Shown here in pieces: positions 1 to 64,000 of a stretch of DNA of 64,000 nt. Below the pieces are notes generated by a model, which did no database searches, was not told the DNA's origin, and saw nothing but the letters and a program-made list of their open reading frames with translations. How positions within the stretch are numbered: position 1 is the stretch's first letter; every line of letters starts with the position of its first letter. Source of the DNA: an uncultured delta proteobacterium (GTDB lineage Bacteria; Desulfobacterota; Desulfobaccia; Desulfobaccales; 0-14-0-80-60-11); NCBI GenBank assembly GCA_963812015.1, contig CAWETI010000002.1, forward strand, positions 672,001 through 736,000, read 5' to 3'. The position numbers were made by a program, and so were the translations under genes.

Positions 1-191
1 TTTCCTTAAATTCTTGGGTCCTTGGGTTTGCATAGCCTCAGAGAAATGCTTACTTTAAGGGCACCTGGGAGACTGACGATATTCCAAAGCACTTTTCATT
101 CGATTATAATATTCTAAACTCACACGGTGGAATGTCGATAACCTTTGGAGAGACTCATCAATCAATTTGAGATTTTCGAAAGGAAGCTAAG

Positions 192-413
192 ATGAAGACC
201 TCTAAGCGGCTTTTCCTGCCTTCAGACGATTTCGATAATGGGTTAGTTCGCGCCCAGATGGCCCAAAAATTTGTACACGGGACTGGTTTTTGCGGATGGG
301 AAGAGAATGCTGTTATTGATCCTGCTGAAATAATCGGAATCCGCCCAGACGAAGTTCGACAAGCCATTAGCAAGGAGGATGAATCTGTTATCAAGCGTAG
401 CGTTAAATTATAA
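192..413 (+). CDS. Small hypothetical protein (73 aa) upstream of the SIR2 gene
   Basis: ATG preceded by AAGGAAG; possible TTCCAA-N17-TATAAT promoter at 82-110. Confidence 0.5.
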   Translation: MKTSKRLFLPSDDFDNGLVRAQMAQKFVHGTGFCGWEENAVIDPAEIIGIRPDEVRQAISKEDESVIKRSVKL

Positions 414-488
414 TTAATAAATTTTTAATAAATTGAGAATCACAACTCTTGGCGAAATATCTTAAGGATAGTTCCATTTTTCCTCCGT

Positions 489-1583
489 GTGAATTTTCCT
501 GAAAGAATATATGAATTATTAAAACTTCCCCCCCGCAAAAGAGGAAAGCTCATCCTCGTCCTCGGTGCAGGAATCAGCACTCTTTCTCGAATTCGTCACC
601 CCAGCGTCGTTCTTCAAGAAAACCCAATTACACAATGTATAGAATGCAATCATAGCTCAAGGTATTATGAAGAACAGAGAGCTATTTGGTCTTGGTATGA
701 ATACAATAGAATGTATTCTAGGAATGTATTGCCCCCTTTTGCATATTATTTCATAGGCAAACTTTGTTCATTAAAACTTGTAAGAAGTATTATTACAACA
801 AATTATGATTCATATTTAACGTCAATTTTCAAAAAAGATAGAACTCTCCCAAATTATGTAATAAATCCGGTCCTGCGAAATACCGAAGTTGATCACTCGG
901 GTTTTAGGTCGTTCCATGAATCTAATATATTGCGTATATTTTCTCTGCACGGTAGTTTTGATTGGGCTCAATTCAAGAATTGCCATTGCATTGTAAATCT
1001 TCCGTCGTGGGTTGTTGGGACAAACCTTTGGCGTGTGCCCAAAGAGTGGGGAGGTGTTGTATATCATGATTACGATCCCCTCTTCGGGCATAAGCCGCTT
1101 CCCACTGGGGAAGCTCAGCATTATATTGATTGGCTTGTTGGGCGGGAGCCATTCCGTCGAGAAATAGATGGAGCACTAAGAGAAATTAATTGGGCGGTCA
1201 AAAGGGATGGCCACATACTTTTATTAGGGTTTAGAGGGACCCATTGTCCCAGATTGCCCACATGGGATGAAGAAATCTCTGAGCCTATCGCGGATGCCGC
1301 TGAGAAAATTCCAACCCTCATGGTTCTAACCGAGCCACAAGCAGAGGAAAGCAAACAAGGCATACCCACTGGGCCTACCAGCGACGAACTAAGCTGGCTA
1401 ATTCGGGAGCTTTCCAAGAAACAATATGGATCCGTAGAAGTATCTCCAAATATAGACGAGTGGTTTCTCAAGACATTTAAAGGATCGGTTCTTGATCCAA
1501 AATCTATCCAGGAAGAATATATTTTTAATTGGATTTACAAAGGGCTTTTTTTAAGACCACGTGAATTTGAGGGTAACCCATGA
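489..1583 (+). CDS. SIR2-like (sirtuin/NADase) domain protein
   Basis: Motifs LVLGAGIS, IITTNYD and LHGS; extra CxxC (CIEC) and CHC. Confidence 0.8.
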   Translation: MNFPERIYELLKLPPRKRGKLILVLGAGISTLSRIRHPSVVLQENPITQCIECNHSSRYYEEQRAIWSWYEYNRMYSRNVLPPFAYYFIGKLCSLKLVRSIITTNYDSYLTSIFKKDRTLPNYVINPVLRNTEVDHSGFRSFHESNILRIFSLHGSFDWAQFKNCHCIVNLPSWVVGTNLWRVPKEWGGVVYHDYDPLFGHKPLPTGEAQHYIDWLVGREPFRREIDGALREINWAVKRDGHILLLGFRGTHCPRLPTWDEEISEPIADAAEKIPTLMVLTEPQAEESKQGIPTGPTSDELSWLIRELSKKQYGSVEVSPNIDEWFLKTFKGSVLDPKSIQEEYIFNWIYKGLFLRPREFEGNP

Positions 1584-3880
1584 CAAGCAAAGGTGAGAGC
1601 ATTATCCTAGGAGATTTTGGGTTTAAGATAATCTTATTTCGCGTTCGAGCCGGATACGAAAAAGATATTGTAACTATGCTGAATGATTATCTGACAGAGG
1701 AAATTAATGAAAAGACGAATATTATTGAGTTTAAGATTTATAAGGTACTAGGATTATATGACATAATGATTATATTGCGCTGTAAGAATTTCCATCACGA
1801 TCTATTAGAAAGAGGGACTTTTGACCATGTTATTCAAAGCAATGAAATTCTTTGTTATAATCTTTATATGCCTAAAGCTAATCAATTTAACCTTAATAAT
1901 GACCTAAAAGATGGGATATTTATTAGTTTACTTAAACTTAGATTGGAGGCCCTTCTTGATTTTGGAATAGATATAACAAATGCATTAGCTATATATATGG
2001 AAGAGAAGAGAGATTTGATAGTCTTAGGAGGATTGGGCTGGAATGAGTTATTAATTATACACCCTCATAATTTTCAAAAAGAAGAATTAGAATACATTTT
2101 TAGTAAGTTTATATATGGCACCTCATCACTCTACCTTCCTGTAAATGGGAAGAATTACCCACTCATCCACAAAACATATTCTTTTTTAGGGGTAAGTTAT
2201 GATGTTATGGACAATTTAGAAAATACATTTCCTTCTAGTTTTGATGATTCGTCAACAGGACCTTGCCCAAGACTCCTCATATCCGTACCTGCACATAATT
2301 TTGAATTAGTTAATAAGAATATTCCAAAGATTTTTAGAAAAGGAAAAAATCATTTTGACTATGATAGACCACAAGTTATGACCGGAATTTATGATATTTC
2401 GCTCTCTTTTAAGAAAGGAACATGGGGCAGATTCCTCCAAAGCATTATGGATTTCCGAAAAGTTCATTCTGAAATCGTATTGGATACACGTACAGAGCTC
2501 GGGGCTTATATTTCACCTATCGATGTTTCTTCTCCTTATAAAAAGAAGAAACATCAAAAGGATATATTTCCACAATTAATTTTGGGGGAAGATGAAACGA
2601 TAAAGATATTAGATAGGCCAGGTACAATACATGTAGTCTCTACTATTTATAGGTTTAATAATTTCTTTCAAGATCCTCTTATTAAAGACAGTTTTTTAGA
2701 TTTGTTTATACCGGCAAGCAAATTAATAAGCCGTGTTTTGGGTAAGAATAGTTCTGGAAAATGGAACTTTAACGATAAAGAAATTAACCAGTTGCTTGTA
2801 GAATTTCAATGGGCAATTCGGGAGAGGGCAATGGGGGCTTATCTGTTTACAGAAGATGATGAACATTCCTTTTCCCCCATTAGGGGAGGGCTTCAGAAAA
2901 TATTATTGGCCATGGAGTCTATCCCGTATAGCATTTTGAATAAACTTGTTAATAGGGATTTTCCTTGGCAAGGGTTTATTTCAATAGGTTTAAAAGAAGA
3001 GCCAATGCATTTTTTGGAAAATCTGCACATTCCTTTCGACCATGCGTTATATCCTGAGAAATACTGGTGGTGTATCATTCACGAAATAGGACATATGTTA
3101 GCTGGTTTATGGAATATACTCGATGAAAATGATGCAGCAATTAAATATGCAATGAACATATTGCCGAATATATTGCCTAAGCCATTTAAAAATTTAGCCG
3201 ACAACTGCTTTGCTGATACATTTGATTTTATAATAGGTTTCCTATGCAATAGATATCTATATTTCAATGTTTGCTGGCCATTCCTTTTAGAAAACATTGA
3301 AAGGCAGGATCAACCATACTCATTTCTAAAGCGTCATATTACCAGACATTTTTTTGTCTGGATTTTTGAAAAAACATATTTAAACAAAAAAATTAACTTA
3401 CAAAGCTTGGATGATCGCGATATTTTAAATAGAGAATGTAAAATGCTTTTAAGAAATTTAGAATCGGTTCATCAAGTGAAGGAATATTTTTCAAAAAATA
3501 TTTCTGATAAAAATGCATTTTCAAATGATATTGTATTAGAAACTTTCCCTTATTTAAAATTAATTGACCACTATTCAAAATACTTTATTCCGGTGGTTAA
3601 GTTTATGAAAGAACTCAAAAGCGAATATCATTCGGCAAGATTCAAAAGAATGATTAAAAAAATAGAAGTAAAGGGAGATATATTGGGACATCAAGAAATT
3701 AAATATCCACACCTTATTCCTCTTAAGATAATGGAAAATATATTATATGCTAAAAAAGAATACGACACAAAATTTAGAACTAAAATGGCGACAATCCTTT
3801 CGCTTTATTGGTATTCTCATAATTTTTTCCTGCCTTCAATTTTAAACTTATGCAAAAAGGAAGTTTCTAACTCTTCTTAA
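1580..3880 (+). CDS. 766-aa hypothetical protein with repeated G-x-Y-D/G-W-x-E motifs and a C-terminal HEXXH (HEIGH) motif
   Basis: Long AT-rich ORF with ATGA overlap on the SIR2 stop; motifs LGLYDIM, LGWNELL, TGIYDIS and IIHEIGH. Confidence 0.75.
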   Translation: MTSKGESIILGDFGFKIILFRVRAGYEKDIVTMLNDYLTEEINEKTNIIEFKIYKVLGLYDIMIILRCKNFHHDLLERGTFDHVIQSNEILCYNLYMPKANQFNLNNDLKDGIFISLLKLRLEALLDFGIDITNALAIYMEEKRDLIVLGGLGWNELLIIHPHNFQKEELEYIFSKFIYGTSSLYLPVNGKNYPLIHKTYSFLGVSYDVMDNLENTFPSSFDDSSTGPCPRLLISVPAHNFELVNKNIPKIFRKGKNHFDYDRPQVMTGIYDISLSFKKGTWGRFLQSIMDFRKVHSEIVLDTRTELGAYISPIDVSSPYKKKKHQKDIFPQLILGEDETIKILDRPGTIHVVSTIYRFNNFFQDPLIKDSFLDLFIPASKLISRVLGKNSSGKWNFNDKEINQLLVEFQWAIRERAMGAYLFTEDDEHSFSPIRGGLQKILLAMESIPYSILNKLVNRDFPWQGFISIGLKEEPMHFLENLHIPFDHALYPEKYWWCIIHEIGHMLAGLWNILDENDAAIKYAMNILPNILPKPFKNLADNCFADTFDFIIGFLCNRYLYFNVCWPFLLENIERQDQPYSFLKRHITRHFFVWIFEKTYLNKKINLQSLDDRDILNRECKMLLRNLESVHQVKEYFSKNISDKNAFSNDIVLETFPYLKLIDHYSKYFIPVVKFMKELKSEYHSARFKRMIKKIEVKGDILGHQEIKYPHLIPLKIMENILYAKKEYDTKFRTKMATILSLYWYSHNFFLPSILNLCKKEVSNSS

Positions 3881-3959
3881 AATAGCAGAATAACTATTAG
3901 CAATTCCTCGATTTTAGGCCGCCGCTGAGCTTGGTTGTGAGACCACAGGACTATCAGAA

Positions 3960-4676
3960 ATGAGTCGCCTTCTCGTCCCAACGCTCGGCCCATCAGATTG
4001 GCGTCGCTTGCTCACAGACCCGTCAACGCAGTGGGTTCGTGGGAAGTCCGCATACGAGACCGCCGTGGCATGGGAGGCGGCTCGCACAACGCCTCGTGGT
4101 CTCCCCTTGCAAGTTTGCCAGATCCTGGATACGCAAGATGACCTGCGCGGAGCCAAGCTGCTGCTGGGTATTCCCGAACATCGCGTCTATCTTCCAGGTG
4201 GTGGACATGCTTCTCAGACGGATCTCTGGGCACTCCTGCGCAATGAAGGCCACCTCATTTCGCTCGCCGTCGAGGGAAAGTCGGGCGAGTCATTCGACAA
4301 GACGGTCGGCGAGTGGCTGACGAGCGCAAAGCCCAAAAGCGGGAAACCAAGCCGGCTCGCCTTCTTGCGCGAACGCCTCGGCTTATCTCACGTAGAGGTC
4401 ACTCACATCCGCTATCAACTTCTACACCGGACTGCATCGGCACTGCTCGAGGCGGAACGGTTCATGGCTGACTTCGCTGTGCTTCTTATCCAGTCATTCG
4501 GCGGCCAGAACGATGCCGCGAGTTTCTCAGACTTTCAGGCGTTTGGGCGCCTGTTCGATCTTGAACTCAACTTGGGCGAACTCAGTGCGGCCAAGGTGCC
4601 AGGCAACCCGCGGTTGCTGCTCGGTTGGGTCGCCTGCCGGGCCGCCAAAAAACGGGGTCTTGAGGCTGCGGTCTAA
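3960..4676 (+). CDS. DUF6946-like predicted PD-(D/E)XK nuclease
   Basis: WRRLL..QW..GKSAYETA.AW, SQTDLW, AVEGK and RYQLLHR; GC-richer than its neighbours. Confidence 0.7.
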   Translation: MSRLLVPTLGPSDWRRLLTDPSTQWVRGKSAYETAVAWEAARTTPRGLPLQVCQILDTQDDLRGAKLLLGIPEHRVYLPGGGHASQTDLWALLRNEGHLISLAVEGKSGESFDKTVGEWLTSAKPKSGKPSRLAFLRERLGLSHVEVTHIRYQLLHRTASALLEAERFMADFAVLLIQSFGGQNDAASFSDFQAFGRLFDLELNLGELSAAKVPGNPRLLLGWVACRAAKKRGLEAAV

Positions 4677-4700
4677 CAAGTTGCTGCAGTTGGTACCAAA
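4671..4700 (+). repeat. attC-like left arm (GTCTAAC AAGTTGCTGCAG)
   Basis: The RYYYAAC inverse core contains the ORF stop codon; near-complementary GTGAGAC at 3937-3943 upstream of the gene. Confidence 0.5.
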
Positions 4701-4810
4701 CCGCTTGTTGCAGTCAGCCGGCGGTGTCAGTCTTATACGGACAGGAAACCGAATCTCCGCATTTTATGTGGATCAATCTAATTATTGTGAGATCGCAAGA
4801 GGAGATTATT

Positions 4811-5482
4811 ATGGACCAGAATAACTGGATCATAATTTTGATGATCGGAGCTGGTTTGCTTGGAGGAATTACTAACTATTTTAGAATTGAGCAAGAAGAG
4901 AAGAGCTTGTTCTCGTTTTCAAAGAGTGTTTTAATGGGCGTATCCGCATCCCTATTGATACCTTTGTTTCTAAAAATGATATCAAGCGATCTACTTAATG
5001 GAAGCATTTTTGATAGTTCAAGGCAGTTTATTTTATTTGGATTTTGTCTCATTGCATCACTTTCTTCGAAAGCATTCATTGAGACGATCTCTAATCGTCT
5101 GATAAATGAGGTCAAGGATACGAAAGAAAAATTGGAAGACATAAAAAAGGATATAGAACCTATTATTTCTAAGGAAAGCGAAGCACAAGAAGAACTAGCA
5201 AACTCTTTCATAAATGGTACCGGTTTCAGTCTAGATGAAGACGCAAATAAAGTCATAAATTCTCTTGGCAGTAGCAGATATGCATGGAGAACTCCGAGAG
5301 GAATTGCTCGAGAAATAGGGTTGCCACTAGAAAACGTCTTGAGCTCATTGGATTGGCTATCATTAAACCGTTTGACTGTTAGGGCAAGTGAAAAAGGGCG
5401 ATGGGGGCTGACTTTATTAGGCCGTAATATCCTTGCAAAGATATCTTCTGCGAAGGAATCTGAGCAAAAAGAAAAAGACTGA
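4811..5482 (+). CDS. Three-TM membrane protein (YEATS-associated/YLATT-like) with coiled coil and C-terminal winged-helix-like region
   Basis: GAGGAG RBS before ATG 4811; three hydrophobic helices (GLLGG..NYF, GVSASLLIPLFL, FGFCLIAS..S.AFI); WRTPRGIAREIG. Confidence 0.65.
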   Translation: MDQNNWIIILMIGAGLLGGITNYFRIEQEEKSLFSFSKSVLMGVSASLLIPLFLKMISSDLLNGSIFDSSRQFILFGFCLIASLSSKAFIETISNRLINEVKDTKEKLEDIKKDIEPIISKESEAQEELANSFINGTGFSLDEDANKVINSLGSSRYAWRTPRGIAREIGLPLENVLSSLDWLSLNRLTVRASEKGRWGLTLLGRNILAKISSAKESEQKEKD

Positions 5483-5487
5483 ACTCG

Positions 5488-5557
5488 ATCTAACAACAGC
5501 TTCAAGATGGACACGAAAACACGCGTGGCAATCATCGGCGCAAGTTGAACACTTAGA
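5488..5557 (+). repeat. Degenerate attC-like site
   Basis: ATCTAAC..TTCAA pairs imperfectly with TTGAA..TTAGA; lies just after a stop codon. Confidence 0.4.
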
Positions 5558-5584
5558 AACCTTTAAAAAAGAGGTCATCATAAT

Positions 5585-5908
5585 ATGGAATTCCATGTTA
5601 CGGTGGAATATGGCAACCAATCACATATATATGTGATGGATGTTGAAGGACTTTCATTATCAACCCATCGGGAAGAGATTCGAAAGAAAGTTGTCGATAA
5701 ATTTTACTCTACCGTTAAATTCGAAATTGTTGAGGAAGGCGGAGAGACATATTGACGAAACTATAATAGCACAGCCCTTAGGGGAAAGGCCGAAAAAGCA
5801 GGGCAAGGCGATGAATGCGATGAAGAAACGAGTCGAATCACTCTTGCTACAAAGAGAGTTCCATGTGGGGTGATCACCCATAGGATCGATGCGTTCCTAA
5901 AGGCATGA
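5585..5908 (+). pseudogene. Cassette-like ORF interrupted by an in-frame TGA at 5753-5755
   Basis: GAGG RBS; the frame stays open past the TGA to a stop at 5906-5908, 2 nt before an attC-like GGCCAAC AAGCGGTTG. Confidence 0.4.
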
Positions 5909-6132
5909 ACGGCCAACAAGCGGTTGTACGTGCCTGATATTCAGACCATATCATCGCTTCTCAGCTAAAAAGCTAAACAAAAAAGGACCACAACCGGTCC
6001 CGTAACCGAGGTAAAAAAGGGGGGGGTCGGCCCTATGCTGGCGGCGGCCCCCCGGCCCCAAACATCCATCAATGGTCAGCCGTTCCCGCGGTTCCACCAA
6101 GCGGTGATGCCTCCCCTTGTCTTATAGGCCAT

Positions 6133-7347
6133 TTATTTCCTTCCCTGATCTTCCTGTCTTTGTTGTTGGCGTAGTCGGGCTAATTTTTCCCCCAAATCTC
6201 CCAAGCGAGACTCTAATTGTTCATCAAAACCTTCGATCCGTTGAACGTAAGGGGTATGGGGCCAGAAAATGGGACCTTGGTTACACTTGAGTAACATTTC
6301 CTCATACACTTTTGCCATCAAGGGCGAGTGGTCCTTGTAGGAATTCTCCAGAGCGAGTCCCCTGGCCTCTGCATCTGGGCAGCGGGGGCTACATGGATAA
6401 AATTCAAACGCATAATAAGCCTGGCTGGGGGGTATCACCTCAGGCCAGTGCATGGACTTCAGGGTTTCACGGAGCAGTTGTGTCAAGGCGGTTTTTTCAA
6501 AATTTCCACCTTGAGCCCTCAAGGAAGAGGCCGCTCGGCTACAGCATTCTGGATAACCTAACAGGTCACCTTCTCTGACCATGATCTCCTGCCAGATAGG
6601 TTCATTTTGCCAAGGAGTGGCGGCCTTCCAGTAAAGTTCCTCAAGGTCTTCCAGCCGATCCAACAAGGCGGGGTCAGTTACAAAATAGAGTTTTACCAGC
6701 GGGACACCCTTTGGTGATGCCAGATGCACAAAAAAGGCGGTGTGTATACCGAAAGCGTGATAGAGAACCTGAGCTAAAGTCCCGTGCAGTTTTTTCAATA
6801 TCTCCGCCGATTCTCCGCGCGCATCCTCAAGGAGCTTCACTTGGTCCTGAAAGCAGCAAGTGGCTGGACGACAATGCCAGACAATGGGTAGTAAATTTTC
6901 TAAGACAAAATGGTAGCCCAATCGGGCCCCTATTGCCAATTCAAGGACTTCTTCCAGGGTGGGAAGTGTCTTGCTCCTGGATGATTTTTTCGGCTTTTCT
7001 TTATATAGCTCCCGCAACTCTATCAGGGTGGGGATGTAGGTGAAGGCCTTCTGGAGCCATTGGTGGGCATTATCCTTCAGGCCAACGTCCCAACAGGCCG
7101 AGGCCAGCATTTCTGCAATATGCGGCGGCATTTCCGCATCTTGAGATAGGGTCTCGGCCAAGAAGATCAATTTGGGAAGGTCATTTTTTTGGTGAAGAGC
7201 TTGAATTCTCATGAACGAGGTGGCCTGTTTAGCCTCCAAGCCAGCCGTGTCAGGAATCTCAGTCAGTGCGGCCAGAGCCTCGTCTGGGAGGTAAAACCGT
7301 AAATACTCAGCACTCAGATGCAAAAGAAAATCGGCTTCACGCCCCAT
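6133..7347 (-). CDS. TPR-like N-terminus plus DUF483-like cysteine domain protein
   Basis: LLGYPECC and FYPCSPRC motifs; helical N-terminus. Confidence 0.6.
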   Translation of the reverse strand: MGREADFLLHLSAEYLRFYLPDEALAALTEIPDTAGLEAKQATSFMRIQALHQKNDLPKLIFLAETLSQDAEMPPHIAEMLASACWDVGLKDNAHQWLQKAFTYIPTLIELRELYKEKPKKSSRSKTLPTLEEVLELAIGARLGYHFVLENLLPIVWHCRPATCCFQDQVKLLEDARGESAEILKKLHGTLAQVLYHAFGIHTAFFVHLASPKGVPLVKLYFVTDPALLDRLEDLEELYWKAATPWQNEPIWQEIMVREGDLLGYPECCSRAASSLRAQGGNFEKTALTQLLRETLKSMHWPEVIPPSQAYYAFEFYPCSPRCPDAEARGLALENSYKDHSPLMAKVYEEMLLKCNQGPIFWPHTPYVQRIEGFDEQLESRLGDLGEKLARLRQQQRQEDQGRK

Positions 7348-7383
7348 TGCAATATCTCCTTAAATATCAGTTGGAGCACTTTG

Positions 7384-8016
7384 TCAGGCATATACCAGCC
7401 TCTGCCTTGCGGAAAAATCATAAGTGGTTAGCACATCAACAATTGCCGTGGTAATTTTGTCGCCCCCCCGCGAGGATGGCTCGATGGGCGAAGTATCGGA
7501 ATAGTCCGCAGGTTGGTTACAAATGAGTCGCAGATCTATTACGGGTATCCTGGCGCTGAAGGCCTCCCGTAATATGACGTCGTTGAACAGCGATAACGCC
7601 GTAACGAGTGAAGGATTTAACCCAGGCACGGAATCGTAGATAGTACAAACAGTCGTTGGTCTTTTATGGCTCAACACCTTTTCCAACATGGCAGCGTAAT
7701 CTCTACGAAAATCATTCAGGATAATGGCGAAGCGGTCAAAAACCTCTGCCACCGAGCGAGCACCTTCAGATAAAATATAACTTTTATGCAGGGCGTCATT
7801 TCCACCTACGCTCACGAACAAATTCGTCGCATCTGGAGGTAAATTATCGAGCTGTGTCAGGACGTTTATAGTAATATGCCCATCGATGGCCAAAAGTGAT
7901 GCCTGACAACCATCAGGCAATTTCCCTCGGAGTTGGTCAATCACCGCCGGCCCACCGCTAACGTAGGCTGCGTTGTCAAAAATCGAATCACCAAGAAGGA
8001 CGATGTGGGTCATCAA
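7384..8016 (-). CDS. SGNH/GDSL hydrolase
   Basis: LLGDSIFDN, VGGND and PIEPS motifs. Confidence 0.85.
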   Translation of the reverse strand: MMTHIVLLGDSIFDNAAYVSGGPAVIDQLRGKLPDGCQASLLAIDGHITINVLTQLDNLPPDATNLFVSVGGNDALHKSYILSEGARSVAEVFDRFAIILNDFRRDYAAMLEKVLSHKRPTTVCTIYDSVPGLNPSLVTALSLFNDVILREAFSARIPVIDLRLICNQPADYSDTSPIEPSSRGGDKITTAIVDVLTTYDFSARQRLVYA

Positions 8017-8103
8017 TGATTTCCCCTTCCCGTCGATTAATGATTATCTAAAATTAGATAATGAGGGTTTCCCGGATTTATTAATTTTATCGAGGAATAA
8101 AAA

Positions 8104-9615
8104 ATGGGCAACTACGCCAACGGACCAAAGCTTTCCAAATCGAAATTCGTCGCTGGTTGTCAATGCCTGAAGAGGTTGTATCTCCAATATTATCAGTTGG
8201 TGCCGGTTGAAATTAATGCCGCGCAACAGGCCAAGTTTGACCAGGGCCACGAGGTTGGCTTGTTGGCCACCAGGGCCTTTCCGAACGGGATGGCGGTGCA
8301 AGAGGACTACCTGCACCATGCTGAAGCGGTGGCCCGAACCCAAAATCTGATGGCGGATAAAAACATTCCTGCCATTTTTGAAGCTGCTTTTACCTATCAA
8401 GGCATTCGGGTGCGGGTCGATATCCTGGAGCGCCAACCTAAAAACCGGTGGCGGTTGATCGAGGTCAAAGCCTCCAATTCAGTGAAGGACTATCACCATT
8501 TGGATGTCGCGATTCAAAAGTATGTTTTAGAGGGCTGCGGGCTTGCATTGTCAGGGGCTTGTCTGATGCACCTAAACCGGGATTATGTTTATGATGGCCG
8601 CGATCTCGATCCGAAAGAATTATTCCTCATCGATGACCTTACCGAGGTTTTGGCAGATCGTATGGCTGAAATTCCCGATAAGGTGGCCCAGGAAAAAGAA
8701 ATCTTGAGCCAGGATGAACCTCCCAATATTGCTCCCGGTGACCAGTGCACCGACCCGTTTGAATGTGAGTTTTATAGTTTTTGCAATCTAGAAGTTCCAG
8801 AGTACTCGGTGAGAAGCCTGCCCCGGTTGAGCAAACGAAAGCGACAAGAACTTGTGGATCAGGGGATCGAATTGATCCATGATATTCCCGATGATTTCGG
8901 CCTGACCGAATTGCAACGCCGTGTCTGCCTCTGTGTCCGACAAGGCGAGCCCTACTTTGGGGGGGAACTCTCGAAGGAACTGAATAAGTTAGAGTATCCG
9001 CTTTATTTTATGGACTTTGAGAGCTATAACCCGGCGATCCCCCGTTATGCCGGGATGAGGCCGTTTGATCAGATCCCCTTCCAGTGGTCGGTCCATGTGC
9101 AGAGGCAGCCTGGGAGTGACCCGGAGCATTATGAATTTCTCGCGGATAATGCCGATGACCCCAGGGAAGCTTTTATCAGTGGCTTGCTGGAAGTTTTGGA
9201 AGATGGTGGCGGGAAAGGCCATATCGTCTCCTACTATGCCAGTTTTGAAACAGGCCGCCTCAATGATTTGGCCGTTTGGCTGTCTCAATACGCTGCCAGG
9301 ATCGAAAACATTAAAGGCCGCCTGTGGGATTTGCACCCGGTTATCAAGGATTACGTCTACCACCCTGAATTTTATGGGTCCTTTTCCCTTAAACAGGTGC
9401 TGCCAGCCCTTGTCCCGCACATGACTTATGAAGGGATGGAAGTATCTGGAGGGACAGAGGCAGGCCTGGCTTATGAGGCCATAATCAGAGGGGAATCCGA
9501 CGATGATGAGATCGATAAATTACGAAATGCCCTCCTCGAGTATTGCAAGCAAGACACTTTAGCCATGGTTGAGCTGATTCAAAAACTGCGTCACTGCGCG
9601 AGAGACCGGGGATGA
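8104..9615 (+). CDS. DUF2779 domain protein (Cas4-like PD-(D/E)XK nuclease plus RNase H-like domain)
   Basis: LSKSKF..GCQC.KRL, RVDIL..LIEVK, C..PFECEF..FC, MDFE, QIPFQWS, SLK.V and YC..DT. Confidence 0.85.
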   Translation: MGNYANGPKLSKSKFVAGCQCLKRLYLQYYQLVPVEINAAQQAKFDQGHEVGLLATRAFPNGMAVQEDYLHHAEAVARTQNLMADKNIPAIFEAAFTYQGIRVRVDILERQPKNRWRLIEVKASNSVKDYHHLDVAIQKYVLEGCGLALSGACLMHLNRDYVYDGRDLDPKELFLIDDLTEVLADRMAEIPDKVAQEKEILSQDEPPNIAPGDQCTDPFECEFYSFCNLEVPEYSVRSLPRLSKRKRQELVDQGIELIHDIPDDFGLTELQRRVCLCVRQGEPYFGGELSKELNKLEYPLYFMDFESYNPAIPRYAGMRPFDQIPFQWSVHVQRQPGSDPEHYEFLADNADDPREAFISGLLEVLEDGGGKGHIVSYYASFETGRLNDLAVWLSQYAARIENIKGRLWDLHPVIKDYVYHPEFYGSFSLKQVLPALVPHMTYEGMEVSGGTEAGLAYEAIIRGESDDDEIDKLRNALLEYCKQDTLAMVELIQKLRHCARDRG

Positions 9616-9618
9616 GGT

Positions 9619-9789
9619 ATGGACGTAAGGGGCTATGTTGACTGCCCGGCCTGCAAAACAAAGTTCCTGGCTCCCCTTGACGAAAAGAACGGCAGTTACA
9701 TCGGCAATTGCCCTTTCTGCAAGGTCCGCCTCCGTGTCACTTATGCCGTAAGTGACAAGGGAGTTATCTGCTGGGCGACAAGGGCTTGA
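9619..9789 (+). CDS. 56-aa zinc-ribbon protein (not in the ORF track)
   Basis: Translates MDVRGYVDCPACKTKF...NCPFCKVRLRV...; starts 3 nt after the DUF2779 stop. Confidence 0.6.
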   Translation: MDVRGYVDCPACKTKFLAPLDEKNGSYIGNCPFCKVRLRVTYAVSDKGVICWATRA

Positions 9790-10023
9790 GGCATCTATAC
9801 GTTTCGGCGGTGGTATGTGCATGTGGCCTCAGCCTTTCCTCCGGTTCACCATTACAGGGCGGTGTTGGCCTAGGGTTTATAGGCCGACACGCCACTAAAT
9901 CATTTGGGTATGCATGTCAACGTACTCTGATTTCCAAATCATTTTTTTCGTTTTTCCCTTATATCATGGTATAAGGGTAACGATTTGATATTCAAATATA
10001 ATATTTAATCGCAGAGGCTGGAA

Positions 10024-10848
10024 ATGAAAGAGAAATCTATTGTTGGAGATTTGATTAATTTTCGTGGATTAGTTTATGCTCCTGTAAATGAAAATGGAGT
10101 TATATTTCTATTCGGCAGGGTTGCTGACGACCTTAATATGTATATTGAAGAAATCAAGCCCGGATTTCCTGATTGCGTAGGCAGAAGATTTGTTGGAAAA
10201 GGATGGGAAAGAATTTCAATAGAATTTGAATTTAGAAGTTCTAATTTTATCCAGCACGGACATGACCCCAGTAACTGCGATATAATTATTTGTTGGGAAC
10301 ATGATTGGAAGGAGTGCCCATTAGAGGTAATCGAATTAAAATCTGAGATACAAGAACTTCCTAATAATCCAGTTAGAAGACCAGGAGCAACTGAAAAACA
10401 AGAGAAAGATATAGAAAAGAGTTTGAACGAAATTTTCACTAAGGTATCAGCTCTTCCAAAGATTAGAGAATGTTATGAGAAAACATTTGAAAAAGTTACT
10501 GAAATCAATGATGCAATCTGGGCAAAAATTGGTACTTCCTATATTGGATGGTATTCTCCAGAAAGAGCTTTTGTTTCCATAAAAATCAATAAAACCTCTA
10601 TTAGATTTGAATGCTTTTCTCGGGGATTGGATATTCCAGGAACAAAAGTAACAAGTGAAAAGTATGCTCCTCGTTGGGTAGTATTTACAGTCAAAAGCGA
10701 TAGTGATGTTGAGAAAGCGACAAATATTATTGCCGAGTCTTATAAAAGAATAAAAGAAGCAATTTCTGCAGGAGAACCTACAGGGTATTTTTCGGGTGGA
10801 GAAAGTTTTAAACCAAGAGAGTCACTTATGGAAAATGAGAGTGAGTAA
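10024..10848 (+). CDS. PD-(D/E)XK-type endonuclease with DUF5655-like C-terminal domain
   Basis: NENGV.FLF, FPDC, IEFE..SSNF and CD.IICWEHDW. Confidence 0.65.
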   Translation: MKEKSIVGDLINFRGLVYAPVNENGVIFLFGRVADDLNMYIEEIKPGFPDCVGRRFVGKGWERISIEFEFRSSNFIQHGHDPSNCDIIICWEHDWKECPLEVIELKSEIQELPNNPVRRPGATEKQEKDIEKSLNEIFTKVSALPKIRECYEKTFEKVTEINDAIWAKIGTSYIGWYSPERAFVSIKINKTSIRFECFSRGLDIPGTKVTSEKYAPRWVVFTVKSDSDVEKATNIIAESYKRIKEAISAGEPTGYFSGGESFKPRESLMENESE

Positions 10849-10979
10849 TTAAAGACTACTGCCTTTCAAAGGATACTACTGACGCTGGTTTTCTATTGGT
10901 ACTTGATTGAAGGTTTCTGCTATTTAACAACATGTTCTGAAAATAAATAATATTTAGGATATCCGCTTCATATCAATAG

Positions 10980-11100
10980 TTAGACCAAAGAAGCCCCTTT
11001 GTCCATTTTTCCACCTTCCAACCCTTCCAGGGACCATTCTTTCCCTTGACTTTGCCCCGCAGTCGGCAGTAAGATTGGACCAAAATCATTTTTGTCCAAT
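10980..11100. repeat. Two related inverted repeats (putative recombinase sites)
   Basis: ATTGGACCAAAAT-C-ATTTTTGTCCAAT at 11074-11100; TAGACCAAAG..CTTTGTCCA at about 10981-11005. Confidence 0.55.
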
Positions 11101-11105
11101 TTTCT

Positions 11106-11696
11106 ATGGTTGGTCGCTCCCTCATCCCCAAGGCCTGGGTGCCCCAGGCCCTGAGCATCGTCCCCTACTTGACTCGGGAGGAGGTCGCCCGCATGGCGGT
11201 CGCCTGCCAAGGACGAAATCGGCTTCGGGATGAACTCCTCATCCTTACCCTCTTCCAGACGGGTCTGCGTATCTCCGAGGCCCTGCGCCTCACCCCCCGT
11301 AAGATCGAGAGTTATGAAGGCGGCGCCGCCCTGCACATCTTGGGAAAAGGGGGCAAGGCCCGCTTGGTGGCCTGCCCGCCAAGCCTGGCCCATCGCCTCA
11401 AAAGTTACGCCTTCGACAAAAAACTGGAACTCGATGACCGGATCTTCAAGATCAACCGCAAGCGCGCTTGGCAGATCGTCAAGGCAGCCGCGGAGCAGGC
11501 CGGCGTCGCCAAAAGGGTTTACCCCCACCTGTTTCGCCACTCCGGGGCCATTGAGCGCCTGCGGCAGACCGGCAACCCCCGGGCCCTGCAATTGCATTTG
11601 GGTCATGCTTCTCCCTTCATGACCATGCGGTATCTCAGCACTCTCACGGAGGAAGAGGCTTTGCGGATCCAACAAGGGGTGCAGTTTGACCAATAA
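11106..11696 (+). CDS. Small tyrosine recombinase (catalytic domain only, resolvase-like)
   Basis: TGLRISE, GKGGKAR, PHLFRH and HLGH...TMRY. Confidence 0.9.
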   Translation: MVGRSLIPKAWVPQALSIVPYLTREEVARMAVACQGRNRLRDELLILTLFQTGLRISEALRLTPRKIESYEGGAALHILGKGGKARLVACPPSLAHRLKSYAFDKKLELDDRIFKINRKRAWQIVKAAAEQAGVAKRVYPHLFRHSGAIERLRQTGNPRALQLHLGHASPFMTMRYLSTLTEEEALRIQQGVQFDQ

Positions 11697-11794
11697 GTTC
11701 AGCCCTTAGACTTACTGACCACCTAAGGGATTGGGATAATCCTTTAGGACCAGTGTTTAGGCTTGCAACTAACCTTCACCATGAGGAGCGACAT

Positions 11795-12175
11795 ATGGGC
11801 GGCGTATTTGAAGTCTATATCCAGACCCATTTCTCAGCGGCCCATCGCTTAGAGGGCTATCCGGGTGACTGCGCCCGTACTCACGGCCATAATTGGATCG
11901 TCGAGGTCTATGTGAAATGTTCGGCCTTGAATGACATTGGGATCGGCATCGATTTTCGGGACATCAAAGTCGCGGTGAAGGAGGTCCTCTCAGGACTGGA
12001 TCATTTTAACCTGAATGACCTGGAACCTTTTCAACAGATCAACCCCACTTCAGAATATATTGCCAAATTCCTCTATGAAGAACTATCCAAAAAATTGGAT
12101 GCCCGCACCTTGAAGGTCTCCAAGGTTAAAGTGAGCGAAACCCCGGGGGCCGGGGCCTTTTACTATGAAGAGTAA
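11795..12175 (+). CDS. queD: 6-carboxytetrahydropterin synthase
   Basis: FSAAH, C.RTHGHN, LDH..LN, NPTSE and V.ET; GAGGAG RBS before ATG 11795. Confidence 0.95.
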   Translation: MGGVFEVYIQTHFSAAHRLEGYPGDCARTHGHNWIVEVYVKCSALNDIGIGIDFRDIKVAVKEVLSGLDHFNLNDLEPFQQINPTSEYIAKFLYEELSKKLDARTLKVSKVKVSETPGAGAFYYEE

Positions 12176-12211
12176 GAGTCCTAGCGATAAATTTGCGTTG
12201 CGGAGGACCCC

Positions 12212-12856
12212 GTGACCATCTTTTTTGACGGTGGTTTCGAGCCGGGCAAGTGGGCCGGAGGTCTAGCGAAACTCTTGCATCAGGCCAAGATTATCGATGA
12301 TCTACTGCCCAAGGCCCGGGTGTGGCGGGCCAATTGGACCCAATGGATCCAGTTTGAACCAGTGGGGCATGTGGGGCCGGCCTTCTGGTTAGGCAAGCCT
12401 GCCATCTTGTCAGGAAATGGCTTTCTTTATGTGGGGTATTATGTGGAAAGGGGTCTCTTAAGCCACCCCAGTCATCCCGAATATGTCATCACCCCCGAAT
12501 GGGAGTGGCATGGCTTCATGAAATGTCTGGAGCATGACCCTTGCCGCAGGACCCTCAATTCCCTCATGCAAAATTTACCTGAGGAACAGCGCTGCCTCTG
12601 GGTGCGCATTGTGCACGACGAGAAAGGGATCCTCTTGGATCAAGTCCTGGCCTATGGGGATGAACACACCTTATTGGATTTTATGAGGATCAGCGCGCAA
12701 GCCCCGACTGATCATTGGGTCGAGGCCATGCTGGGAGTACGCTTCTCTAAAGAAGAATGCCTACATTTGCAAAAGAAAATAGTACCAGAGATGAGGAACC
12801 CACTTATTCGGGCCGATGAGATTCGCTGGTTAGCTATTCAACAATTAAAAAAATGA
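12212..12856 (+). CDS. Hypothetical protein inserted in the que operon
   Basis: GGAGG RBS, GTG start, 214 aa, Trp/Tyr-rich. Confidence 0.7.
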   Translation: MTIFFDGGFEPGKWAGGLAKLLHQAKIIDDLLPKARVWRANWTQWIQFEPVGHVGPAFWLGKPAILSGNGFLYVGYYVERGLLSHPSHPEYVITPEWEWHGFMKCLEHDPCRRTLNSLMQNLPEEQRCLWVRIVHDEKGILLDQVLAYGDEHTLLDFMRISAQAPTDHWVEAMLGVRFSKEECLHLQKKIVPEMRNPLIRADEIRWLAIQQLKK

Positions 12857-12886
12857 TTAATTATTAATGCCTTTGGTAACAAGTGA

Positions 12887-13534
12887 ATGCCTCTCCAAAT
12901 AAATGAAATTTTCTATTCTATTCAAGGGGAATCTTCATATGGAGGGTATCCTTGTGTTTTCATAAGACTAACTGGCTGTAATCTGCGCTGCTCATATTGC
13001 GATACCCAGTATGCTTATTTTGAGGGAGAACAGTTAGAGATAGATGATATTTTGAAGCGAATTAAGCTTTATCAATGCAAACTGGTGGAAATAACGGGAG
13101 GAGAACCATTGTTGCAACAGAAAACCCCCCAGTTAATAACGCAATTACTGGAAAAAAGATATAAAGTTTTATTAGAAACTAACGGCAGCCAAGATATCAG
13201 GCAGGTTGACCCGCGCTGTGTCAGAATCATTGATATCAAGTGCCCCTCCAGCGGTGAAGCGGACCAGAATAAGTTAGACAACCTGAACCACTTAACCCAA
13301 GAAGATGAAATAAAGTTTGTTATTGGCAATCGCCAAGACTACGAATTTGCCAAAAATATCATTCCATTAACTGAGTTAGATAAAAAACCATTAAGGTTTA
13401 TCCATTTCTCGCCGGTTTTTGGTAGGCTGGAACCACGGACTTTAGCCCAATGGCTACTGGAAGATCATCTCCCGGTGAGACTCCATCTGCAACTGCACAA
13501 AATAATCTGGGCTCCAGAACAGCGAGGAGTATAG
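12887..13534 (+). CDS. queE: 7-carboxy-7-deazaguanine synthase (radical SAM)
   Basis: EIFYSIQGE, CNLRCSYCDT, TGGEP and QLHK. Confidence 0.95.
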   Translation: MPLQINEIFYSIQGESSYGGYPCVFIRLTGCNLRCSYCDTQYAYFEGEQLEIDDILKRIKLYQCKLVEITGGEPLLQQKTPQLITQLLEKRYKVLLETNGSQDIRQVDPRCVRIIDIKCPSSGEADQNKLDNLNHLTQEDEIKFVIGNRQDYEFAKNIIPLTELDKKPLRFIHFSPVFGRLEPRTLAQWLLEDHLPVRLHLQLHKIIWAPEQRGV

Positions 13535-14233
13535 GTGATGGTGAGGGGAAAAGCCATCGTGCTTTCAAGTGGCGGACTTGATTCTACCACCACCATGGCT
13601 ATCGCTCAGGCGGAAGGATTTGAAATTTTTAGCCTAAGCTTTCGTTATGGTCAGCGTCATAGCCTGGAAATTCAGGCAGCGGAAAATGTGGCGAGGGTCT
13701 TCGGAGTTAAGGAACACTTGGTAGTTGACATCGATTTGACCAAAATTGGGGGGTCCGCCCTCACTGACAATCTAGAGGTACCCAAAGCCCGTTCTGAGCA
13801 CGAAATGCAGAAGGGAATCCCGATCACTTATGTGCCGGCCCGCAATACCATATTCCTATCCTTTGCCTTAGCATGGGCCGAGGTGTTGAACGTCGCCGAT
13901 ATCTTCATCGGGGTGAACGCCCTCGATTATAGCGGTTATCCGGACTGCCGCCCCGAGTTTATCCGAGCCTTCGAGAACTTAGCAAACCTAGCCACCAAAG
14001 CAGGAGTCGAAGGAACCACCCGGTTTCGGATTCATGCTCCTCTCATCAATATGACCAAAGCGGATATTATTCGCACGGGTAATAAACTCGGGGTGGATTT
14101 TAGCCTCACCCACAGTTGCTATGACCCCTCTCCGGATGGACGGGCCTGCGGAAATTGCGACAGTTGTCTGCTGAGGAAAAAAGGCTTTTGGGAAGCGGGA
14201 ATTCCCGATCCGACTCTCTATCTGATTTCGTAA
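13535..14233 (+). CDS. queC: 7-cyano-7-deazaguanine synthase
   Basis: SGGLDS, YGQRH, VPARN, YPDCR and SCY...CGNCDSC. Confidence 0.97.
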
Positions 14234-14250
14234 GCACTAAGAGGTGTGTC

Positions 14251-15031
14251 ATGATAGATGTCCAAAACCTTCCTGGTTTGTACAATCTCAACATTGACAA
14301 AGTGGGCATCTCAGATGTGAGTTATCCCATCGAAGTTTTAGACAAGAACCAGGAAAAGCAAGCCGCTACCGCCACGATTAATATGTATGTGGATCTCCCC
14401 CACCATTTTAAGGGGACCCACATGAGACCGCTTTATTGAGGTACTTAATAAATACCGGGGTGAGATCACCGTGAGAAATATGGGCAATATCCTGAGGGAA
14501 ATCGCCCGGAGCCTGGAAGCCAGATCATCCCACATGGAATTGAGCTTTAAATATTTTATTGAGAAAGAAGCACCCGTTTCCAAAGCCCGGAGCCTCATGG
14601 GATATGATTGCCGCTTTATCGCCTCCTACACCCAGGACAAAGACGAGGATTTTATTCTGGAAGTTAAAGTGCCGGTGATGAATCTATGTCCCTGTTCCAA
14701 GGAGATCAGTGGCACCGCCGCCCATAACCAAAGAAGTGAGGTGACCGTCCAGGTGCGATTCAAAGACTTTGTCTGGATCGAGGATGTCATCGCCTTGGCA
14801 GAGCAATCTGCAAGTTCGGACCTTTATGCCCTTCTGAAAAGGCCTGATGAAAAATATGTTGCAGAACGGGCTTATGAGAATCCGAGATTTGTCGAAGACA
14901 TTGTCAGGATCATCGCCAATGGACTCTTGCAAGACGAAAAAATCACCTGGTTTGCGGTCAAGTCTATCAATTACGAAAGCATCCACAATCATAACGCATA
15001 TGCCTTTATCACCAGAGATAAGCGGCTATGA
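14251..15031 (+). pseudogene. folE2: GTP cyclohydrolase IB with a +1 frameshift at about 14427 (real or assembly error)
   Basis: IDKVGI and KGTHM in one frame; LCPCSK, HNQRS and ESIHNH in another. Removing one A restores HMSRF. Confidence 0.9.
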
Positions 15032-17330
15032 TCACTTTTGACCTGTTTCACGAAATTGCGATTAAAATTCGCGATGACAAGAAATTAGACGAAGCTCAGA
15101 AAGAAGCCGTTTCATTTCCCGCATGTGACCCTCTTTTCTTGGTTGCAGGTCCTGGTTCAGGGAAAACTACGGTCCTTACGTTGAGAACCCTTCGGTTTAT
15201 TTTTGTAGACGGCATCTATCCCCAGAGTATCGTGGCCACCACCTTCACCAAAAAAGCAGCAGCAGAACTACGCTCCCGCATTTTGAGTTGGGGGGAACTC
15301 ATCAAGGAAGAGGTTAAAAAACAAAAACTTACCCCAGAACAGCATACTTTTCTGGAAAGTATAGACATCAACCGAATCAATACCGGGACGTTGGACAGCC
15401 TATCTGAGACCATTATGCGGGAATACCGCATGGCAGGTGACCCTCCTCCGGTCGTCCTTGATCAGTTTCTTGCAGATGTGCGTTTAGCGCAGAAGGGCTT
15501 ATTTGAAGGGGGGCGGTTCCAAAATAAAGAATTGGAGGCTTATCTCAAACAGATACGAGGATCTTATCAGGCTCGCAGCCTATCCACTAAAAAGAATTTC
15601 CTTCGGGGCCTGCACGACCGATTTGCCCAGAATCAGGTGGATATGGAGGCCTTCGCCAGGGAGGATCCCGGGCGGCAACAGGCCAAAGAGGCCATAAGCG
15701 GCTATCGGGACTCCCTCAGAGATGATGAAGCTCTGGACTTCGCTCTCCTGGAAGAAGAGTTTCGCTCTCGTTTGCTCGATAATAGGCTGGCGGCTTTTTT
15801 AGAGACGATCAAGGTGCTCTTGGTGGATGAATACCAGGATACCAACTATCTCCAAGAGCAGATCTATTTCACCATTGCCCAGTCTATTCAGGGGGCCATT
15901 ACGGTGGTGGGGGATGATGACCAATCGCTTTACCGCTTTCGGGGTGCCACCGTGGACCTCTTTCGGGAACTTCCTGATCGATTGAAGGGGGTACTAGGGG
16001 GTAAAACTGCGAAGACGATTCACCTACGCACCAATTACCGTTCTAGTCAGCAGATCGTCACGTTCTTTTCTCATTTTATCAAATTAGATCCCGCATATCT
16101 TCCCCGCGAGTCTTAAATAAACCCGAGGTTTTGCCCCACGCCGGCGCTGAGGTGGGTCTCCCCGTGTTGGGTATGTTCCGAGATAACCGGGAAGCCCTGG
16201 CCCAGGATTTGGCTGAATTAATTCATGCCATTTTTAGGGGACCCGGGTTTGAAATAATTTTACAGAATAAGAAAATAACCATTCAGAAAGATCCCGAAGG
16301 CGGGGATGTTGGCGATTGCGCACTCTTAATGAGCAGTCCGGCCGAATATGCTAGTGGCGGTGCGGAACGACTACCCAGGTTATTGCAGGACGGGTTGAAT
16401 CAATATGAAGATTTCATCCAGTTATTCAACCCCCGAGGAGAATTTTATGCCGACATCGATCAAGTAATGACTCTCTGCGGCCTACTCTTGGAGGCCATCG
16501 ACCCGCACAAGAAAGTGGAAGAGGCCGTGGGCAACTTTCCCGAGGAAGCGGTCCACCAAATGCAATGCTGGCGGGACCATGCCCGCAGGTTCATCACGAC
16601 TAATCCGGTCCCAAACCGACCGCATCCCCTTAAAGATTTCATTGACGCATGGGCCGTCCGGCGCTCCCAAGAACCGGGCCGGAAATGGCTCCAGGAAGCC
16701 CTTATCCTGGACCTTTGCTACAAACTAGTCACCTGGCTTCCGTTTTTCCAAGACGATCCCGAAGGGCAGGTGTACTTGGAGGTCATCTGCCGGGCCATCG
16801 CTCAAAATGCCGCCTACTCTCGGTACGAATCAAAGCTTTTGAGCAATAAAGAATTCGAAAGCATCAAAGAAGCCTACTGGAACATTTTTATCCCCTTAGC
16901 CACCGGCGTGATCGAACTTAATGAAGAACTCATCGAAACCTTCCCCCGAAATCGCCTATCCATTTTATCGATTCATCAGGCCAAGGGCCTGGAATTCCCC
17001 ATGGTGATCGTAGATGTATCCTCGGATTTCAAAAGTAATCATTATTCTCAAAGATTTAAGAGATTTCCTGATCCCAAAAGGGTTGGCGAAACTTACAGCA
17101 TGGAAGATGAGGTACGCCGTTTTTCCCCTTTACAAAATTTCCCCATCGGCTCCAAACTTGACCGTGCCTTCGATGACTTAGTGAGACAATATTTCGTCGC
17201 CTATAGTCGGGCTCAAATAGTATTACTGCTGGTAGGCTTGCGGAACCACCACATCCCGAATGTGGCTTTGGGTTGGCGCCGGGACGAAAGTTGGGCATGG
17301 CAGAATAAATTACCTTGGTTAACTATTTGA
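15028..17330 (+). pseudogene. UvrD-like SF1 helicase split by a 1-nt frameshift at about 16102-16107
   Basis: AGPGSGKT, TFT, DEYQD, GDDDQSLYRFRGA and NYRS in the first ORF; IHQAKGLEF and YFVAYSRA in the second. Adding one base joins them. Confidence 0.85.
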
Positions 17331-17337
17331 GGTTCCT

Positions 17338-18456
17338 ATGAAACTCGAGATACGTCCCTCTCACTATCTCATTCCGCAGTATAGTCTAACGGGAGACCTC
17401 CTGTCTTATCTGCGTTGTGGGTTGCAGTATCGCTATCTCAATGGCAGCGCCCTGCCGCCTTCCCGTCCGGTGCAGCAATGGTTTGGAGAATTCATCCACG
17501 GGGTTATGGAGGAGGCCTTTAAGACTTTTCGGGAACGAAATGCCCTACCACCTTGGCCCAACGAGGATATTCAGGCCATTTGCCAGAGGATTGAAAAACG
17601 CCTGGGGGTAAGGGGAAAATCCCCTCGGAACCGTACCCTTCGGGAGATTGCATATAGCCGGGCGCATTTGGCTATCAATGAACTTGGCCCTCACCTCTTC
17701 CCCCTAATCGCCGTTGCAGAGGTTAGGCTGAGTGCCACACGGGAAATGCCCCAGGAGCAAGGTATCCAGTTTCGGTCAAAGCATTTTGAGATACGGGGAG
17801 TGATCGACGTCCTTACCAGGGTTTCACTCAGCCAGTTTCAGGGTGACAACCTGCTATTGCAAATGCTCTGGGAGGTACTCGGTCCTGAGATCCCCCGTGA
17901 TGATTTTGAGGTCATCGTGGATTACAAGGGGATGCGTCGTCCATCCGTTATGGATGACACTTGGGCTCAACTGGATTGGCAGATTAATACATACGCCTGG
18001 CTACGGATGATGCAACCGGAAAGCCAAACAGTAATTGCGGGAGTGCTCATCTTTATCAATGAACTCCAACCCTCCAAGGAAGACCTCATAGAACTCCAGC
18101 AAGAGATCAAAATGGGCAGGACGGATGTCATCCCGGCCAAGGATGTAACCGAATTTCAAACCATTATGACATGGGATAAAAAAGCTGAGGTTCCCAGCCT
18201 GCCGCTGGATTTTCGGTTTCGTCGGGCCATCCGCATCGTCAAAATAAGCCCGAAGACTACGACGAATTCATTAAATAAATTTCACGAAGTCGTGAAGAAC
18301 ATTGAACATTGTGTCCTAAAAGAAAAAAATTGTGGTTCCATCCTCACTGTTTGGCCTCAGAAACCAGAGGAAAAGACCTGTACCGCCTGTGATTTTGAGA
18401 CCTTTTGTCCAAGTCTCAAAAAGTCTGGCGAACCTCGGGCACCAAAAGCCCCCTGA
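17338..18456 (+). CDS. PD-(D/E)XK nuclease, Cas4/AddB-like, with putative Fe-S cysteines
   Basis: N-terminal RCGLQY, G.FIH, GVID, VDYK, QINTY and C-terminal CTACDF..FCP. Confidence 0.85.
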   Translation: MKLEIRPSHYLIPQYSLTGDLLSYLRCGLQYRYLNGSALPPSRPVQQWFGEFIHGVMEEAFKTFRERNALPPWPNEDIQAICQRIEKRLGVRGKSPRNRTLREIAYSRAHLAINELGPHLFPLIAVAEVRLSATREMPQEQGIQFRSKHFEIRGVIDVLTRVSLSQFQGDNLLLQMLWEVLGPEIPRDDFEVIVDYKGMRRPSVMDDTWAQLDWQINTYAWLRMMQPESQTVIAGVLIFINELQPSKEDLIELQQEIKMGRTDVIPAKDVTEFQTIMTWDKKAEVPSLPLDFRFRRAIRIVKISPKTTTNSLNKFHEVVKNIEHCVLKEKNCGSILTVWPQKPEEKTCTACDFETFCPSLKKSGEPRAPKAP

Positions 18457-18588
18457 CCATTACACCAGGCCACCAAAATCCCTCCTTGGAAATATCCCTC
18501 GATTTACAAGAAATTACTTGAAATAAATATTCTTATTGTGGTAATTTCCGGATATCGCTATCTTCATTAACTACCTTAATAAATTTCT

Positions 18589-19557
18589 ATGATTAACGTA
18601 ATTAATCTCTTCGTGACCTGTACCCAGAGGAAGAGTCGGGAAATTTCCTCTGAATTGCGGTTCAGGTTCCTTCCTGCCTATGAGACGTTGGAAGATCTCA
18701 GCGTGGCCTGGATCGATCGCTTGCAGGAACGGAAGGGGGAATTGGTCCACGCAAGTGAACTCTATGCCGGTGACCACTGGCAGGTAGTCCGATCCATAAA
18801 AAACGCGACAAACAATTCCCCTCTTGATTTGAGGATCTGGGTTATCTCGGCAGGCTATGGGCTCATATCTTACGATGCCCCATTGCAGCCTTATGCCGCC
18901 ACGTTTTCCGTTAGGAACCCGGATTCCATCCTCTCTCACTGCCCTTTAACAAAAGCAAAACAGATGCGGGCAGAGTGGTGGCGTCTGCTGGCAGAATGGA
19001 CCGGACCAGAACCACACAAACCTCGTTCTTTCGTTCAGGTGATCGGACAGGATCCGGAAGCTTTCCTCTTAATTGTTGCCTCGAACACCTATCTCGAAGC
19101 CATTGCACCGGATTTGACACAGGTGGTTCAGCGCCACCCGGCCCACAAAATCGGCATTATCTCAGCCGGAGTTCCTCAAAAGGGATGGTTAAGACCATAT
19201 CTTCTCCCCTGTGATTTGCGATTGAGATCGGTTCTAGGCGGCAGTTGTCATTCTCTCAATGTACGCATGGCCAGATGGGTATTACAGGAATGCGGTGGCC
19301 AACCATTGAATTTTGCAAAAATGAGGGAATGGCTACCAAGGTTTTTGGAAGGTGAAAAAAAACCTGAACTACCACAAAGAAAACCAATGAACGATAGCAG
19401 CGTAATAGATTTTATTTATAAAAAGATTAAACGTAATCCTGCAATAAAACCAACGCCTTTGCTTACGGAATTCCGTAAATCAGGATATGCCTGTGAACAA
19501 CATAGATTTTTATCATTATTTATGACCGCTCGAGAGGAGTTCATTAATAATGGTTAA
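18589..19557 (+). CDS. dpdC: DpdC-like (YaaA/DUF6884-like) protein
   Basis: VTCTQRK, A.ELY.G, VISAGYGLI and PY..TF; adjacent to dpdB/dpdA. Confidence 0.65.
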   Translation: MINVINLFVTCTQRKSREISSELRFRFLPAYETLEDLSVAWIDRLQERKGELVHASELYAGDHWQVVRSIKNATNNSPLDLRIWVISAGYGLISYDAPLQPYAATFSVRNPDSILSHCPLTKAKQMRAEWWRLLAEWTGPEPHKPRSFVQVIGQDPEAFLLIVASNTYLEAIAPDLTQVVQRHPAHKIGIISAGVPQKGWLRPYLLPCDLRLRSVLGGSCHSLNVRMARWVLQECGGQPLNFAKMREWLPRFLEGEKKPELPQRKPMNDSSVIDFIYKKIKRNPAIKPTPLLTEFRKSGYACEQHRFLSLFMTAREEFINNG

Positions 19558-20686
19558 GAGAAAAGTCATTGTAAGGCGTGCTCTTAAAATTGAGCAAAAC
19601 AGTTCCCATTCTCTCTATACATTCAGTTTAAGAGGGTACGAACTGTTGACTATTGCCGATATTTCCAAAATCTCCCGGGACGAAGCTGGGAAATTAATAG
19701 GATATCAACGGCCAGAAGTGAAAAAACACATCCAAGATATAATAGACTATCTAAATAGTGAGGAAGTATTATTCCCCAATTCTATTATCTTATCTCTCTC
19801 CTCGCTGGTAACTTTTCGTTCTAGTCGAGGACCAAACGTCTATGATGGTATTGCCACCGGTGGAACCATTGAAATACCGGTGCCTGGCCCAAATGAGCCA
19901 AAACCAGGGTGGATCGTGGATGGGCAACAAAGAGCCTTGGCCTTATCAAAATCCAAAAAATCTGGTCTAGCCATTCCCATCAACGCCTTTATTGCTGATG
20001 AAGTTGAAATTCAGCGGGATCAGTTTTTGCGAATTAACAATACTAAACCTCTCCCTCGAGGTTTGATTACGGAACTATTGCCTGAGGTCTCCTTGCCACT
20101 TCCGGCAAACCTCACGGCACGCAAAATTCCCTCCTCACTTTGTGATTTATTGAATCGAGACCCAGTTTCGCCATTTTATGGCCTGATTTATCGAGCTTCC
20201 TCAACCTCCCAGGAACGGGCTAAGGCCGTAGTGGCCGATACCTCAGTGGTCAAGATGTTACAGGAGAGTTTCTCTTCTGCTTCTGGGTGCCTGTTTCCTT
20301 TTCGCAATTTGGCCACCGGCGAAACCGATTTTCAGAGCGTCTGGCTATTAATAAATACCTTCTGGGCAGCCGTTCGGAATGTGTTTCCCAAAGCTTGGGG
20401 CAAACCACCAACGATGAGTCGGTTGATGCATGGTGTAGGCATCCGGGCGATGGGAAAGTTAATGGACAAAATGATGTCAGCCTTCAATCCCGCTCACAAT
20501 AACTCTCAAGAGGCAATTGAACGGCAACTGAGATTGATCAAAGATCAATGTCATTGGACCGAGGGAAGATGGGAGAACTTGGGCGGGGTTGAGTGGAACG
20601 AACTGCAGAATGTTCCCCGCCACATCCGTATCCTTTCCAATTATTTGATAAGGGCTCATTTGCAGGCAAGGACTATCGCACCTTGA
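19550..20686 (+). CDS. dpdB: DGQHR-domain (DndB/ParB-like) protein DpdB, copy 1
   Basis: GYQRPEV, PNSII, IVDGQQR and INNTKPLP. Confidence 0.9.
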   Translation: MVKRKVIVRRALKIEQNSSHSLYTFSLRGYELLTIADISKISRDEAGKLIGYQRPEVKKHIQDIIDYLNSEEVLFPNSIILSLSSLVTFRSSRGPNVYDGIATGGTIEIPVPGPNEPKPGWIVDGQQRALALSKSKKSGLAIPINAFIADEVEIQRDQFLRINNTKPLPRGLITELLPEVSLPLPANLTARKIPSSLCDLLNRDPVSPFYGLIYRASSTSQERAKAVVADTSVVKMLQESFSSASGCLFPFRNLATGETDFQSVWLLINTFWAAVRNVFPKAWGKPPTMSRLMHGVGIRAMGKLMDKMMSAFNPAHNNSQEAIERQLRLIKDQCHWTEGRWENLGGVEWNELQNVPRHIRILSNYLIRAHLQARTIAP

Positions 20687-21945
20687 AATATTTCTTTCCA
20701 GATAGCCACGATCTCATCGACCCGTCTTTCGATTTTGAATCCGAAACTCGGTCTTCCACTCGCATCACGCAAAGGGATGATCTTTACGCCCACCAAGTGT
20801 TCGATACCCCTCCCTATGATGGCATGTTGATTTCCAAAGCCATTGTCGAAGGGGACAGCAGCAAATATTCGTTGGGACAACGCCACCGACTTTACCGCGA
20901 AGGGGTGCGTCGTTTCCTGCGCCTGGATAAACTCAAAACCGGTCGCCGTCTTGAAACCATGGGTGATTGCGGCGCCTTTTCTTACGTCCGGGAAGAAGAC
21001 CCCCCGATTACTGTGGATGAAGCGATAGATTTTTATGAAGAATGTGGCTTCGACTATGGTATTTCTGTAGATCACATTATCCTGGGCTATAAAGAAGATT
21101 TGGACCGCACTCTTTTTGATCTGGAGGCGGTGCCCCCGGAATGGCGCCGGCGGCAGGAAATTACCCTACAAAGGGCCAGTGAATTCCTGAGGCGCCATGA
21201 GGCTCGGCGTTGCCGCTTCACCCCTATCGGGGTGGCCCAAGGGTGGAGTCCGGCCTCTTATGCAGCCTCGGTGGTGGAACTTCAAAAGATGGGGTACCGC
21301 ATGATTGCCATGGGAGGCATGGTCCCCCTGAAAACCCATGAGGTTCTGGCCTGCTTGCAGAGAACCCAAGAGATTCGGAACGCTGCCACTTTTTTCCACC
21401 TCCTGGGGATTACCAGACTCGGAAAAATTGATCGATTTGCCCGATTCGGAGTGGTGAGTTTTGACAGTACTACGCCGTTACTGCAAGCTTTCAAGGATAT
21501 CAAAGATAATTATCACACCCTGGAACGCAATTATTCAGCTATTAAAGTTCCCCAAGTGGATATGAACAATAATCTAAGAAATCTCATTAAGGCAGGAAAA
21601 GTTAAACAGGAAGAGGCTGTCAGGCTTGAGAAAGATTGTCTGAAATTATTAATGGACTATGATAATGGGATGGTCTCATTAGAAAATGTTTTAGAAGTTC
21701 TCATGGACTATGAATTTTTATATGATGGTAAGCATAAGAGAACCGAGGCTTATCGGGAAGTGCTGACCGATCAACCCTGGAAAAAATGCCAGTGCACCAT
21801 TTGCCGAGAGCTTGGGATCCACGTTATTATTTTTAGAGGTTCCGAACGCAATCGCCGTCGCGGTTTTCATAATATCTTTGTATTTTACAACCGTCTGAAG
21901 AGCGGACTCGAGGCGCGCCCTAAAGCCACCCATCAACCGGAATGA
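20683..21945 (+). CDS. dpdA: DNA 7-deazaguanine transglycosylase (TGT paralogue)
   Basis: FFPDS.D..DP, DCGAFSY, VAQG, GG, HLLG, SFDST and Zn site CQCTIC...H; TTG start overlaps the dpdB stop. Confidence 0.92.
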   Translation: MKYFFPDSHDLIDPSFDFESETRSSTRITQRDDLYAHQVFDTPPYDGMLISKAIVEGDSSKYSLGQRHRLYREGVRRFLRLDKLKTGRRLETMGDCGAFSYVREEDPPITVDEAIDFYEECGFDYGISVDHIILGYKEDLDRTLFDLEAVPPEWRRRQEITLQRASEFLRRHEARRCRFTPIGVAQGWSPASYAASVVELQKMGYRMIAMGGMVPLKTHEVLACLQRTQEIRNAATFFHLLGITRLGKIDRFARFGVVSFDSTTPLLQAFKDIKDNYHTLERNYSAIKVPQVDMNNNLRNLIKAGKVKQEEAVRLEKDCLKLLMDYDNGMVSLENVLEVLMDYEFLYDGKHKRTEAYREVLTDQPWKKCQCTICRELGIHVIIFRGSERNRRRGFHNIFVFYNRLKSGLEARPKATHQPE

Positions 21946-21956
21946 ACCGATAGAGG

Positions 21957-23096
21957 TTGCCCATGAAGCAAAACTATGAACTCAGGATACCGGCCCTAGA
22001 AATCCTTCAGGGGGAAAACCGGACCCTGTATTGCTTCGCCGTGGACGGTAAACTCCTGCCGTCTTTCACCACCATCTCCCGCCTCAGGCGAACCCCAGAA
22101 TCCCAGTTGCAAGGGTATCAAAGACCCGAAGTGATCTCCCACATTGCGGAGATCCGCAGATATCTTGAATCCGCGGACCCCATGATCCCTAATGCCGTGG
22201 TGGTGGCCTTAAATCGAACAGTACGCTTTCAAAGAACCGACTCCGAACCGGGAAATTCCCATGAGACCCGGATGGGGACGCTGATTATCCCCCTTGACCC
22301 CAACCTTCCAGAGGAAGACAAGCCTGGGTGGATCGTGGATGGGCAACAACGCATCGCAACCATTCGTGACGCCCAGTTGGAGAAGTTTCCTATTTGTGTG
22401 ATCGGCTTTATTACCGATGACCTTCACGAACAGAAAAACCAGTTTATTTTGGTCAACTCCACGAAGCCCTTGCCCAAGGGCTTAATCTACGAACTCCTGC
22501 CATCCACCGAGGGTTTCTTACCCACTTTTTTGCAAAAGCGGCGGTTCCCCGCTTACCTCATGGAACGACTCAACCACGACGAGGACTCGCCGTTCAAAGA
22601 AATTATAATGACGGCCAGCAATCCTGGGGGCATCGTTAAAGATACCTCCATCCTCAAGATGTGTGAAAACAGTTTGCATGACGGTGTCCTCCACCGCTTT
22701 AGGGACTCTACTAACGGGGGGTGGAATGCCGAGGACATGCTGCGGGTATTGAAATGTTTCTGGAGCGCGGTTGCAAAAGTTTTCAAAGACGCCTGGGGGT
22801 TGCCTCCCCGCCGGTCACGTCTAATGCATGGGGCCGGCATCGTGAGTTTAGGGTTCATCATGGATGCAATTGGTGACCGGAGTCCCTTCGATTCGATACC
22901 AACAGAGGATTTTTTCAAGGTGGACTTAGACCAACTCACGCCTTTGTGCCGCTGGACTCATGGGTATTGGGATTTTGCCCCTGGCATGCAAAGGAAATGG
23001 AACGATATCCAGAATACCCCAAGAGATATACAGTTGTTGGCTAATTATTTACTATCTCAGTATAAAAGAATGGCAAGGCACGGACATACAAGTTAA
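21957..23096 (+). CDS. dpdB: DGQHR-domain protein DpdB, copy 2
   Basis: GYQRPEV, IVDGQQR, NSTKPLP and SRLMHG.GI. Confidence 0.9.
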   Translation: MPMKQNYELRIPALEILQGENRTLYCFAVDGKLLPSFTTISRLRRTPESQLQGYQRPEVISHIAEIRRYLESADPMIPNAVVVALNRTVRFQRTDSEPGNSHETRMGTLIIPLDPNLPEEDKPGWIVDGQQRIATIRDAQLEKFPICVIGFITDDLHEQKNQFILVNSTKPLPKGLIYELLPSTEGFLPTFLQKRRFPAYLMERLNHDEDSPFKEIIMTASNPGGIVKDTSILKMCENSLHDGVLHRFRDSTNGGWNAEDMLRVLKCFWSAVAKVFKDAWGLPPRRSRLMHGAGIVSLGFIMDAIGDRSPFDSIPTEDFFKVDLDQLTPLCRWTHGYWDFAPGMQRKWNDIQNTPRDIQLLANYLLSQYKRMARHGHTS

Positions 23097-23239
23097 GTTT
23101 ACGGAGTAATAAAACAATCAATTTTCGGTTATATTCTTGATAAAATACTCTTCTAATGCCAGTTTGTGTCGATTATTAGGAAGTCCTATTCACCAACATA
23201 GCAAAATTATTTTCTTTGCTTCTGATTCAAGGGGGAAGT

Positions 23240-25001
23240 TCATGATCGTTCCCGACTCCACCTTTCGAGGGCGCGCACTATACTTGATGCTCCCGTCCCC
23301 TGAACGTAGCATAACTTTCTGCGATCAAAACCGTCAAAAGCGCGAAAGACGGCATGAGAGGTAGCTATCCAGACAAACAAAACAACATCACAAGTTCGCG
23401 CCAAGTCAGTGTCGGTACCAACCACTTTAGTAGATACTATCGAGACCTTAGCCCCGGCCCGGTCTTGAATAATTTCGGCTGCCATCCGGGCTTGTTGCTC
23501 GCGCATGCAAACAATCGCAACCTTTTTGAGGTTGGCATTAACTAAGAGATCTTCGGGAGGTACATCATTTTTAATAGGGAAGTATTCTTGAATCGTCTCC
23601 TCTTCTAGACCTATTATAGATCCTGTGCTGCGCCATAGGACCTTCTCGGATTCCAGCAATTGCTGCGAGTTCCTCTTTCGCTAGATCAGCCGCATCAATC
23701 CACAAATTGCCTGCCGCCCCACTATCCGGGTGCTGATACGCGAGCAACTCAATTGCGTCCAGGGCAAATGGTAACTGAGAAGGTACTGGGCGGGCCTTCC
23801 ACCATGCTTCGATAATACTTTTTGCCTCATCAATATTATGGTTGAGTTCAAAAAGCGCGTTAGCCAGTTCGAGGAGTACATGACCTTCTTCTCTCCCTCC
23901 CCCTATCCCGGCATTCATTTCACCCCAAAGGCGTAACAAAGATGAATAAAGTTCAGCAAAATCTCTTCTGGGAAAATCTGGTTCACGGACAAAGTCTCCA
24001 AGAAAAGTAACAAGGGCCTCATTAATTAGTTGTCTGTTTTGTTGTTTGAGTTCATTACTTACAAATAAAGAATCCCAGCGTTCAGAATAGGCTTCGATTT
24101 GATTCTGGTTTAGTTGCTCAACAAAAATCGCATCTTTCTCCTCCAACCAATTCCGGGCGCTTTCTATGTCGTTTTGGTCAATTAATAGCGAAAACCATTG
24201 CTCCCACTCATCTTTTATATCTATAGGTATGACTTCTGGTTCCCCAATGAAAACCGGTTCAGGTTGAAACTCTCCCAGTGCTTCCCTAATGCATTCATTT
24301 ATTATGTTCGGCAAGTAAGGTTGAGTTTGCAGATAGGGTAGATTGCGGCAGTTTCTTATGTTTTCAAATTCCCTGAAATGATGCCACAGGCGAATGCGCA
24401 TCAATTGAGTATTCAGGGCTTTATCTAGTTCGTAGGTATCAATTAATTCTATTGCCTTTTCAGCCAGGTCGCGATCACCCAGTAACAAGGCTGATTGAAA
24501 TTGCGTCCTGAGTTCATAGAGAGAAGGTCGCCTCAAACGATTCCGCTCTGGACGTCTTTCTTCGAGTTGATAAAATGTGGCGAGTTTATGTTCGACTATG
24601 GAATATTGCTCAATCGAACATCGCCAGCGAAAATAATTGGTTGGCGAAATTTCCGATATGACTCGTTGGAAGGTATCCCGGGAGGTATCAGGGATCTTAT
24701 ATCCATCGCCACTTTCCTGCCATCCGTAGCTAGGAAGTATCCATGCCTGCAATTTTTCAATCTGTTTTTGGAGCAGCAAAGGTTGAGGGGCTAGTGTACA
24801 CCAAATTACATGCCTATCAGTAAAAAAAGGAAAAGAGCCACCTTTCCCATTAATAAGATTTATCAACTCTCCACTTAATGGGTGGGCTTCGATGTTACGA
24901 ATTTCTTCCTCTAATAAGTCAAAGCAAAGCCTTTTCTGATATTTCTCCCAATTGCTATTGAACTGCTTTAGTACTTCTAGGAGGGGCTTAGTAATTTTCA
25001 T
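23240..25001 (-). pseudogene. dpdD: DpdD-like protein with a +1 frameshift at about 23676-23678
   Basis: Last gene after dpdK (TAATG overlap). C-terminal Rossmann-like part (D.VLFVW..TSHAV..GTGASSI) is in a second frame; removing one A joins them. Confidence 0.75.
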
Positions 25002-25558
25002 TAGATTTGATCCGCACTTAATTCTAAATTGTCCCAAATACGCTCGAACTCAAGATAGGCTTCATTGATTTTCCGATTGCCTTCAGGATCGAGCGAAGCA
25101 TTACAAGTGATCTTTTCGCGATTTACGTAAAGTCCACTGTAAGTGAAGTTCATAGATCCCTCAAAATAGAACAACTCTGACAATAATCCTTTCTGATGGT
25201 CCTTCTGGGCTTTTTCGAATTTTACTTGGACTCGTCTTTGTTTATCGAATTTCACTGCGAATGCTCTGGATTTCGTATCAGGCCAGGTGATGATGCGGAC
25301 CGGTAAGCGATTTGAAACCTCAATCAGAGTCTCACTAAAAAGGATATGCCGGTTTTCAGCAAAATTATTCTGGTATCTGAGCAGATCTTTAAACTCTCCA
25401 AATGCATTATCGAGCAACTTAAAATCGGAAAGCCAAGGTGAAATCAGGTACATTGGTCGCTTACAGGGAACCCCGAGCAATAAAGTGCTAAAGAAAGAAG
25501 CTAGCAAATCCCGGACTTTCTTCCCCCCATCTCTTGAATGAATATCACGACTAGACAT
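25001..25558 (-). CDS. dpdK: Phospholipase D-like nuclease DpdK
   Basis: LISPWLSD, HQK and GSMNFTYSG. Confidence 0.85.
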   Translation of the reverse strand: MSSRDIHSRDGGKKVRDLLASFFSTLLLGVPCKRPMYLISPWLSDFKLLDNAFGEFKDLLRYQNNFAENRHILFSETLIEVSNRLPVRIITWPDTKSRAFAVKFDKQRRVQVKFEKAQKDHQKGLLSELFYFEGSMNFTYSGLYVNREKITCNASLDPEGNRKINEAYLEFERIWDNLELSADQI

Positions 25559-28500
25559 TTGCGAAATCTCGAATCTGAAGCGCAACCTTGATGTATCCAC
25601 CTGTGACTTCTATTCGACTGATATGCACTGATTCACGATAAGTTTGCACATTTATCTCCTCAAAAAAAAGGGGTACCAGGTTTTCGATTAATTGCTGTTG
25701 AAGGTTCATCGGCGCAACTAAGGAAACACGCCCTTCCTTTTCAAGCGCGGCGCGAGCATTAGTTACCCATTTGTTGCTTGTTGCACTTACCGCTACCATC
25801 ATTTGTTCGAGGGACAGCCACGGAAGGGCTAAGTTGCGAGCAGGCTTACCGAAGTCGTTGAAATAGTTTGGATTGTTCAAACAATCTGGACAGCTATCTT
25901 CACAACCATCAAACAACAATTGCTGAATGATCGCATAAAGTTGGGGTAATGTTGGAGGAGTATTGTATGCCCGCCTAAATAGATCGACCAATCGTCTTTG
26001 ACTAGGAGGAAAAGAGCTAACTACGTAAGCAAAGGTGCGAATAGGAATTTTCAAACCGATCTTCTTGCTATGTCGCTCCCATAATTCATTGAGTAAAAAG
26101 GTTAGCATATCCGTATTCCTGGAACTTCCGGGCCTTAATAATTTCATACTCACTGCTGATATATTATTACGCTGCGGATTCAGTCCGCGAACATGCATTG
26201 CATTTATAAGAGATTGTTTTGCCTGCTCCAAGGAACTCATATTTGGAGCATTGCGTACGTCATTGAAGGCATCGACTAAGGCACCGGCACCGTCTCGATG
26301 CTCCTTATACACCTCCCTTGTTACAGCATTCAGATTGACGCACCAGGATTGACGAGGACAATTGGCCACAGCGTGCTCCAGGGCATCAAGGAAGAATCTC
26401 GGGTCACCCTTGATTTCGCGAACAACCGACTCCATTTGTCCCACTCCCCCAGAACTCTTTTCGGTTAACAGGATTTCATGCTTCTCATCGGAAGAAATCA
26501 CGTCAACAATAAGATCATCCTCATCAACTTGGTCTGATACCGTTGCTACTGCTATCCGCAAAGCTTGGGCCAATGTCGCCAAATAGCGCTGCCTAACCCA
26601 ATGATCGAAATCAGGTCCTGGCGGAGTATTCCAGAGGGTTTTTTCTAAGCGTTCAATTTCAGATATGACACTACTGGCCTGCCATAAATCAATGATATCC
26701 TGCTTAAGCTTGGATTCCTCTTCTTGCCCGGTTGGATCCACTCCTCTTACCTGAAAAATTACATCCAGAACTCGCCGAACGGACTCAATTCGCCTCTCGC
26801 TAAGCAGTTCTTGCGCTTTAGGCAGCGATATCTTCTTTCGAATTGCGGTGGCACATATCATGGCCATTGAGATCTCTGCCATCCATACTGCCCGGAATAC
26901 ATTAAGGTGGTCCTGCAGCGCAGGAGATGTTTTAAGCTTATGTAGGAAATATTCATAGCGTAGTTGCCCAAGCATGTTTTGAGTGATTAATGGTAGGTCA
27001 TTTAAGTGAGAGTTTCCCACCACAAATCGAAGTCCGTCGGCGTTCACCTGAAAGCCCACTGCTTCTGGGATCCCATCATCACCCTGTAAATGCAATACGC
27101 CAAGGATTGGATTTTTGTTCTTGTGACGGATTTCAAATTGGCAACTGTTGGCATAACGCAACAGTTCAATCCATGATCCGTTGATATGAAGGTGGGCTGT
27201 TGCTTGAGATAAGACCAGGTTCCAAGGCTTGCTGCCCCTGACCGGCAGTGACTCTCCGCAATCATTATTGTGTATGGATGCAATGGTCTCCCACTGCCAT
27301 TCGCTCGAACTGGATTCGACGACGCCATTTGGTATATGAGTTAGCTTGGCATCCAAGGGGCGGTAGATTTGAGTACTGCCAGCAGCGCTTAAGGGTACGT
27401 ATTCATTATAAAGCTGGCCAATGGAAGCGATATTATGCCCGACATTAAGTTGTGAGGAATATTCGTGCCAATATCCCGGTTCTGGAGGGTCGAAATTAGC
27501 AAGGGTTGAGAAGCGCTTGGAAACCCTTCCAGGGCAACTCTCTCGGAGAAACTGTGGAAGCGACAGAAGTTCGTCGTCCTTATCGTGGCCTCGGAAGGAT
27601 TCTAATACAATGGTTGCATCATTAAGGTCCAATTCTTCAAAGGTAGCTTTTGGAATTGCAAGCGGCATGGGTCGACCCGAATTCGCATCTTCATCAGGTC
27701 GATTGCCGGGTCCCGATTGCCTCCATTCAACTTCTATCTTTCTTAGTAGAGCGGGAATTCCTCCGGTGAGCAAAGGCCTGGGTTCTTCCCAAAAAATGTC
27801 ATTGAGTTCACTCATGGCAATAGCTCGATCTTCCTCATTTTTCCAGGAGAGACCTCCCCGACCGTTAAAGTACATTGAAAATGCGCTGGAGAAAAACCTT
27901 TTCCACTGAGCACCTTGTTGCAAGAAGTCTTTTAAATATCTTTTTGCTTCGCTTTGAGCTTGCTGAGATATTTTCCATGTGCTTCGCTTGCTTAAATACG
28001 AGAAAGGGGAATCTGCTTTATCTATCATCTGACCCAACCAATCGACCAGAAATAAAGCCATTTGAACGCGTAGGACATATGGGTTAGCAATGGGAAGGTG
28101 AATACGATCTATTTCGGGATCAAACAAACGCTCTGCCGATTGAAACGCCCATCGATCTCGTCCGTAATCGGATAGTATCACCACTGTCCAAGGCCGACTT
28201 CCGCGGGTTCGGCCAGCTCGCCCTTTTCTCTGGATAAAGGAAGACATGGAAATAGGAGATTTATGGTGCAGGACAATCCCAACATGTGGATCATCGAAGC
28301 CTACCTCCAGTGAACTAGTGGCCAAGATAATATCTGAATTGGCATTGGCTCCCGGGTCCTGAGAACTGCAGCGGGATATATCTAGGCTCTGAGTAAGGTT
28401 ATGCCCTATCTCTTGAGGCAGGTCCCAAATCTGACCCTCCGCCCGCATGCTTCGCAAAGTGGTCTGGTTAGGAAGCGGACTGGGCATACTTCGTAAGCCT

Positions 28501-30173
28501 GCCAAGCGCTGGCTTTCAGCATGACGCATATTCGCAAACCAGCGGTTCAAAGAATCCAGATTATCGGTGAAGCCAAAAGCCTTTTTGAGATGAAAAATAT
28601 CTGCCCTGATGGGCGGGGCAGGCATGGGCACCACATAATTTCGTGGGGTCAACATCCGGGTAAGCAGCATTGCAGTTTGAATCGAGGTCGATAGTAAGGC
28701 GGTCCCCGAAGAGGGGTCACCCTTAATTGCCAAATTATATTCCTGTCCTTCTGCCTGCATTTCGCCTTCTGGACCGATACCTGGCTTGGGTGGAAATTCG
28801 GCAACTCGGTCTGGGAAAATCCCACATATGCGTCCCATATGCTCTGGAGCGTCCCTCAAAGTTGCAGACAAGCCAACAAAGTGAGGAGGCTTCGCTCCTG
28901 CTCCTGCATGAACCCAATATTTCCATCGCCTCAACACCCAAGCTGTCTGAGCCCCGGCAATGCCCTCATGAGTATGGACTTCATCAAGTAAAACTAACCG
29001 GGGTGCCAGATTCCCTTGCCTGATCCCGAACGTTCTTCGCCATTGGGGGTTGCCCATTTCGCGGTTGAGCATCTCCAGAGAAATGAAGAGAACATCCGGC
29101 GGATTCTGTATAAGTTGCTCCCTGGTGATCCGCAAGACTCCGTCGGGAACATCCGGAATGGATTCTCCCAGGCGATAAAGAACCGTCCTCCCTTTTTCTC
29201 GATCGCAATTCTTCCAGATTAGATCGCTCCGCCCATCTTTAGGAGAACTAAGATAAGGTATCACATGACCTTCTGCTCTTTGTTCCCAATACCACTTTGG
29301 TGGCCGCTTCCCCGGAGTTACTGGCTTGAACCAGTAATCCATTGGAGAACTCCCCAACAAAGCTCCGAAAACGATGGGACGCTGTCCATGCCGCTGTAGG
29401 ACAGGACGCAGTTTTGCCGATTCTGACAAGGCTTCGCGTAACTGGTCCGCCAGAAGGACATTGCGCGGATATATAGCGACAACCTTAGTGAAGAAGGTGG
29501 GGTCTTTAGAAATTTCCTCTGCAACACGGAGGAATGCGGGTACGTAAAAAGCCTTCGTCTTGCCAGACCCCGTACCTGCACAAATTACAGAAGCGGAGCC
29601 ATTGCCAGAGTTATATTCTCTAAAAATGTGCTCAAATGAACGCTTTTGAAACCCGGCAAACTTCAATTCATTGCCTTGGTCATCTCGACATAGAGCTTCG
29701 TAGCATTCCTTAACCAGTTGCTCGGAGTTCTTAGAACATAACCTCTCTAAATTGTCTCTCCAGATATCCAAACTCGGTAAGTCTCGGCGAGGATAGACGC
29801 GGTATCTTAGGTGTATCTTAATATCTGAGACTAGTCGCGGACCAGTAGCCCAATCTTGCGGATTAAACATTTGTCGAAGATTGGCCAGAAGTCGAATTCC
29901 CTCAGCCATTCTGGTCCGATACATATCCGAGACATCGGGAAGTTGATAGATCAGATGACTCCTACGTAATTCCCTAATAAGAGTCTTAAAAGTAATTCCC
30001 TGAATCTGGAGGTTGTTCCACTGGTCTCTTAGTTCAATAGGTGCCTCATGCTGAAGGACATGTAGCATATCGGTCTCAGAATACTGAACATTATGAAATC
30101 CCCAGGAAAGCAGCTTTTCTTCACGTCTTTCAAGAAAAGTTAAGAAGTTGCTGGCAAACTCTTGAATATTCAT
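25551..30173 (-). CDS. dpdJ: Lhr-like DEAD/DEAH helicase DpdJ
   Basis: E.KLLSWG, GTGSGKT, DEVH, SAT, TSSLEVG.D, QRKGRAGR and C.DSCPDC. Confidence 0.9.
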   Translation of the reverse strand: MNIQEFASNFLTFLERREEKLLSWGFHNVQYSETDMLHVLQHEAPIELRDQWNNLQIQGITFKTLIRELRRSHLIYQLPDVSDMYRTRMAEGIRLLANLRQMFNPQDWATGPRLVSDIKIHLRYRVYPRRDLPSLDIWRDNLERLCSKNSEQLVKECYEALCRDDQGNELKFAGFQKRSFEHIFREYNSGNGSASVICAGTGSGKTKAFYVPAFLRVAEEISKDPTFFTKVVAIYPRNVLLADQLREALSESAKLRPVLQRHGQRPIVFGALLGSSPMDYWFKPVTPGKRPPKWYWEQRAEGHVIPYLSSPKDGRSDLIWKNCDREKGRTVLYRLGESIPDVPDGVLRITREQLIQNPPDVLFISLEMLNREMGNPQWRRTFGIRQGNLAPRLVLLDEVHTHEGIAGAQTAWVLRRWKYWVHAGAGAKPPHFVGLSATLRDAPEHMGRICGIFPDRVAEFPPKPGIGPEGEMQAEGQEYNLAIKGDPSSGTALLSTSIQTAMLLTRMLTPRNYVVPMPAPPIRADIFHLKKAFGFTDNLDSLNRWFANMRHAESQRLAGLRSMPSPLPNQTTLRSMRAEGQIWDLPQEIGHNLTQSLDISRCSSQDPGANANSDIILATSSLEVGFDDPHVGIVLHHKSPISMSSFIQRKGRAGRTRGSRPWTVVILSDYGRDRWAFQSAERLFDPEIDRIHLPIANPYVLRVQMALFLVDWLGQMIDKADSPFSYLSKRSTWKISQQAQSEAKRYLKDFLQQGAQWKRFFSSAFSMYFNGRGGLSWKNEEDRAIAMSELNDIFWEEPRPLLTGGIPALLRKIEVEWRQSGPGNRPDEDANSGRPMPLAIPKATFEELDLNDATIVLESFRGHDKDDELLSLPQFLRESCPGRVSKRFSTLANFDPPEPGYWHEYSSQLNVGHNIASIGQLYNEYVPLSAAGSTQIYRPLDAKLTHIPNGVVESSSSEWQWETIASIHNNDCGESLPVRGSKPWNLVLSQATAHLHINGSWIELLRYANSCQFEIRHKNKNPILGVLHLQGDDGIPEAVGFQVNADGLRFVVGNSHLNDLPLITQNMLGQLRYEYFLHKLKTSPALQDHLNVFRAVWMAEISMAMICATAIRKKISLPKAQELLSERRIESVRRVLDVIFQVRGVDPTGQEEESKLKQDIIDLWQASSVISEIERLEKTLWNTPPGPDFDHWVRQRYLATLAQALRIAVATVSDQVDEDDLIVDVISSDEKHEILLTEKSSGGVGQMESVVREIKGDPRFFLDALEHAVANCPRQSWCVNLNAVTREVYKEHRDGAGALVDAFNDVRNAPNMSSLEQAKQSLINAMHVRGLNPQRNNISAVSMKLLRPGSSRNTDMLTFLLNELWERHSKKIGLKIPIRTFAYVVSSFPPSQRRLVDLFRRAYNTPPTLPQLYAIIQQLLFDGCEDSCPDCLNNPNYFNDFGKPARNLALPWLSLEQMMVAVSATSNKWVTNARAALEKEGRVSLVAPMNLQQQLIENLVPLFFEEINVQTYRESVHISRIEVTGGYIKVALQIRDFANV

Positions 30174-30176
30174 TGC

Positions 30177-30857
30177 TCAAAGCCTGACATGGAACGAATC
30201 CCATAGGTTATATTCATCAATTTTTGACTTGACTTCATCGTTTAGTAAGTCACGTGGCGATGCAGTTCCTGCTGCCGCAGATGTAAGGAACTGTCCGAAA
30301 GGTCCCTCAAGCCCCAACTTCGCAATACTCTTCTCCAGTTTCTCTTTGATTGCTTTGACCTGTTGCACTTCTTTATCGCTTTGTGGGATTCCCTGCAGTT
30401 TAAGATTGTCAACAGACTCCTTGAATTCCTTTCCTCCTTTGGCACCTAGACTCTGGACGACGATAGCAAGTTTCTCCCATTTGGTAACGCTATTGCTAAT
30501 GTTTAGGTTCCAAATATCGCGGCATTGATTTGTAGCCTTGTCGGCATAATCTCCCAACCGAATAACTTTATTTTCCGTTGCCCTAGCTTTAACTTTTTTT
30601 GGATCCTCGTCGATCTCTTTATGTAGTCGCTTGGCTTCAGTTACGCTAGATTTCAACAAGGGGAGAATTTTCTTTGCACATTCAGCATCTGGATAGGCTT
30701 TGGAGATATAGCCCATGTTTATAAAAGCTTGTTTCAGTTTCTCTCGAGATTTTGCTACCTTCTGCGTATACTCGCCAAAATTCTCTGCAAATTCTCGCAA
30801 AGATTTTTTCTCTGGTAGTTGCTCAAGACGCTCTTTTAACTGACTTAGGTTTGACAT
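30177..30857 (-). CDS. dpdI: Helical protein, probable DpdI
   Basis: Position between dpdH and dpdJ; coiled-coil composition. Confidence 0.6.
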   Translation of the reverse strand: MSNLSQLKERLEQLPEKKSLREFAENFGEYTQKVAKSREKLKQAFINMGYISKAYPDAECAKKILPLLKSSVTEAKRLHKEIDEDPKKVKARATENKVIRLGDYADKATNQCRDIWNLNISNSVTKWEKLAIVVQSLGAKGGKEFKESVDNLKLQGIPQSDKEVQQVKAIKEKLEKSIAKLGLEGPFGQFLTSAAAGTASPRDLLNDEVKSKIDEYNLWDSFHVRL

Positions 30858-30862
30858 ATTGA

Positions 30863-33800
30863 CTAGTCCTCAGAATTTTTCTTTTCGGGGGTGATCAAGA
30901 TTTCGGAAATCTGTTTTAGTTCATTGAGAAAATCCTCCTTGGTACCTGCGTTTTCTCCGCCTCCAGGCTTTTCCTGTCCACTGAGTTCCTTTTCAATCAA
31001 CTCCAGGTGCTGCTTTGTCACATACACAAGATCGTGCTGAGCTTCCTTGAGAGAAGAGGGATCAAAGCACAAAATATCAATATTCGAAGGATTGGCGATA
31101 ACTTTAGCTGCCTTCCCCACACTGATGCTCCAGTCTTCTCGGTTCTTCATCAAACGATTTGATTCCCAAAGGTTGTCAAAAGGTAGGTCGGGGTAGCTTA
31201 AGTTCTCTTTTTGAATCTCAATCAGTTCAACAATTTCTGCGACGCAAGTTCTTAATTCTTTTTTCAAATCATTATCTACAAAACCACATGCGATCAGAAA
31301 TTCCTTGAGCATGGCAAGGGAATCTGAGATCGCTTTTATTTCTCCTTCTAAACCTTTATGGAATTCAGCATACGCACCTAATTTTGCGACAGAACCAAAC
31401 CGCACCTGCCAAAAATTCTCGTTAATTTCTTTAAGAGGCAGGTCGATAGCCAGTTTTTCTTCAAATTTCTCAAGAGCTTCTATAATCGGTAATGGATCAA
31501 TAAAATCCTTTGGCGTAGCAGTCCCCTGGCCCACCCCTAGTTCACTAATGAGAAATTCTTTGGAGTTTTTCCATTTTGTTTCAATATCTCTAATAAACCG
31601 GTTCATCGAATCGGTGAGGTTTTGGGGTCGGTTCGCATCCTCCCAGATTGGAGTGAATACCTCAGATATGCGCTTTTGCGGCTCTTTTTTTGGCAAGGGA
31701 GAACGTGTTCTGAAGATTGCTGCCAGTGCCAGCAATTGGGAAGCAGCCCTCACCCCATCTTGAGTGAGCGAAGGAGGATCGGGCTCTAAACTTTTGATGA
31801 TCCTTTGTTGATTTTTCCTTAGCCAGCAAGAAACTCGCCTTTTATGGAGTTCACCATTTTTAAAATTCCATGACCCTTTACCCTCGCGCTCATAACGCAC
31901 CAATGCTTCCAAGAGTTGACGTGTTTCTTCATCACGAGGAAAGTTTAAGAAATAGAGTTGGCCCGCTGGGTGGGCAGGTTGACCATCTATATGGATAGGT
32001 CTAGTTCCTCTGGTCATGTCACTTGCAAACTTAATCGGAACATCCCGATGGTCTTGCCAGCGCATCGATTTGCCGACCATTTTCGACAGATAACCCCGAA
32101 ACGTCGCATGGGAACCAAGGTCTTGTCCGCGTTTCCAATCATCGAGAATTGTCAGCAGGTTTTTCAGTTCTGGATCTTCGGAAAGAGGTTGAGTTCGTCT
32201 CAAATCAACTGATTGCCGTTTTTTCGGCTTCTGATCTACAACTCTGACTTTTTCTGAGAAATCAGGTAAAGACAAAGGTCGAAGGTAGTTAGATAAGCGA
32301 GTTAAGGCCTCATCTGCTGAACTCGCATCGAACCAGAACTCAGCAAGAAAACGCGCTCGATCCTGATGTCCTGATGTCCACGCATCCCCTCCCAAGTACT
32401 TATTTTCGATCTCTGTCCAATAAGTAAGTACCGCTCTTTTAAATCCAAAATTCCTCTGGTCCGGAAAGACATTTCTATCAAACAGATCGTACGATTGAAC
32501 CAATGCAACATTTAGCACGTAATCCAATAGTCCGCGTGGTGAGGAGCGGAGGTGTTCTCGCAACAGAGATTTGAGCATTTTATGAGGCGCAGTCAGTGAG
32601 AAGGGAAACAATCCGATCGTTACATCGTGCTCAAGTTGCACAGATCCAAAAGTTTTATGGCAGTCGTCCTTTTGAGGACATTTATCACATTTACTTCTCG
32701 GAACGTCTGAATCGAACCGGTCCGAGGCCAAGTTTTCGATTTCCTCATCATCACAACGAACGGCATTCAAATAACGGGCAGCAAATTTTGCAACTTCATT
32801 CTGATCGTTTGCCCATTGACTTGCATTTTCGTCTACATCAAACTCAAAACTTACCCGGTCTTGTTCATTCTGCGGTAACACTGTCCAACCTTCGTTACTC
32901 ATGCCGAGCAATGCGATCATTCGGCAGAGATTTTCCCCCCCATGGGGTTCAAAAGCTCGAAATAGATCCAGATCTAAACCCCCTGAGGCGGCTGTAACGT
33001 CTTCAATAAAAACGGCCAATTGTTTGCCTTGAGAATAGAGTTCACGACGTATTGACCTGAAGATTTCACTGAGTTTAGTTCCTTTAATTCCGGTTAACTC
33101 GCGCTGTGCCTCAATAAGTGCAAGATTTAATACCTTGACTGTATCCTCAGAAGTATCATTGTCATACTCTAAATCTTGAACAAACTCATGGACTTGAGGG
33201 GCATCTTCCTTTCTATTAAGATACTCGGGTCCAGGAATTAACTCGGCAGCAGTAAAGACAATATCTTTTAGACGATCTTCCTGTGTACTACTCTCAGTCA
33301 AGCGAGCGATTTTTTGAGCTATAACACCTTCATTTCGCCCTAACCATCGCCTATAACCCGGAGATAACAGAACGTCACCTAAAGGTTTGAGACTTCCTTT
33401 GAGTGGCTTATTGCCGCGTTGCTCCCATTTATTATTAATCTCCAGCGCAAGTTCCTGGATTAGTGCTTCGCGAGCCGTCTTAGCTGAAAATCTATCTACC
33501 GAACTCTTTATGTCTTCAATATACTTGCCGAATTCTGTCCCCAACTGATCTACAATCTGTTTTAATGCCGCTTTGAGACTTCCGACCTCTCGTTGAACCA
33601 TTACCATCTTGAATTGGTTTAACCCCAGTTCTTTAATCCTCGAAGCGTATTCTGCACGGAGATTAATCCAACGTATCAAATGTGATTTGCCTGTACCGAC
33701 ATTTCCCCGCACAACTCCCCTGATTTCCCCCTTTAGAGAAAAGAGCTTCTGAAAAGCTTGTTCCTCGGTAATTAGTGCGTCGGCTTTAGCATCTTTAATA

Positions 33801-33931
33801 TTTCTTATTGGTGAGTGAACTGCCAGGAAGAAGGGGACCTTTTCTTGGGTAACCTGGGCGACAGTGTTAATGCATTTTTCGGCCTGGTCTTTTGCCCAGC
33901 AAGGTTGGCCAAATTGTTCAGGATAACCCAT
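30863..33931 (-). CDS. dpdH: P-loop ATPase DpdH
   Basis: FLAVH.P, GNVGTGKSHLIRW, VFIED and LFPF. Confidence 0.88.
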   Translation of the reverse strand: MGYPEQFGQPCWAKDQAEKCINTVAQVTQEKVPFFLAVHSPIRNIKDAKADALITEEQAFQKLFSLKGEIRGVVRGNVGTGKSHLIRWINLRAEYASRIKELGLNQFKMVMVQREVGSLKAALKQIVDQLGTEFGKYIEDIKSSVDRFSAKTAREALIQELALEINNKWEQRGNKPLKGSLKPLGDVLLSPGYRRWLGRNEGVIAQKIARLTESSTQEDRLKDIVFTAAELIPGPEYLNRKEDAPQVHEFVQDLEYDNDTSEDTVKVLNLALIEAQRELTGIKGTKLSEIFRSIRRELYSQGKQLAVFIEDVTAASGGLDLDLFRAFEPHGGENLCRMIALLGMSNEGWTVLPQNEQDRVSFEFDVDENASQWANDQNEVAKFAARYLNAVRCDDEEIENLASDRFDSDVPRSKCDKCPQKDDCHKTFGSVQLEHDVTIGLFPFSLTAPHKMLKSLLREHLRSSPRGLLDYVLNVALVQSYDLFDRNVFPDQRNFGFKRAVLTYWTEIENKYLGGDAWTSGHQDRARFLAEFWFDASSADEALTRLSNYLRPLSLPDFSEKVRVVDQKPKKRQSVDLRRTQPLSEDPELKNLLTILDDWKRGQDLGSHATFRGYLSKMVGKSMRWQDHRDVPIKFASDMTRGTRPIHIDGQPAHPAGQLYFLNFPRDEETRQLLEALVRYEREGKGSWNFKNGELHKRRVSCWLRKNQQRIIKSLEPDPPSLTQDGVRAASQLLALAAIFRTRSPLPKKEPQKRISEVFTPIWEDANRPQNLTDSMNRFIRDIETKWKNSKEFLISELGVGQGTATPKDFIDPLPIIEALEKFEEKLAIDLPLKEINENFWQVRFGSVAKLGAYAEFHKGLEGEIKAISDSLAMLKEFLIACGFVDNDLKKELRTCVAEIVELIEIQKENLSYPDLPFDNLWESNRLMKNREDWSISVGKAAKVIANPSNIDILCFDPSSLKEAQHDLVYVTKQHLELIEKELSGQEKPGGGENAGTKEDFLNELKQISEILITPEKKNSED

Positions 33932-33935
33932 AATA

Positions 33936-34790
33936 TTATCCTAAATACTCGATAAGAGTTATGCGATCTGCCTTGATGGTGTCATCCCGAGGTGGTTGAA
34001 CCAGTTCGATGTTCCAGCCGCGACTATCTATAGGGCATTCAAGCCGGATGATTTTGTCCTCGTGTAGTTCCACCAGACAATGGCTTAGGCCCAAGGTACA
34101 CTGTTTATCTTCTGTCTTGTAGTTTTTGTATTTGTTGGCTTGTAGAAATATTTCACCACCATCCAATTCAGGACATACTTGCGCCAACCGAACCATGAAC
34201 TGATCTCCAAGAAGTTTCACTTTGTCACCAAAAATCGAAGGCAAAGCACGGTAAAGCCGTCCATAGGGATTAGCCTGAAACTGGTCATTAGGATCATACC
34301 AGCCCAAGCCTAAATAGCTAAGCCATCGATCTAAACCAGTGTGCTTATCACGATTAAAAGGGTTAGTCTGAGGTTCGTTATTAAAGACATCTTGGTTGAA
34401 GCGGCTAGCCCATTCTTCCCTACTAAAGTTAGAACGATCATACACTTCTTTATCCAAACCAAGGTAGTACGCATAAAACAGGGCTAAATAAGGTTCTATT
34501 TGGAGACTGGATAAAACCGCCTGGTCAACCGCCCTTAGGATGTTTTCTTTCGCTGGTTTCTTCTTCTCATATTCATTGCTTAGCTTAATGGAACTTTGCT
34601 TCTCTTCAACCAGACCAATTTGTAGTGCTGCACGTATCGTATCCTTTGCCGTACCCTGACTACCTCCCGACAAAGGGCTTGGTTGTAACAACTCATAACT
34701 ATCTTCTCGCTTTAATCCGTTTGAGTATTTATTTAATACGTCAAGCAATACCTCAAGTCTTACTGGCGTTGCTGGCCCATCGGTAAACAC
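33936..34790 (-). CDS. dpdG: DpdG
   Basis: FN..K, W..YLGLG and PELDGG; position between dpdF and dpdH. Confidence 0.8.
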   Translation of the reverse strand: MFTDGPATPVRLEVLLDVLNKYSNGLKREDSYELLQPSPLSGGSQGTAKDTIRAALQIGLVEEKQSSIKLSNEYEKKKPAKENILRAVDQAVLSSLQIEPYLALFYAYYLGLDKEVYDRSNFSREEWASRFNQDVFNNEPQTNPFNRDKHTGLDRWLSYLGLGWYDPNDQFQANPYGRLYRALPSIFGDKVKLLGDQFMVRLAQVCPELDGGEIFLQANKYKNYKTEDKQCTLGLSHCLVELHEDKIIRLECPIDSRGWNIELVQPPRDDTIKADRITLIEYLG

Positions 34791-34809
34791 AGTTTAAGTA
34801 CTCCCTTTT

Positions 34810-37245
34810 CTATGTTAATTGGTCCAACCAAGCCTCCACTGATGACCATGAATCGCAACAATACTTGATTTTAATGTGACGACCGCTGGGTTCATATGGA
34901 TTCTGGATGCCACAAAACAGATGTTTGGAATTACAGAAACATGCCTTTTCCAACATGGCTTCTGAGTATGAACCAATATGCAAAAAGAGAATCGCGTGAT
35001 CGCCACAAGGTCTTAGGACAGCATCATTGGTAAATGGGTCTAATCGGTAAGGTTCACGATAATGGCATAGAACTCCTTCTAATAACTTTAGAATCTCATC
35101 AAATTGTTTTTCAGGGCAATAAAGATGTAACGGTTTAAGACTGTGTTTGCGTAGGCAGTCCTCAATCCTATCGATGAAATCGTCTTTTGTGGACGATTGA
35201 GTTGGATCTGGCCAACCTTCAATAATCGTTCCTTTGCATTTGTTGAAAACAATTCCACTTTCAGGGACAAGTAATGGCGGGCATGATTCGACTTCCCGGT
35301 TATTTTCTCGGCAATATTTGCATCCCCCGCACACCCTTTGCTCTGACGGGACTTCATACAGTGCTCGTAAGGTACGACTGATGCAGTGTTTTGGGTCAAG
35401 AATTTCCTTAAGTTTAATAAAGCCAACATTAAAGTAATTTAATTCCTGTTGCCGATTCGCACGAATCAGTTCGCCAAGCTTGGGAGTGCCTGGAGGGAAT
35501 TTGACTTTCACTGTGGCCCATTCCTCTTTATCGTCTATAAGGTCTTCAGGTGATTCGAGTTCGAGGTTTAGAAATTCAATGAGTTTTGCTCGAAACAATT
35601 GTAACAAGAGAGACTTGTTCCATATGATATTTTGTGAGTAAGTTCGATCTCCCTTTAACTCTAACCTTTTGACTGAAACTGGTAATTTGAAGATATACTC
35701 CTCACCTTGAACTGACCTGCGATTGGAATACATTGATTCCCAGCGTTGTTGGATCTTCTCCTCATCTTTCAACATTTTTGTACCAAGATACTCTGCAGTC
35801 TGTCGATCTTCTTCTGTTGGCATCAACAAACAAACCGAACTATAGCCATCGCGACCGCTGCGTCCGGTTTCTTGGTAATATCGGTCCAAATTTTCTGGGT
35901 AGCAAGAATGAATCACTGCTCTAACATCAGCCTTGTCGACCCCAACTCCAAAGGCTGAGGTGGCCACCATTAGATCGATCTGGTTACCTTTCCATTGCTC
36001 CAAAAGGGCCTTACGTTCGTGGCGCTTTGTCTCGCCGGTAAAACAGCCAATCCGCATGAAACCTTCTTCATGCTTTAATTTATCATGCATTCTTTTTGCG
36101 TCATCCGGCTTTGTCATGTACAGGATCGCCGGACGAGGCAACCTCCAGACCGCTTCGCGCAGGCAAGGCCACCTCTCGTCACCATCATGGAACCGAAAAC
36201 CATAATAGCTCATCTCGGGACGTAGTCGCTGGCAAACAAATTCTTGGGAATGATATTGTTCAGAAAACATGTCGCTCAAGGTTTTTCGACACTGGGGTGA
36301 CATAGTTGCTGAAAATAGAAATGTGCGTATTCTATTTCCGCTGATTTCTATCCATTTGCGACGAATAGCTGCAAGTATTTGAAACTCAACCCGAAACTGA
36401 GCCCCCCAGGTTTCAATCAGGTGTGCTTCATCGATAACCAAGTTCTGAAGCCAACCTTCTCGAGCAAATTGATTCAAAACTGGTCTCATATATCCAGAAA
36501 CAGAGGTTTCTGGAGAAAGGAAAACCAATCGCGATTCTTTACTTTTAATTTTCGCCACGGTGACTTCGGGATTATCGTCAGAAGCAAAGAAGCAAGGATT
36601 CACTCCCGGAAAATTCTTAAGTCTATCCGCAGCACTCTGCTGTTGGTCAATCGCTAAAGCCACAGTGGGCACCACTACCACAGTTAATCCCGGCGTAAAA
36701 ACTGGTAGGAGCCAGAAGCATGCACTTTTTCCGCACCCGGTCGGTAAAACCACCGTACAAGTTGATCCCTCGTGAGAATTCAGGACAAACCAAACTGCTT
36801 CTTTTTGGGCCGGGGAGAGCCATTTCTCAAAAGCAAGGCTCTGTCGCAAGTAAGGTTCCCCAGCAAAGCTTTCATCAATAATCCGCTTTTGCGGTGGGCA
36901 ATCTAATATGACTGACTTCTCTCGTAGCCAGATTGGAGCATAGGGTTCTGCCGATAAATATCCGCCTGGGGTCCATTTCACCCCGGCATTTTTAAGCCAC
37001 TGATCCATTTGCTTGGGTTGATGCAAGGGACGATCTACTCGAACTTCGTCCATACCAGACCAACGTATGGCTTGCCGTAAAAGCACAATTTGATCCGGGC
37101 CGAAATCTCCAACTGAGCATCGCGCCAAGCCAAAACGATTGACCGAATAATCAATATTAGGGAAACAAGAAAGTTGATCAGGCAATGCCTCCACCCGGGG
37201 TTGCCTGATATAGACTTTTAACTTTTGTATAGCGTCAGAAACCAA
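34810..37245 (-). CDS. dpdF: RecQ-like helicase DpdF
   Basis: LPTGCGKS, DEAH...WG..FR, SAT, ATSAFGVGVDK and QETGRSGRDG. Confidence 0.9.
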   Translation of the reverse strand: MVSDAIQKLKVYIRQPRVEALPDQLSCFPNIDYSVNRFGLARCSVGDFGPDQIVLLRQAIRWSGMDEVRVDRPLHQPKQMDQWLKNAGVKWTPGGYLSAEPYAPIWLREKSVILDCPPQKRIIDESFAGEPYLRQSLAFEKWLSPAQKEAVWFVLNSHEGSTCTVVLPTGCGKSACFWLLPVFTPGLTVVVVPTVALAIDQQQSAADRLKNFPGVNPCFFASDDNPEVTVAKIKSKESRLVFLSPETSVSGYMRPVLNQFAREGWLQNLVIDEAHLIETWGAQFRVEFQILAAIRRKWIEISGNRIRTFLFSATMSPQCRKTLSDMFSEQYHSQEFVCQRLRPEMSYYGFRFHDGDERWPCLREAVWRLPRPAILYMTKPDDAKRMHDKLKHEEGFMRIGCFTGETKRHERKALLEQWKGNQIDLMVATSAFGVGVDKADVRAVIHSCYPENLDRYYQETGRSGRDGYSSVCLLMPTEEDRQTAEYLGTKMLKDEEKIQQRWESMYSNRRSVQGEEYIFKLPVSVKRLELKGDRTYSQNIIWNKSLLLQLFRAKLIEFLNLELESPEDLIDDKEEWATVKVKFPPGTPKLGELIRANRQQELNYFNVGFIKLKEILDPKHCISRTLRALYEVPSEQRVCGGCKYCRENNREVESCPPLLVPESGIVFNKCKGTIIEGWPDPTQSSTKDDFIDRIEDCLRKHSLKPLHLYCPEKQFDEILKLLEGVLCHYREPYRLDPFTNDAVLRPCGDHAILFLHIGSYSEAMLEKACFCNSKHLFCGIQNPYEPSGRHIKIKYCCDSWSSVEAWLDQLT

Positions 37246-40200
37246 GAATTCCCCCGTTTATGGATAGAAACCCAGCGATATCTAATTCCAGATCCCAGTA
37301 GCCCAAGGCCTCCTTAAGTTGACATAAATCTTGTGCTTGATCCTCCCAACCATCGGGTTTGGCGAACTGGAGCTTTCTAATTTGCTCGTCTATACACTTA
37401 AGCTGCTCTTCAATTTTAGGAGTCAATATCTGATTATAGCGCTGATATACATGCTTCCGGGCCGTTTTTTCAATTATTCTGAGCAGTTCGTCCCAATTGG
37501 AATAGTGATCGGATAATAAGGCAGCCTTTTCATGGGTAAGATTTTTCCAAATCTTTCCTTTGTTTTGCTTATCAAAAGACCTTCGCAGCCTTAGTAAATC
37601 ACCGGGGGGCTCTTTCACGTTGCCATTTTCATGAACAAAGCAGTGTTCAATGCGTTCGGCAAATAAATAATCCAAGATATTTTGATATGCCGAAGTCTGA
37701 TCGGTAAATTGGCTGCTCGGTTTTACTCGATATGAAAATTCAAAGCCCCGCCACGCCGGTTGATCTGCTATGCATTCAACAGCATAAGTTCGCCCACTGG
37801 AGTCATCAGATAGAGAATGGCATATTGAATCAAAGAAATCATTTCCTATACTGAAAAACTCCAAGTCAGGGCGATTCTGCGCAATCTCACGACGAAACGT
37901 TCCTGTTCTTACTTTTTTATTGTCAAGCAAATTTAATTGAACTTGGCGCACATCTTCTGGATAAAACTCGATAACGCCTTCGAGGTAGTCAGCTTGCCTT
38001 GGGAACTGAATACTATTTTTGTCCGATATCATTTTAAAGTATTGGCAGAATCTAATTTCAAGATCTCGATCTAGCTCCTTATTAGATTGTACCCTACGAA
38101 ATTGTTCGGCCCTGGTTCGCTCATAGGAGGCTTCATCCATTTGGCTTTGGGACTCATCCCGCGCCCTTTCTTCTGTCATTCGCTCTTTGATATTTTTCGG
38201 CATGTCCCATAGGACCTGATCATCGTCGCTGAGGAGGTTTTGGGCAACGTCTAATTCGACATCTCTGAGAGCAAACTCAAGACCGCTTATTGATTGGCTG
38301 AAAACCCCTAATCCTTCAGATAAGCACTTTACCCAAGCCTCTTCTTTGCTGCCCTTTGCAATGACCAAACTAGACACCACCTCGGGCCGTTTCCGACCTA
38401 ACCGGTCTAGTCGCCCAATTCGTTGTTCGATTTTGGCAACTTGCCATGGTAGATCATAATGAATGAGTTCGGCGGCAAATTGAAAATTGCGACCCTCTCC
38501 TCCAGTTTCGTCACAAATTAATAACCAAGCTTGTTGATCAATCCTAAACCTTCTAACTTCTTGCTCCTTGAGATTGCGCTCGCGGATAGGGTCTTTATTC
38601 AGGCCGAAATAAAAACGAGCGATCGATTTTTGTCCAAAGTACTTAACTAATTGTTCGTCTAAAATGGAAGCCAATTTTGGATAGCCAGCGAAAATAATGA
38701 ACTTATCTTTAGGTTGAGTACGGTGCTTCTCTTCTATCATTGAGAATATTCTCTGAAGTCGAAGATTTTCAACTTCCCCCTGTCTTTCCCATGCCTCAAC
38801 GGAGCGAATTGCTTCCAGTAGAAGGTCTGGATTAAGCACTTCCCTGGCACTGCTCCAGCAATACTTCATTTGATTGTTCCATTCCGAATAGGATACTAGA
38901 TCGTGAAGTTCCCCATATTTCTCTTCTGACGCTCCAGTTAAGGTTTGCTCGCTGATTTTGAGGGTCTGCAATAATGTTTTAGGATGAACTGCTGCATGAA
39001 ACAACTCTTTGGTTAAGGGTAACAATATCTTTTCCGGCAATTTGGTCTGACGTAAGGACTGTAAAAATCTCTCTAGACTCACCACTGCATCTAACTCATA
39101 TTGATCGGGATTATAAAACAGTGTGTTTTGGACTCTTTTCAAGCGTTCAATTTGTTCGGATTCAATAAGCTTTTCCCTTCGGTTTCGAAGAATGCGGCGA
39201 TTGATACGATAGTAATCTGATATGTGATGGAGAACTTGATGAACTGTTTCAGCAAAAATTTCGCTTTTTGGATCAAGCTTAGCAATGGCCGTATTAAGGA
39301 ATTGATCATCATGCAATACAGGCAACTCGATTAGCGTTGCAAGTTGTTTAATGACTCTGTCAGGTTCCGAACCGCCCTCATGCAGTTCGGTCAACCGACG
39401 GTTAACCACACCGATTCTGCCTCCAATTTCTCTTTGACGCTCAAATAACATACTGAAGTGTTCGCGCGCTTGTACATCATTATGCCTATATTTCTTGGGT
39501 TCAAGTAGTGCGAGCAGATCATAATATTCATGGTCGCGATGTTGCGCTGGCAACGCGCTGAGTAATAATAGACCACGATCTTGCAGGGAAAGTTTCTTTG
39601 CCAGCTCATACAATGGTTTCACTCGCAGCAGGTTATGAACCTCATCGATCACTATTAGATCCCATTGCTTGTCCATCAATGCCTTCCGATGAATTAGCGC
39701 AGCATAAAAAGACAGGATAACTTGGACTGCTTGGCCCATCATAACCGTATTGATGCCACTTAGTTCAGGTAAGCGAAAGATGACTCCGCTAAACTTTGAG
39801 TACATCTCAGTGAACCACTGCTGCACCAGTGATCCGGGACAAATAATCAAGATGTTAGCCCGAGGGTTGCGCGCCAGGAGGTCATGGATGACAATTCCGG
39901 CTTCGATGGTCTTTCCCAGTCCCACTTCGTCGGCCAATAGATATCGCTGTTTGCTATCAAGAATAACAGTTCCTGCGACGTATGCTTGGTGGGGGTAAAG
40001 ATCGATACGGCTTGATAAGAGGCTTTTTACACCAACACACCGGCGAAGCAATGCATTGTATGTCTGGGCAAGAACTTCCCTCGTTTTGAAGATAGGATAT
40101 CCTTCTTGCTGGAGGGTGGCCAAAACCTCCAAGGGATCGCGAGGTTTTACCAATTTGATTGGGCTAAGTACTGTTTCGGGCAATTCGTCTTCCAGGCCGT

Positions 40201-40744
40201 TTTCAAATTCCACCCGATAGATATGTGGTGCGTGACCCTGACTCGGTTTTCGCTCTTGAATGATGCAGTTACCATTCTTTGTCTCGCAAGTGGTTCCAAT
40301 GGGAATATGGCTTCGGTGGAGGTAATTAGGGTTCAACTGCTTTTGTGATGGTGGAAAAAAGAAGTTTACAACTGCTACCCTACCTTCGAGATTCAATAAT
40401 CGCCCGAGGCCTAGACCTGAGTGTTTTACAATGCAACCGATCACTCCAGTTCCTTCTACCCGTGTCGATTTTGAGCGCTCTGTTGGACTTTCCTCCCCGC
40501 CTGAACCTTTCCGGACAGGATCGGTAAACTTCTCAATGGCATCAAACACTTCGGGGGAAATAATTGCATGCAGATCGTCGGCCAAACTAAAGACATGTAG
40601 GTTAACTGCACCCTGAAAGCATCTTAGATTCGGGTTGTAGGTCATAACTTGCATGACCCTTTGCTTCGCTTCGACAGGAATTGGCCCAATTAGATCCAAT
40701 GATTTGCAATTGCGGTTGAATTTCAATATGAGAGACAAGTTCAT
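37235..40744 (-). CDS. dpdE: SNF2/RapA-like helicase DpdE
   Basis: LYPHQ, LADEVGLGKT, DEVH, GEGRNFQ and EQRIGRLDR. Confidence 0.9.
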   Translation of the reverse strand: MNLSLILKFNRNCKSLDLIGPIPVEAKQRVMQVMTYNPNLRCFQGAVNLHVFSLADDLHAIISPEVFDAIEKFTDPVRKGSGGEESPTERSKSTRVEGTGVIGCIVKHSGLGLGRLLNLEGRVAVVNFFFPPSQKQLNPNYLHRSHIPIGTTCETKNGNCIIQERKPSQGHAPHIYRVEFENGLEDELPETVLSPIKLVKPRDPLEVLATLQQEGYPIFKTREVLAQTYNALLRRCVGVKSLLSSRIDLYPHQAYVAGTVILDSKQRYLLADEVGLGKTIEAGIVIHDLLARNPRANILIICPGSLVQQWFTEMYSKFSGVIFRLPELSGINTVMMGQAVQVILSFYAALIHRKALMDKQWDLIVIDEVHNLLRVKPLYELAKKLSLQDRGLLLLSALPAQHRDHEYYDLLALLEPKKYRHNDVQAREHFSMLFERQREIGGRIGVVNRRLTELHEGGSEPDRVIKQLATLIELPVLHDDQFLNTAIAKLDPKSEIFAETVHQVLHHISDYYRINRRILRNRREKLIESEQIERLKRVQNTLFYNPDQYELDAVVSLERFLQSLRQTKLPEKILLPLTKELFHAAVHPKTLLQTLKISEQTLTGASEEKYGELHDLVSYSEWNNQMKYCWSSAREVLNPDLLLEAIRSVEAWERQGEVENLRLQRIFSMIEEKHRTQPKDKFIIFAGYPKLASILDEQLVKYFGQKSIARFYFGLNKDPIRERNLKEQEVRRFRIDQQAWLLICDETGGEGRNFQFAAELIHYDLPWQVAKIEQRIGRLDRLGRKRPEVVSSLVIAKGSKEEAWVKCLSEGLGVFSQSISGLEFALRDVELDVAQNLLSDDDQVLWDMPKNIKERMTEERARDESQSQMDEASYERTRAEQFRRVQSNKELDRDLEIRFCQYFKMISDKNSIQFPRQADYLEGVIEFYPEDVRQVQLNLLDNKKVRTGTFRREIAQNRPDLEFFSIGNDFFDSICHSLSDDSSGRTYAVECIADQPAWRGFEFSYRVKPSSQFTDQTSAYQNILDYLFAERIEHCFVHENGNVKEPPGDLLRLRRSFDKQNKGKIWKNLTHEKAALLSDHYSNWDELLRIIEKTARKHVYQRYNQILTPKIEEQLKCIDEQIRKLQFAKPDGWEDQAQDLCQLKEALGYWDLELDIAGFLSINGGILGF

Positions 40745-41290
40745 TCCACCTTCACAGTTCACATTCTGCGAACAACTTAAGACCCTATCCCCTGATGGTC
40801 GGATCCCTTAAGGTCTTTATATGATATCTAAGGCAGCATGGTTGACAGTCTCACTGTCGATCGATCCTCCAAAGATTCCAGCGACAGTTTGCTGGTCCAG
40901 TTCGACTTATAAAGCCCGACTACCTAAAGTCGTAGACCGTCGATAGGGACCGATAGGCCACTCACGTCCATGCCAGCACGAAATAGATGCTTCTCATGTG
41001 CGCCTTTGCTGACAGTGATCAGAAACTCTCGGGCCTCCCAGGGTCATCTTTTTATAGATTTGTTAATGATTACGATCCTCCAATGATGATTCGAATAATA
41101 TAAGGCTATCCCTGAATTTAATCTAGAATTTCATTAAAATGGGGTAAGGGAACTGACCATATCCTTGGTGCTTCGATAGATGAGAAAAATCTGCGAGCCT
41201 TTCCCCTAATCAAGGTTGTTTTCTTAGAATAACTTTAGACGGGGGACCCTTAGTTTCCATTCAAACAAGACCACAACCAGGGTTAAAAGT

Positions 41291-41566
41291 TCAGAGGTCG
41301 ACCCGTTCCCGCAGTTCCTTCCCGACTTTGAAGAAGGGCAATTTCTTGCCTTCTACCTTGATGAGATCTCCGGTCTTGGGGTTTCGGCCTTTGTAGCCTT
41401 TGTAGCCTTTTACTTTGAAACTGCCAAAACCTCGAATTTCGATGCGCTCCTCATGTGCCAAGGCATCCGCGATATTCTCAAACAAGGCGTTGATGACCAT
41501 TTCAGCCTTTTTCAAAGTGATATTTTCAGCTTTGGCCAGGGCCTCGATGAGTTGGGACTTATTCAT
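41291..41566 (-). CDS. HU/IHF-beta family DNA-binding protein
   Basis: MNKSQLI, IEIRGFGSF and GRNPKTG; GGAG RBS. Confidence 0.95.
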   Translation of the reverse strand: MNKSQLIEALAKAENITLKKAEMVINALFENIADALAHEERIEIRGFGSFKVKGYKGYKGRNPKTGDLIKVEGKKLPFFKVGKELRERVDL

Positions 41567-42172
41567 GCCGCTATTCTCCTTGCCTGGTGTGGCCTGAGCC
41601 TGAGGGGCTTGACAGCGAAGGCACCCTTCACCCGTAATATCATTCATTTATACCTATATTCCCAAACGCACCTCATAGTCAACAAATCTCGGCGTGAGGG
41701 CAACCCAACGACCAAATGGTGGGGCGTTACCGGAAAGGATAGGGATCGGTCAGGGTTCGGGGATTGGGATATATATGAGGTTATGTCACGAAGAAGAGGA
41801 AATGGTTAAGACTCTTGGGGGAGTTTGGCCTCTGAAATTAATGGCCGGGACAATTTTTAATGGGGGCACTTGCCGGGGACGGTGAAATGGGCGAAAAACA
41901 ATTAACTTTAAGCTCCGAAGGATAAGCGCAGATAAACAAGGATAAGATAGAGGTTATCTTACTGAAATTAAAGTGTTTTTCAGATAATTTATGTTTTGGG
42001 ATGGGGATGTGGAGAAAATGCCGAAAAAGTATGAATGGTACGGGCGGGAGGAGGAAAAAAGTCAGAGGTTTATTGGTTGGTAAATACGAACTTATTTAAT
42101 ATAAAAGACAAATCAGGTTTATAAATTTTCAGCAGTAACTTTTATGGTAAAATTCTTCGACATTATAGGCTC

Positions 42173-42481
42173 TTAACCCTTATCAGCGTCTTCCTTTTCT
42201 TCCTCTGAAATAGCCTGGGCCAGCTTTTTCCCTGCATCGGTCAAGGTGACAGCCGTTCGATAATGGGTAAGTTTTTCCTGCCAGTATTCAATCAAGCCAC
42301 GCCAGAACAGGCGGGTTAGGCTTCTGGATAAGGCACTATGAGCTGCGGCATATCGACACTTATCAGAAACGGCCCCAGGCTGAACCTCCCATAGGGTTAA
42401 TAGGTTTTGGCATGTTACCAACTTTCCCTGCAGGACATACGTCAGAATCCGCTTTTGAACAAGCGATAGTCCCCGGCCCAT
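42173..42481 (-). CDS. Hypothetical winged-helix-like protein
   Basis: SRSLTRL..RGLI...LTDAG; GGAGG RBS. Confidence 0.6.
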   Translation of the reverse strand: MGRGLSLVQKRILTYVLQGKLVTCQNLLTLWEVQPGAVSDKCRYAAAHSALSRSLTRLFWRGLIEYWQEKLTHYRTAVTLTDAGKKLAQAISEEEKEDADKG

Positions 42482-42484
42482 AGG

Positions 42485-42823
42485 CTAACCTCCTATGCAC
42501 TTCGACAAAATCCTCAGTGCTTTTAGCTGTTGAAGCTCAGATTTGTTATTGTCGGCCATGTCTACAATAGCCTGGGCAATCTTCAGCTCTCGAGCTCCCG
42601 CACGGCGGAAAAAAGCTTTAGGGCTGGCGCTAAATTTATTCAAGATTGCCCTTCCGGTGTTGCAAAGGGCTTGGTCACTGGACCCTCGGTAGCCTGCAGC
42701 CCTGGCCGAATCTTTTATTGAAAACCCGGAAAAATATAGTTCCAAGAACGTGATCTGACGCGGCAAGAATTTGAAATCTTCTTTATCATTGTAGGACATT
42801 GGGTTACCCATGCCCAAATTCAT
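42485..42823 (-). CDS. Terminase small subunit-like HTH protein
   Basis: RQ..F.ELY.SG....SARAAGY and QLKAL.IL resemble TerS motifs. Confidence 0.55.
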   Translation of the reverse strand: MNLGMGNPMSYNDKEDFKFLPRQITFLELYFSGFSIKDSARAAGYRGSSDQALCNTGRAILNKFSASPKAFFRRAGARELKIAQAIVDMADNNKSELQQLKALRILSKCIGG

Positions 42824-43397
42824 CAGGTTCTTTCCCCGCCCCTATACACCGTTGCACATAGCTTATTTTTGCCAATATTTCCTGCAAGATAGATAGTTCT
42901 TGTTTAATGTAGAACTCCTTCAATTCCTGGGTATCCTTACACTCATACAGCAGGCAGCCGCGGGGGGTGCCCAGGCAGAACATATAGACATTGGCCTGGA
43001 TCAGATGCTCAGGTTTCGGCTCATAAGACCCATAGAATTGATTGGCATTCATAGATTTAATTTCCAGAATGCCGTCAATGCCGTTAATCTCTATGATGCC
43101 GTCAGCATGCCCCCTGATCTCATACTCCTCATGTTCCACGGCGACCTCGGTTTCCCGCAGAACCCCGATTTCTTGCAAATACCCCTGCAACCGGCTATGG
43201 ACAGCGTGGCCGTTATCGAAGATCCGGAGAACTCGAGGCTCAAACTCCTGGTTGGCATCGCCCTGGAGGTAATGATGGTACAGTTCCCGCGGTGATTTGT
43301 GTAGGCTGGAGGGGTGGAAGCACCTCCGAGGTCTTTCAGCCCTGGGCCTGGTTTGCAGATATTTGTCAATTGCCTGAATAATCATCACTTCCTCCAT
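42804..43397 (-). CDS. Cas4-like PD-(D/E)XK exonuclease
   Basis: HPSSL, GHAVH, GHADG, EIKS and Q...YM. Confidence 0.8.
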   Translation of the reverse strand: MEEVMIIQAIDKYLQTRPRAERPRRCFHPSSLHKSPRELYHHYLQGDANQEFEPRVLRIFDNGHAVHSRLQGYLQEIGVLRETEVAVEHEEYEIRGHADGIIEINGIDGILEIKSMNANQFYGSYEPKPEHLIQANVYMFCLGTPRGCLLYECKDTQELKEFYIKQELSILQEILAKISYVQRCIGAGKEPDEFGHG

Positions 43398-45529
43398 GTC
43401 TGATCAATCATAAGGTCCACTTCTACTGGGACCGTTTTTAAGAAATCCTTACCTGCCCGTATCATCTCGGCTTTGACGATCTCTTTCACGGCCGCCGCCT
43501 GATGCTCCGCGACCTCGATCACTATCTCATCATGAACCAGATTAATGATTTGGGCATCATATGGCCGCAAGGCCTCCATGAGATAATGGATGGCCTTCTT
43601 GAGGATATCCCCGCAAGTGCCCTGTATGGGAGTGTTGCGACCTTTCCGTTCCAGTGACTTTTGGCCTGAAAAGCTGTCTACGGGTGGGTAATAACGCTTC
43701 CGTCCAGACAGGGTCTCGGAATAATGTCGACGCACCGCCTGCATCCCTAAACGCTGCAGGGTGTCCTTGACCCGGGGGTAGGCCCGGAAGTAGGCATGGA
43801 TAAATTTCTCGGCTTGCTCCAAGCCAATACCCAACCGGGCAGCCAAGCCCTTGGCCGTCATCCCATAACACAGGCCAAAGTTAATGGTCTTGGCCACATT
43901 GCGTTGTTCCTTGGTTATCTCCTCAAGGGGTACACCAAACATCTCTGAAGCTGTCCGGGCGTGCAGGTCGTGACCATGGTGATATGCGTCAAGAAAAGCC
44001 GGATCCTGGGAATACTCGGCCAGGATCCGGAGTTCGATCTGTGAGTAGTCAGCAGTGATAATCTGGTACCCTGCCGGCGCCGTGAACAAATCCCTCCATT
44101 CCTGTTCCTTGGGGATCTGCTGGGCATTGGGTTTCTCACAGGTGAACCTCCCAGCCTCGGTGCCGGTCTGGTAAAAGTCTGGGTGGATTCTGCCGGTGTG
44201 CTTATTGATGTGATCTGGCAGAGGTTTGACGAAGGACGACAGCAGTTTTGATACCTTACGGTGCTCCACCAGAGTCCTGGCGAGGGGATGGTCTATCTTT
44301 GATAGAACTCCAATGCCGGTACTTTCCAGGCTGATTCCCAGGTTGGCAAATATCTCCTTCACCTGGGCAGGTGAGTTAAAGTTAACCTTGGACATGTCTC
44401 CGAAAAGGGTAGGCTCCTTTTCCCCTGCCAGTTCATGTAACTCCGTTTCCAGTTGAGCCAACCTTGCCTCAAGGGTCTTTTTTAGGATCCTGAGTTTGCC
44501 TAAATCTAGCAGCATCCCAGCCAACTCCATGTCGGCCACGGCTGGGGCAATAGCGAATTCCAAAAGAGCCGCGTCCGCCAGACCCGCTTGGGCCAGTTTA
44601 TCAGCCTGCCGCCTAAAGATCGGCTCCAGAACCTTCACATCATTCACGGCATAGTCAAGCTGTGAGCGGCTGATCTCTTTGTCAGAGAATGAATTCTGCT
44701 GAGCCTTGTCCAACTCCAGCCCAAGATACTTTTCCGCCAAAGCCTTTAAGGAAAGGTCACCTTTATCCGACAAGCCGGCGGTCAGCAGCGACTCGGCCAG
44801 ATAGGTGTCGAAGAGGTTCCTGATGGTTAGGTCAGGGAACAGGTGCCGCTTGAGGAACTTGATGTCGAATTTGAGATTGTGGCCTATTTTTAGAATCGCC
44901 TGATCCTCCAGGATGCGCCGGAGAATGCTGAAGCCGAGCTGATCTGGGCCAGCGCTTTTCACATTGATGACGAAAACCTTTTCCCCGGCCATGATCTGCA
45001 CCAGTACCAACTCGGCTGAATAAGGGTCCAGGCCGGTAGTTTCAGTGTCAATGAAGACCTTGCTGACAGAATTTTCCTTGACGTATAAGTCAATTAATTC
45101 AAGTTCTTCGCCGGCCTGGATATGAAAGACTTCCGGGCTGGTGTCTTGATGGGGGGATTCGGAAGTGATGAACGTTCCATCCCAGCGTTTAGATTCTATA
45201 ACCGCCTTGGCCTGATCGGACGATTCCAGGATCAAGGGCATAATGATGGGCAGTTCCTCCGGTATAAAGACCAGGTCGCCCTTCTCACGCCACTTTTTTA
45301 TAGCCGCTCCCTCATCTGGCGCCAGCCAGACATTATCCCCCAGAAGGTCTTGATATTCTAAAGAAACACCCATCCTCACAATTTCTGTAAGTTGACCGGC
45401 AAAGGCCCGGTCAAGAATTGATTTCTTGAAGGCATCGTCGGACTGAGGAGTCGCCGCCACCCCCCCAACCTCCGGCATGACCTCTCCTGCGACCTCATGA
45501 CTGGTGGATGTAGTTCTCAAGACAAGCAT
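43385..45529 (-). CDS. Family A DNA polymerase with 3'-5' exonuclease and no 5'-3' exonuclease
   Basis: DTETTGLD, HNLKFD and YA.ND; polymerase motifs DYSQIELR, R..AK..NFG..YG and VHDE. Confidence 0.95.
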   Translation of the reverse strand: MLVLRTTSTSHEVAGEVMPEVGGVAATPQSDDAFKKSILDRAFAGQLTEIVRMGVSLEYQDLLGDNVWLAPDEGAAIKKWREKGDLVFIPEELPIIMPLILESSDQAKAVIESKRWDGTFITSESPHQDTSPEVFHIQAGEELELIDLYVKENSVSKVFIDTETTGLDPYSAELVLVQIMAGEKVFVINVKSAGPDQLGFSILRRILEDQAILKIGHNLKFDIKFLKRHLFPDLTIRNLFDTYLAESLLTAGLSDKGDLSLKALAEKYLGLELDKAQQNSFSDKEISRSQLDYAVNDVKVLEPIFRRQADKLAQAGLADAALLEFAIAPAVADMELAGMLLDLGKLRILKKTLEARLAQLETELHELAGEKEPTLFGDMSKVNFNSPAQVKEIFANLGISLESTGIGVLSKIDHPLARTLVEHRKVSKLLSSFVKPLPDHINKHTGRIHPDFYQTGTEAGRFTCEKPNAQQIPKEQEWRDLFTAPAGYQIITADYSQIELRILAEYSQDPAFLDAYHHGHDLHARTASEMFGVPLEEITKEQRNVAKTINFGLCYGMTAKGLAARLGIGLEQAEKFIHAYFRAYPRVKDTLQRLGMQAVRRHYSETLSGRKRYYPPVDSFSGQKSLERKGRNTPIQGTCGDILKKAIHYLMEALRPYDAQIINLVHDEIVIEVAEHQAAAVKEIVKAEMIRAGKDFLKTVPVEVDLMIDQTWRK

Positions 45530-45543
45530 GGATTTCTCCTCTT

Positions 45544-45932
45544 AATATGCGACATACGACATATATACGACAAAAGGCCTGTCGTATTTCTCATGTAGAT
45601 GTATCCTTCAAAATCTCATTTACGACACACACGACAGGGGGGAAGAAGAAGCACACTTTTTTTCCATAAACCTCATGGATATACGACATACATACGACAA
45701 ACACTCCAATGTAGATAACATACTAAATTACCTAATTTTATTGCCCATATACGACAAACCTAAAGGTACTAAGAGCAAGAATTTTTATCAGTCCAATTCT
45801 CTGGGCTTTCAGAAAAAAACGTGTCTTCTACCTTTCCCGTGTCGTATGTCGTAAATGAACATATATTCAATGATTACCGCATGTTATTATACGACATTGG
45901 TAATGTCGTATATATGTCGTATGTCGTATATT
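45544..45932. repeat. Putative replication origin: about 15 (T)ACGACA repeats bounded by a 29-bp inverted repeat
   Basis: 45544-45572 and 45904-45932 are reverse complements with one mismatch; AT-rich centre. Confidence 0.8.
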
Positions 45933-45937
45933 CTTCA

Positions 45938-48610
45938 TTACCCATCATCGATGATCTCAATCTGCTCCCCAGAGATGGGGTGCACAAATTGGATCCCCTT
46001 GCAAAGTTCAGGGAAATTGTTGATGAGCGCTTCACCAGCCGGTAGCATTGACTTTTTAGAGAAAATTGGGTTGCTGGCGGTTTCCTCCACTGGTTTGAAA
46101 AACACCTGCCGCCCACGCTTCTTTTTGTCGAGCAGCCCGTTTTCCACTGCTGGTTCCAGCCACCTCTCCACGGTGCGCCGGGTTTTGCCCGCCTTATTCA
46201 CCAACTCGGTCATGGACACCATGGCGTCCATTTCGTTCTCGCTGGTGTAAGCAGCATCTTTCCCCGCATAAATCTCCCGGACCATCTGCACCAGCATCTC
46301 GGTTTTCGGTGAGGTCCCCTCCACCGTCTCGATCAAGGTGCCTTCCAGCAGCTCCTTGACCATGAGGTAATCAACCACCGAGGCCTCCAGGTATTCCTGG
46401 CCATCCTTGCGGACTATCTTCCTCTGGTATTGGTGCAGCAGCGCACAAACCTCGATGGCCATCAGAATGCGTTCAAAGTCCCGGCGGATCCGCACCTTCT
46501 TGACCGGCATGTGCTGGGCTAACCACTTGCTGTAAGGGATGATTACGGGATACGGCTTCAAAACCCGCTGGATGTTCGTCCACCGGTCTATCTCAGCCTG
46601 CGGCAGCCCGGGATTTTCCTTGGCATACTTGTCACCGATTAATTTGATGATGGCCTGGGTTTGACCCTCCGACTCGTCGATGAACAGGGAGAAGATTCTG
46701 GTTTCGTTCTCATCAAATATCTGGGGTTGCGTGGTGGTGGTGATGAAGCCCGTGGGGCCTTCTTTGTCGATGACGACAGTTTCGTATTTACCGTCCACTT
46801 TGGCCGTATACTCATACCGCAGGCGGCCTTCGCTCATCAGGGTGCGGACCAGGTAGTTGATCTCGTCGCTCTGACCTGCGAATTCAAAAAATATAATGAA
46901 TTTATGTCGGAAATCTCTGTCCGAGTAGATGAGGGCCTTATCCGACATGCTGCTGTATTCATAGAAAAATTCTGCGGGGAATACTTTTAAGCACATTTTT
47001 AGAAGCCAGCTTTTCCCGGATGAAGAATCTGCCTTGATGGCCAGGCTGATGAGATTGTCTGCCAACAGACGGGATGTCAGGGCTATCAGCACCAGCCTGA
47101 TGTTCCGCTCCTCTCCCACCACCCCGAGCCGGCCAATAAATTTCCCGTAGTCATAGAGGAGGGACGGGCTCTTTAACAGTTCAATGGCTTTCTCCACCTC
47201 CTCCTTGGAGAGCTGCCGCTCCAGCTTGCCGTCCTTGGGCAGTTCAATGATTTGCTTACGGTACGCCAGGAGACTGCCGATATCTGCATTCTTCAGCTTC
47301 AGGGCCTTTTTCCTAGCCTCCAGGAATTTCTTCGCGGTGCCGGCATCCACACCCGACAAACAGCTGCCGGTGAATTTCTTCAACTGCAGGAAATTCTTGA
47401 ACCCATCCTCCCCCAGGCACAGGTCTTGAAATAACCCTTCCAGGTCCTCCTCCAGTAGGTATGCAAACCGGATAGGTGAAGGTTTCCGCAGTTTCCCGGT
47501 ACCTGGGTCATGGGAGGGCGTGAGGTTGCAGTTGCACAACTCAGCCTGGAAATCCTGGAAGTGCTCCATCACCACCTTCCGCAGAGCCTCACAGCCGTAT
47601 GGGGCCGCCTTCCCTTGGTTCCTTTGGAGATAGTAACGGGTCTTCTCCTCGGAAAAGTCCGGGCAACCGCCGATGATCTGCCGGATAAAGGCCAGATCTT
47701 GGTCCAGGTCACCCAGGGCCAGGGAGAAGGAACTCAGAGCCAGGCGGATCCCATGGGGGAGGTGATTCCCTGCCTTGCCTTTCTGTTTCAGGAACTCCAT
47801 CAGGTAGCAACGCTCAAAGATGCGGTCGCCATTGAGTGGAATTCCAGTGAGTGCACTTGGGCCTGGGGCTATCTCTGCGATTTCCACGGGTATGGCAAGA
47901 AAGTCCTCACGCAGCTTCTCATCAGGGCTGACAAGGAATGAATCAGTTACAAATGCAGATAAACGTTGAGGACGGTCAGCGTAATGAGGCTTATTAAAAA
48001 TCTTGGTGCCGAAAACCTTGACAAGCCTGCGCATGTCGAAGACGGAAGGATCTATCTTCACGCCTTCGGCTGCGAACTTCTCAGAGAACCTGCTCCCCCA
48101 CTTTTTGAGGCGGGCCTGGGCTTCTTTACGATTACTGGCATCAATAGATATCTCCGGGATCGGCATAAAGACCCAGAAGCCATTCCCTGAATCGGCAAGA
48201 ATTGCCTCCCCGTACCCCAAGCCGTTACTCATGGTGCGTTGAATCTCCACAGCAATCTCAAAAACTCGTCCTTTTTCGGCATCAGTAGCATTTAATTTCG
48301 CCGGCGCCATGCTATCCAGGTCGGCATATAAAAACCTTAGCCCGACAATGTCCTCATTAGTAGCTGATCTTGAACTTCCCAGGAGTTTCTGGTCCCTAGG
48401 CTGCAGGCCAGCGTAACACGTGAATCCCTGATGGTTATAGGCGACCACGCTCTCAATGAACGGCTGTTTATCACCCATAGCAAAATACTTGGTGGCCTGA
48501 GCTCCGCTAGGTTTTCTGAAGTATGTTTCAATAACTCCGGTATCGGTTTGAACAAGGTCAAAAAATCTGCCAATATCGGTCAGTTGCTTGCGTGTAATTT
48601 GCACTTCCAT
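45938..48610 (-). CDS. AEP primase + PriL-like Fe-S domain + AAA+ helicase-like fusion
   Basis: YADLD and DSGNG; C..HLPH..R..PDFSEEKTRY..GC..CNC; ADSSSGKS P-loop and ENETR; C-terminal HTH. Confidence 0.75.
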   Translation of the reverse strand: MEVQITRKQLTDIGRFFDLVQTDTGVIETYFRKPSGAQATKYFAMGDKQPFIESVVAYNHQGFTCYAGLQPRDQKLLGSSRSATNEDIVGLRFLYADLDSMAPAKLNATDAEKGRVFEIAVEIQRTMSNGLGYGEAILADSGNGFWVFMPIPEISIDASNRKEAQARLKKWGSRFSEKFAAEGVKIDPSVFDMRRLVKVFGTKIFNKPHYADRPQRLSAFVTDSFLVSPDEKLREDFLAIPVEIAEIAPGPSALTGIPLNGDRIFERCYLMEFLKQKGKAGNHLPHGIRLALSSFSLALGDLDQDLAFIRQIIGGCPDFSEEKTRYYLQRNQGKAAPYGCEALRKVVMEHFQDFQAELCNCNLTPSHDPGTGKLRKPSPIRFAYLLEEDLEGLFQDLCLGEDGFKNFLQLKKFTGSCLSGVDAGTAKKFLEARKKALKLKNADIGSLLAYRKQIIELPKDGKLERQLSKEEVEKAIELLKSPSLLYDYGKFIGRLGVVGEERNIRLVLIALTSRLLADNLISLAIKADSSSGKSWLLKMCLKVFPAEFFYEYSSMSDKALIYSDRDFRHKFIIFFEFAGQSDEINYLVRTLMSEGRLRYEYTAKVDGKYETVVIDKEGPTGFITTTTQPQIFDENETRIFSLFIDESEGQTQAIIKLIGDKYAKENPGLPQAEIDRWTNIQRVLKPYPVIIPYSKWLAQHMPVKKVRIRRDFERILMAIEVCALLHQYQRKIVRKDGQEYLEASVVDYLMVKELLEGTLIETVEGTSPKTEMLVQMVREIYAGKDAAYTSENEMDAMVSMTELVNKAGKTRRTVERWLEPAVENGLLDKKKRGRQVFFKPVEETASNPIFSKKSMLPAGEALINNFPELCKGIQFVHPISGEQIEIIDDG

Positions 48611-48614
48611 CTTT

Positions 48615-49982
48615 TTATCCGTAAGGGACTTCTTCTATTTGATAACCACCATACGCCTGTTGTTTCCGGCTAAAATATTGAGACTCCGCTAATCCGACCA
48701 AAGAATCTACGAAGTCGTAGACAATGGCGTCTTTTTTCCCTTCATGGGTCCGCAGAATTCTCCCGACCTGCTGGCTGACTTTATTGCTGCTTCGAGCCGG
48801 ACACGTCAGGAACAGGCGGTCCAGCCTTTGGATGTCTAAGCCCTCATCTGCAAGTTTGGTGGCGAACAACACGCTGATTTTGCCCGTCGTCATAGCCTCG
48901 ATGGCCTGCCCCCGCTTAGATTTGCTGTCCGTTCCGGTAATCACTGCTGCCTTACCATCCTGGAACATCTTCATAAACAGCCGGTAGAGCTCCTTTATAT
49001 GGTTGATTCGTTCGCTCAGCACCAGGCAAGAATGACCCTCCCAGGCCTCGGCGATGACATGGTTAATGATCAAATTATTCCGTTCCCGGTCCCTCGTGAG
49101 CATAGCCAACAGGTGTCCATAGTCGCGACATTCGGGAAGGTAACAGTTAGTTTGAATTACTCTGATGGTGGGTTTCAGGATATGCCCATTGCTGAACAAC
49201 TCCTCCTGCCCCACCGTTGCTTGGATGGGTCCCATCACGGCATGGAGAATAAAACTCAAAGCATCCCGGCGCTCTGGCGTGGCAGTTAGTCCATAGCGAT
49301 ACAGTGCCGGGAACTGGCTAATCAGGGTCTGGAAGGTGGTGGCTGGGCAATGGTGGCACTCATCTAAGAGTACCAACCCAAATTGGTTGACGAATTGGGA
49401 GCCCAGAGGCTTGGTGAGTGACTGGACCATGCCTATGGTGATCGGTTTGATATCGAACCTATCGGCGCTGATCACCCCCCTTTCCACATCGGTGAAGGTT
49501 CTGACTCTTTCATCCCACTGTTGCAGTAAATCCTTGGTATGAACGAGGATCAGTGAGCGTTGGGCTTGTCTTAAAATTAGTTCGATCCCCATGACCGTTT
49601 TCCCCGCACCAGATGGTGCGTGTAGTAGACCCTGAAACTTCACCGACAGTTGATTTACCGGCTCGACTTGATAATCTTTGAGGGTGATTTGTGATGCGCT
49701 GAACTCAGCAGTTCTGGTGACTGTTCTGTCCTCGATTTGCAGGAAAGGGTTGTTGACGAACAAATTAGCGATAAGGCCACGAGGTAAGATCAGCGAGGAA
49801 CCAGTTTCTTCAACCAGGCAGATGGTTTTAGGGATTCCGAAGGTACTGAAACCAAGACGCTCAGCTTCGGCATGGCGTGGATTTGGATAAGTAAATCGCT
49901 TCTGCAATGCGGCCACGTTCAGGTACGGATTATCAGATTTACATATCTCTAAATAGTTGTGGATAATGATTTTGTTCACCAT
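48615..49982 (-). CDS. SF2 DEAD/DEAH helicase
   Basis: LKDYQ, PSGAGKT, DECHH, TATP.R, EGLD and QQVGRILR. Confidence 0.92.
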   Translation of the reverse strand: MVNKIIIHNYLEICKSDNPYLNVAALQKRFTYPNPRHAEAERLGFSTFGIPKTICLVEETGSSLILPRGLIANLFVNNPFLQIEDRTVTRTAEFSASQITLKDYQVEPVNQLSVKFQGLLHAPSGAGKTVMGIELILRQAQRSLILVHTKDLLQQWDERVRTFTDVERGVISADRFDIKPITIGMVQSLTKPLGSQFVNQFGLVLLDECHHCPATTFQTLISQFPALYRYGLTATPERRDALSFILHAVMGPIQATVGQEELFSNGHILKPTIRVIQTNCYLPECRDYGHLLAMLTRDRERNNLIINHVIAEAWEGHSCLVLSERINHIKELYRLFMKMFQDGKAAVITGTDSKSKRGQAIEAMTTGKISVLFATKLADEGLDIQRLDRLFLTCPARSSNKVSQQVGRILRTHEGKKDAIVYDFVDSLVGLAESQYFSRKQQAYGGYQIEEVPYG

Positions 49983-49998
49983 TGGTCGTCCTAAAGTT

Positions 49999-50024
49999 GC
50001 GGGGGAAGTCGGTGCTTCCCCCGC
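49999..50024 (-). terminator. GC-rich hairpin (possible terminator or processing stem)
   Basis: GCGGGGGAAG-N6-CTTCCCCCGC; weak U tract. Confidence 0.4.
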
Positions 50025-50033
50025 TATCGGTAA

Positions 50034-50645
50034 TTACGCTGTCCACGGGTTTCCAGCGTTCGCCGGCTGAGTTGCTGATACCGTCTCGACAGCAGCCTGG
50101 ATGATTGTCGGATCCGGGTCCGAATCGGTTGGCGGCATCCCGATGACGATGGTGAATACCGCCACGCCGTAGCGCCCTCCCTGTTTACTCGTGCGCGGTA
50201 CCACGCTAATTTTCACCCAGACATCTTCCGGTCTTAGGCCTGAATTCTTCAAATGCCGAAAGAAACTCCCAGCGGCGCTGGCGGAAGTTGGGGACAATGA
50301 CAAGATCGTCGTCTTCTCAGGGTCCTTTATGGCCAGTTCCATCCGGGGCTGATACCCCTCAGGATAGGGCTGACGGGTGAGCGGCATCTTCGACAAGACA
50401 ACGCCCTCAAACTTGCCCAAGTAGGTCTCGATCCCGACGATTCGTCCAGTAATGAACGGGACGGTGTGATCGAACGCTTTGTAATGAATGCCAATTTCTG
50501 TGATCGATGCGAAGTACCCCTCTGGGGCAACGCTCGCCGCCGCCTCAAGATTCTCGTCGGAGATTTTGAGGGTAACCAAATCTTTTCTTTCTTCCTTGAT
50601 GGCCGGAATGTTTGTCGTTACCTTCTTATCATCCTTATCATCCAT
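50034..50645 (-). CDS. Hypothetical protein (possible ssDNA-binding protein)
   Basis: AGGAG RBS; beta-rich core, low-complexity tail ending NPW; position in the replication operon. Confidence 0.6.
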   Translation of the reverse strand: MDDKDDKKVTTNIPAIKEERKDLVTLKISDENLEAAASVAPEGYFASITEIGIHYKAFDHTVPFITGRIVGIETYLGKFEGVVLSKMPLTRQPYPEGYQPRMELAIKDPEKTTILSLSPTSASAAGSFFRHLKNSGLRPEDVWVKISVVPRTSKQGGRYGVAVFTIVIGMPPTDSDPDPTIIQAAVETVSATQPANAGNPWTA

Positions 50646-50746
50646 GCTTCTTCTCCTTTTTCAGTTGGTTTTCCAGGTCGTTTTTGGGTTGCGCTTCTTC
50701 GTCATAGGCCGTTGATTTGATGTTCTTTTCGGGTTTATTTCCGGCA

Positions 50747-50965
50747 TCACCTCCGTTGGTCGCTGTTCTGGTGGGGTCCTTGCTCTTTCAGACCCTGAAG
50801 CCAAGCCTCCAGGTCACTTCGCAGCCAACCGGAGGCTCTGCCTCCAGCTCCAAGCTTCACTCGACGTGGGAAAGTGCCGAGCCGTTCTCTTCGCCAAAGC
50901 GAAGTCCTGCTCAGGCCCACAAGCTTAATCACTTCCTTTTCTCGCAATATCATTGATAGTTCCAT
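50747..50965 (-). CDS. alpA: AlpA family regulator/excisionase
   Basis: LREKEV...GLSRTSLWR....GTFP..VKLG...GW..SDLEAW. Confidence 0.92.
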   Translation of the reverse strand: MELSMILREKEVIKLVGLSRTSLWRRERLGTFPRRVKLGAGGRASGWLRSDLEAWLQGLKEQGPHQNSDQRR

Positions 50966-51165
50966 AGCAAACCCCTCTTGTTTCTGCTAATTGCTCAACA
51001 TGGTCAAATTGAACCATAAAGTTGCGTGCTTTGCGAGAATAATAGCAAGGAAGGTTACTTAAGCGAAAGGGAGGAGTTGAATAGTAAGAAAATACTTAAG
51101 TTAGGAGAATTTGTGATTTGCGTTACAAGGCGGGGCAAAAAAGGTTACTTAGTTCAAAGTGTTAA

Positions 51166-51984
51166 TTATATCATATCCCATGGGTAATCAGGATCAATAT
51201 TCCGCAGTCTCTTCTTAAGGGCTTGGTAGGATATTTTTTTGGAAAGGAATCCTTCTTCAACCAATTTGACAATAACTTGATTCCAGGGGGCGAAATTTTT
51301 CCTGGTTCTCTTTCTTTTCTCCTCGGTGTGCGTTTTGCTTTGCTGTTTTGTATTCTTGAGCGTTTCAGCAGTCACTCGCATTCTATTTCGCAACTGTTCT
51401 TGCAACTCTGCCAATGTATAGGGAATTTCTGGATTAGATGAATTTTCCCGAACCTTCATTTCAGCTAAATAATTCAGGGGGGATTCTTTGGCTAGGGCAG
51501 AACCTGTGATAACCCCACGAAGCTCCAGGACCCTCATCATAAGGGTTATATCTTTGGGGCGCTTCATGCCAGTCTCAATACCCACTATCTTGGTTTCTCG
51601 CAAGACTTCGCGGGCATCGTGCCTTCGGAGCCGTAACATCCGAATCCATTCGACGAAATGGTTCCTAACCCAATGGGGAAGCTCCGGGTGAAAATCGGCG
51701 AACCGAGGTAAAACCTCTGCATATTCTCCGGTGGAATCGAATACAAGGCTGAAGCCGGGCCGCCGAGTTTCGGCAGGACGGCTCCTCAACAGGCCGGACC
51801 TGAGGGCTTTAACGGACAGTTCGTCAATCCTCTTTTGGATCTCATAAAATTCAGGGACCTGAATACCAGTTTTGGGGTCCCCTGGCGGGAGGGCTCTGAA
51901 TTTTTCATTTTCTGCCTTGATTTCCTCGAGAAGGCTCCGTTGTCTTGGAGTAATTGGAGGAAAATCAGGGGTGGAATTTTTCAT
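51166..51984 (-). CDS. Hypothetical protein (candidate island regulator)
   Basis: 272-aa ORF between integrase and alpA; GGAG RBS. Confidence 0.65.
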   Translation of the reverse strand: MKNSTPDFPPITPRQRSLLEEIKAENEKFRALPPGDPKTGIQVPEFYEIQKRIDELSVKALRSGLLRSRPAETRRPGFSLVFDSTGEYAEVLPRFADFHPELPHWVRNHFVEWIRMLRLRRHDAREVLRETKIVGIETGMKRPKDITLMMRVLELRGVITGSALAKESPLNYLAEMKVRENSSNPEIPYTLAELQEQLRNRMRVTAETLKNTKQQSKTHTEEKRKRTRKNFAPWNQVIVKLVEEGFLSKKISYQALKKRLRNIDPDYPWDMI

Positions 51985-52077
51985 CTTGACGACTCCGGTT
52001 CTGCCCTGGATTCCAGGGAAAGCGGCCCAGGATTGCCACCTTGTCGGGAGCGACCTTATCCATGGGAATCTTCTTAT

Positions 52078-53298
52078 TTAAACTCCACGAACCATCGGGA
52101 TAACATTAGTTTCCGCGCCTTTGATTATGCCCTTGAGCTTGCACCCCCAGGCTTCCAGGGCTTGCCTTTTCTCCCGATCGTAACTATGGCGGTCATAAAC
52201 GGCGGTTACGCCCTTCTCCACATGATTCAGAATCTTGCTCACCACCAACCGGGAAATGCCCATGCCGGTCATATGGCTGGCCGCGCTGCGCCGCAGGTCG
52301 TGAGGAACAAAGCTGAACCCCAGGGCCTCCAGGCCGGGGCGCCTCAGGGCATGGTCGATGGCCTCCGGGGTGATGTGCCTGTCAGTCTGGGGTGAGGGAA
52401 AAATCCAAGGCGAGTTGCCGGTGATGTTCTTCGCCGCTTGGAGTAACTCCATCGCCAGGTGAGAGAGGGGTACTCGGTGGGCCATCTTATTCTTGGCCTT
52501 CTCAGGCGGGATCGTCCACCACCTGTCAGTCAAATCAATTTCATCCCAGGCCGCCGATACAATTTCGGCCTTTCTCTGGCCGGTTACCAGTTGCAGCTTG
52601 AGAGCCAGCTTTGTTCCCTTTGACATCATTTTCGCCCCTTCTATGGCATGCCAAAGGGCGCGGATTTCATCCGTAGTCAACACCCGGTCCCGCCGCTGCT
52701 CCGGAGCCGGGGCCCTGACCGCCAGGCAGGGGGAGACGGCTACAATATCCCGGCTCACGGCGAAGTTGAACATCTTACGAATAGTCGCTAAGGTTCGGTT
52801 CGCCATGATGCTGGCGCCCCGGTCAACTATGTCATCAAGCAGCCCGATAACATCCCGCCGGGTGATGTCTTTGGCCTTGCGATGACCCCACGCCGGCAAA
52901 ACGTCCTTTTGCAAGATGCGGGCGTCTTCCCGCCAGGAGCGCTTGCGGGGCTTTGCCCACTTCTCCAAGTATTCCTCGGCCAGGGCAGCCGCGGTGGGGG
53001 CGTCACGTTCTTCCTTACGTTCGTTAATGGCTTTAGCTCCAGGATTAATTCCATGACGAAGCACCTTCCAGGCATCTGCATGGGCTTCATGGGCGTCGGC
53101 CAGGGTCAGCTCCGGATATGTCCCCAAAGTCATCCACCTGACTTTACCATCGAATCGGTATTTGAAGATGAAGGTCTTGACTCCATTTGGCGTCACCCGT
53201 ACTCCCAAACCACGCTCTCCCCACTCTGTGTATCGTTTGTCCTTACCCTTCAGGTTCTTAATTTGAAAGTCGGTTAGTTTCTTTTTCCCATTTTTCAT
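52078..53298 (-). CDS. P4-like tyrosine integrase with arm-binding domain
   Basis: GLGVRV..G.K.F...YR...LG.YP, TGQRKAE, HDLRR, ILNH and VYDR. Confidence 0.95.
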   Translation of the reverse strand: MKNGKKKLTDFQIKNLKGKDKRYTEWGERGLGVRVTPNGVKTFIFKYRFDGKVRWMTLGTYPELTLADAHEAHADAWKVLRHGINPGAKAINERKEERDAPTAAALAEEYLEKWAKPRKRSWREDARILQKDVLPAWGHRKAKDITRRDVIGLLDDIVDRGASIMANRTLATIRKMFNFAVSRDIVAVSPCLAVRAPAPEQRRDRVLTTDEIRALWHAIEGAKMMSKGTKLALKLQLVTGQRKAEIVSAAWDEIDLTDRWWTIPPEKAKNKMAHRVPLSHLAMELLQAAKNITGNSPWIFPSPQTDRHITPEAIDHALRRPGLEALGFSFVPHDLRRSAASHMTGMGISRLVVSKILNHVEKGVTAVYDRHSYDREKRQALEAWGCKLKGIIKGAETNVIPMVRGV

Positions 53299-53316
53299 CT
53301 CAGCACCGCCTTTGGG

Positions 53317-53340
53317 CTGGGCTACCATCTGGGCTACCAT
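53317..53340. repeat. Tandem 12-bp repeat CTGGGCTACCAT x2 (putative integrase arm sites)
   Basis: Exact tandem duplication between the att core and the integrase start. Confidence 0.55.
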
Positions 53341-53479
53341 TTTGAGGGTGGCAATAGGTGAAGCATAAAGGGGTCTCTTGAAACAAGAAATACCAGGATC
53401 AATTAGGATTGTCAATGAATTAAAGAAGTACGAGGAGATATTCTGGAGAGATAAAAATCAAAAAGAAACGTCACTTGTC

Positions 53480-53528
53480 CTGATTCGTAATCAGCAGGCC
53501 CGGGGTTCGACCCCCCGTGCCGGCTCCA
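53480..53528 (+). repeat. att site: 3' part of tRNA-Thr(CGT), not a complete tRNA
   Basis: CTGA-TTCGTAA-TCAG anticodon arm, CGGGG-TTCGACC-CCCCG T arm and CCA end; 5' acceptor strand and D arm are missing. Confidence 0.9.
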
Positions 53529-53612
53529 GTGATATCAACGAGTTAGGCAACTAGGCCTTCCCTCCATTTAGTTCTGTGGGACTCTGTGTAGGACTCTCTG
53601 ATAGGACCTCAT

Positions 53613-53958
53613 CCAATGCCCAGGGCAGCCAGTATACGTTTCACGATTTCCAAGAAGAAAATGCCTTTCTGGGAATCACCAACTCTCCGGCCTTTGTCCG
53701 GGCCCCGGAGGGCAACGGCTGCGCCGAGCGCTTTGTCCGCATCCTCAAAGAAAACCTGCTCTGGATAATGACCTTCCACACCGTGGAGGAATTGCGCCAG
53801 GCCCTCCTGGAGTTTAAGGGCGCGTATAACGAAAACTGGATCATCCGACGCCATGGCTACAAAACCCCGGCCCAGGTGCGCTTGGAACAATCTCAGGCTT
53901 TGCCCCCGGTCGCCTGATTCACCCCCTAACCGTGTCCAAAAAATTGTAGACGGTTACA
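53613..53958 (+). mobile_element. IS remnant (IS3/IS481-like DDE transposase 3' fragment with right end)
   Basis: GSQY, PEGNGCAERF.R.LKE and YN...H...TP; ends TGTCCAAAAAATTGTAGACGGTTACA. Confidence 0.75.
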
Positions 53959-54019
53959 GTTTACCCGTAATTGTCGGGTATGAACTCCACCCCCGGCCTA
54001 CTCTAATATAACTTGTAGA

Positions 54020-55549
54020 TCAGCTTTTGGGGGACAGGTCAGCTGCGCTGGCTTCTTTTTTTCCGAAAATCCAACCTGTCGCAAATGTCAGAAATGTGCC
54101 GATCAACAAAAGCCAGGTCCATCCCAGCGGGAATATATTCTTCTCGGAAAGAATCAAGAGAACCAGCATGGCAAGTGCGGAAAGGGCCATGGCGATGACA
54201 TTGACCCGGTTGCAGCGCCTTTTGGTCAGGAGCCCCAGGAGAAAAACTCCCAGTAAAGAGCCGTAGGTGACCCCACCAATTTTAAAAGCGAGCCAGAGGA
54301 ATTTTTCAAAATGGCTGAAAATGTAGGCGATGAACGCCAAAATAATGCCAAAAAGAACCACACAAACTCTGGAAATTAGCAGATAGTGGCGGTCAGTTCC
54401 CGACTTAAAAATCACCGGACGATAGATGTCCGTGACAAATGAAGTGGTCAGGGAACCTAACGGCGTATCAAAGCTCGCCATCACAAGCGCCGCGAGCATC
54501 AGCCCTCTCATCAAGGGGGGCATCGCCTGTTCGATAAAATGCGGAAAAATTTTGTCCAATTTTGCCGGCAGCGGCATCCCGGGATGTTGAGCATAGAAGG
54601 CATAAAGGCAAGCGCCAACAGAGAGGAAGATGATCATCATCAGAAAACTGCCGATGGGGGTCAGCAGCATGGTTTTCTGGCTTTCTTTTCTCGTTTCCAC
54701 GGTCAGGAGTCGCTGCATGGACTCCTGATCCGTCCCAAAGGCCGCCATCGAGCCAAAAAACCCGTTCAAAGTCGCCAGCACAAAGAGATTGGGATCCGTG
54801 AACAGGCTCTTCAGGACTCCTGTCAGTCCGGATGCCGCCAGCCCCGGTCCCCAGTTGAAGATTTTCAGTTTGCCGGCGTGGCCGGCAATCGCCACCACGG
54901 CCCCGGCGCCGCCGTCAATGCGGGTGAGAAGGAAACCGATGGCGACCGTTCCAGCAGTTATGTAAGTCAGGCCTTGAATCACATTGGTCCAAACTATTGC
55001 CTTGATCCCGCCCCAGGCGACATAGAGAATGCAGATGACCGAAAATAGCACAATTGTCGGCAGGATAGGCCAGCCGATTAAGATGCTCACCGCCAAACAG
55101 GCCACCATCAACCGGACGCCGGAAGCCAGCAGACGCGTAATGAAAAACAGGATCGAGCCGGCGATTTGGGTTTCCGGTCCGAAGCGATATTTTAAAAATT
55201 CATAAATAGAGGTGCAGTTATAGTGGTAAAAGGCCGGGATAAACAGAAAGGCGATGGCGACCCGGGCCAGAAAATCGCCAATAAAAAACTGGGCATATTC
55301 CCAGTTTTCCATATAAGCGATAGCGGGCACCGCAATCAGGGTGAGGGCGCTGATTTCAGCCGCCACAAACGCCAGACCAGCCGCCCACCAGGGGATTTTT
55401 CTCCCGCCCAGGAAAAAGTCATTGGTTGATTTTTCTTCCCTGCCAGTGTAAAAGCCGACAAAAATCACCAAAACGAGACCCACTAACAGGACGGAGTAAT
55501 CCTGCCAGGTCAGACTGCTGCCGCTGGTAAAAAGGGTTGAGCTTTCCAT
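54020..55549 (-). CDS. Sodium:solute symporter family protein
   Basis: DFFLGGR.IPWW, SIYEFL..RF, GGIKAIVWT and DQ..MQR.L; many TM helices. Confidence 0.9.
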   Translation of the reverse strand: MESSTLFTSGSSLTWQDYSVLLVGLVLVIFVGFYTGREEKSTNDFFLGGRKIPWWAAGLAFVAAEISALTLIAVPAIAYMENWEYAQFFIGDFLARVAIAFLFIPAFYHYNCTSIYEFLKYRFGPETQIAGSILFFITRLLASGVRLMVACLAVSILIGWPILPTIVLFSVICILYVAWGGIKAIVWTNVIQGLTYITAGTVAIGFLLTRIDGGAGAVVAIAGHAGKLKIFNWGPGLAASGLTGVLKSLFTDPNLFVLATLNGFFGSMAAFGTDQESMQRLLTVETRKESQKTMLLTPIGSFLMMIIFLSVGACLYAFYAQHPGMPLPAKLDKIFPHFIEQAMPPLMRGLMLAALVMASFDTPLGSLTTSFVTDIYRPVIFKSGTDRHYLLISRVCVVLFGIILAFIAYIFSHFEKFLWLAFKIGGVTYGSLLGVFLLGLLTKRRCNRVNVIAMALSALAMLVLLILSEKNIFPLGWTWLLLIGTFLTFATGWIFGKKEASAADLSPKS

Positions 55550-55604
55550 AAAGCACCAAACTAACGTATCAAAAAAATATTTGCATGGTTAAAATGATCT
55601 CACT

Positions 55605-57188
55605 ATGAAATTAGCAGAATTTGTGGGAGAACGGCTGGTCATCGGCATTCCCGGAACCAAGATCACTCCGGAGATTGTTCGCCATTTTAACGAATTGAAT
55701 GCGGGCGGGCTGATTCTCTACCGGATCAATTTTGACTCTCCGCAGCAGATTAAAAAACTGATTGCCGATCTGGAAGAGGCTCTCGGGAGAAAACTGCTGG
55801 TGACGGTAGACCATGAAGGCGGGCGGGTCATCATGTTCAGGGACGGCAGCACCGTTTTTCCGGACAATCTTGCGGTGGGAACGGCCGGAAAAATCGACTA
55901 TGCTAGGCAGCAGGGCGAGATAGAGGCGAAAGAACTGAGAAGACTGGGGCTGGATGTGAATCTGGCGCCGGTGCTCGATGTTTTGACCGATGCTTACAGC
56001 CCGAATATCGGGATACGGGCTTACGGAAAAGATTGGCGATTGGTTGCGCAGATGGGCGCGGCGCGGATTTCAGGAATGCAAACGGGCGGACTATCAGCCT
56101 GCGCCAAGCATTTTCCCGGCAAGGGTCATGCGCCCGTAGATGCCCATGTTGGACTGCCGGTCATCCAATCCACCTGGAGAGAGATGGAAGAGGTCCATCT
56201 GCAGCCTTTTGTGGAAGCGATTGCAACCGGAGTTGATTTGGTGATGTCTTCTCATCCCTACTATCCCAAACTTGATCCTGATCCTAAAAAAATCGCCACA
56301 TTTTCCAGAAAAATTATTTACGATTACCTGAGACGCGAGCTCAACTTCAAAGGAATCATTGCCAGCGACGATCTGGAAATGGGGGCGATTAAAGCGATCT
56401 GCCCTATCGGCGAAGCGGGGATTCTAGCTGCGCAAGCGGGACATGATCTGCTGCTGGTTTGTCATGACCTCAAGGCCCAGAAAGAGGTTTACTATAAACT
56501 TCTCGAGGCCTATAAAAGCAAACAACTTCCCCTGAAAGAACTGGAGGAGAGCGCGGCACGGATCAAAAGATTGAAATTAAAGAGGGAAGAAAGATTTGAG
56601 GGGGGAGAAGCCTGCGCCGAAAAAGAAGGTTCCATCTTGGCTGAAAGAATCTGCCGTGAATCTGTCCTAGTTCTCCAAGATGAGAGAAAATTAATGCCGC
56701 TGAAGAGCGGCGAAAAAAGAATTGGCGTTATCTTTCCGCAATTTTCATGGTTCGATGCTAAAATCATGGTTGAAAAGGAAGTTTTGCCTGAAAATGAATT
56801 CGTCCGGAATGAGTTTAAGAAATTCGGCATGAATCCCGATATTCAAATTGTCTCAATCGAGCCGGCGGATGCAGAAATTCAGCAGGCGGTAAACCTTGCA
56901 CAAAACTCCGATCTGACCATTTTCTTCTGCTTTGACGCGCATCTCTATCCCTCTAATAAAAAACTTCTGGATTCGATCCAAGATTCCGCCAAAGAGCTGG
57001 TGGTTGACCTGTTGCGCGACCCTTATGACGCGGACTTTATCGAGGCAGACGTGGCCTGCCTCACCGATTTCGGCTGGAGGGCCTGCCAGATCAAGGCTGC
57101 CATTGCAAAACTTTGCTCTTCTCCCTCTCCCTTGCGGGGAGGGCGCCGGCCCCCTGCCATAGAGCCCGGCGCCCCTGATCGTGTTTAG
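55605..57188 (+). CDS. nagZ: Beta-N-acetylhexosaminidase (GH3)
   Basis: DHEGGRV, APVLD, KHFPG.G..VDAH and SDDLEM. Confidence 0.9.
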   Translation: MKLAEFVGERLVIGIPGTKITPEIVRHFNELNAGGLILYRINFDSPQQIKKLIADLEEALGRKLLVTVDHEGGRVIMFRDGSTVFPDNLAVGTAGKIDYARQQGEIEAKELRRLGLDVNLAPVLDVLTDAYSPNIGIRAYGKDWRLVAQMGAARISGMQTGGLSACAKHFPGKGHAPVDAHVGLPVIQSTWREMEEVHLQPFVEAIATGVDLVMSSHPYYPKLDPDPKKIATFSRKIIYDYLRRELNFKGIIASDDLEMGAIKAICPIGEAGILAAQAGHDLLLVCHDLKAQKEVYYKLLEAYKSKQLPLKELEESAARIKRLKLKREERFEGGEACAEKEGSILAERICRESVLVLQDERKLMPLKSGEKRIGVIFPQFSWFDAKIMVEKEVLPENEFVRNEFKKFGMNPDIQIVSIEPADAEIQQAVNLAQNSDLTIFFCFDAHLYPSNKKLLDSIQDSAKELVVDLLRDPYDADFIEADVACLTDFGWRACQIKAAIAKLCSSPSPLRGGRRPPAIEPGAPDRV

Positions 57189-58708
57189 CTGAAGGTTCCC
57201 GGTCCGGTGGCCGCGGCCCGTTCCTCGTGAGACATGGCGGCCAGGCGCTCCACCGCGGCGACCTCGAGACCCAGCCCTGCAGCCACCCGCCGCCCATAGT
57301 CGGCATCAGCCTTAAAAAACAGAGCGGTCTGCCGCATCTGAATGCGTTTGGCGGCGTTCCCCAAGTGATCGACAATATTGCCGATGAGGTGATCCCGATC
57401 CGGGTCGCGCATGACCTTGCGGTAGAGGTCCCCGGGCTGGACGAAATCGTCGTTGGGGAAGGTAAAGGGATGGCGTCCCGCCGGTCCGGTAATCTCAAAG
57501 GGCGGCTCGCCCGCGCCGGGGTCCGGAGCCGGCCCGCCGAAACTATTGGGATAATAATTGGGGCCGCCGCCGCCGCCCGCGTCCACCCGCATAAAGCCGT
57601 CCCGCTGGTAGCTCATCTCCGGGGCGCATTTCGGGGCGTTCACGGGAATCAGATGGTAGTTGGGCCCCAGCCGGTGAATGTGGGTGTCATGATAGGAGAA
57701 CACCCGGGCCTGGAGCATCTTATCCGGAGATACGGCAATGCCCGGCACCACGTTGCCGGGGCAGAAGGCGGCCTGCTCCACCTCGGCGAAATAATTCTCC
57801 GGGTTGCGGTTCAGCACCAGTTTGCCGATTTTGATGGGCGGCACCTCGGCGTGGGGCCAAACCTTGGTGATATCGAAGATGTCCCAGCGGAAGTCCTTGG
57901 CCATCTCCGGGGTCAGGATTTGCATCTCCAGGGTCCAGGAAGGGTAATCGCCCCGGGCGATGGCCGCGTAGAGGTCCCGGGTGGCGTGGTCCGGATCGGC
58001 GCCGCTCAGGCCTCCGGCTTCCTGCCGGGTCAGGTTCTTGATGCCCTGGTCGGTCTTGAAATGGTACTGCACCCAGAAATAGTCGCCCTTGGCGTTATAC
58101 CATTTATAGGTGTGGCTGCTGTAACCGTTCATGTTGCGGTAGGTGGCCGGCGTGCCCCGGTCCGAGAAGAGAATGGTGACCTGGTGGATGGATTCCGGGG
58201 TCAACGACAAAAAGTCCCAGAACATGTCGGCGTCCTTGCAATTGGTGGCCGGATGCCGCTTCTGGGTGTGGATGAAGTCAGCAAACTTGAGGGGGTCCCG
58301 GATGAAGAATACCGGCGTGTTGTTGCCGACAAAATCGTAATTGCCCTCTTCAGTATAAAATTTGACCGCAAATCCCCGGGGGTCCCGGGCGGCGTCGGCC
58401 GAGCCTTTTTCGCCGCCCACCGTAGAAAACCGGGCGAAGACCTCGGTCCGTTTGCCGATGGCGGAGAGGAACTTGGCCCTGGTGTACCGGGTCACGTCCG
58501 CGGTCACTTCAAAGTAGCCGCCAGCGCCGGCGCCCTTGGCGTGCACCACCCGTTCGGGAATGCGCTCCCGGTCAAAGTGGGCCAGCTTCTCCAGGAGATG
58601 GGCGTCCTGCATTAACACCGGACCGCGGGGCCCCGCGGTGAGGCTGTTTTGATCATCGGCCACGGGGATGCCGAAGGCAGTGGTGAGCGTATCTTTTTTC
58701 TCGGTCAT
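57185..58708 (-). CDS. katA: Monofunctional heme catalase
   Basis: FDRERIPERVVHAKG, VGNNTPVFF and R.FSY.DT. Confidence 0.97.
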   Translation of the reverse strand: MTEKKDTLTTAFGIPVADDQNSLTAGPRGPVLMQDAHLLEKLAHFDRERIPERVVHAKGAGAGGYFEVTADVTRYTRAKFLSAIGKRTEVFARFSTVGGEKGSADAARDPRGFAVKFYTEEGNYDFVGNNTPVFFIRDPLKFADFIHTQKRHPATNCKDADMFWDFLSLTPESIHQVTILFSDRGTPATYRNMNGYSSHTYKWYNAKGDYFWVQYHFKTDQGIKNLTRQEAGGLSGADPDHATRDLYAAIARGDYPSWTLEMQILTPEMAKDFRWDIFDITKVWPHAEVPPIKIGKLVLNRNPENYFAEVEQAAFCPGNVVPGIAVSPDKMLQARVFSYHDTHIHRLGPNYHLIPVNAPKCAPEMSYQRDGFMRVDAGGGGGPNYYPNSFGGPAPDPGAGEPPFEITGPAGRHPFTFPNDDFVQPGDLYRKVMRDPDRDHLIGNIVDHLGNAAKRIQMRQTALFFKADADYGRRVAAGLGLEVAAVERLAAMSHEERAAATGPGTFS

Positions 58709-58845
58709 ATTCTTCCTCCTTGCCTGATTGACGCAGGTTTTGGTTGCCACGCCGGGCCTATCGGGGTCCCCCGACAGCTCAAGTTATGGTCAGTGCATAA
58801 CTAGTAATTACGATTCGTTATGGATGCCCAACAAAAATTGCCGAT

Positions 58846-59286
58846 CTACTCTTTTCTTTGGCATTCTGGACAGATGCCGAAGAAATCAAGGCGATGCTCC
58901 ACGATCTTAAAACCCGTTGTCAGGGCCGCTTCCGCCGCAAGTTGGGGCATGTTGCCCAGATCCGGGTCCAGGATCCGTTTGCACCTGATGCAGACGACAT
59001 GGGGATGCGGATAAGGTTTGTTGCCGTCGTAGCGGTTGCTGCCATCCGCAAAGCCCAGTTCCAAGACCTCGTTTAATTGCTTGAGCAGCATGACCGTCTT
59101 GTAAATCGTGGCCAGGCTGGTGGTGGGAAAAATCTCCCGCACCTGCTCATAAATGCACTCCACGCTGGGGTGCCCCTGGCTGGACGCCAAAATCTTAAGG
59201 ATAGCCAGCCTTTGCGGAGTAATCCGGAAATTCCGGGTTTTCAGCTTGGCCAGCATCTGGTCTAAGCGGCTCTGGGGATCAGCCAT
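58846..59286 (-). CDS. Fur family regulator, probably PerR
   Basis: TPQR, HPS, SLATIYK, H.H..CIRC and C-terminal CPEC; directly upstream of catalase. Confidence 0.9.
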   Translation of the reverse strand: MADPQSRLDQMLAKLKTRNFRITPQRLAILKILASSQGHPSVECIYEQVREIFPTTSLATIYKTVMLLKQLNEVLELGFADGSNRYDGNKPYPHPHVVCIRCKRILDPDLGNMPQLAAEAALTTGFKIVEHRLDFFGICPECQRKE

Positions 59287-59360
59287 ATCTTGATAACCGC
59301 CTGGCACCAGGTCTGTCCTTCGGGAGCCTGCGGCCCCCAACTTTTGCTGAGTTGATTTCT

Positions 59361-59383
59361 TTATAGATAATAATTCTTATTAA
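59361..59383. promoter_or_regulatory. Fur/PerR-box-like AT-rich site
   Basis: TTATAGATAATAATTCTTATTAA upstream of the Fur-family gene. Confidence 0.4.
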
Positions 59384-59415
59384 AGAATATGTCAATTTAT
59401 CTGATCCGACCAAGT

Positions 59416-59448
59416 AAAAAGGCCTCCAGCCCTGAGGGGCTGGAGGCC
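59416..59448 (-). terminator. Rho-independent terminator of the fdh operon
   Basis: Perfect 12-bp stem GGCCTCCAGCCC/GGGCTGGAGGCC followed by T5 on the minus strand. Confidence 0.85.
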
Positions 59449-59496
59449 GGAAACGTTCTTATTTTAGCCTAACTATAACGCCTGGCTGCTTTTGGC

Positions 59497-61359
59497 CTAA
59501 CTGCCTTGCTTACACCGGCAGACGCCGGCCCGGCATTTTTTCTGCTGGATATGTTCGTCAATTTCCGCACGGAAATTTTTCAAGGCGCTCATCAAGGGAA
59601 CCCCGGCGGATTGCCCCAGGGGGCAGAAAGAGGCATCTTGTAAGGTGGCCGCCAGCCGTTCCAGGAAGGCCAGGTCCTCAGCCTTGCCCTGGCCCTGGCA
59701 GATCCGGGTGAGGGTCTGGAGCAGGCGGGGCGTCCCTTCCCGGCACGGGGTGCACTGGCCGCAGGATTCGTGCGCGAAGAAGATGGCGACCGAGCGCAGG
59801 AAATCCAGCACGCAGGTGGACTCGTCCATCACCAGCATGGTGCCGGAGCCCAGGGCGCCGCCGGCTTTGGACAGGGAGCCGTAGTCCATGGGCACATCCA
59901 GGGAGGCGGCCGTCACCAGGCCGGCGGAAGCGCCGCCGGTCTGGCACATCTTGAAGCTGCGGCCGGGTAAGAGACCGCCGCCGTAGGCGTCGATCAACTC
60001 CCGCAGGGTCATGCCCACCGGGGCTTCCACGATCTGGGGGGTCTGCACGTGGCCGATGATCTGGTAGATCTTGGTGCCCGAAGTGTCCGGGGTGCCCAGG
60101 CCTTTATACCAGGCCCCGCCCCGATTAATGATGGCCGGGACGCTGGCCAGGGTCTCGACGTTGTTCACCACCGTGGGACGGCCCCAGAGGCCCGAGACCC
60201 CGGGGAAAGGGGGCTTCAGCCGGGGGTAGCCCCGCTTGCCTTCCACGGATTCGATGAGGGCCGTTTCTTCCCCGCAGATATAGCAGCCGAAGCCGGAGCG
60301 CACCTCAATGGTAAAGGAGAAGTCGGTGCCGAAGAGCTTTTCTCCCAAAAAGCCCCGGGCCGTGGCCTGCTGAATGGCGGTTTCCAGACGGTACTTGGAA
60401 AGATAGTATTCTCCCCGGCAGTAGATAAAGCCCTGGCTGGCCCCCACCGCGTAGCCGGCAATGGCCATGCCTTCCAGGACCTTATGAGGATCGCCCTCCA
60501 TCAGGTAGCGGTCTTTGATGGTCCCCGGCTCTCCTTCGTCGGCATTGCAGACGAGGTATTTGGGAGTAACCGCCAGGGGCCGGGTGAACGACCACTTCAG
60601 GCCGGCGGGGAACCCGGCGCCGCCCCGGCCCCGGATTCCCGAGGCCTTCACTTCCTCGACCACGGCTTCCGGGGTCATGGTGGTCACGGCTTTCTTCAGG
60701 GCGCCGTAGCCGCCCCGGTCCAGGTAAGCCTGAATCTCCATGGGATCGATCAGGCCCACATTATCCATAAGCACCGGTTCAGCAGGACTCTGCTTGTACT
60801 TGCGATAATCCCCGGTGGAGTAGGGCAACTGGCGGAAATCCGGCGCTTTGCCGGCCCGGTAATCGGCCAGGACCTGCCGGATTTTCTCCCGGGTCAGGTT
60901 GCCGTGCACCACTTCGTTGATCTGCATGGCCGGGGCCACTTCACAGACCCCCAGGCAGGCCGACAACTCCAGGGTGAATAAGCCGTCCCCGGTGGTTTGG
61001 CCCACCGTAAGGCCCAGTTCCTCCTGCAAGGCCTCGAACATATTCTCGGCGCCGTTCACGTGGCACGGCGGCGACTGGCACATCCTGACGATGTATTTCC
61101 CCTTGGGTTTCCAGGTGAACATGGAATAGAAACTCATGGTGCCGAAGACGTCGCTGCCGGGGACGTTGAGTCCCGCGGCAATGGCCTCTTGCATGGGCAC
61201 CGGCAGGTAACCCATGATCTCCTGGGCTTCCTGGAGGACCGGCATCAGGTTCCCGGGGGTATCCCGGCGGCTGGCGATGACGGCCTCCAGCCGGTCTAAA
61301 ATTTCCGGGGTGATCTTCTCGGTTGGCACAATGGCGCTGGGGCCAAGATTGGTTGTCAT
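59497..61359 (-). CDS. NuoE-NuoF fusion, NADH-binding subunit of formate dehydrogenase
   Basis: C.SPPC and CLGVC (2Fe-2S); GRGGAGF, NADEGEPG, YICGEET and ESCGQCTPCREG. Confidence 0.92.
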   Translation of the reverse strand: MTTNLGPSAIVPTEKITPEILDRLEAVIASRRDTPGNLMPVLQEAQEIMGYLPVPMQEAIAAGLNVPGSDVFGTMSFYSMFTWKPKGKYIVRMCQSPPCHVNGAENMFEALQEELGLTVGQTTGDGLFTLELSACLGVCEVAPAMQINEVVHGNLTREKIRQVLADYRAGKAPDFRQLPYSTGDYRKYKQSPAEPVLMDNVGLIDPMEIQAYLDRGGYGALKKAVTTMTPEAVVEEVKASGIRGRGGAGFPAGLKWSFTRPLAVTPKYLVCNADEGEPGTIKDRYLMEGDPHKVLEGMAIAGYAVGASQGFIYCRGEYYLSKYRLETAIQQATARGFLGEKLFGTDFSFTIEVRSGFGCYICGEETALIESVEGKRGYPRLKPPFPGVSGLWGRPTVVNNVETLASVPAIINRGGAWYKGLGTPDTSGTKIYQIIGHVQTPQIVEAPVGMTLRELIDAYGGGLLPGRSFKMCQTGGASAGLVTAASLDVPMDYGSLSKAGGALGSGTMLVMDESTCVLDFLRSVAIFFAHESCGQCTPCREGTPRLLQTLTRICQGQGKAEDLAFLERLAATLQDASFCPLGQSAGVPLMSALKNFRAEIDEHIQQKKCRAGVCRCKQGS

Positions 61360-61379
61360 GGGAGCCTCCACGTAACGGG

Positions 61380-64000
61380 TCAAGCCTTCTCGATATGCAC
61401 GGCGCAGACTTTGTATTCCGGGATTTTGGCCACCGGGTCCAGGGCGGCGTTGGTGAGCTTATTCACCGCCGCCTCATGGAAGTGGAAGGGCATGAAGATG
61501 GTCCCCCGCACGGCCTTGGGCGACACCTGGGCCCGGACGACCAGCTCTCCCCGGCGAGTCTTAACCCGTACTGCATCACCATCCCCGATGCCATAGTCAA
61601 TGGCGTCGCCGGCGGCAATTTCCACCAGGCATTCCGGGGCTTTTTCCTCCAGGCCCGGAGCCCGGCGGCTCATGGTGCCGGTATGATACTGGTAAAGCAC
61701 CCGCCCGGTGGTCAAAACCAGGGGATAGTCGGCGTCGGGCATTTCCGCCGGGTCCCGATGGTCAATGGCGAAGAAGGCCCCCTTACCCCGGGAAAACTGG
61801 CCCCGGTGCAAATAGACGGTGCCGGGGTGTTCCGTGGTGGGACAGGGCCATTGCAGTCCGCCCTCGGCCTCCAGGCGGGCATAGGTGATGCCGGCATAAG
61901 ACGGGGTGACCTGGCGAATCTCCTCGAAGATGGCTTCGGGGTCGGCATAGTCCATGGGGTAACCCAGGCGCCGGGAAATCTCGGCAATAATCTGCCAATC
62001 GGGCCGGGAGTCGCCCAGGGGCGGTATCACCTGGCGCACCGCGGCCACCCGCCGCTCCGTGTTGGAGAAGGTGCCGGCTTTTTCCGCAAAGGTGGTCGCG
62101 GGTAAAACCACGTCGGCCAGCACCGCGGTTTCGGTGAGAAAAATATCTTGCACTACCAGGAAATCCAACTGTTTAAGGGCCTTGACCAGGTGGTCGGAAT
62201 CAGGATCGGAAATGACCGGGTTCTCCCCGACGATATACAAGGCCTTGATTTTGCCCTCAGGAATGGCCGGCACCATACCGGTCATGGTCAGGCCCACCCA
62301 ATCCGGCAGGTTCTTGACCCCCCAGGCCGCCTCCATCTTGGCCCGGGCGCTCGCATCCGTCACCGGCTGATAACCGGAAAAGACGTTGGGCAGGCCGCCC
62401 ATGTCGCAGGCCCCCTGGACGTTGTTCTGGCCCCTGAGGGGGTTGACCCCGCCGCCCTCAATCCCGACGTTGCCGCACAGCATGGCCAGGTTGGCCATGG
62501 TCTTGACGTTATCGGTGCCGACGGTGTGTTGGGTGATCCCCATGGCATAGACGATGGCCGCGGCCTTGGCCTGGCCATACAGGCGGGCGGCGCGGCGCAG
62601 GTCCGCGGCGGGCACGCCGCTGATCTGTTCCACATATTCCGGGGTATATTTGGCCACGGTTTCCCGGAGGGCCGCGAAGTTTTCCGTACGTTCGGCAATA
62701 TAGGCCTGATCGTGCAAATTATCCTGGATGATGAGGTTCATCAAGCCGTTGAACACCGCGATGTCGGTGCCGGGACGCTGCCGCAGCCACAGGGTGGCGT
62801 GGCGCACCAGGTCGATGCGGCGCGGTTCGATAACGATGAGGGCTTTATTATTCAACCGCACCGCCCGCTTGATGCGGGTGGCGATCACCGGATGGGTCTC
62901 GGTGGTGTTGGAGCCCGTGACCAGGATACAATCTGAGTTCTCCAGTTCGGCGATGGAATTGGTCATCGCACCGGAGCCGAAGGAGGCGGCCAGTCCGGCC
63001 ACCGTGGAGCTGTGTCAGAGGCGGGCGCAGTGATCGACGTGATTGGTACCGATCACGGCGCGCATGAGCTTCTGCATCAGATAGTTTTCTTCATTGGTCA
63101 CCCGGGCCGAGCACCAGCCGCCGATCACCCCGGGGCCATCTTTATCCCGGATTCCTTGCAGGCGGGAAGCCACCAGGTCCAGGGCTTCGTCCCAGCCGGC
63201 TTCCCGGAAGACGCCGTCCTCCTTGATCAAGGGCGTCTTCAACCGGTCGGGATGATCCACAAAGTGCCAGCCGAAGCGTCCCTTGACGCACAGCTTCCCC
63301 TGGTTGGGTATGGCGTCGGCGCCAGTGACTTTCACAATGTGGTTGTCCTTGACGTGGACGTCCACCTGACAGCCGACCCCGCAGTAGGGGCAGGTGGTTT
63401 GAACCTGGGTGCGTTCCCAGGGACGTCCCCGGCCTCTCGCATGCTTGTCCAGGATGGCGCCCACCGGACAGGCCTGGAGGCACTCCCCGCAGAAGACGCA
63501 ATCGGAGTTGATATAGGGAAAATCCCCCCGGGCCACAATCTTGTTGTGCGCTCCCCGGTAGCCGATGGCGATGGCCTGGTTGACCTGCCGTTCATTGCAG
63601 GCCCGGACGCACCGGCCGCACATGACGCACTTGGAAAAATCCCGTACGATCATGCGGTTGTCGTCTTCATAGTAATAGGGGGTATCCGGCGGATTGGCAA
63701 AATCGGGCGTGGTCACCTGGTAGCGATAGGCCAGGGCCTGGAGCTCGCACTCGCCGTTAGCCTCACAGACCAGGCAATTGTGATTGCCCGAGGCCAGCAG
63801 CAGTTCGATGACCATCTTGCGAGCCGCCGTCACCCGGGGGGATTCGGTCTGGACCACCATTCCCGGGGCCGCCTGGGTGGCGCAGGCCGGGAGCAGGGTG
63901 CGGGCCCCCGCCACCTCCACCAGGCAGACCCGGCAGGCTCCCGTAGGCATCGTGTCTTTATAATTGCATAAAGTCGGCACCGCGATGCCGGCCCCCCGGG
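61380..64000 (-). CDS. fdhA: Selenocysteine formate dehydrogenase alpha subunit (5' end outside the window)
   Basis: Two ORF-track entries are in frame across the TGA at 63015-63017: DHCARL-U-HSSTVAGL. N-terminal Fe-S motifs, CPYCGVGC and RGQNNVQG. Confidence 0.95.
62985..63003 (-). promoter_or_regulatory. SECIS hairpin
   Basis: GGUGGCCG-GAC-UGGCCGCC starts 11 nt after the UGA. Confidence 0.8.

What the first reader, a model, noticed from the sequence alone, without database searches (positions are those of the whole stretch)
42173..53528. Satellite-like integrative element with its own PolA replisome carrying over 40 kb of defence cargo
Seen: int, ORF, alpA, SSB-like, SF2 helicase, primase-helicase, origin, PolA, Cas4-like, TerS-like and wHTH genes, all on one strand, with no capsid, portal, tail, relaxase or T4SS genes in the window. 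Known: PICI/P4 satellites have int/alpA/primase/terS but typically no family A polymerase and are much smaller; pipolins use PolB. Inference: a possibly undescribed class of self-replicating defence islands.
Basis: partly seen in the sequence, partly recalled or inferred. Interest (0 to 1): 0.75.

Follow-up and report, generated by a model that had tools for sequence, protein, structure and literature searches.

The report
Defence island with its own replisome
A 57.5-kb mobile island inserted in a tRNA gene carries anti-phage DNA-modification genes plus a phage-type DNA-copying kit (helicases, primase, origin, proofreading polymerase) but no virus-shell or conjugation genes, and smaller relatives with the same kit occur at other tRNA genes.

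Summary
An exact 49-bp repeat of tRNA-Thr(CGT) bounds a 57,527-bp island; its left part holds no virion or conjugation gene. The backbone is intact: integrase, AlpA, OB-fold SSB-like protein, SF2 helicase, AEP–PriL–MCM primase-helicase, iteron origin, proofreading PolA, Cas4-like nuclease, TerS-like HTH. It is not a one-off. Related PolAs form one clade, usually inside the same module, and three more att-bounded islands (13.6, 14.7, 21.3 kb) sit at other tRNAs; no large terminase was found in them.

It most likely works as a PICI/VEIME-like satellite that replicates with a replisome resembling Pyrovirus's; excision, replication and packaging are inferred, not shown. PolA in capsid-less elements has precedent (117 marine VEIMEs, SCCmec CcPol), so this is a new variant, not a new class. 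Only about 29 of 44.7 kb cargo is recognisable defence (Dpd), partly frameshifted. Against the reading: two short relatives carry TerL, so some may be prophages.

Side finding: these 'Hot Spring'-type PolAs carry a QxxLF clamp-binding-like motif at the thumb tip (degenerate, EPTLF, here); binding is untested.

The parts
53480..53528 (+). att core: exact 49-bp copy of the 3' part of tRNA-Thr(CGT); the other copy is in the intact tRNA at G000:C2:668002-668050, 4 kb left of the window
53319..53339 (+). two GGGCTACCA repeats, also twice just inside the other end (C2 668097, 668109): probable integrase arm sites (role inferred)
52078..53415 (-). tyrosine integrase (arm-binding, central and catalytic domains), pointing into the island
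51166..51984 (-). 272-aa ORF without family hit; an unrelated ORF of similar size fills this slot in relatives
50747..50965 (-). AlpA-like excisionase/regulator, 72 aa
   Evidence: phrog_66 E 4e-11
50034..50645 (-). SSB-like OB-fold protein, 203 aa, with disordered C-terminal tail ending in a conserved Trp (weak fold support)
48615..49982 (-). SF2 (XPB/RadD-like) helicase, 455 aa
45938..48610 (-). primase-helicase, 890 aa: AEP domain (7-249), PriL-like domain with four invariant Cys (C268, C340, C359, C361), MCM-like AAA+ (460-766), winged helix (about 764-852)
45544..45932 (.). putative origin: 13 TACGACA iterons in opposed sets forming a 44-bp imperfect inverted repeat
43385..45529 (-). family A DNA polymerase, 714 aa, Hot Spring-like clade; exonuclease and polymerase acidic residues intact; no 5'-3' exonuclease; thumb-tip insertion with EPTLF
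42804..43397 (-). Cas4/RecB-like PD-(D/E)XK nuclease, 197 aa, overlapping the polA stop; no C-terminal Cys cluster
42485..42823 (-). TerS-like protein, 112 aa; N-terminal HTH related to SF6-type small terminase
42173..42481 (-). 102-aa probable DNA-binding protein (wHTH label unproven); 4 paralogs near other satellite-like elements of the genome
41291..41647 (-). HU/IHF-family protein
18589..40762 (.). Dpd 7-deazaguanine modification/restriction cluster: dpdC, dpdB, dpdA, dpdB, dpdD (frameshifted), dpdK, dpdJ, unassigned ORF in the dpdI position, dpdH, dpdG, dpdF, dpdE
11753..15031 (+). preQ0 synthesis genes: queD, ORF, queE-like radical SAM, queC, folE2 (frameshifted)
15028..18456 (+). UvrD-like helicase in two pieces and PD-(D/E)XK nuclease
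489..11696 (.). other cargo: SIR2-like, 766-aa unknown, DUF6946, YLATT membrane protein, GDSL-like, DUF2779 nuclease, DUF5655, short Xer-like recombinase

Best explanation
A tRNA-integrated, PICI/VEIME-like satellite island that has acquired a phage-type replisome and carries defence cargo. SHOWN: boundaries, gene content, intact catalytic motifs, iteron array, recurrence of the module at four different tRNAs. INFERRED: (1) on induction, AlpA and the integrase excise a circle at the 49-bp core; (2) the primase-helicase binds the iterons through its winged helix and unwinds with its MCM ring, as SaPI Rep does (recalled); (3) its AEP-PriL part primes; (4) the element's proofreading PolA elongates, probably held on DNA by the host beta-clamp through a thumb-tip motif, with the OB-fold protein coating ssDNA; (5) the Cas4-like nuclease and SF2 helicase supply primer removal or recombination-dependent restart that this PolA lacks; (6) the TerS-like protein redirects a helper phage's terminase, so that small members pack as concatemers and this phage-sized copy as about one genome. 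The host keeps the island for the Dpd system.
For: 49-bp att and paired arm repeats. Three more bounded islands: L197 13.6 kb at tRNA-Gly, L035 14.7 kb at tRNA-Phe, L042 21.3 kb at tRNA-Leu. No match to four large-terminase families in the genomes behind L042 and L035; L197's ORFs gave no virion family. In 10 clade loci with over 5 kb upstream: primase homolog 9, SF2 8, integrase in the locus 9. Cas4-like gene follows PolA in 16 of 19 clade loci. One PolA clade, SH-aLRT 99. dN/dS against L194: polA 0.18, primase 0.20, cas4 0.17. Element-specific repeat words before polA in 6 of 9 relatives. TerS (phrog_57) behind Cas4 in L200, L204, L306, L307. Defence cargo also in L194 (GmrSD, methylase) and L042 (two ThsB-TIR, patatin). 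QxxLF-type motif at the thumb tip in 37 of 80 clade and 36 of 40 outer PolAs against about 5% of random windows; Pyroviruses with related PolA encode a sliding clamp.
Against: No circle, empty site or amplification was seen; the four runs laid are contigs that cannot show copy number. The window's TerS match covers only about 40 residues, and 9 of 81 family members reach PF03592, best E 0.006. No TerS was identified in bounded L197, L035 or L042. L307 and L309 carry a large terminase after the nuclease gene. 57.5 kb is far above satellite averages of 9.5-18 kb. The window's clamp motif is degenerate (EPTLF). L034 has a clade PolA without the module. No helper phage with portal or capsid was identified in the host.
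Confidence: 0.55

Rival explanations
1. The backbone is the early region of a temperate phage family. The window island and the bounded relatives are prophages that lost their morphogenesis genes and then gathered cargo; replication genes are now idle or serve only to keep the excised circle.
For: L309 has a clade PolA, Cas4, HTH and TerL (phrog_2 E 1e-26); L307 has Cas4, TerS and TerL (phrog_15 E 4e-181). The same module type sits in Pyrovirus phages. RuvC-like resolvases occur in L200 and L201. The YLATT gene has a weak holin hit, E 3e-5, and one L035 ORF a weak scaffold hit, E 1e-4 over 54 aa.
Against: Four bounded islands at four tRNAs, with integrases only 22-25% alike where compared, show no portal or capsid remnant. 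The window's backbone is intact, with dN/dS about 0.2. The host itself holds a TerS+TerL element with no portal or capsid among 13 ORFs scanned (L395), so TerL alone does not prove a phage in this lineage.
Confidence: 0.22
2. A self-replicating integrative defence island (pipolin-, SCCmec- or cargo-tycheposon-like) that does not depend on helper packaging. Replication stabilises or amplifies the excised circle; spread is by generalised transduction, vesicles or uptake. The TerS-like gene is just an HTH regulator or a relic.
For: No TerS identified in three of four bounded members. Size varies from 13.6 to 57.5 kb. Most tycheposons lack packaging genes, pipolins are defence reservoirs, and the purpose of SCC replication genes is unknown.
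Against: Two unrelated TerS types (SF6-like here, lambda Nu1-like in L200, L204, L306, L307) occupy the same slot after Cas4, which suggests selection for packaging. AlpA is phage-induced in PICMI.
Confidence: 0.2
3. An accidental mosaic or assembly artefact.
For: The genome has 5.7% contamination and three cargo genes are frameshifted.
Against: Exact att pair; full synteny with L194; a contig from an unrelated groundwater run spans polA-origin-primase at about 88% identity (X9 record 29).
Confidence: 0.03

Closest known systems
PICI (SatelliteFinder definition, PMC10085698; passages) and SaPIs
   Same: Integrase, AlpA-type regulator, primase-replicase, TerS-like gene in that order; origin of inverted iterons after the replicase (SaPI origin layout recalled); cargo; no structural genes.
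   Different: Adds SSB, SF2 helicase, PolA and Cas4-like nuclease; no capsid-morphogenesis gene; TerS below Pfam cut-off; 57.5 kb against about 9.5 kb.
VEIMEs, especially module 6 (PMC9618062; passages and Datasets S5/S6 rows)
   Same: Capsid-less integrative elements with tyrosine integrase, AlpA, primase/helicase, TerS; COG0749 DNA polymerase in 117 elements, 40% of module 6 (that COG0749 is family A is recalled).
   Different: VEIMEs are at most 16.8 kb, marine, and shown in virions; their polymerase subfamily and gene order were not compared here.
Pyrovirus (Thermocrinis Octopus Spring virus) replication module and Hot Spring 1/2 PolAs (PMC7689252, PMC10201439; passages)
   Same: SF2 helicase + Cas4-RecB-like nuclease + DUF927-type primase/helicase + proofreading PolA without 5' nuclease; the clade nests among WWE3, Acidobacteria and Methanoperedens PolAs.
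   Different: Pyroviruses encode capsid, portal, both terminase subunits and their own clamp; here the module sits in an integrated capsid-less island. Hot Spring 2 PolAs are listed with 'unknown role, no known partners'.
SCC/SCCmec CcPol-MP-Cch2 and PolA-SSB primases (PMC10061031; abstract, introduction and passages)
   Same: Integrative island with family A polymerase, OB-fold SSB and helicase.
   Different: CcPol has a truncated exonuclease domain and acts as the primase; serine recombinases; Bacillota. Here a separate AEP primase, an intact exonuclease and a tyrosine integrase.
Pipolins (PMC11551731; abstract and passages)
   Same: tRNA-integrated islands with their own polymerase, a small core and defence cargo.
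   Different: Pipolins use primer-independent PolB and centre on about 20 kb; no shared replication gene.
Cryptic integrated elements with PrimPol-PV1 primases (PMC5862659 section 11 and passages), tycheposons (10.1101/2020.12.28.424599, passages), PICMI (PMC10803314, passages)
   Same: AEP primase fused to swappable helicases (MCM, DUF927, DUF3987) in tRNA-integrated elements lacking phage and conjugation genes.
   Different: No dedicated proofreading PolA module in the passages read; the tycheposon supplement could not be seen and may list such polymerases.

Membership tests
PICI | integrase with att sites | tested here: met
PICI | regulator (AlpA, MerR or Stl) | tested here: met
   phrog_66 E 4e-11
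PICI | primase-replicase | tested here: met
   AEP + MCM fold; not scored with SatelliteFinder's own profiles
PICI | small terminase | tested here: inconclusive
   profile hits SF6-type TerS HTH at E 2e-4, Atlas 0.94; no Pfam hit for the window protein
PICI | capsid-morphogenesis gene (optional in type B) | tested here: not met
   no capsid family hit among island ORFs scanned
PICI | no tail, holin or portal | tested here: inconclusive
   no tail or portal hit; one weak holin hit (E 3e-5) on the YLATT cargo gene
PICI | helper-dependent packaging and transfer | not testable with these tools
   needs virions
VEIME | found as concatemers in virions | not testable with these tools
   only contig runs were laid
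VEIME | monomer up to 16.8 kb | tested here: not met
   57.5 kb; L197 and L035 do fall in range
Pipolin | primer-independent family B polymerase | tested here: not met
   family A
SCC / PolA-SSB primase elements | PolA with truncated exonuclease in place of a primase; large serine recombinase | tested here: not met
   intact exonuclease motifs, separate AEP, tyrosine integrase
Prophage (Caudoviricetes) | large terminase, portal, capsid inside the att sites | tested here: not met
   the only TerL over cut-off lies on another contig
ICE/IME | VirB4, coupling protein or relaxase | tested here: not met
   no PF03135 or PF02534 match in the genome; no relaxase family among island ORFs; an oriT was not sought
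Hot Spring 1/2 PolA subfamilies | exo+pol PolA grouping with WWE3/Acidobacteria/Methanomicrobia enzymes | tested here: inconclusive
   groups with PolAs from those taxa, but the paper's reference sequences were not in the tree, so 1 versus 2 is not settled
Dpd system | dpdA, B, C, D, E, F, G, H, I, J, K | tested here: inconclusive
   ten of eleven hit PADLOC models; no hit for dpdI; dpdD split

The most novel reading that the evidence does not exclude
These islands are a distinct family of giant-capable satellites that replicate with a full replisome of their own (archaeal-style AEP-PriL primase, MCM ring, SSB, proofreading PolA), need neither host DnaB/DnaG/Pol III nor helper replication genes, borrow only the host beta-clamp through a thumb-tip QxxLF motif at the site where T7 polymerase binds thioredoxin (recalled), and move up to 45 kb of defence genes in full-size helper capsids. 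The motif would also give the orphan Hot Spring PolA subfamilies their first partner.
Probability: 0.25. Interest if true: 0.78.

Novelty: new variant of a known kind. Interest (0 to 1): 0.55.

Why it matters
It shows how a 22-kb Dpd cluster and other large defence systems could move in bacteria without conjugation. It marks an intermediate between phage and satellite: a phage replication module kept under selection without virion genes. The 13.6-kb member L197 is a compact system for testing whether an integrative island replicates with its own PolA, a question still open for SCCmec and pipolins. The thumb-tip motif makes a simple biochemical prediction: clamp-stimulated processivity in a family A subfamily whose role is listed as unknown, where the 2026 survey (PMC12926913, section 15) names only actinobacterial PolA2 as clamp-binding.

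Tried and rejected
Single-sequence IMG/VR scans with the primase and PolA found no close relative. The SF2 scan gave 80 loci with no clade PolA. Genome searches found the clade only in the seed genome: 1 of 83 in the host's class at clade level (a second, 42% match L033 falls outside the clade), 1 of 401 in the phylum, 1 of 301 in G093's class; many are fragmented assemblies, so this is rarity in those searched, not absence. phmmer of the primase against PDB gave nothing. Foldseek of the SSB model gave no E under 0.001; its top VIA row was an integrase-RDF fusion at Z 7.8, within the range of chance folds. The PriL region was not matched by the whole-model fold search; it rests on weak HMM hits and four invariant Cys. 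Laid contigs showed no attP junction; a joint in X9 near the att is explained by the arm repeats at both ends. X1 is nearly identical and may be the source sample, so it was not counted. The promoter scan was at chance level. The window's PolA N-terminal 135 aa matched none of four small candidate domains. L194, L200 and L201 could not be searched beyond their loci. Searches for an earlier description returned no paper on this family or on a thumb-tip clamp motif in these PolAs; the library lacks most subscription journals.
Full report
Boundaries. The window is G000:C2:672001-736000 of an unnamed 3.96-Mb genome. An intact tRNA-Thr(CGT) lies 4 kb left of the window. Its last 49 bp recur exactly at window 53,480-53,528, just upstream of the integrase, giving a 57,527-bp island. 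GC is 0.33-0.53 inside and about 0.58-0.63 in flanking host genes. Two GGGCTACCA repeats lie inside each end, as expected for integrase arm sites (inference). The left part outside the window holds only an M41-like peptidase and an HNH-HIT gene. The genome has no PF03237, PF04466, PF03135 or PF02534 match; its one large terminase over cut-off is on contig C3.

Backbone. All backbone genes are on the minus strand, closely packed from the SF2 gene onward and free of stops. The 890-aa protein folds with mean pLDDT 91. It has an AEP domain (RepB' Z 15.5, rmsd 3.1, 182 aligned), an MCM AAA+ domain (Z 22.6, rmsd 2.7, 281 aligned) and a C-terminal winged helix. Between AEP and MCM lies a PriL-like part with weak HMM hits and four Cys invariant in 8 of 8 aligned homologs. 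Six of those eight carry a different, DUF927/Cch-like helicase behind the same primase (label by motif, recalled). The 411 bp after this gene hold 13 TACGACA words in opposed sets; no other 400 bp of the genome has more than 2. PolA keeps D161/E163, D222, Y293/D297, D494, K547, Y555 and D667/E668 and lacks a 5'-3' exonuclease domain; the host has its own Pol I-like gene. The 203-aa protein gives an OB-like fold, with SSB and RPA rows at Z about 5, which is weak. The 112-aa protein's family profile ranks three small-terminase structures first (E 2e-4 to 9e-4, positions 5-46).

Cargo. Of 44.7 kb, 22 kb is a Dpd cluster (ten of eleven genes hit PADLOC), 3.3 kb preQ0 synthesis, and 3.4 kb a UvrD/nuclease pair. 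dpdD, uvrD and folE2 are frameshifted; decay and assembly error were not told apart. 'Over 40 kb of defence cargo' should read about 29 kb recognisable.

Relatives. About 75 protein clusters exceed 49% identity to PolA before a drop to about 44%. Scans kept 80 loci each; 5 of 80 genome loci, 14 of 80 metagenome loci and 0 of 80 viral loci reach 50%. Five of these 19 are one element (at least 98% identical), leaving 15 distinct. Cas4 follows PolA in 16 of 19. Among 10 loci with over 5 kb upstream, 9 have the primase, 8 the SF2 helicase, 8 an SSB-like ORF (5 by tblastn, 3 picked by position) and 9 an integrase in the locus. L034 has the PolA alone. L194 matches the window gene for gene except the ORF after the integrase. 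Three loci are closed by tRNA repeats: L197 (52 bp, tRNA-Gly, 13.6 kb), L035 (57 bp, tRNA-Phe, 14.7 kb; frameshifted assembly) and L042 (tRNA-Leu, 21.3 kb). Named records are mostly 'delta proteobacteria'. dN/dS against L194 is 0.17-0.20 for polA, primase and cas4; values for ssb, terS-like and int rest on near-saturated synonymous sites, and SF2 is saturated. The clade was found only in the seed genome of each sample (1 of 83, 1 of 401, 1 of 301).

Origin of the polymerase. In a 79-row tree the element PolAs form one clade (SH-aLRT 99, quick method), sister to Methanoperedens enzymes and near WWE3, Acidobacteria and four large phage contigs. These taxa define the Hot Spring 1/2 subfamilies, role unknown (PMC10201439, passages). 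Of the non-clade cellular loci, only L097 showed another backbone gene. Pyroviruses pair such a PolA with a DUF927 helicase, an SF2 helicase, a Cas4-RecB-like nuclease and a sliding clamp (PMC7689252, passages). The module is therefore phage-like in kind.

Clamp motif. At the thumb tip these PolAs carry about 13 more residues than host Pol I. A Q-x-x-[LMI]-[FLW] word lies there in 37 of 80 clade and 36 of 40 outer sequences, against about 5% of random windows (sequences are related, so this is not a significance test). The window has EPTLF. PMC12926913 (section 15) names only PolA2 as a clamp-binding family A group, with the motif in another domain; one search found no report of this one.

Evidence against a pure satellite reading. 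A Cas4 scan of IMG/VR gave 8 loci, 4 at 62-65% identity. L309 has a clade PolA, Cas4, an HTH and a large terminase; L307 has Cas4, TerS and TerL but starts inside Cas4. Both contigs end before a portal could be excluded. The host's own TerS+TerL element has no portal or capsid hit among 13 ORFs scanned, so TerL does not settle it. No TerS was identified in L197, L035 or L042. Four contig runs gave no circle or amplification signal.

Mechanism and comparison. The best reading (0.55) is a PICI/VEIME-like satellite with a captured replisome; a prophage-derived relic (0.22) and a packaging-independent replicating island (0.20) remain. Integrase, AlpA and primase meet PICI criteria, TerS is inconclusive and the capsid gene is absent (PMC10085698, passages). 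Family A polymerase in capsid-less elements has precedent: COG0749 in 117 VEIMEs (PMC9618062 Datasets S5/S6 rows) and SCCmec CcPol (PMC10061031; PMC7581432 seen as listing only). It fails the defining tests for pipolins, SCC, prophage and ICE. Five searches found no description of this family; the tycheposon supplement was not seen. Earlier AI notes of this scan describe similar islands elsewhere; they are leads, not support.

Verdict. Real, conserved and probably functional; a new variant of satellite-like defence island, not a new class. Interest 0.55.

Noticed in passing
G000:C3:1452953-1472272 (L395): Element with integrase, excisionase, lambda-type TerL and TerS, methylase, ParB, primase, helicase and AIPR-like/restriction cargo, with no portal or capsid hit among 13 ORFs scanned: a satellite with a full terminase, or a decayed prophage.
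   Followed up: partly
G000 C2:311516-334886, C3:1640032-1654738, C3:713019-720684, C3:1132583-1137464, C3:2150836-2156589: At least five more satellite-like elements (integrase, excisionase, primase-helicase, often the same small DNA-binding gene) without PolA; about ten tRNAs have a partial copy 6-63 kb away.
   Followed up: partly
P0079-P0120; L039-L113: Cellular Hot Spring-type PolAs of WWE3, Acidobacteria and Cyanobacteria-related lineages carry a QxxLF-type word at the thumb tip in 36 of 40 sequences.
   Followed up: partly
L042, L197, L200, L201, L204, L230 PolA N-termini; G000:C2:314998-315324: Many clade PolAs begin with a TubC_N-like domain (L042 E 6e-5); a similar small gene follows the primase in PolA-less elements of the host (weak), suggesting PolA was recruited by fusion to it. 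P0054 and P0065 fuse PolA to DUF3987.
   Followed up: partly
L194:7836-8600: The iteron origin is duplicated in tandem (306 bp, 74% alike).
   Followed up: no
L097:7320-11704: A Methanoperedens PolA of the sister clade has a weak primase homolog upstream; these archaeal PolAs may also be on mobile elements.
   Followed up: no
window 53576-53917: Transposase fragment just outside the att site, with an 82% copy on C3.
   Followed up: no
window 489-3880: SIR2-like gene overlapping a 766-aa gene with no family hit in four libraries: a candidate unknown defence pair.
   Followed up: no
G000:C2:810713-810837: A further tRNA-Thr att-like copy with flanking similarity to both island ends, 143 kb from the tRNA: scar or secondary site.
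   Followed up: no
window 39900-39936: A 37-bp stretch inside dpdE matched by many unrelated contigs with loose ends.
   Followed up: no
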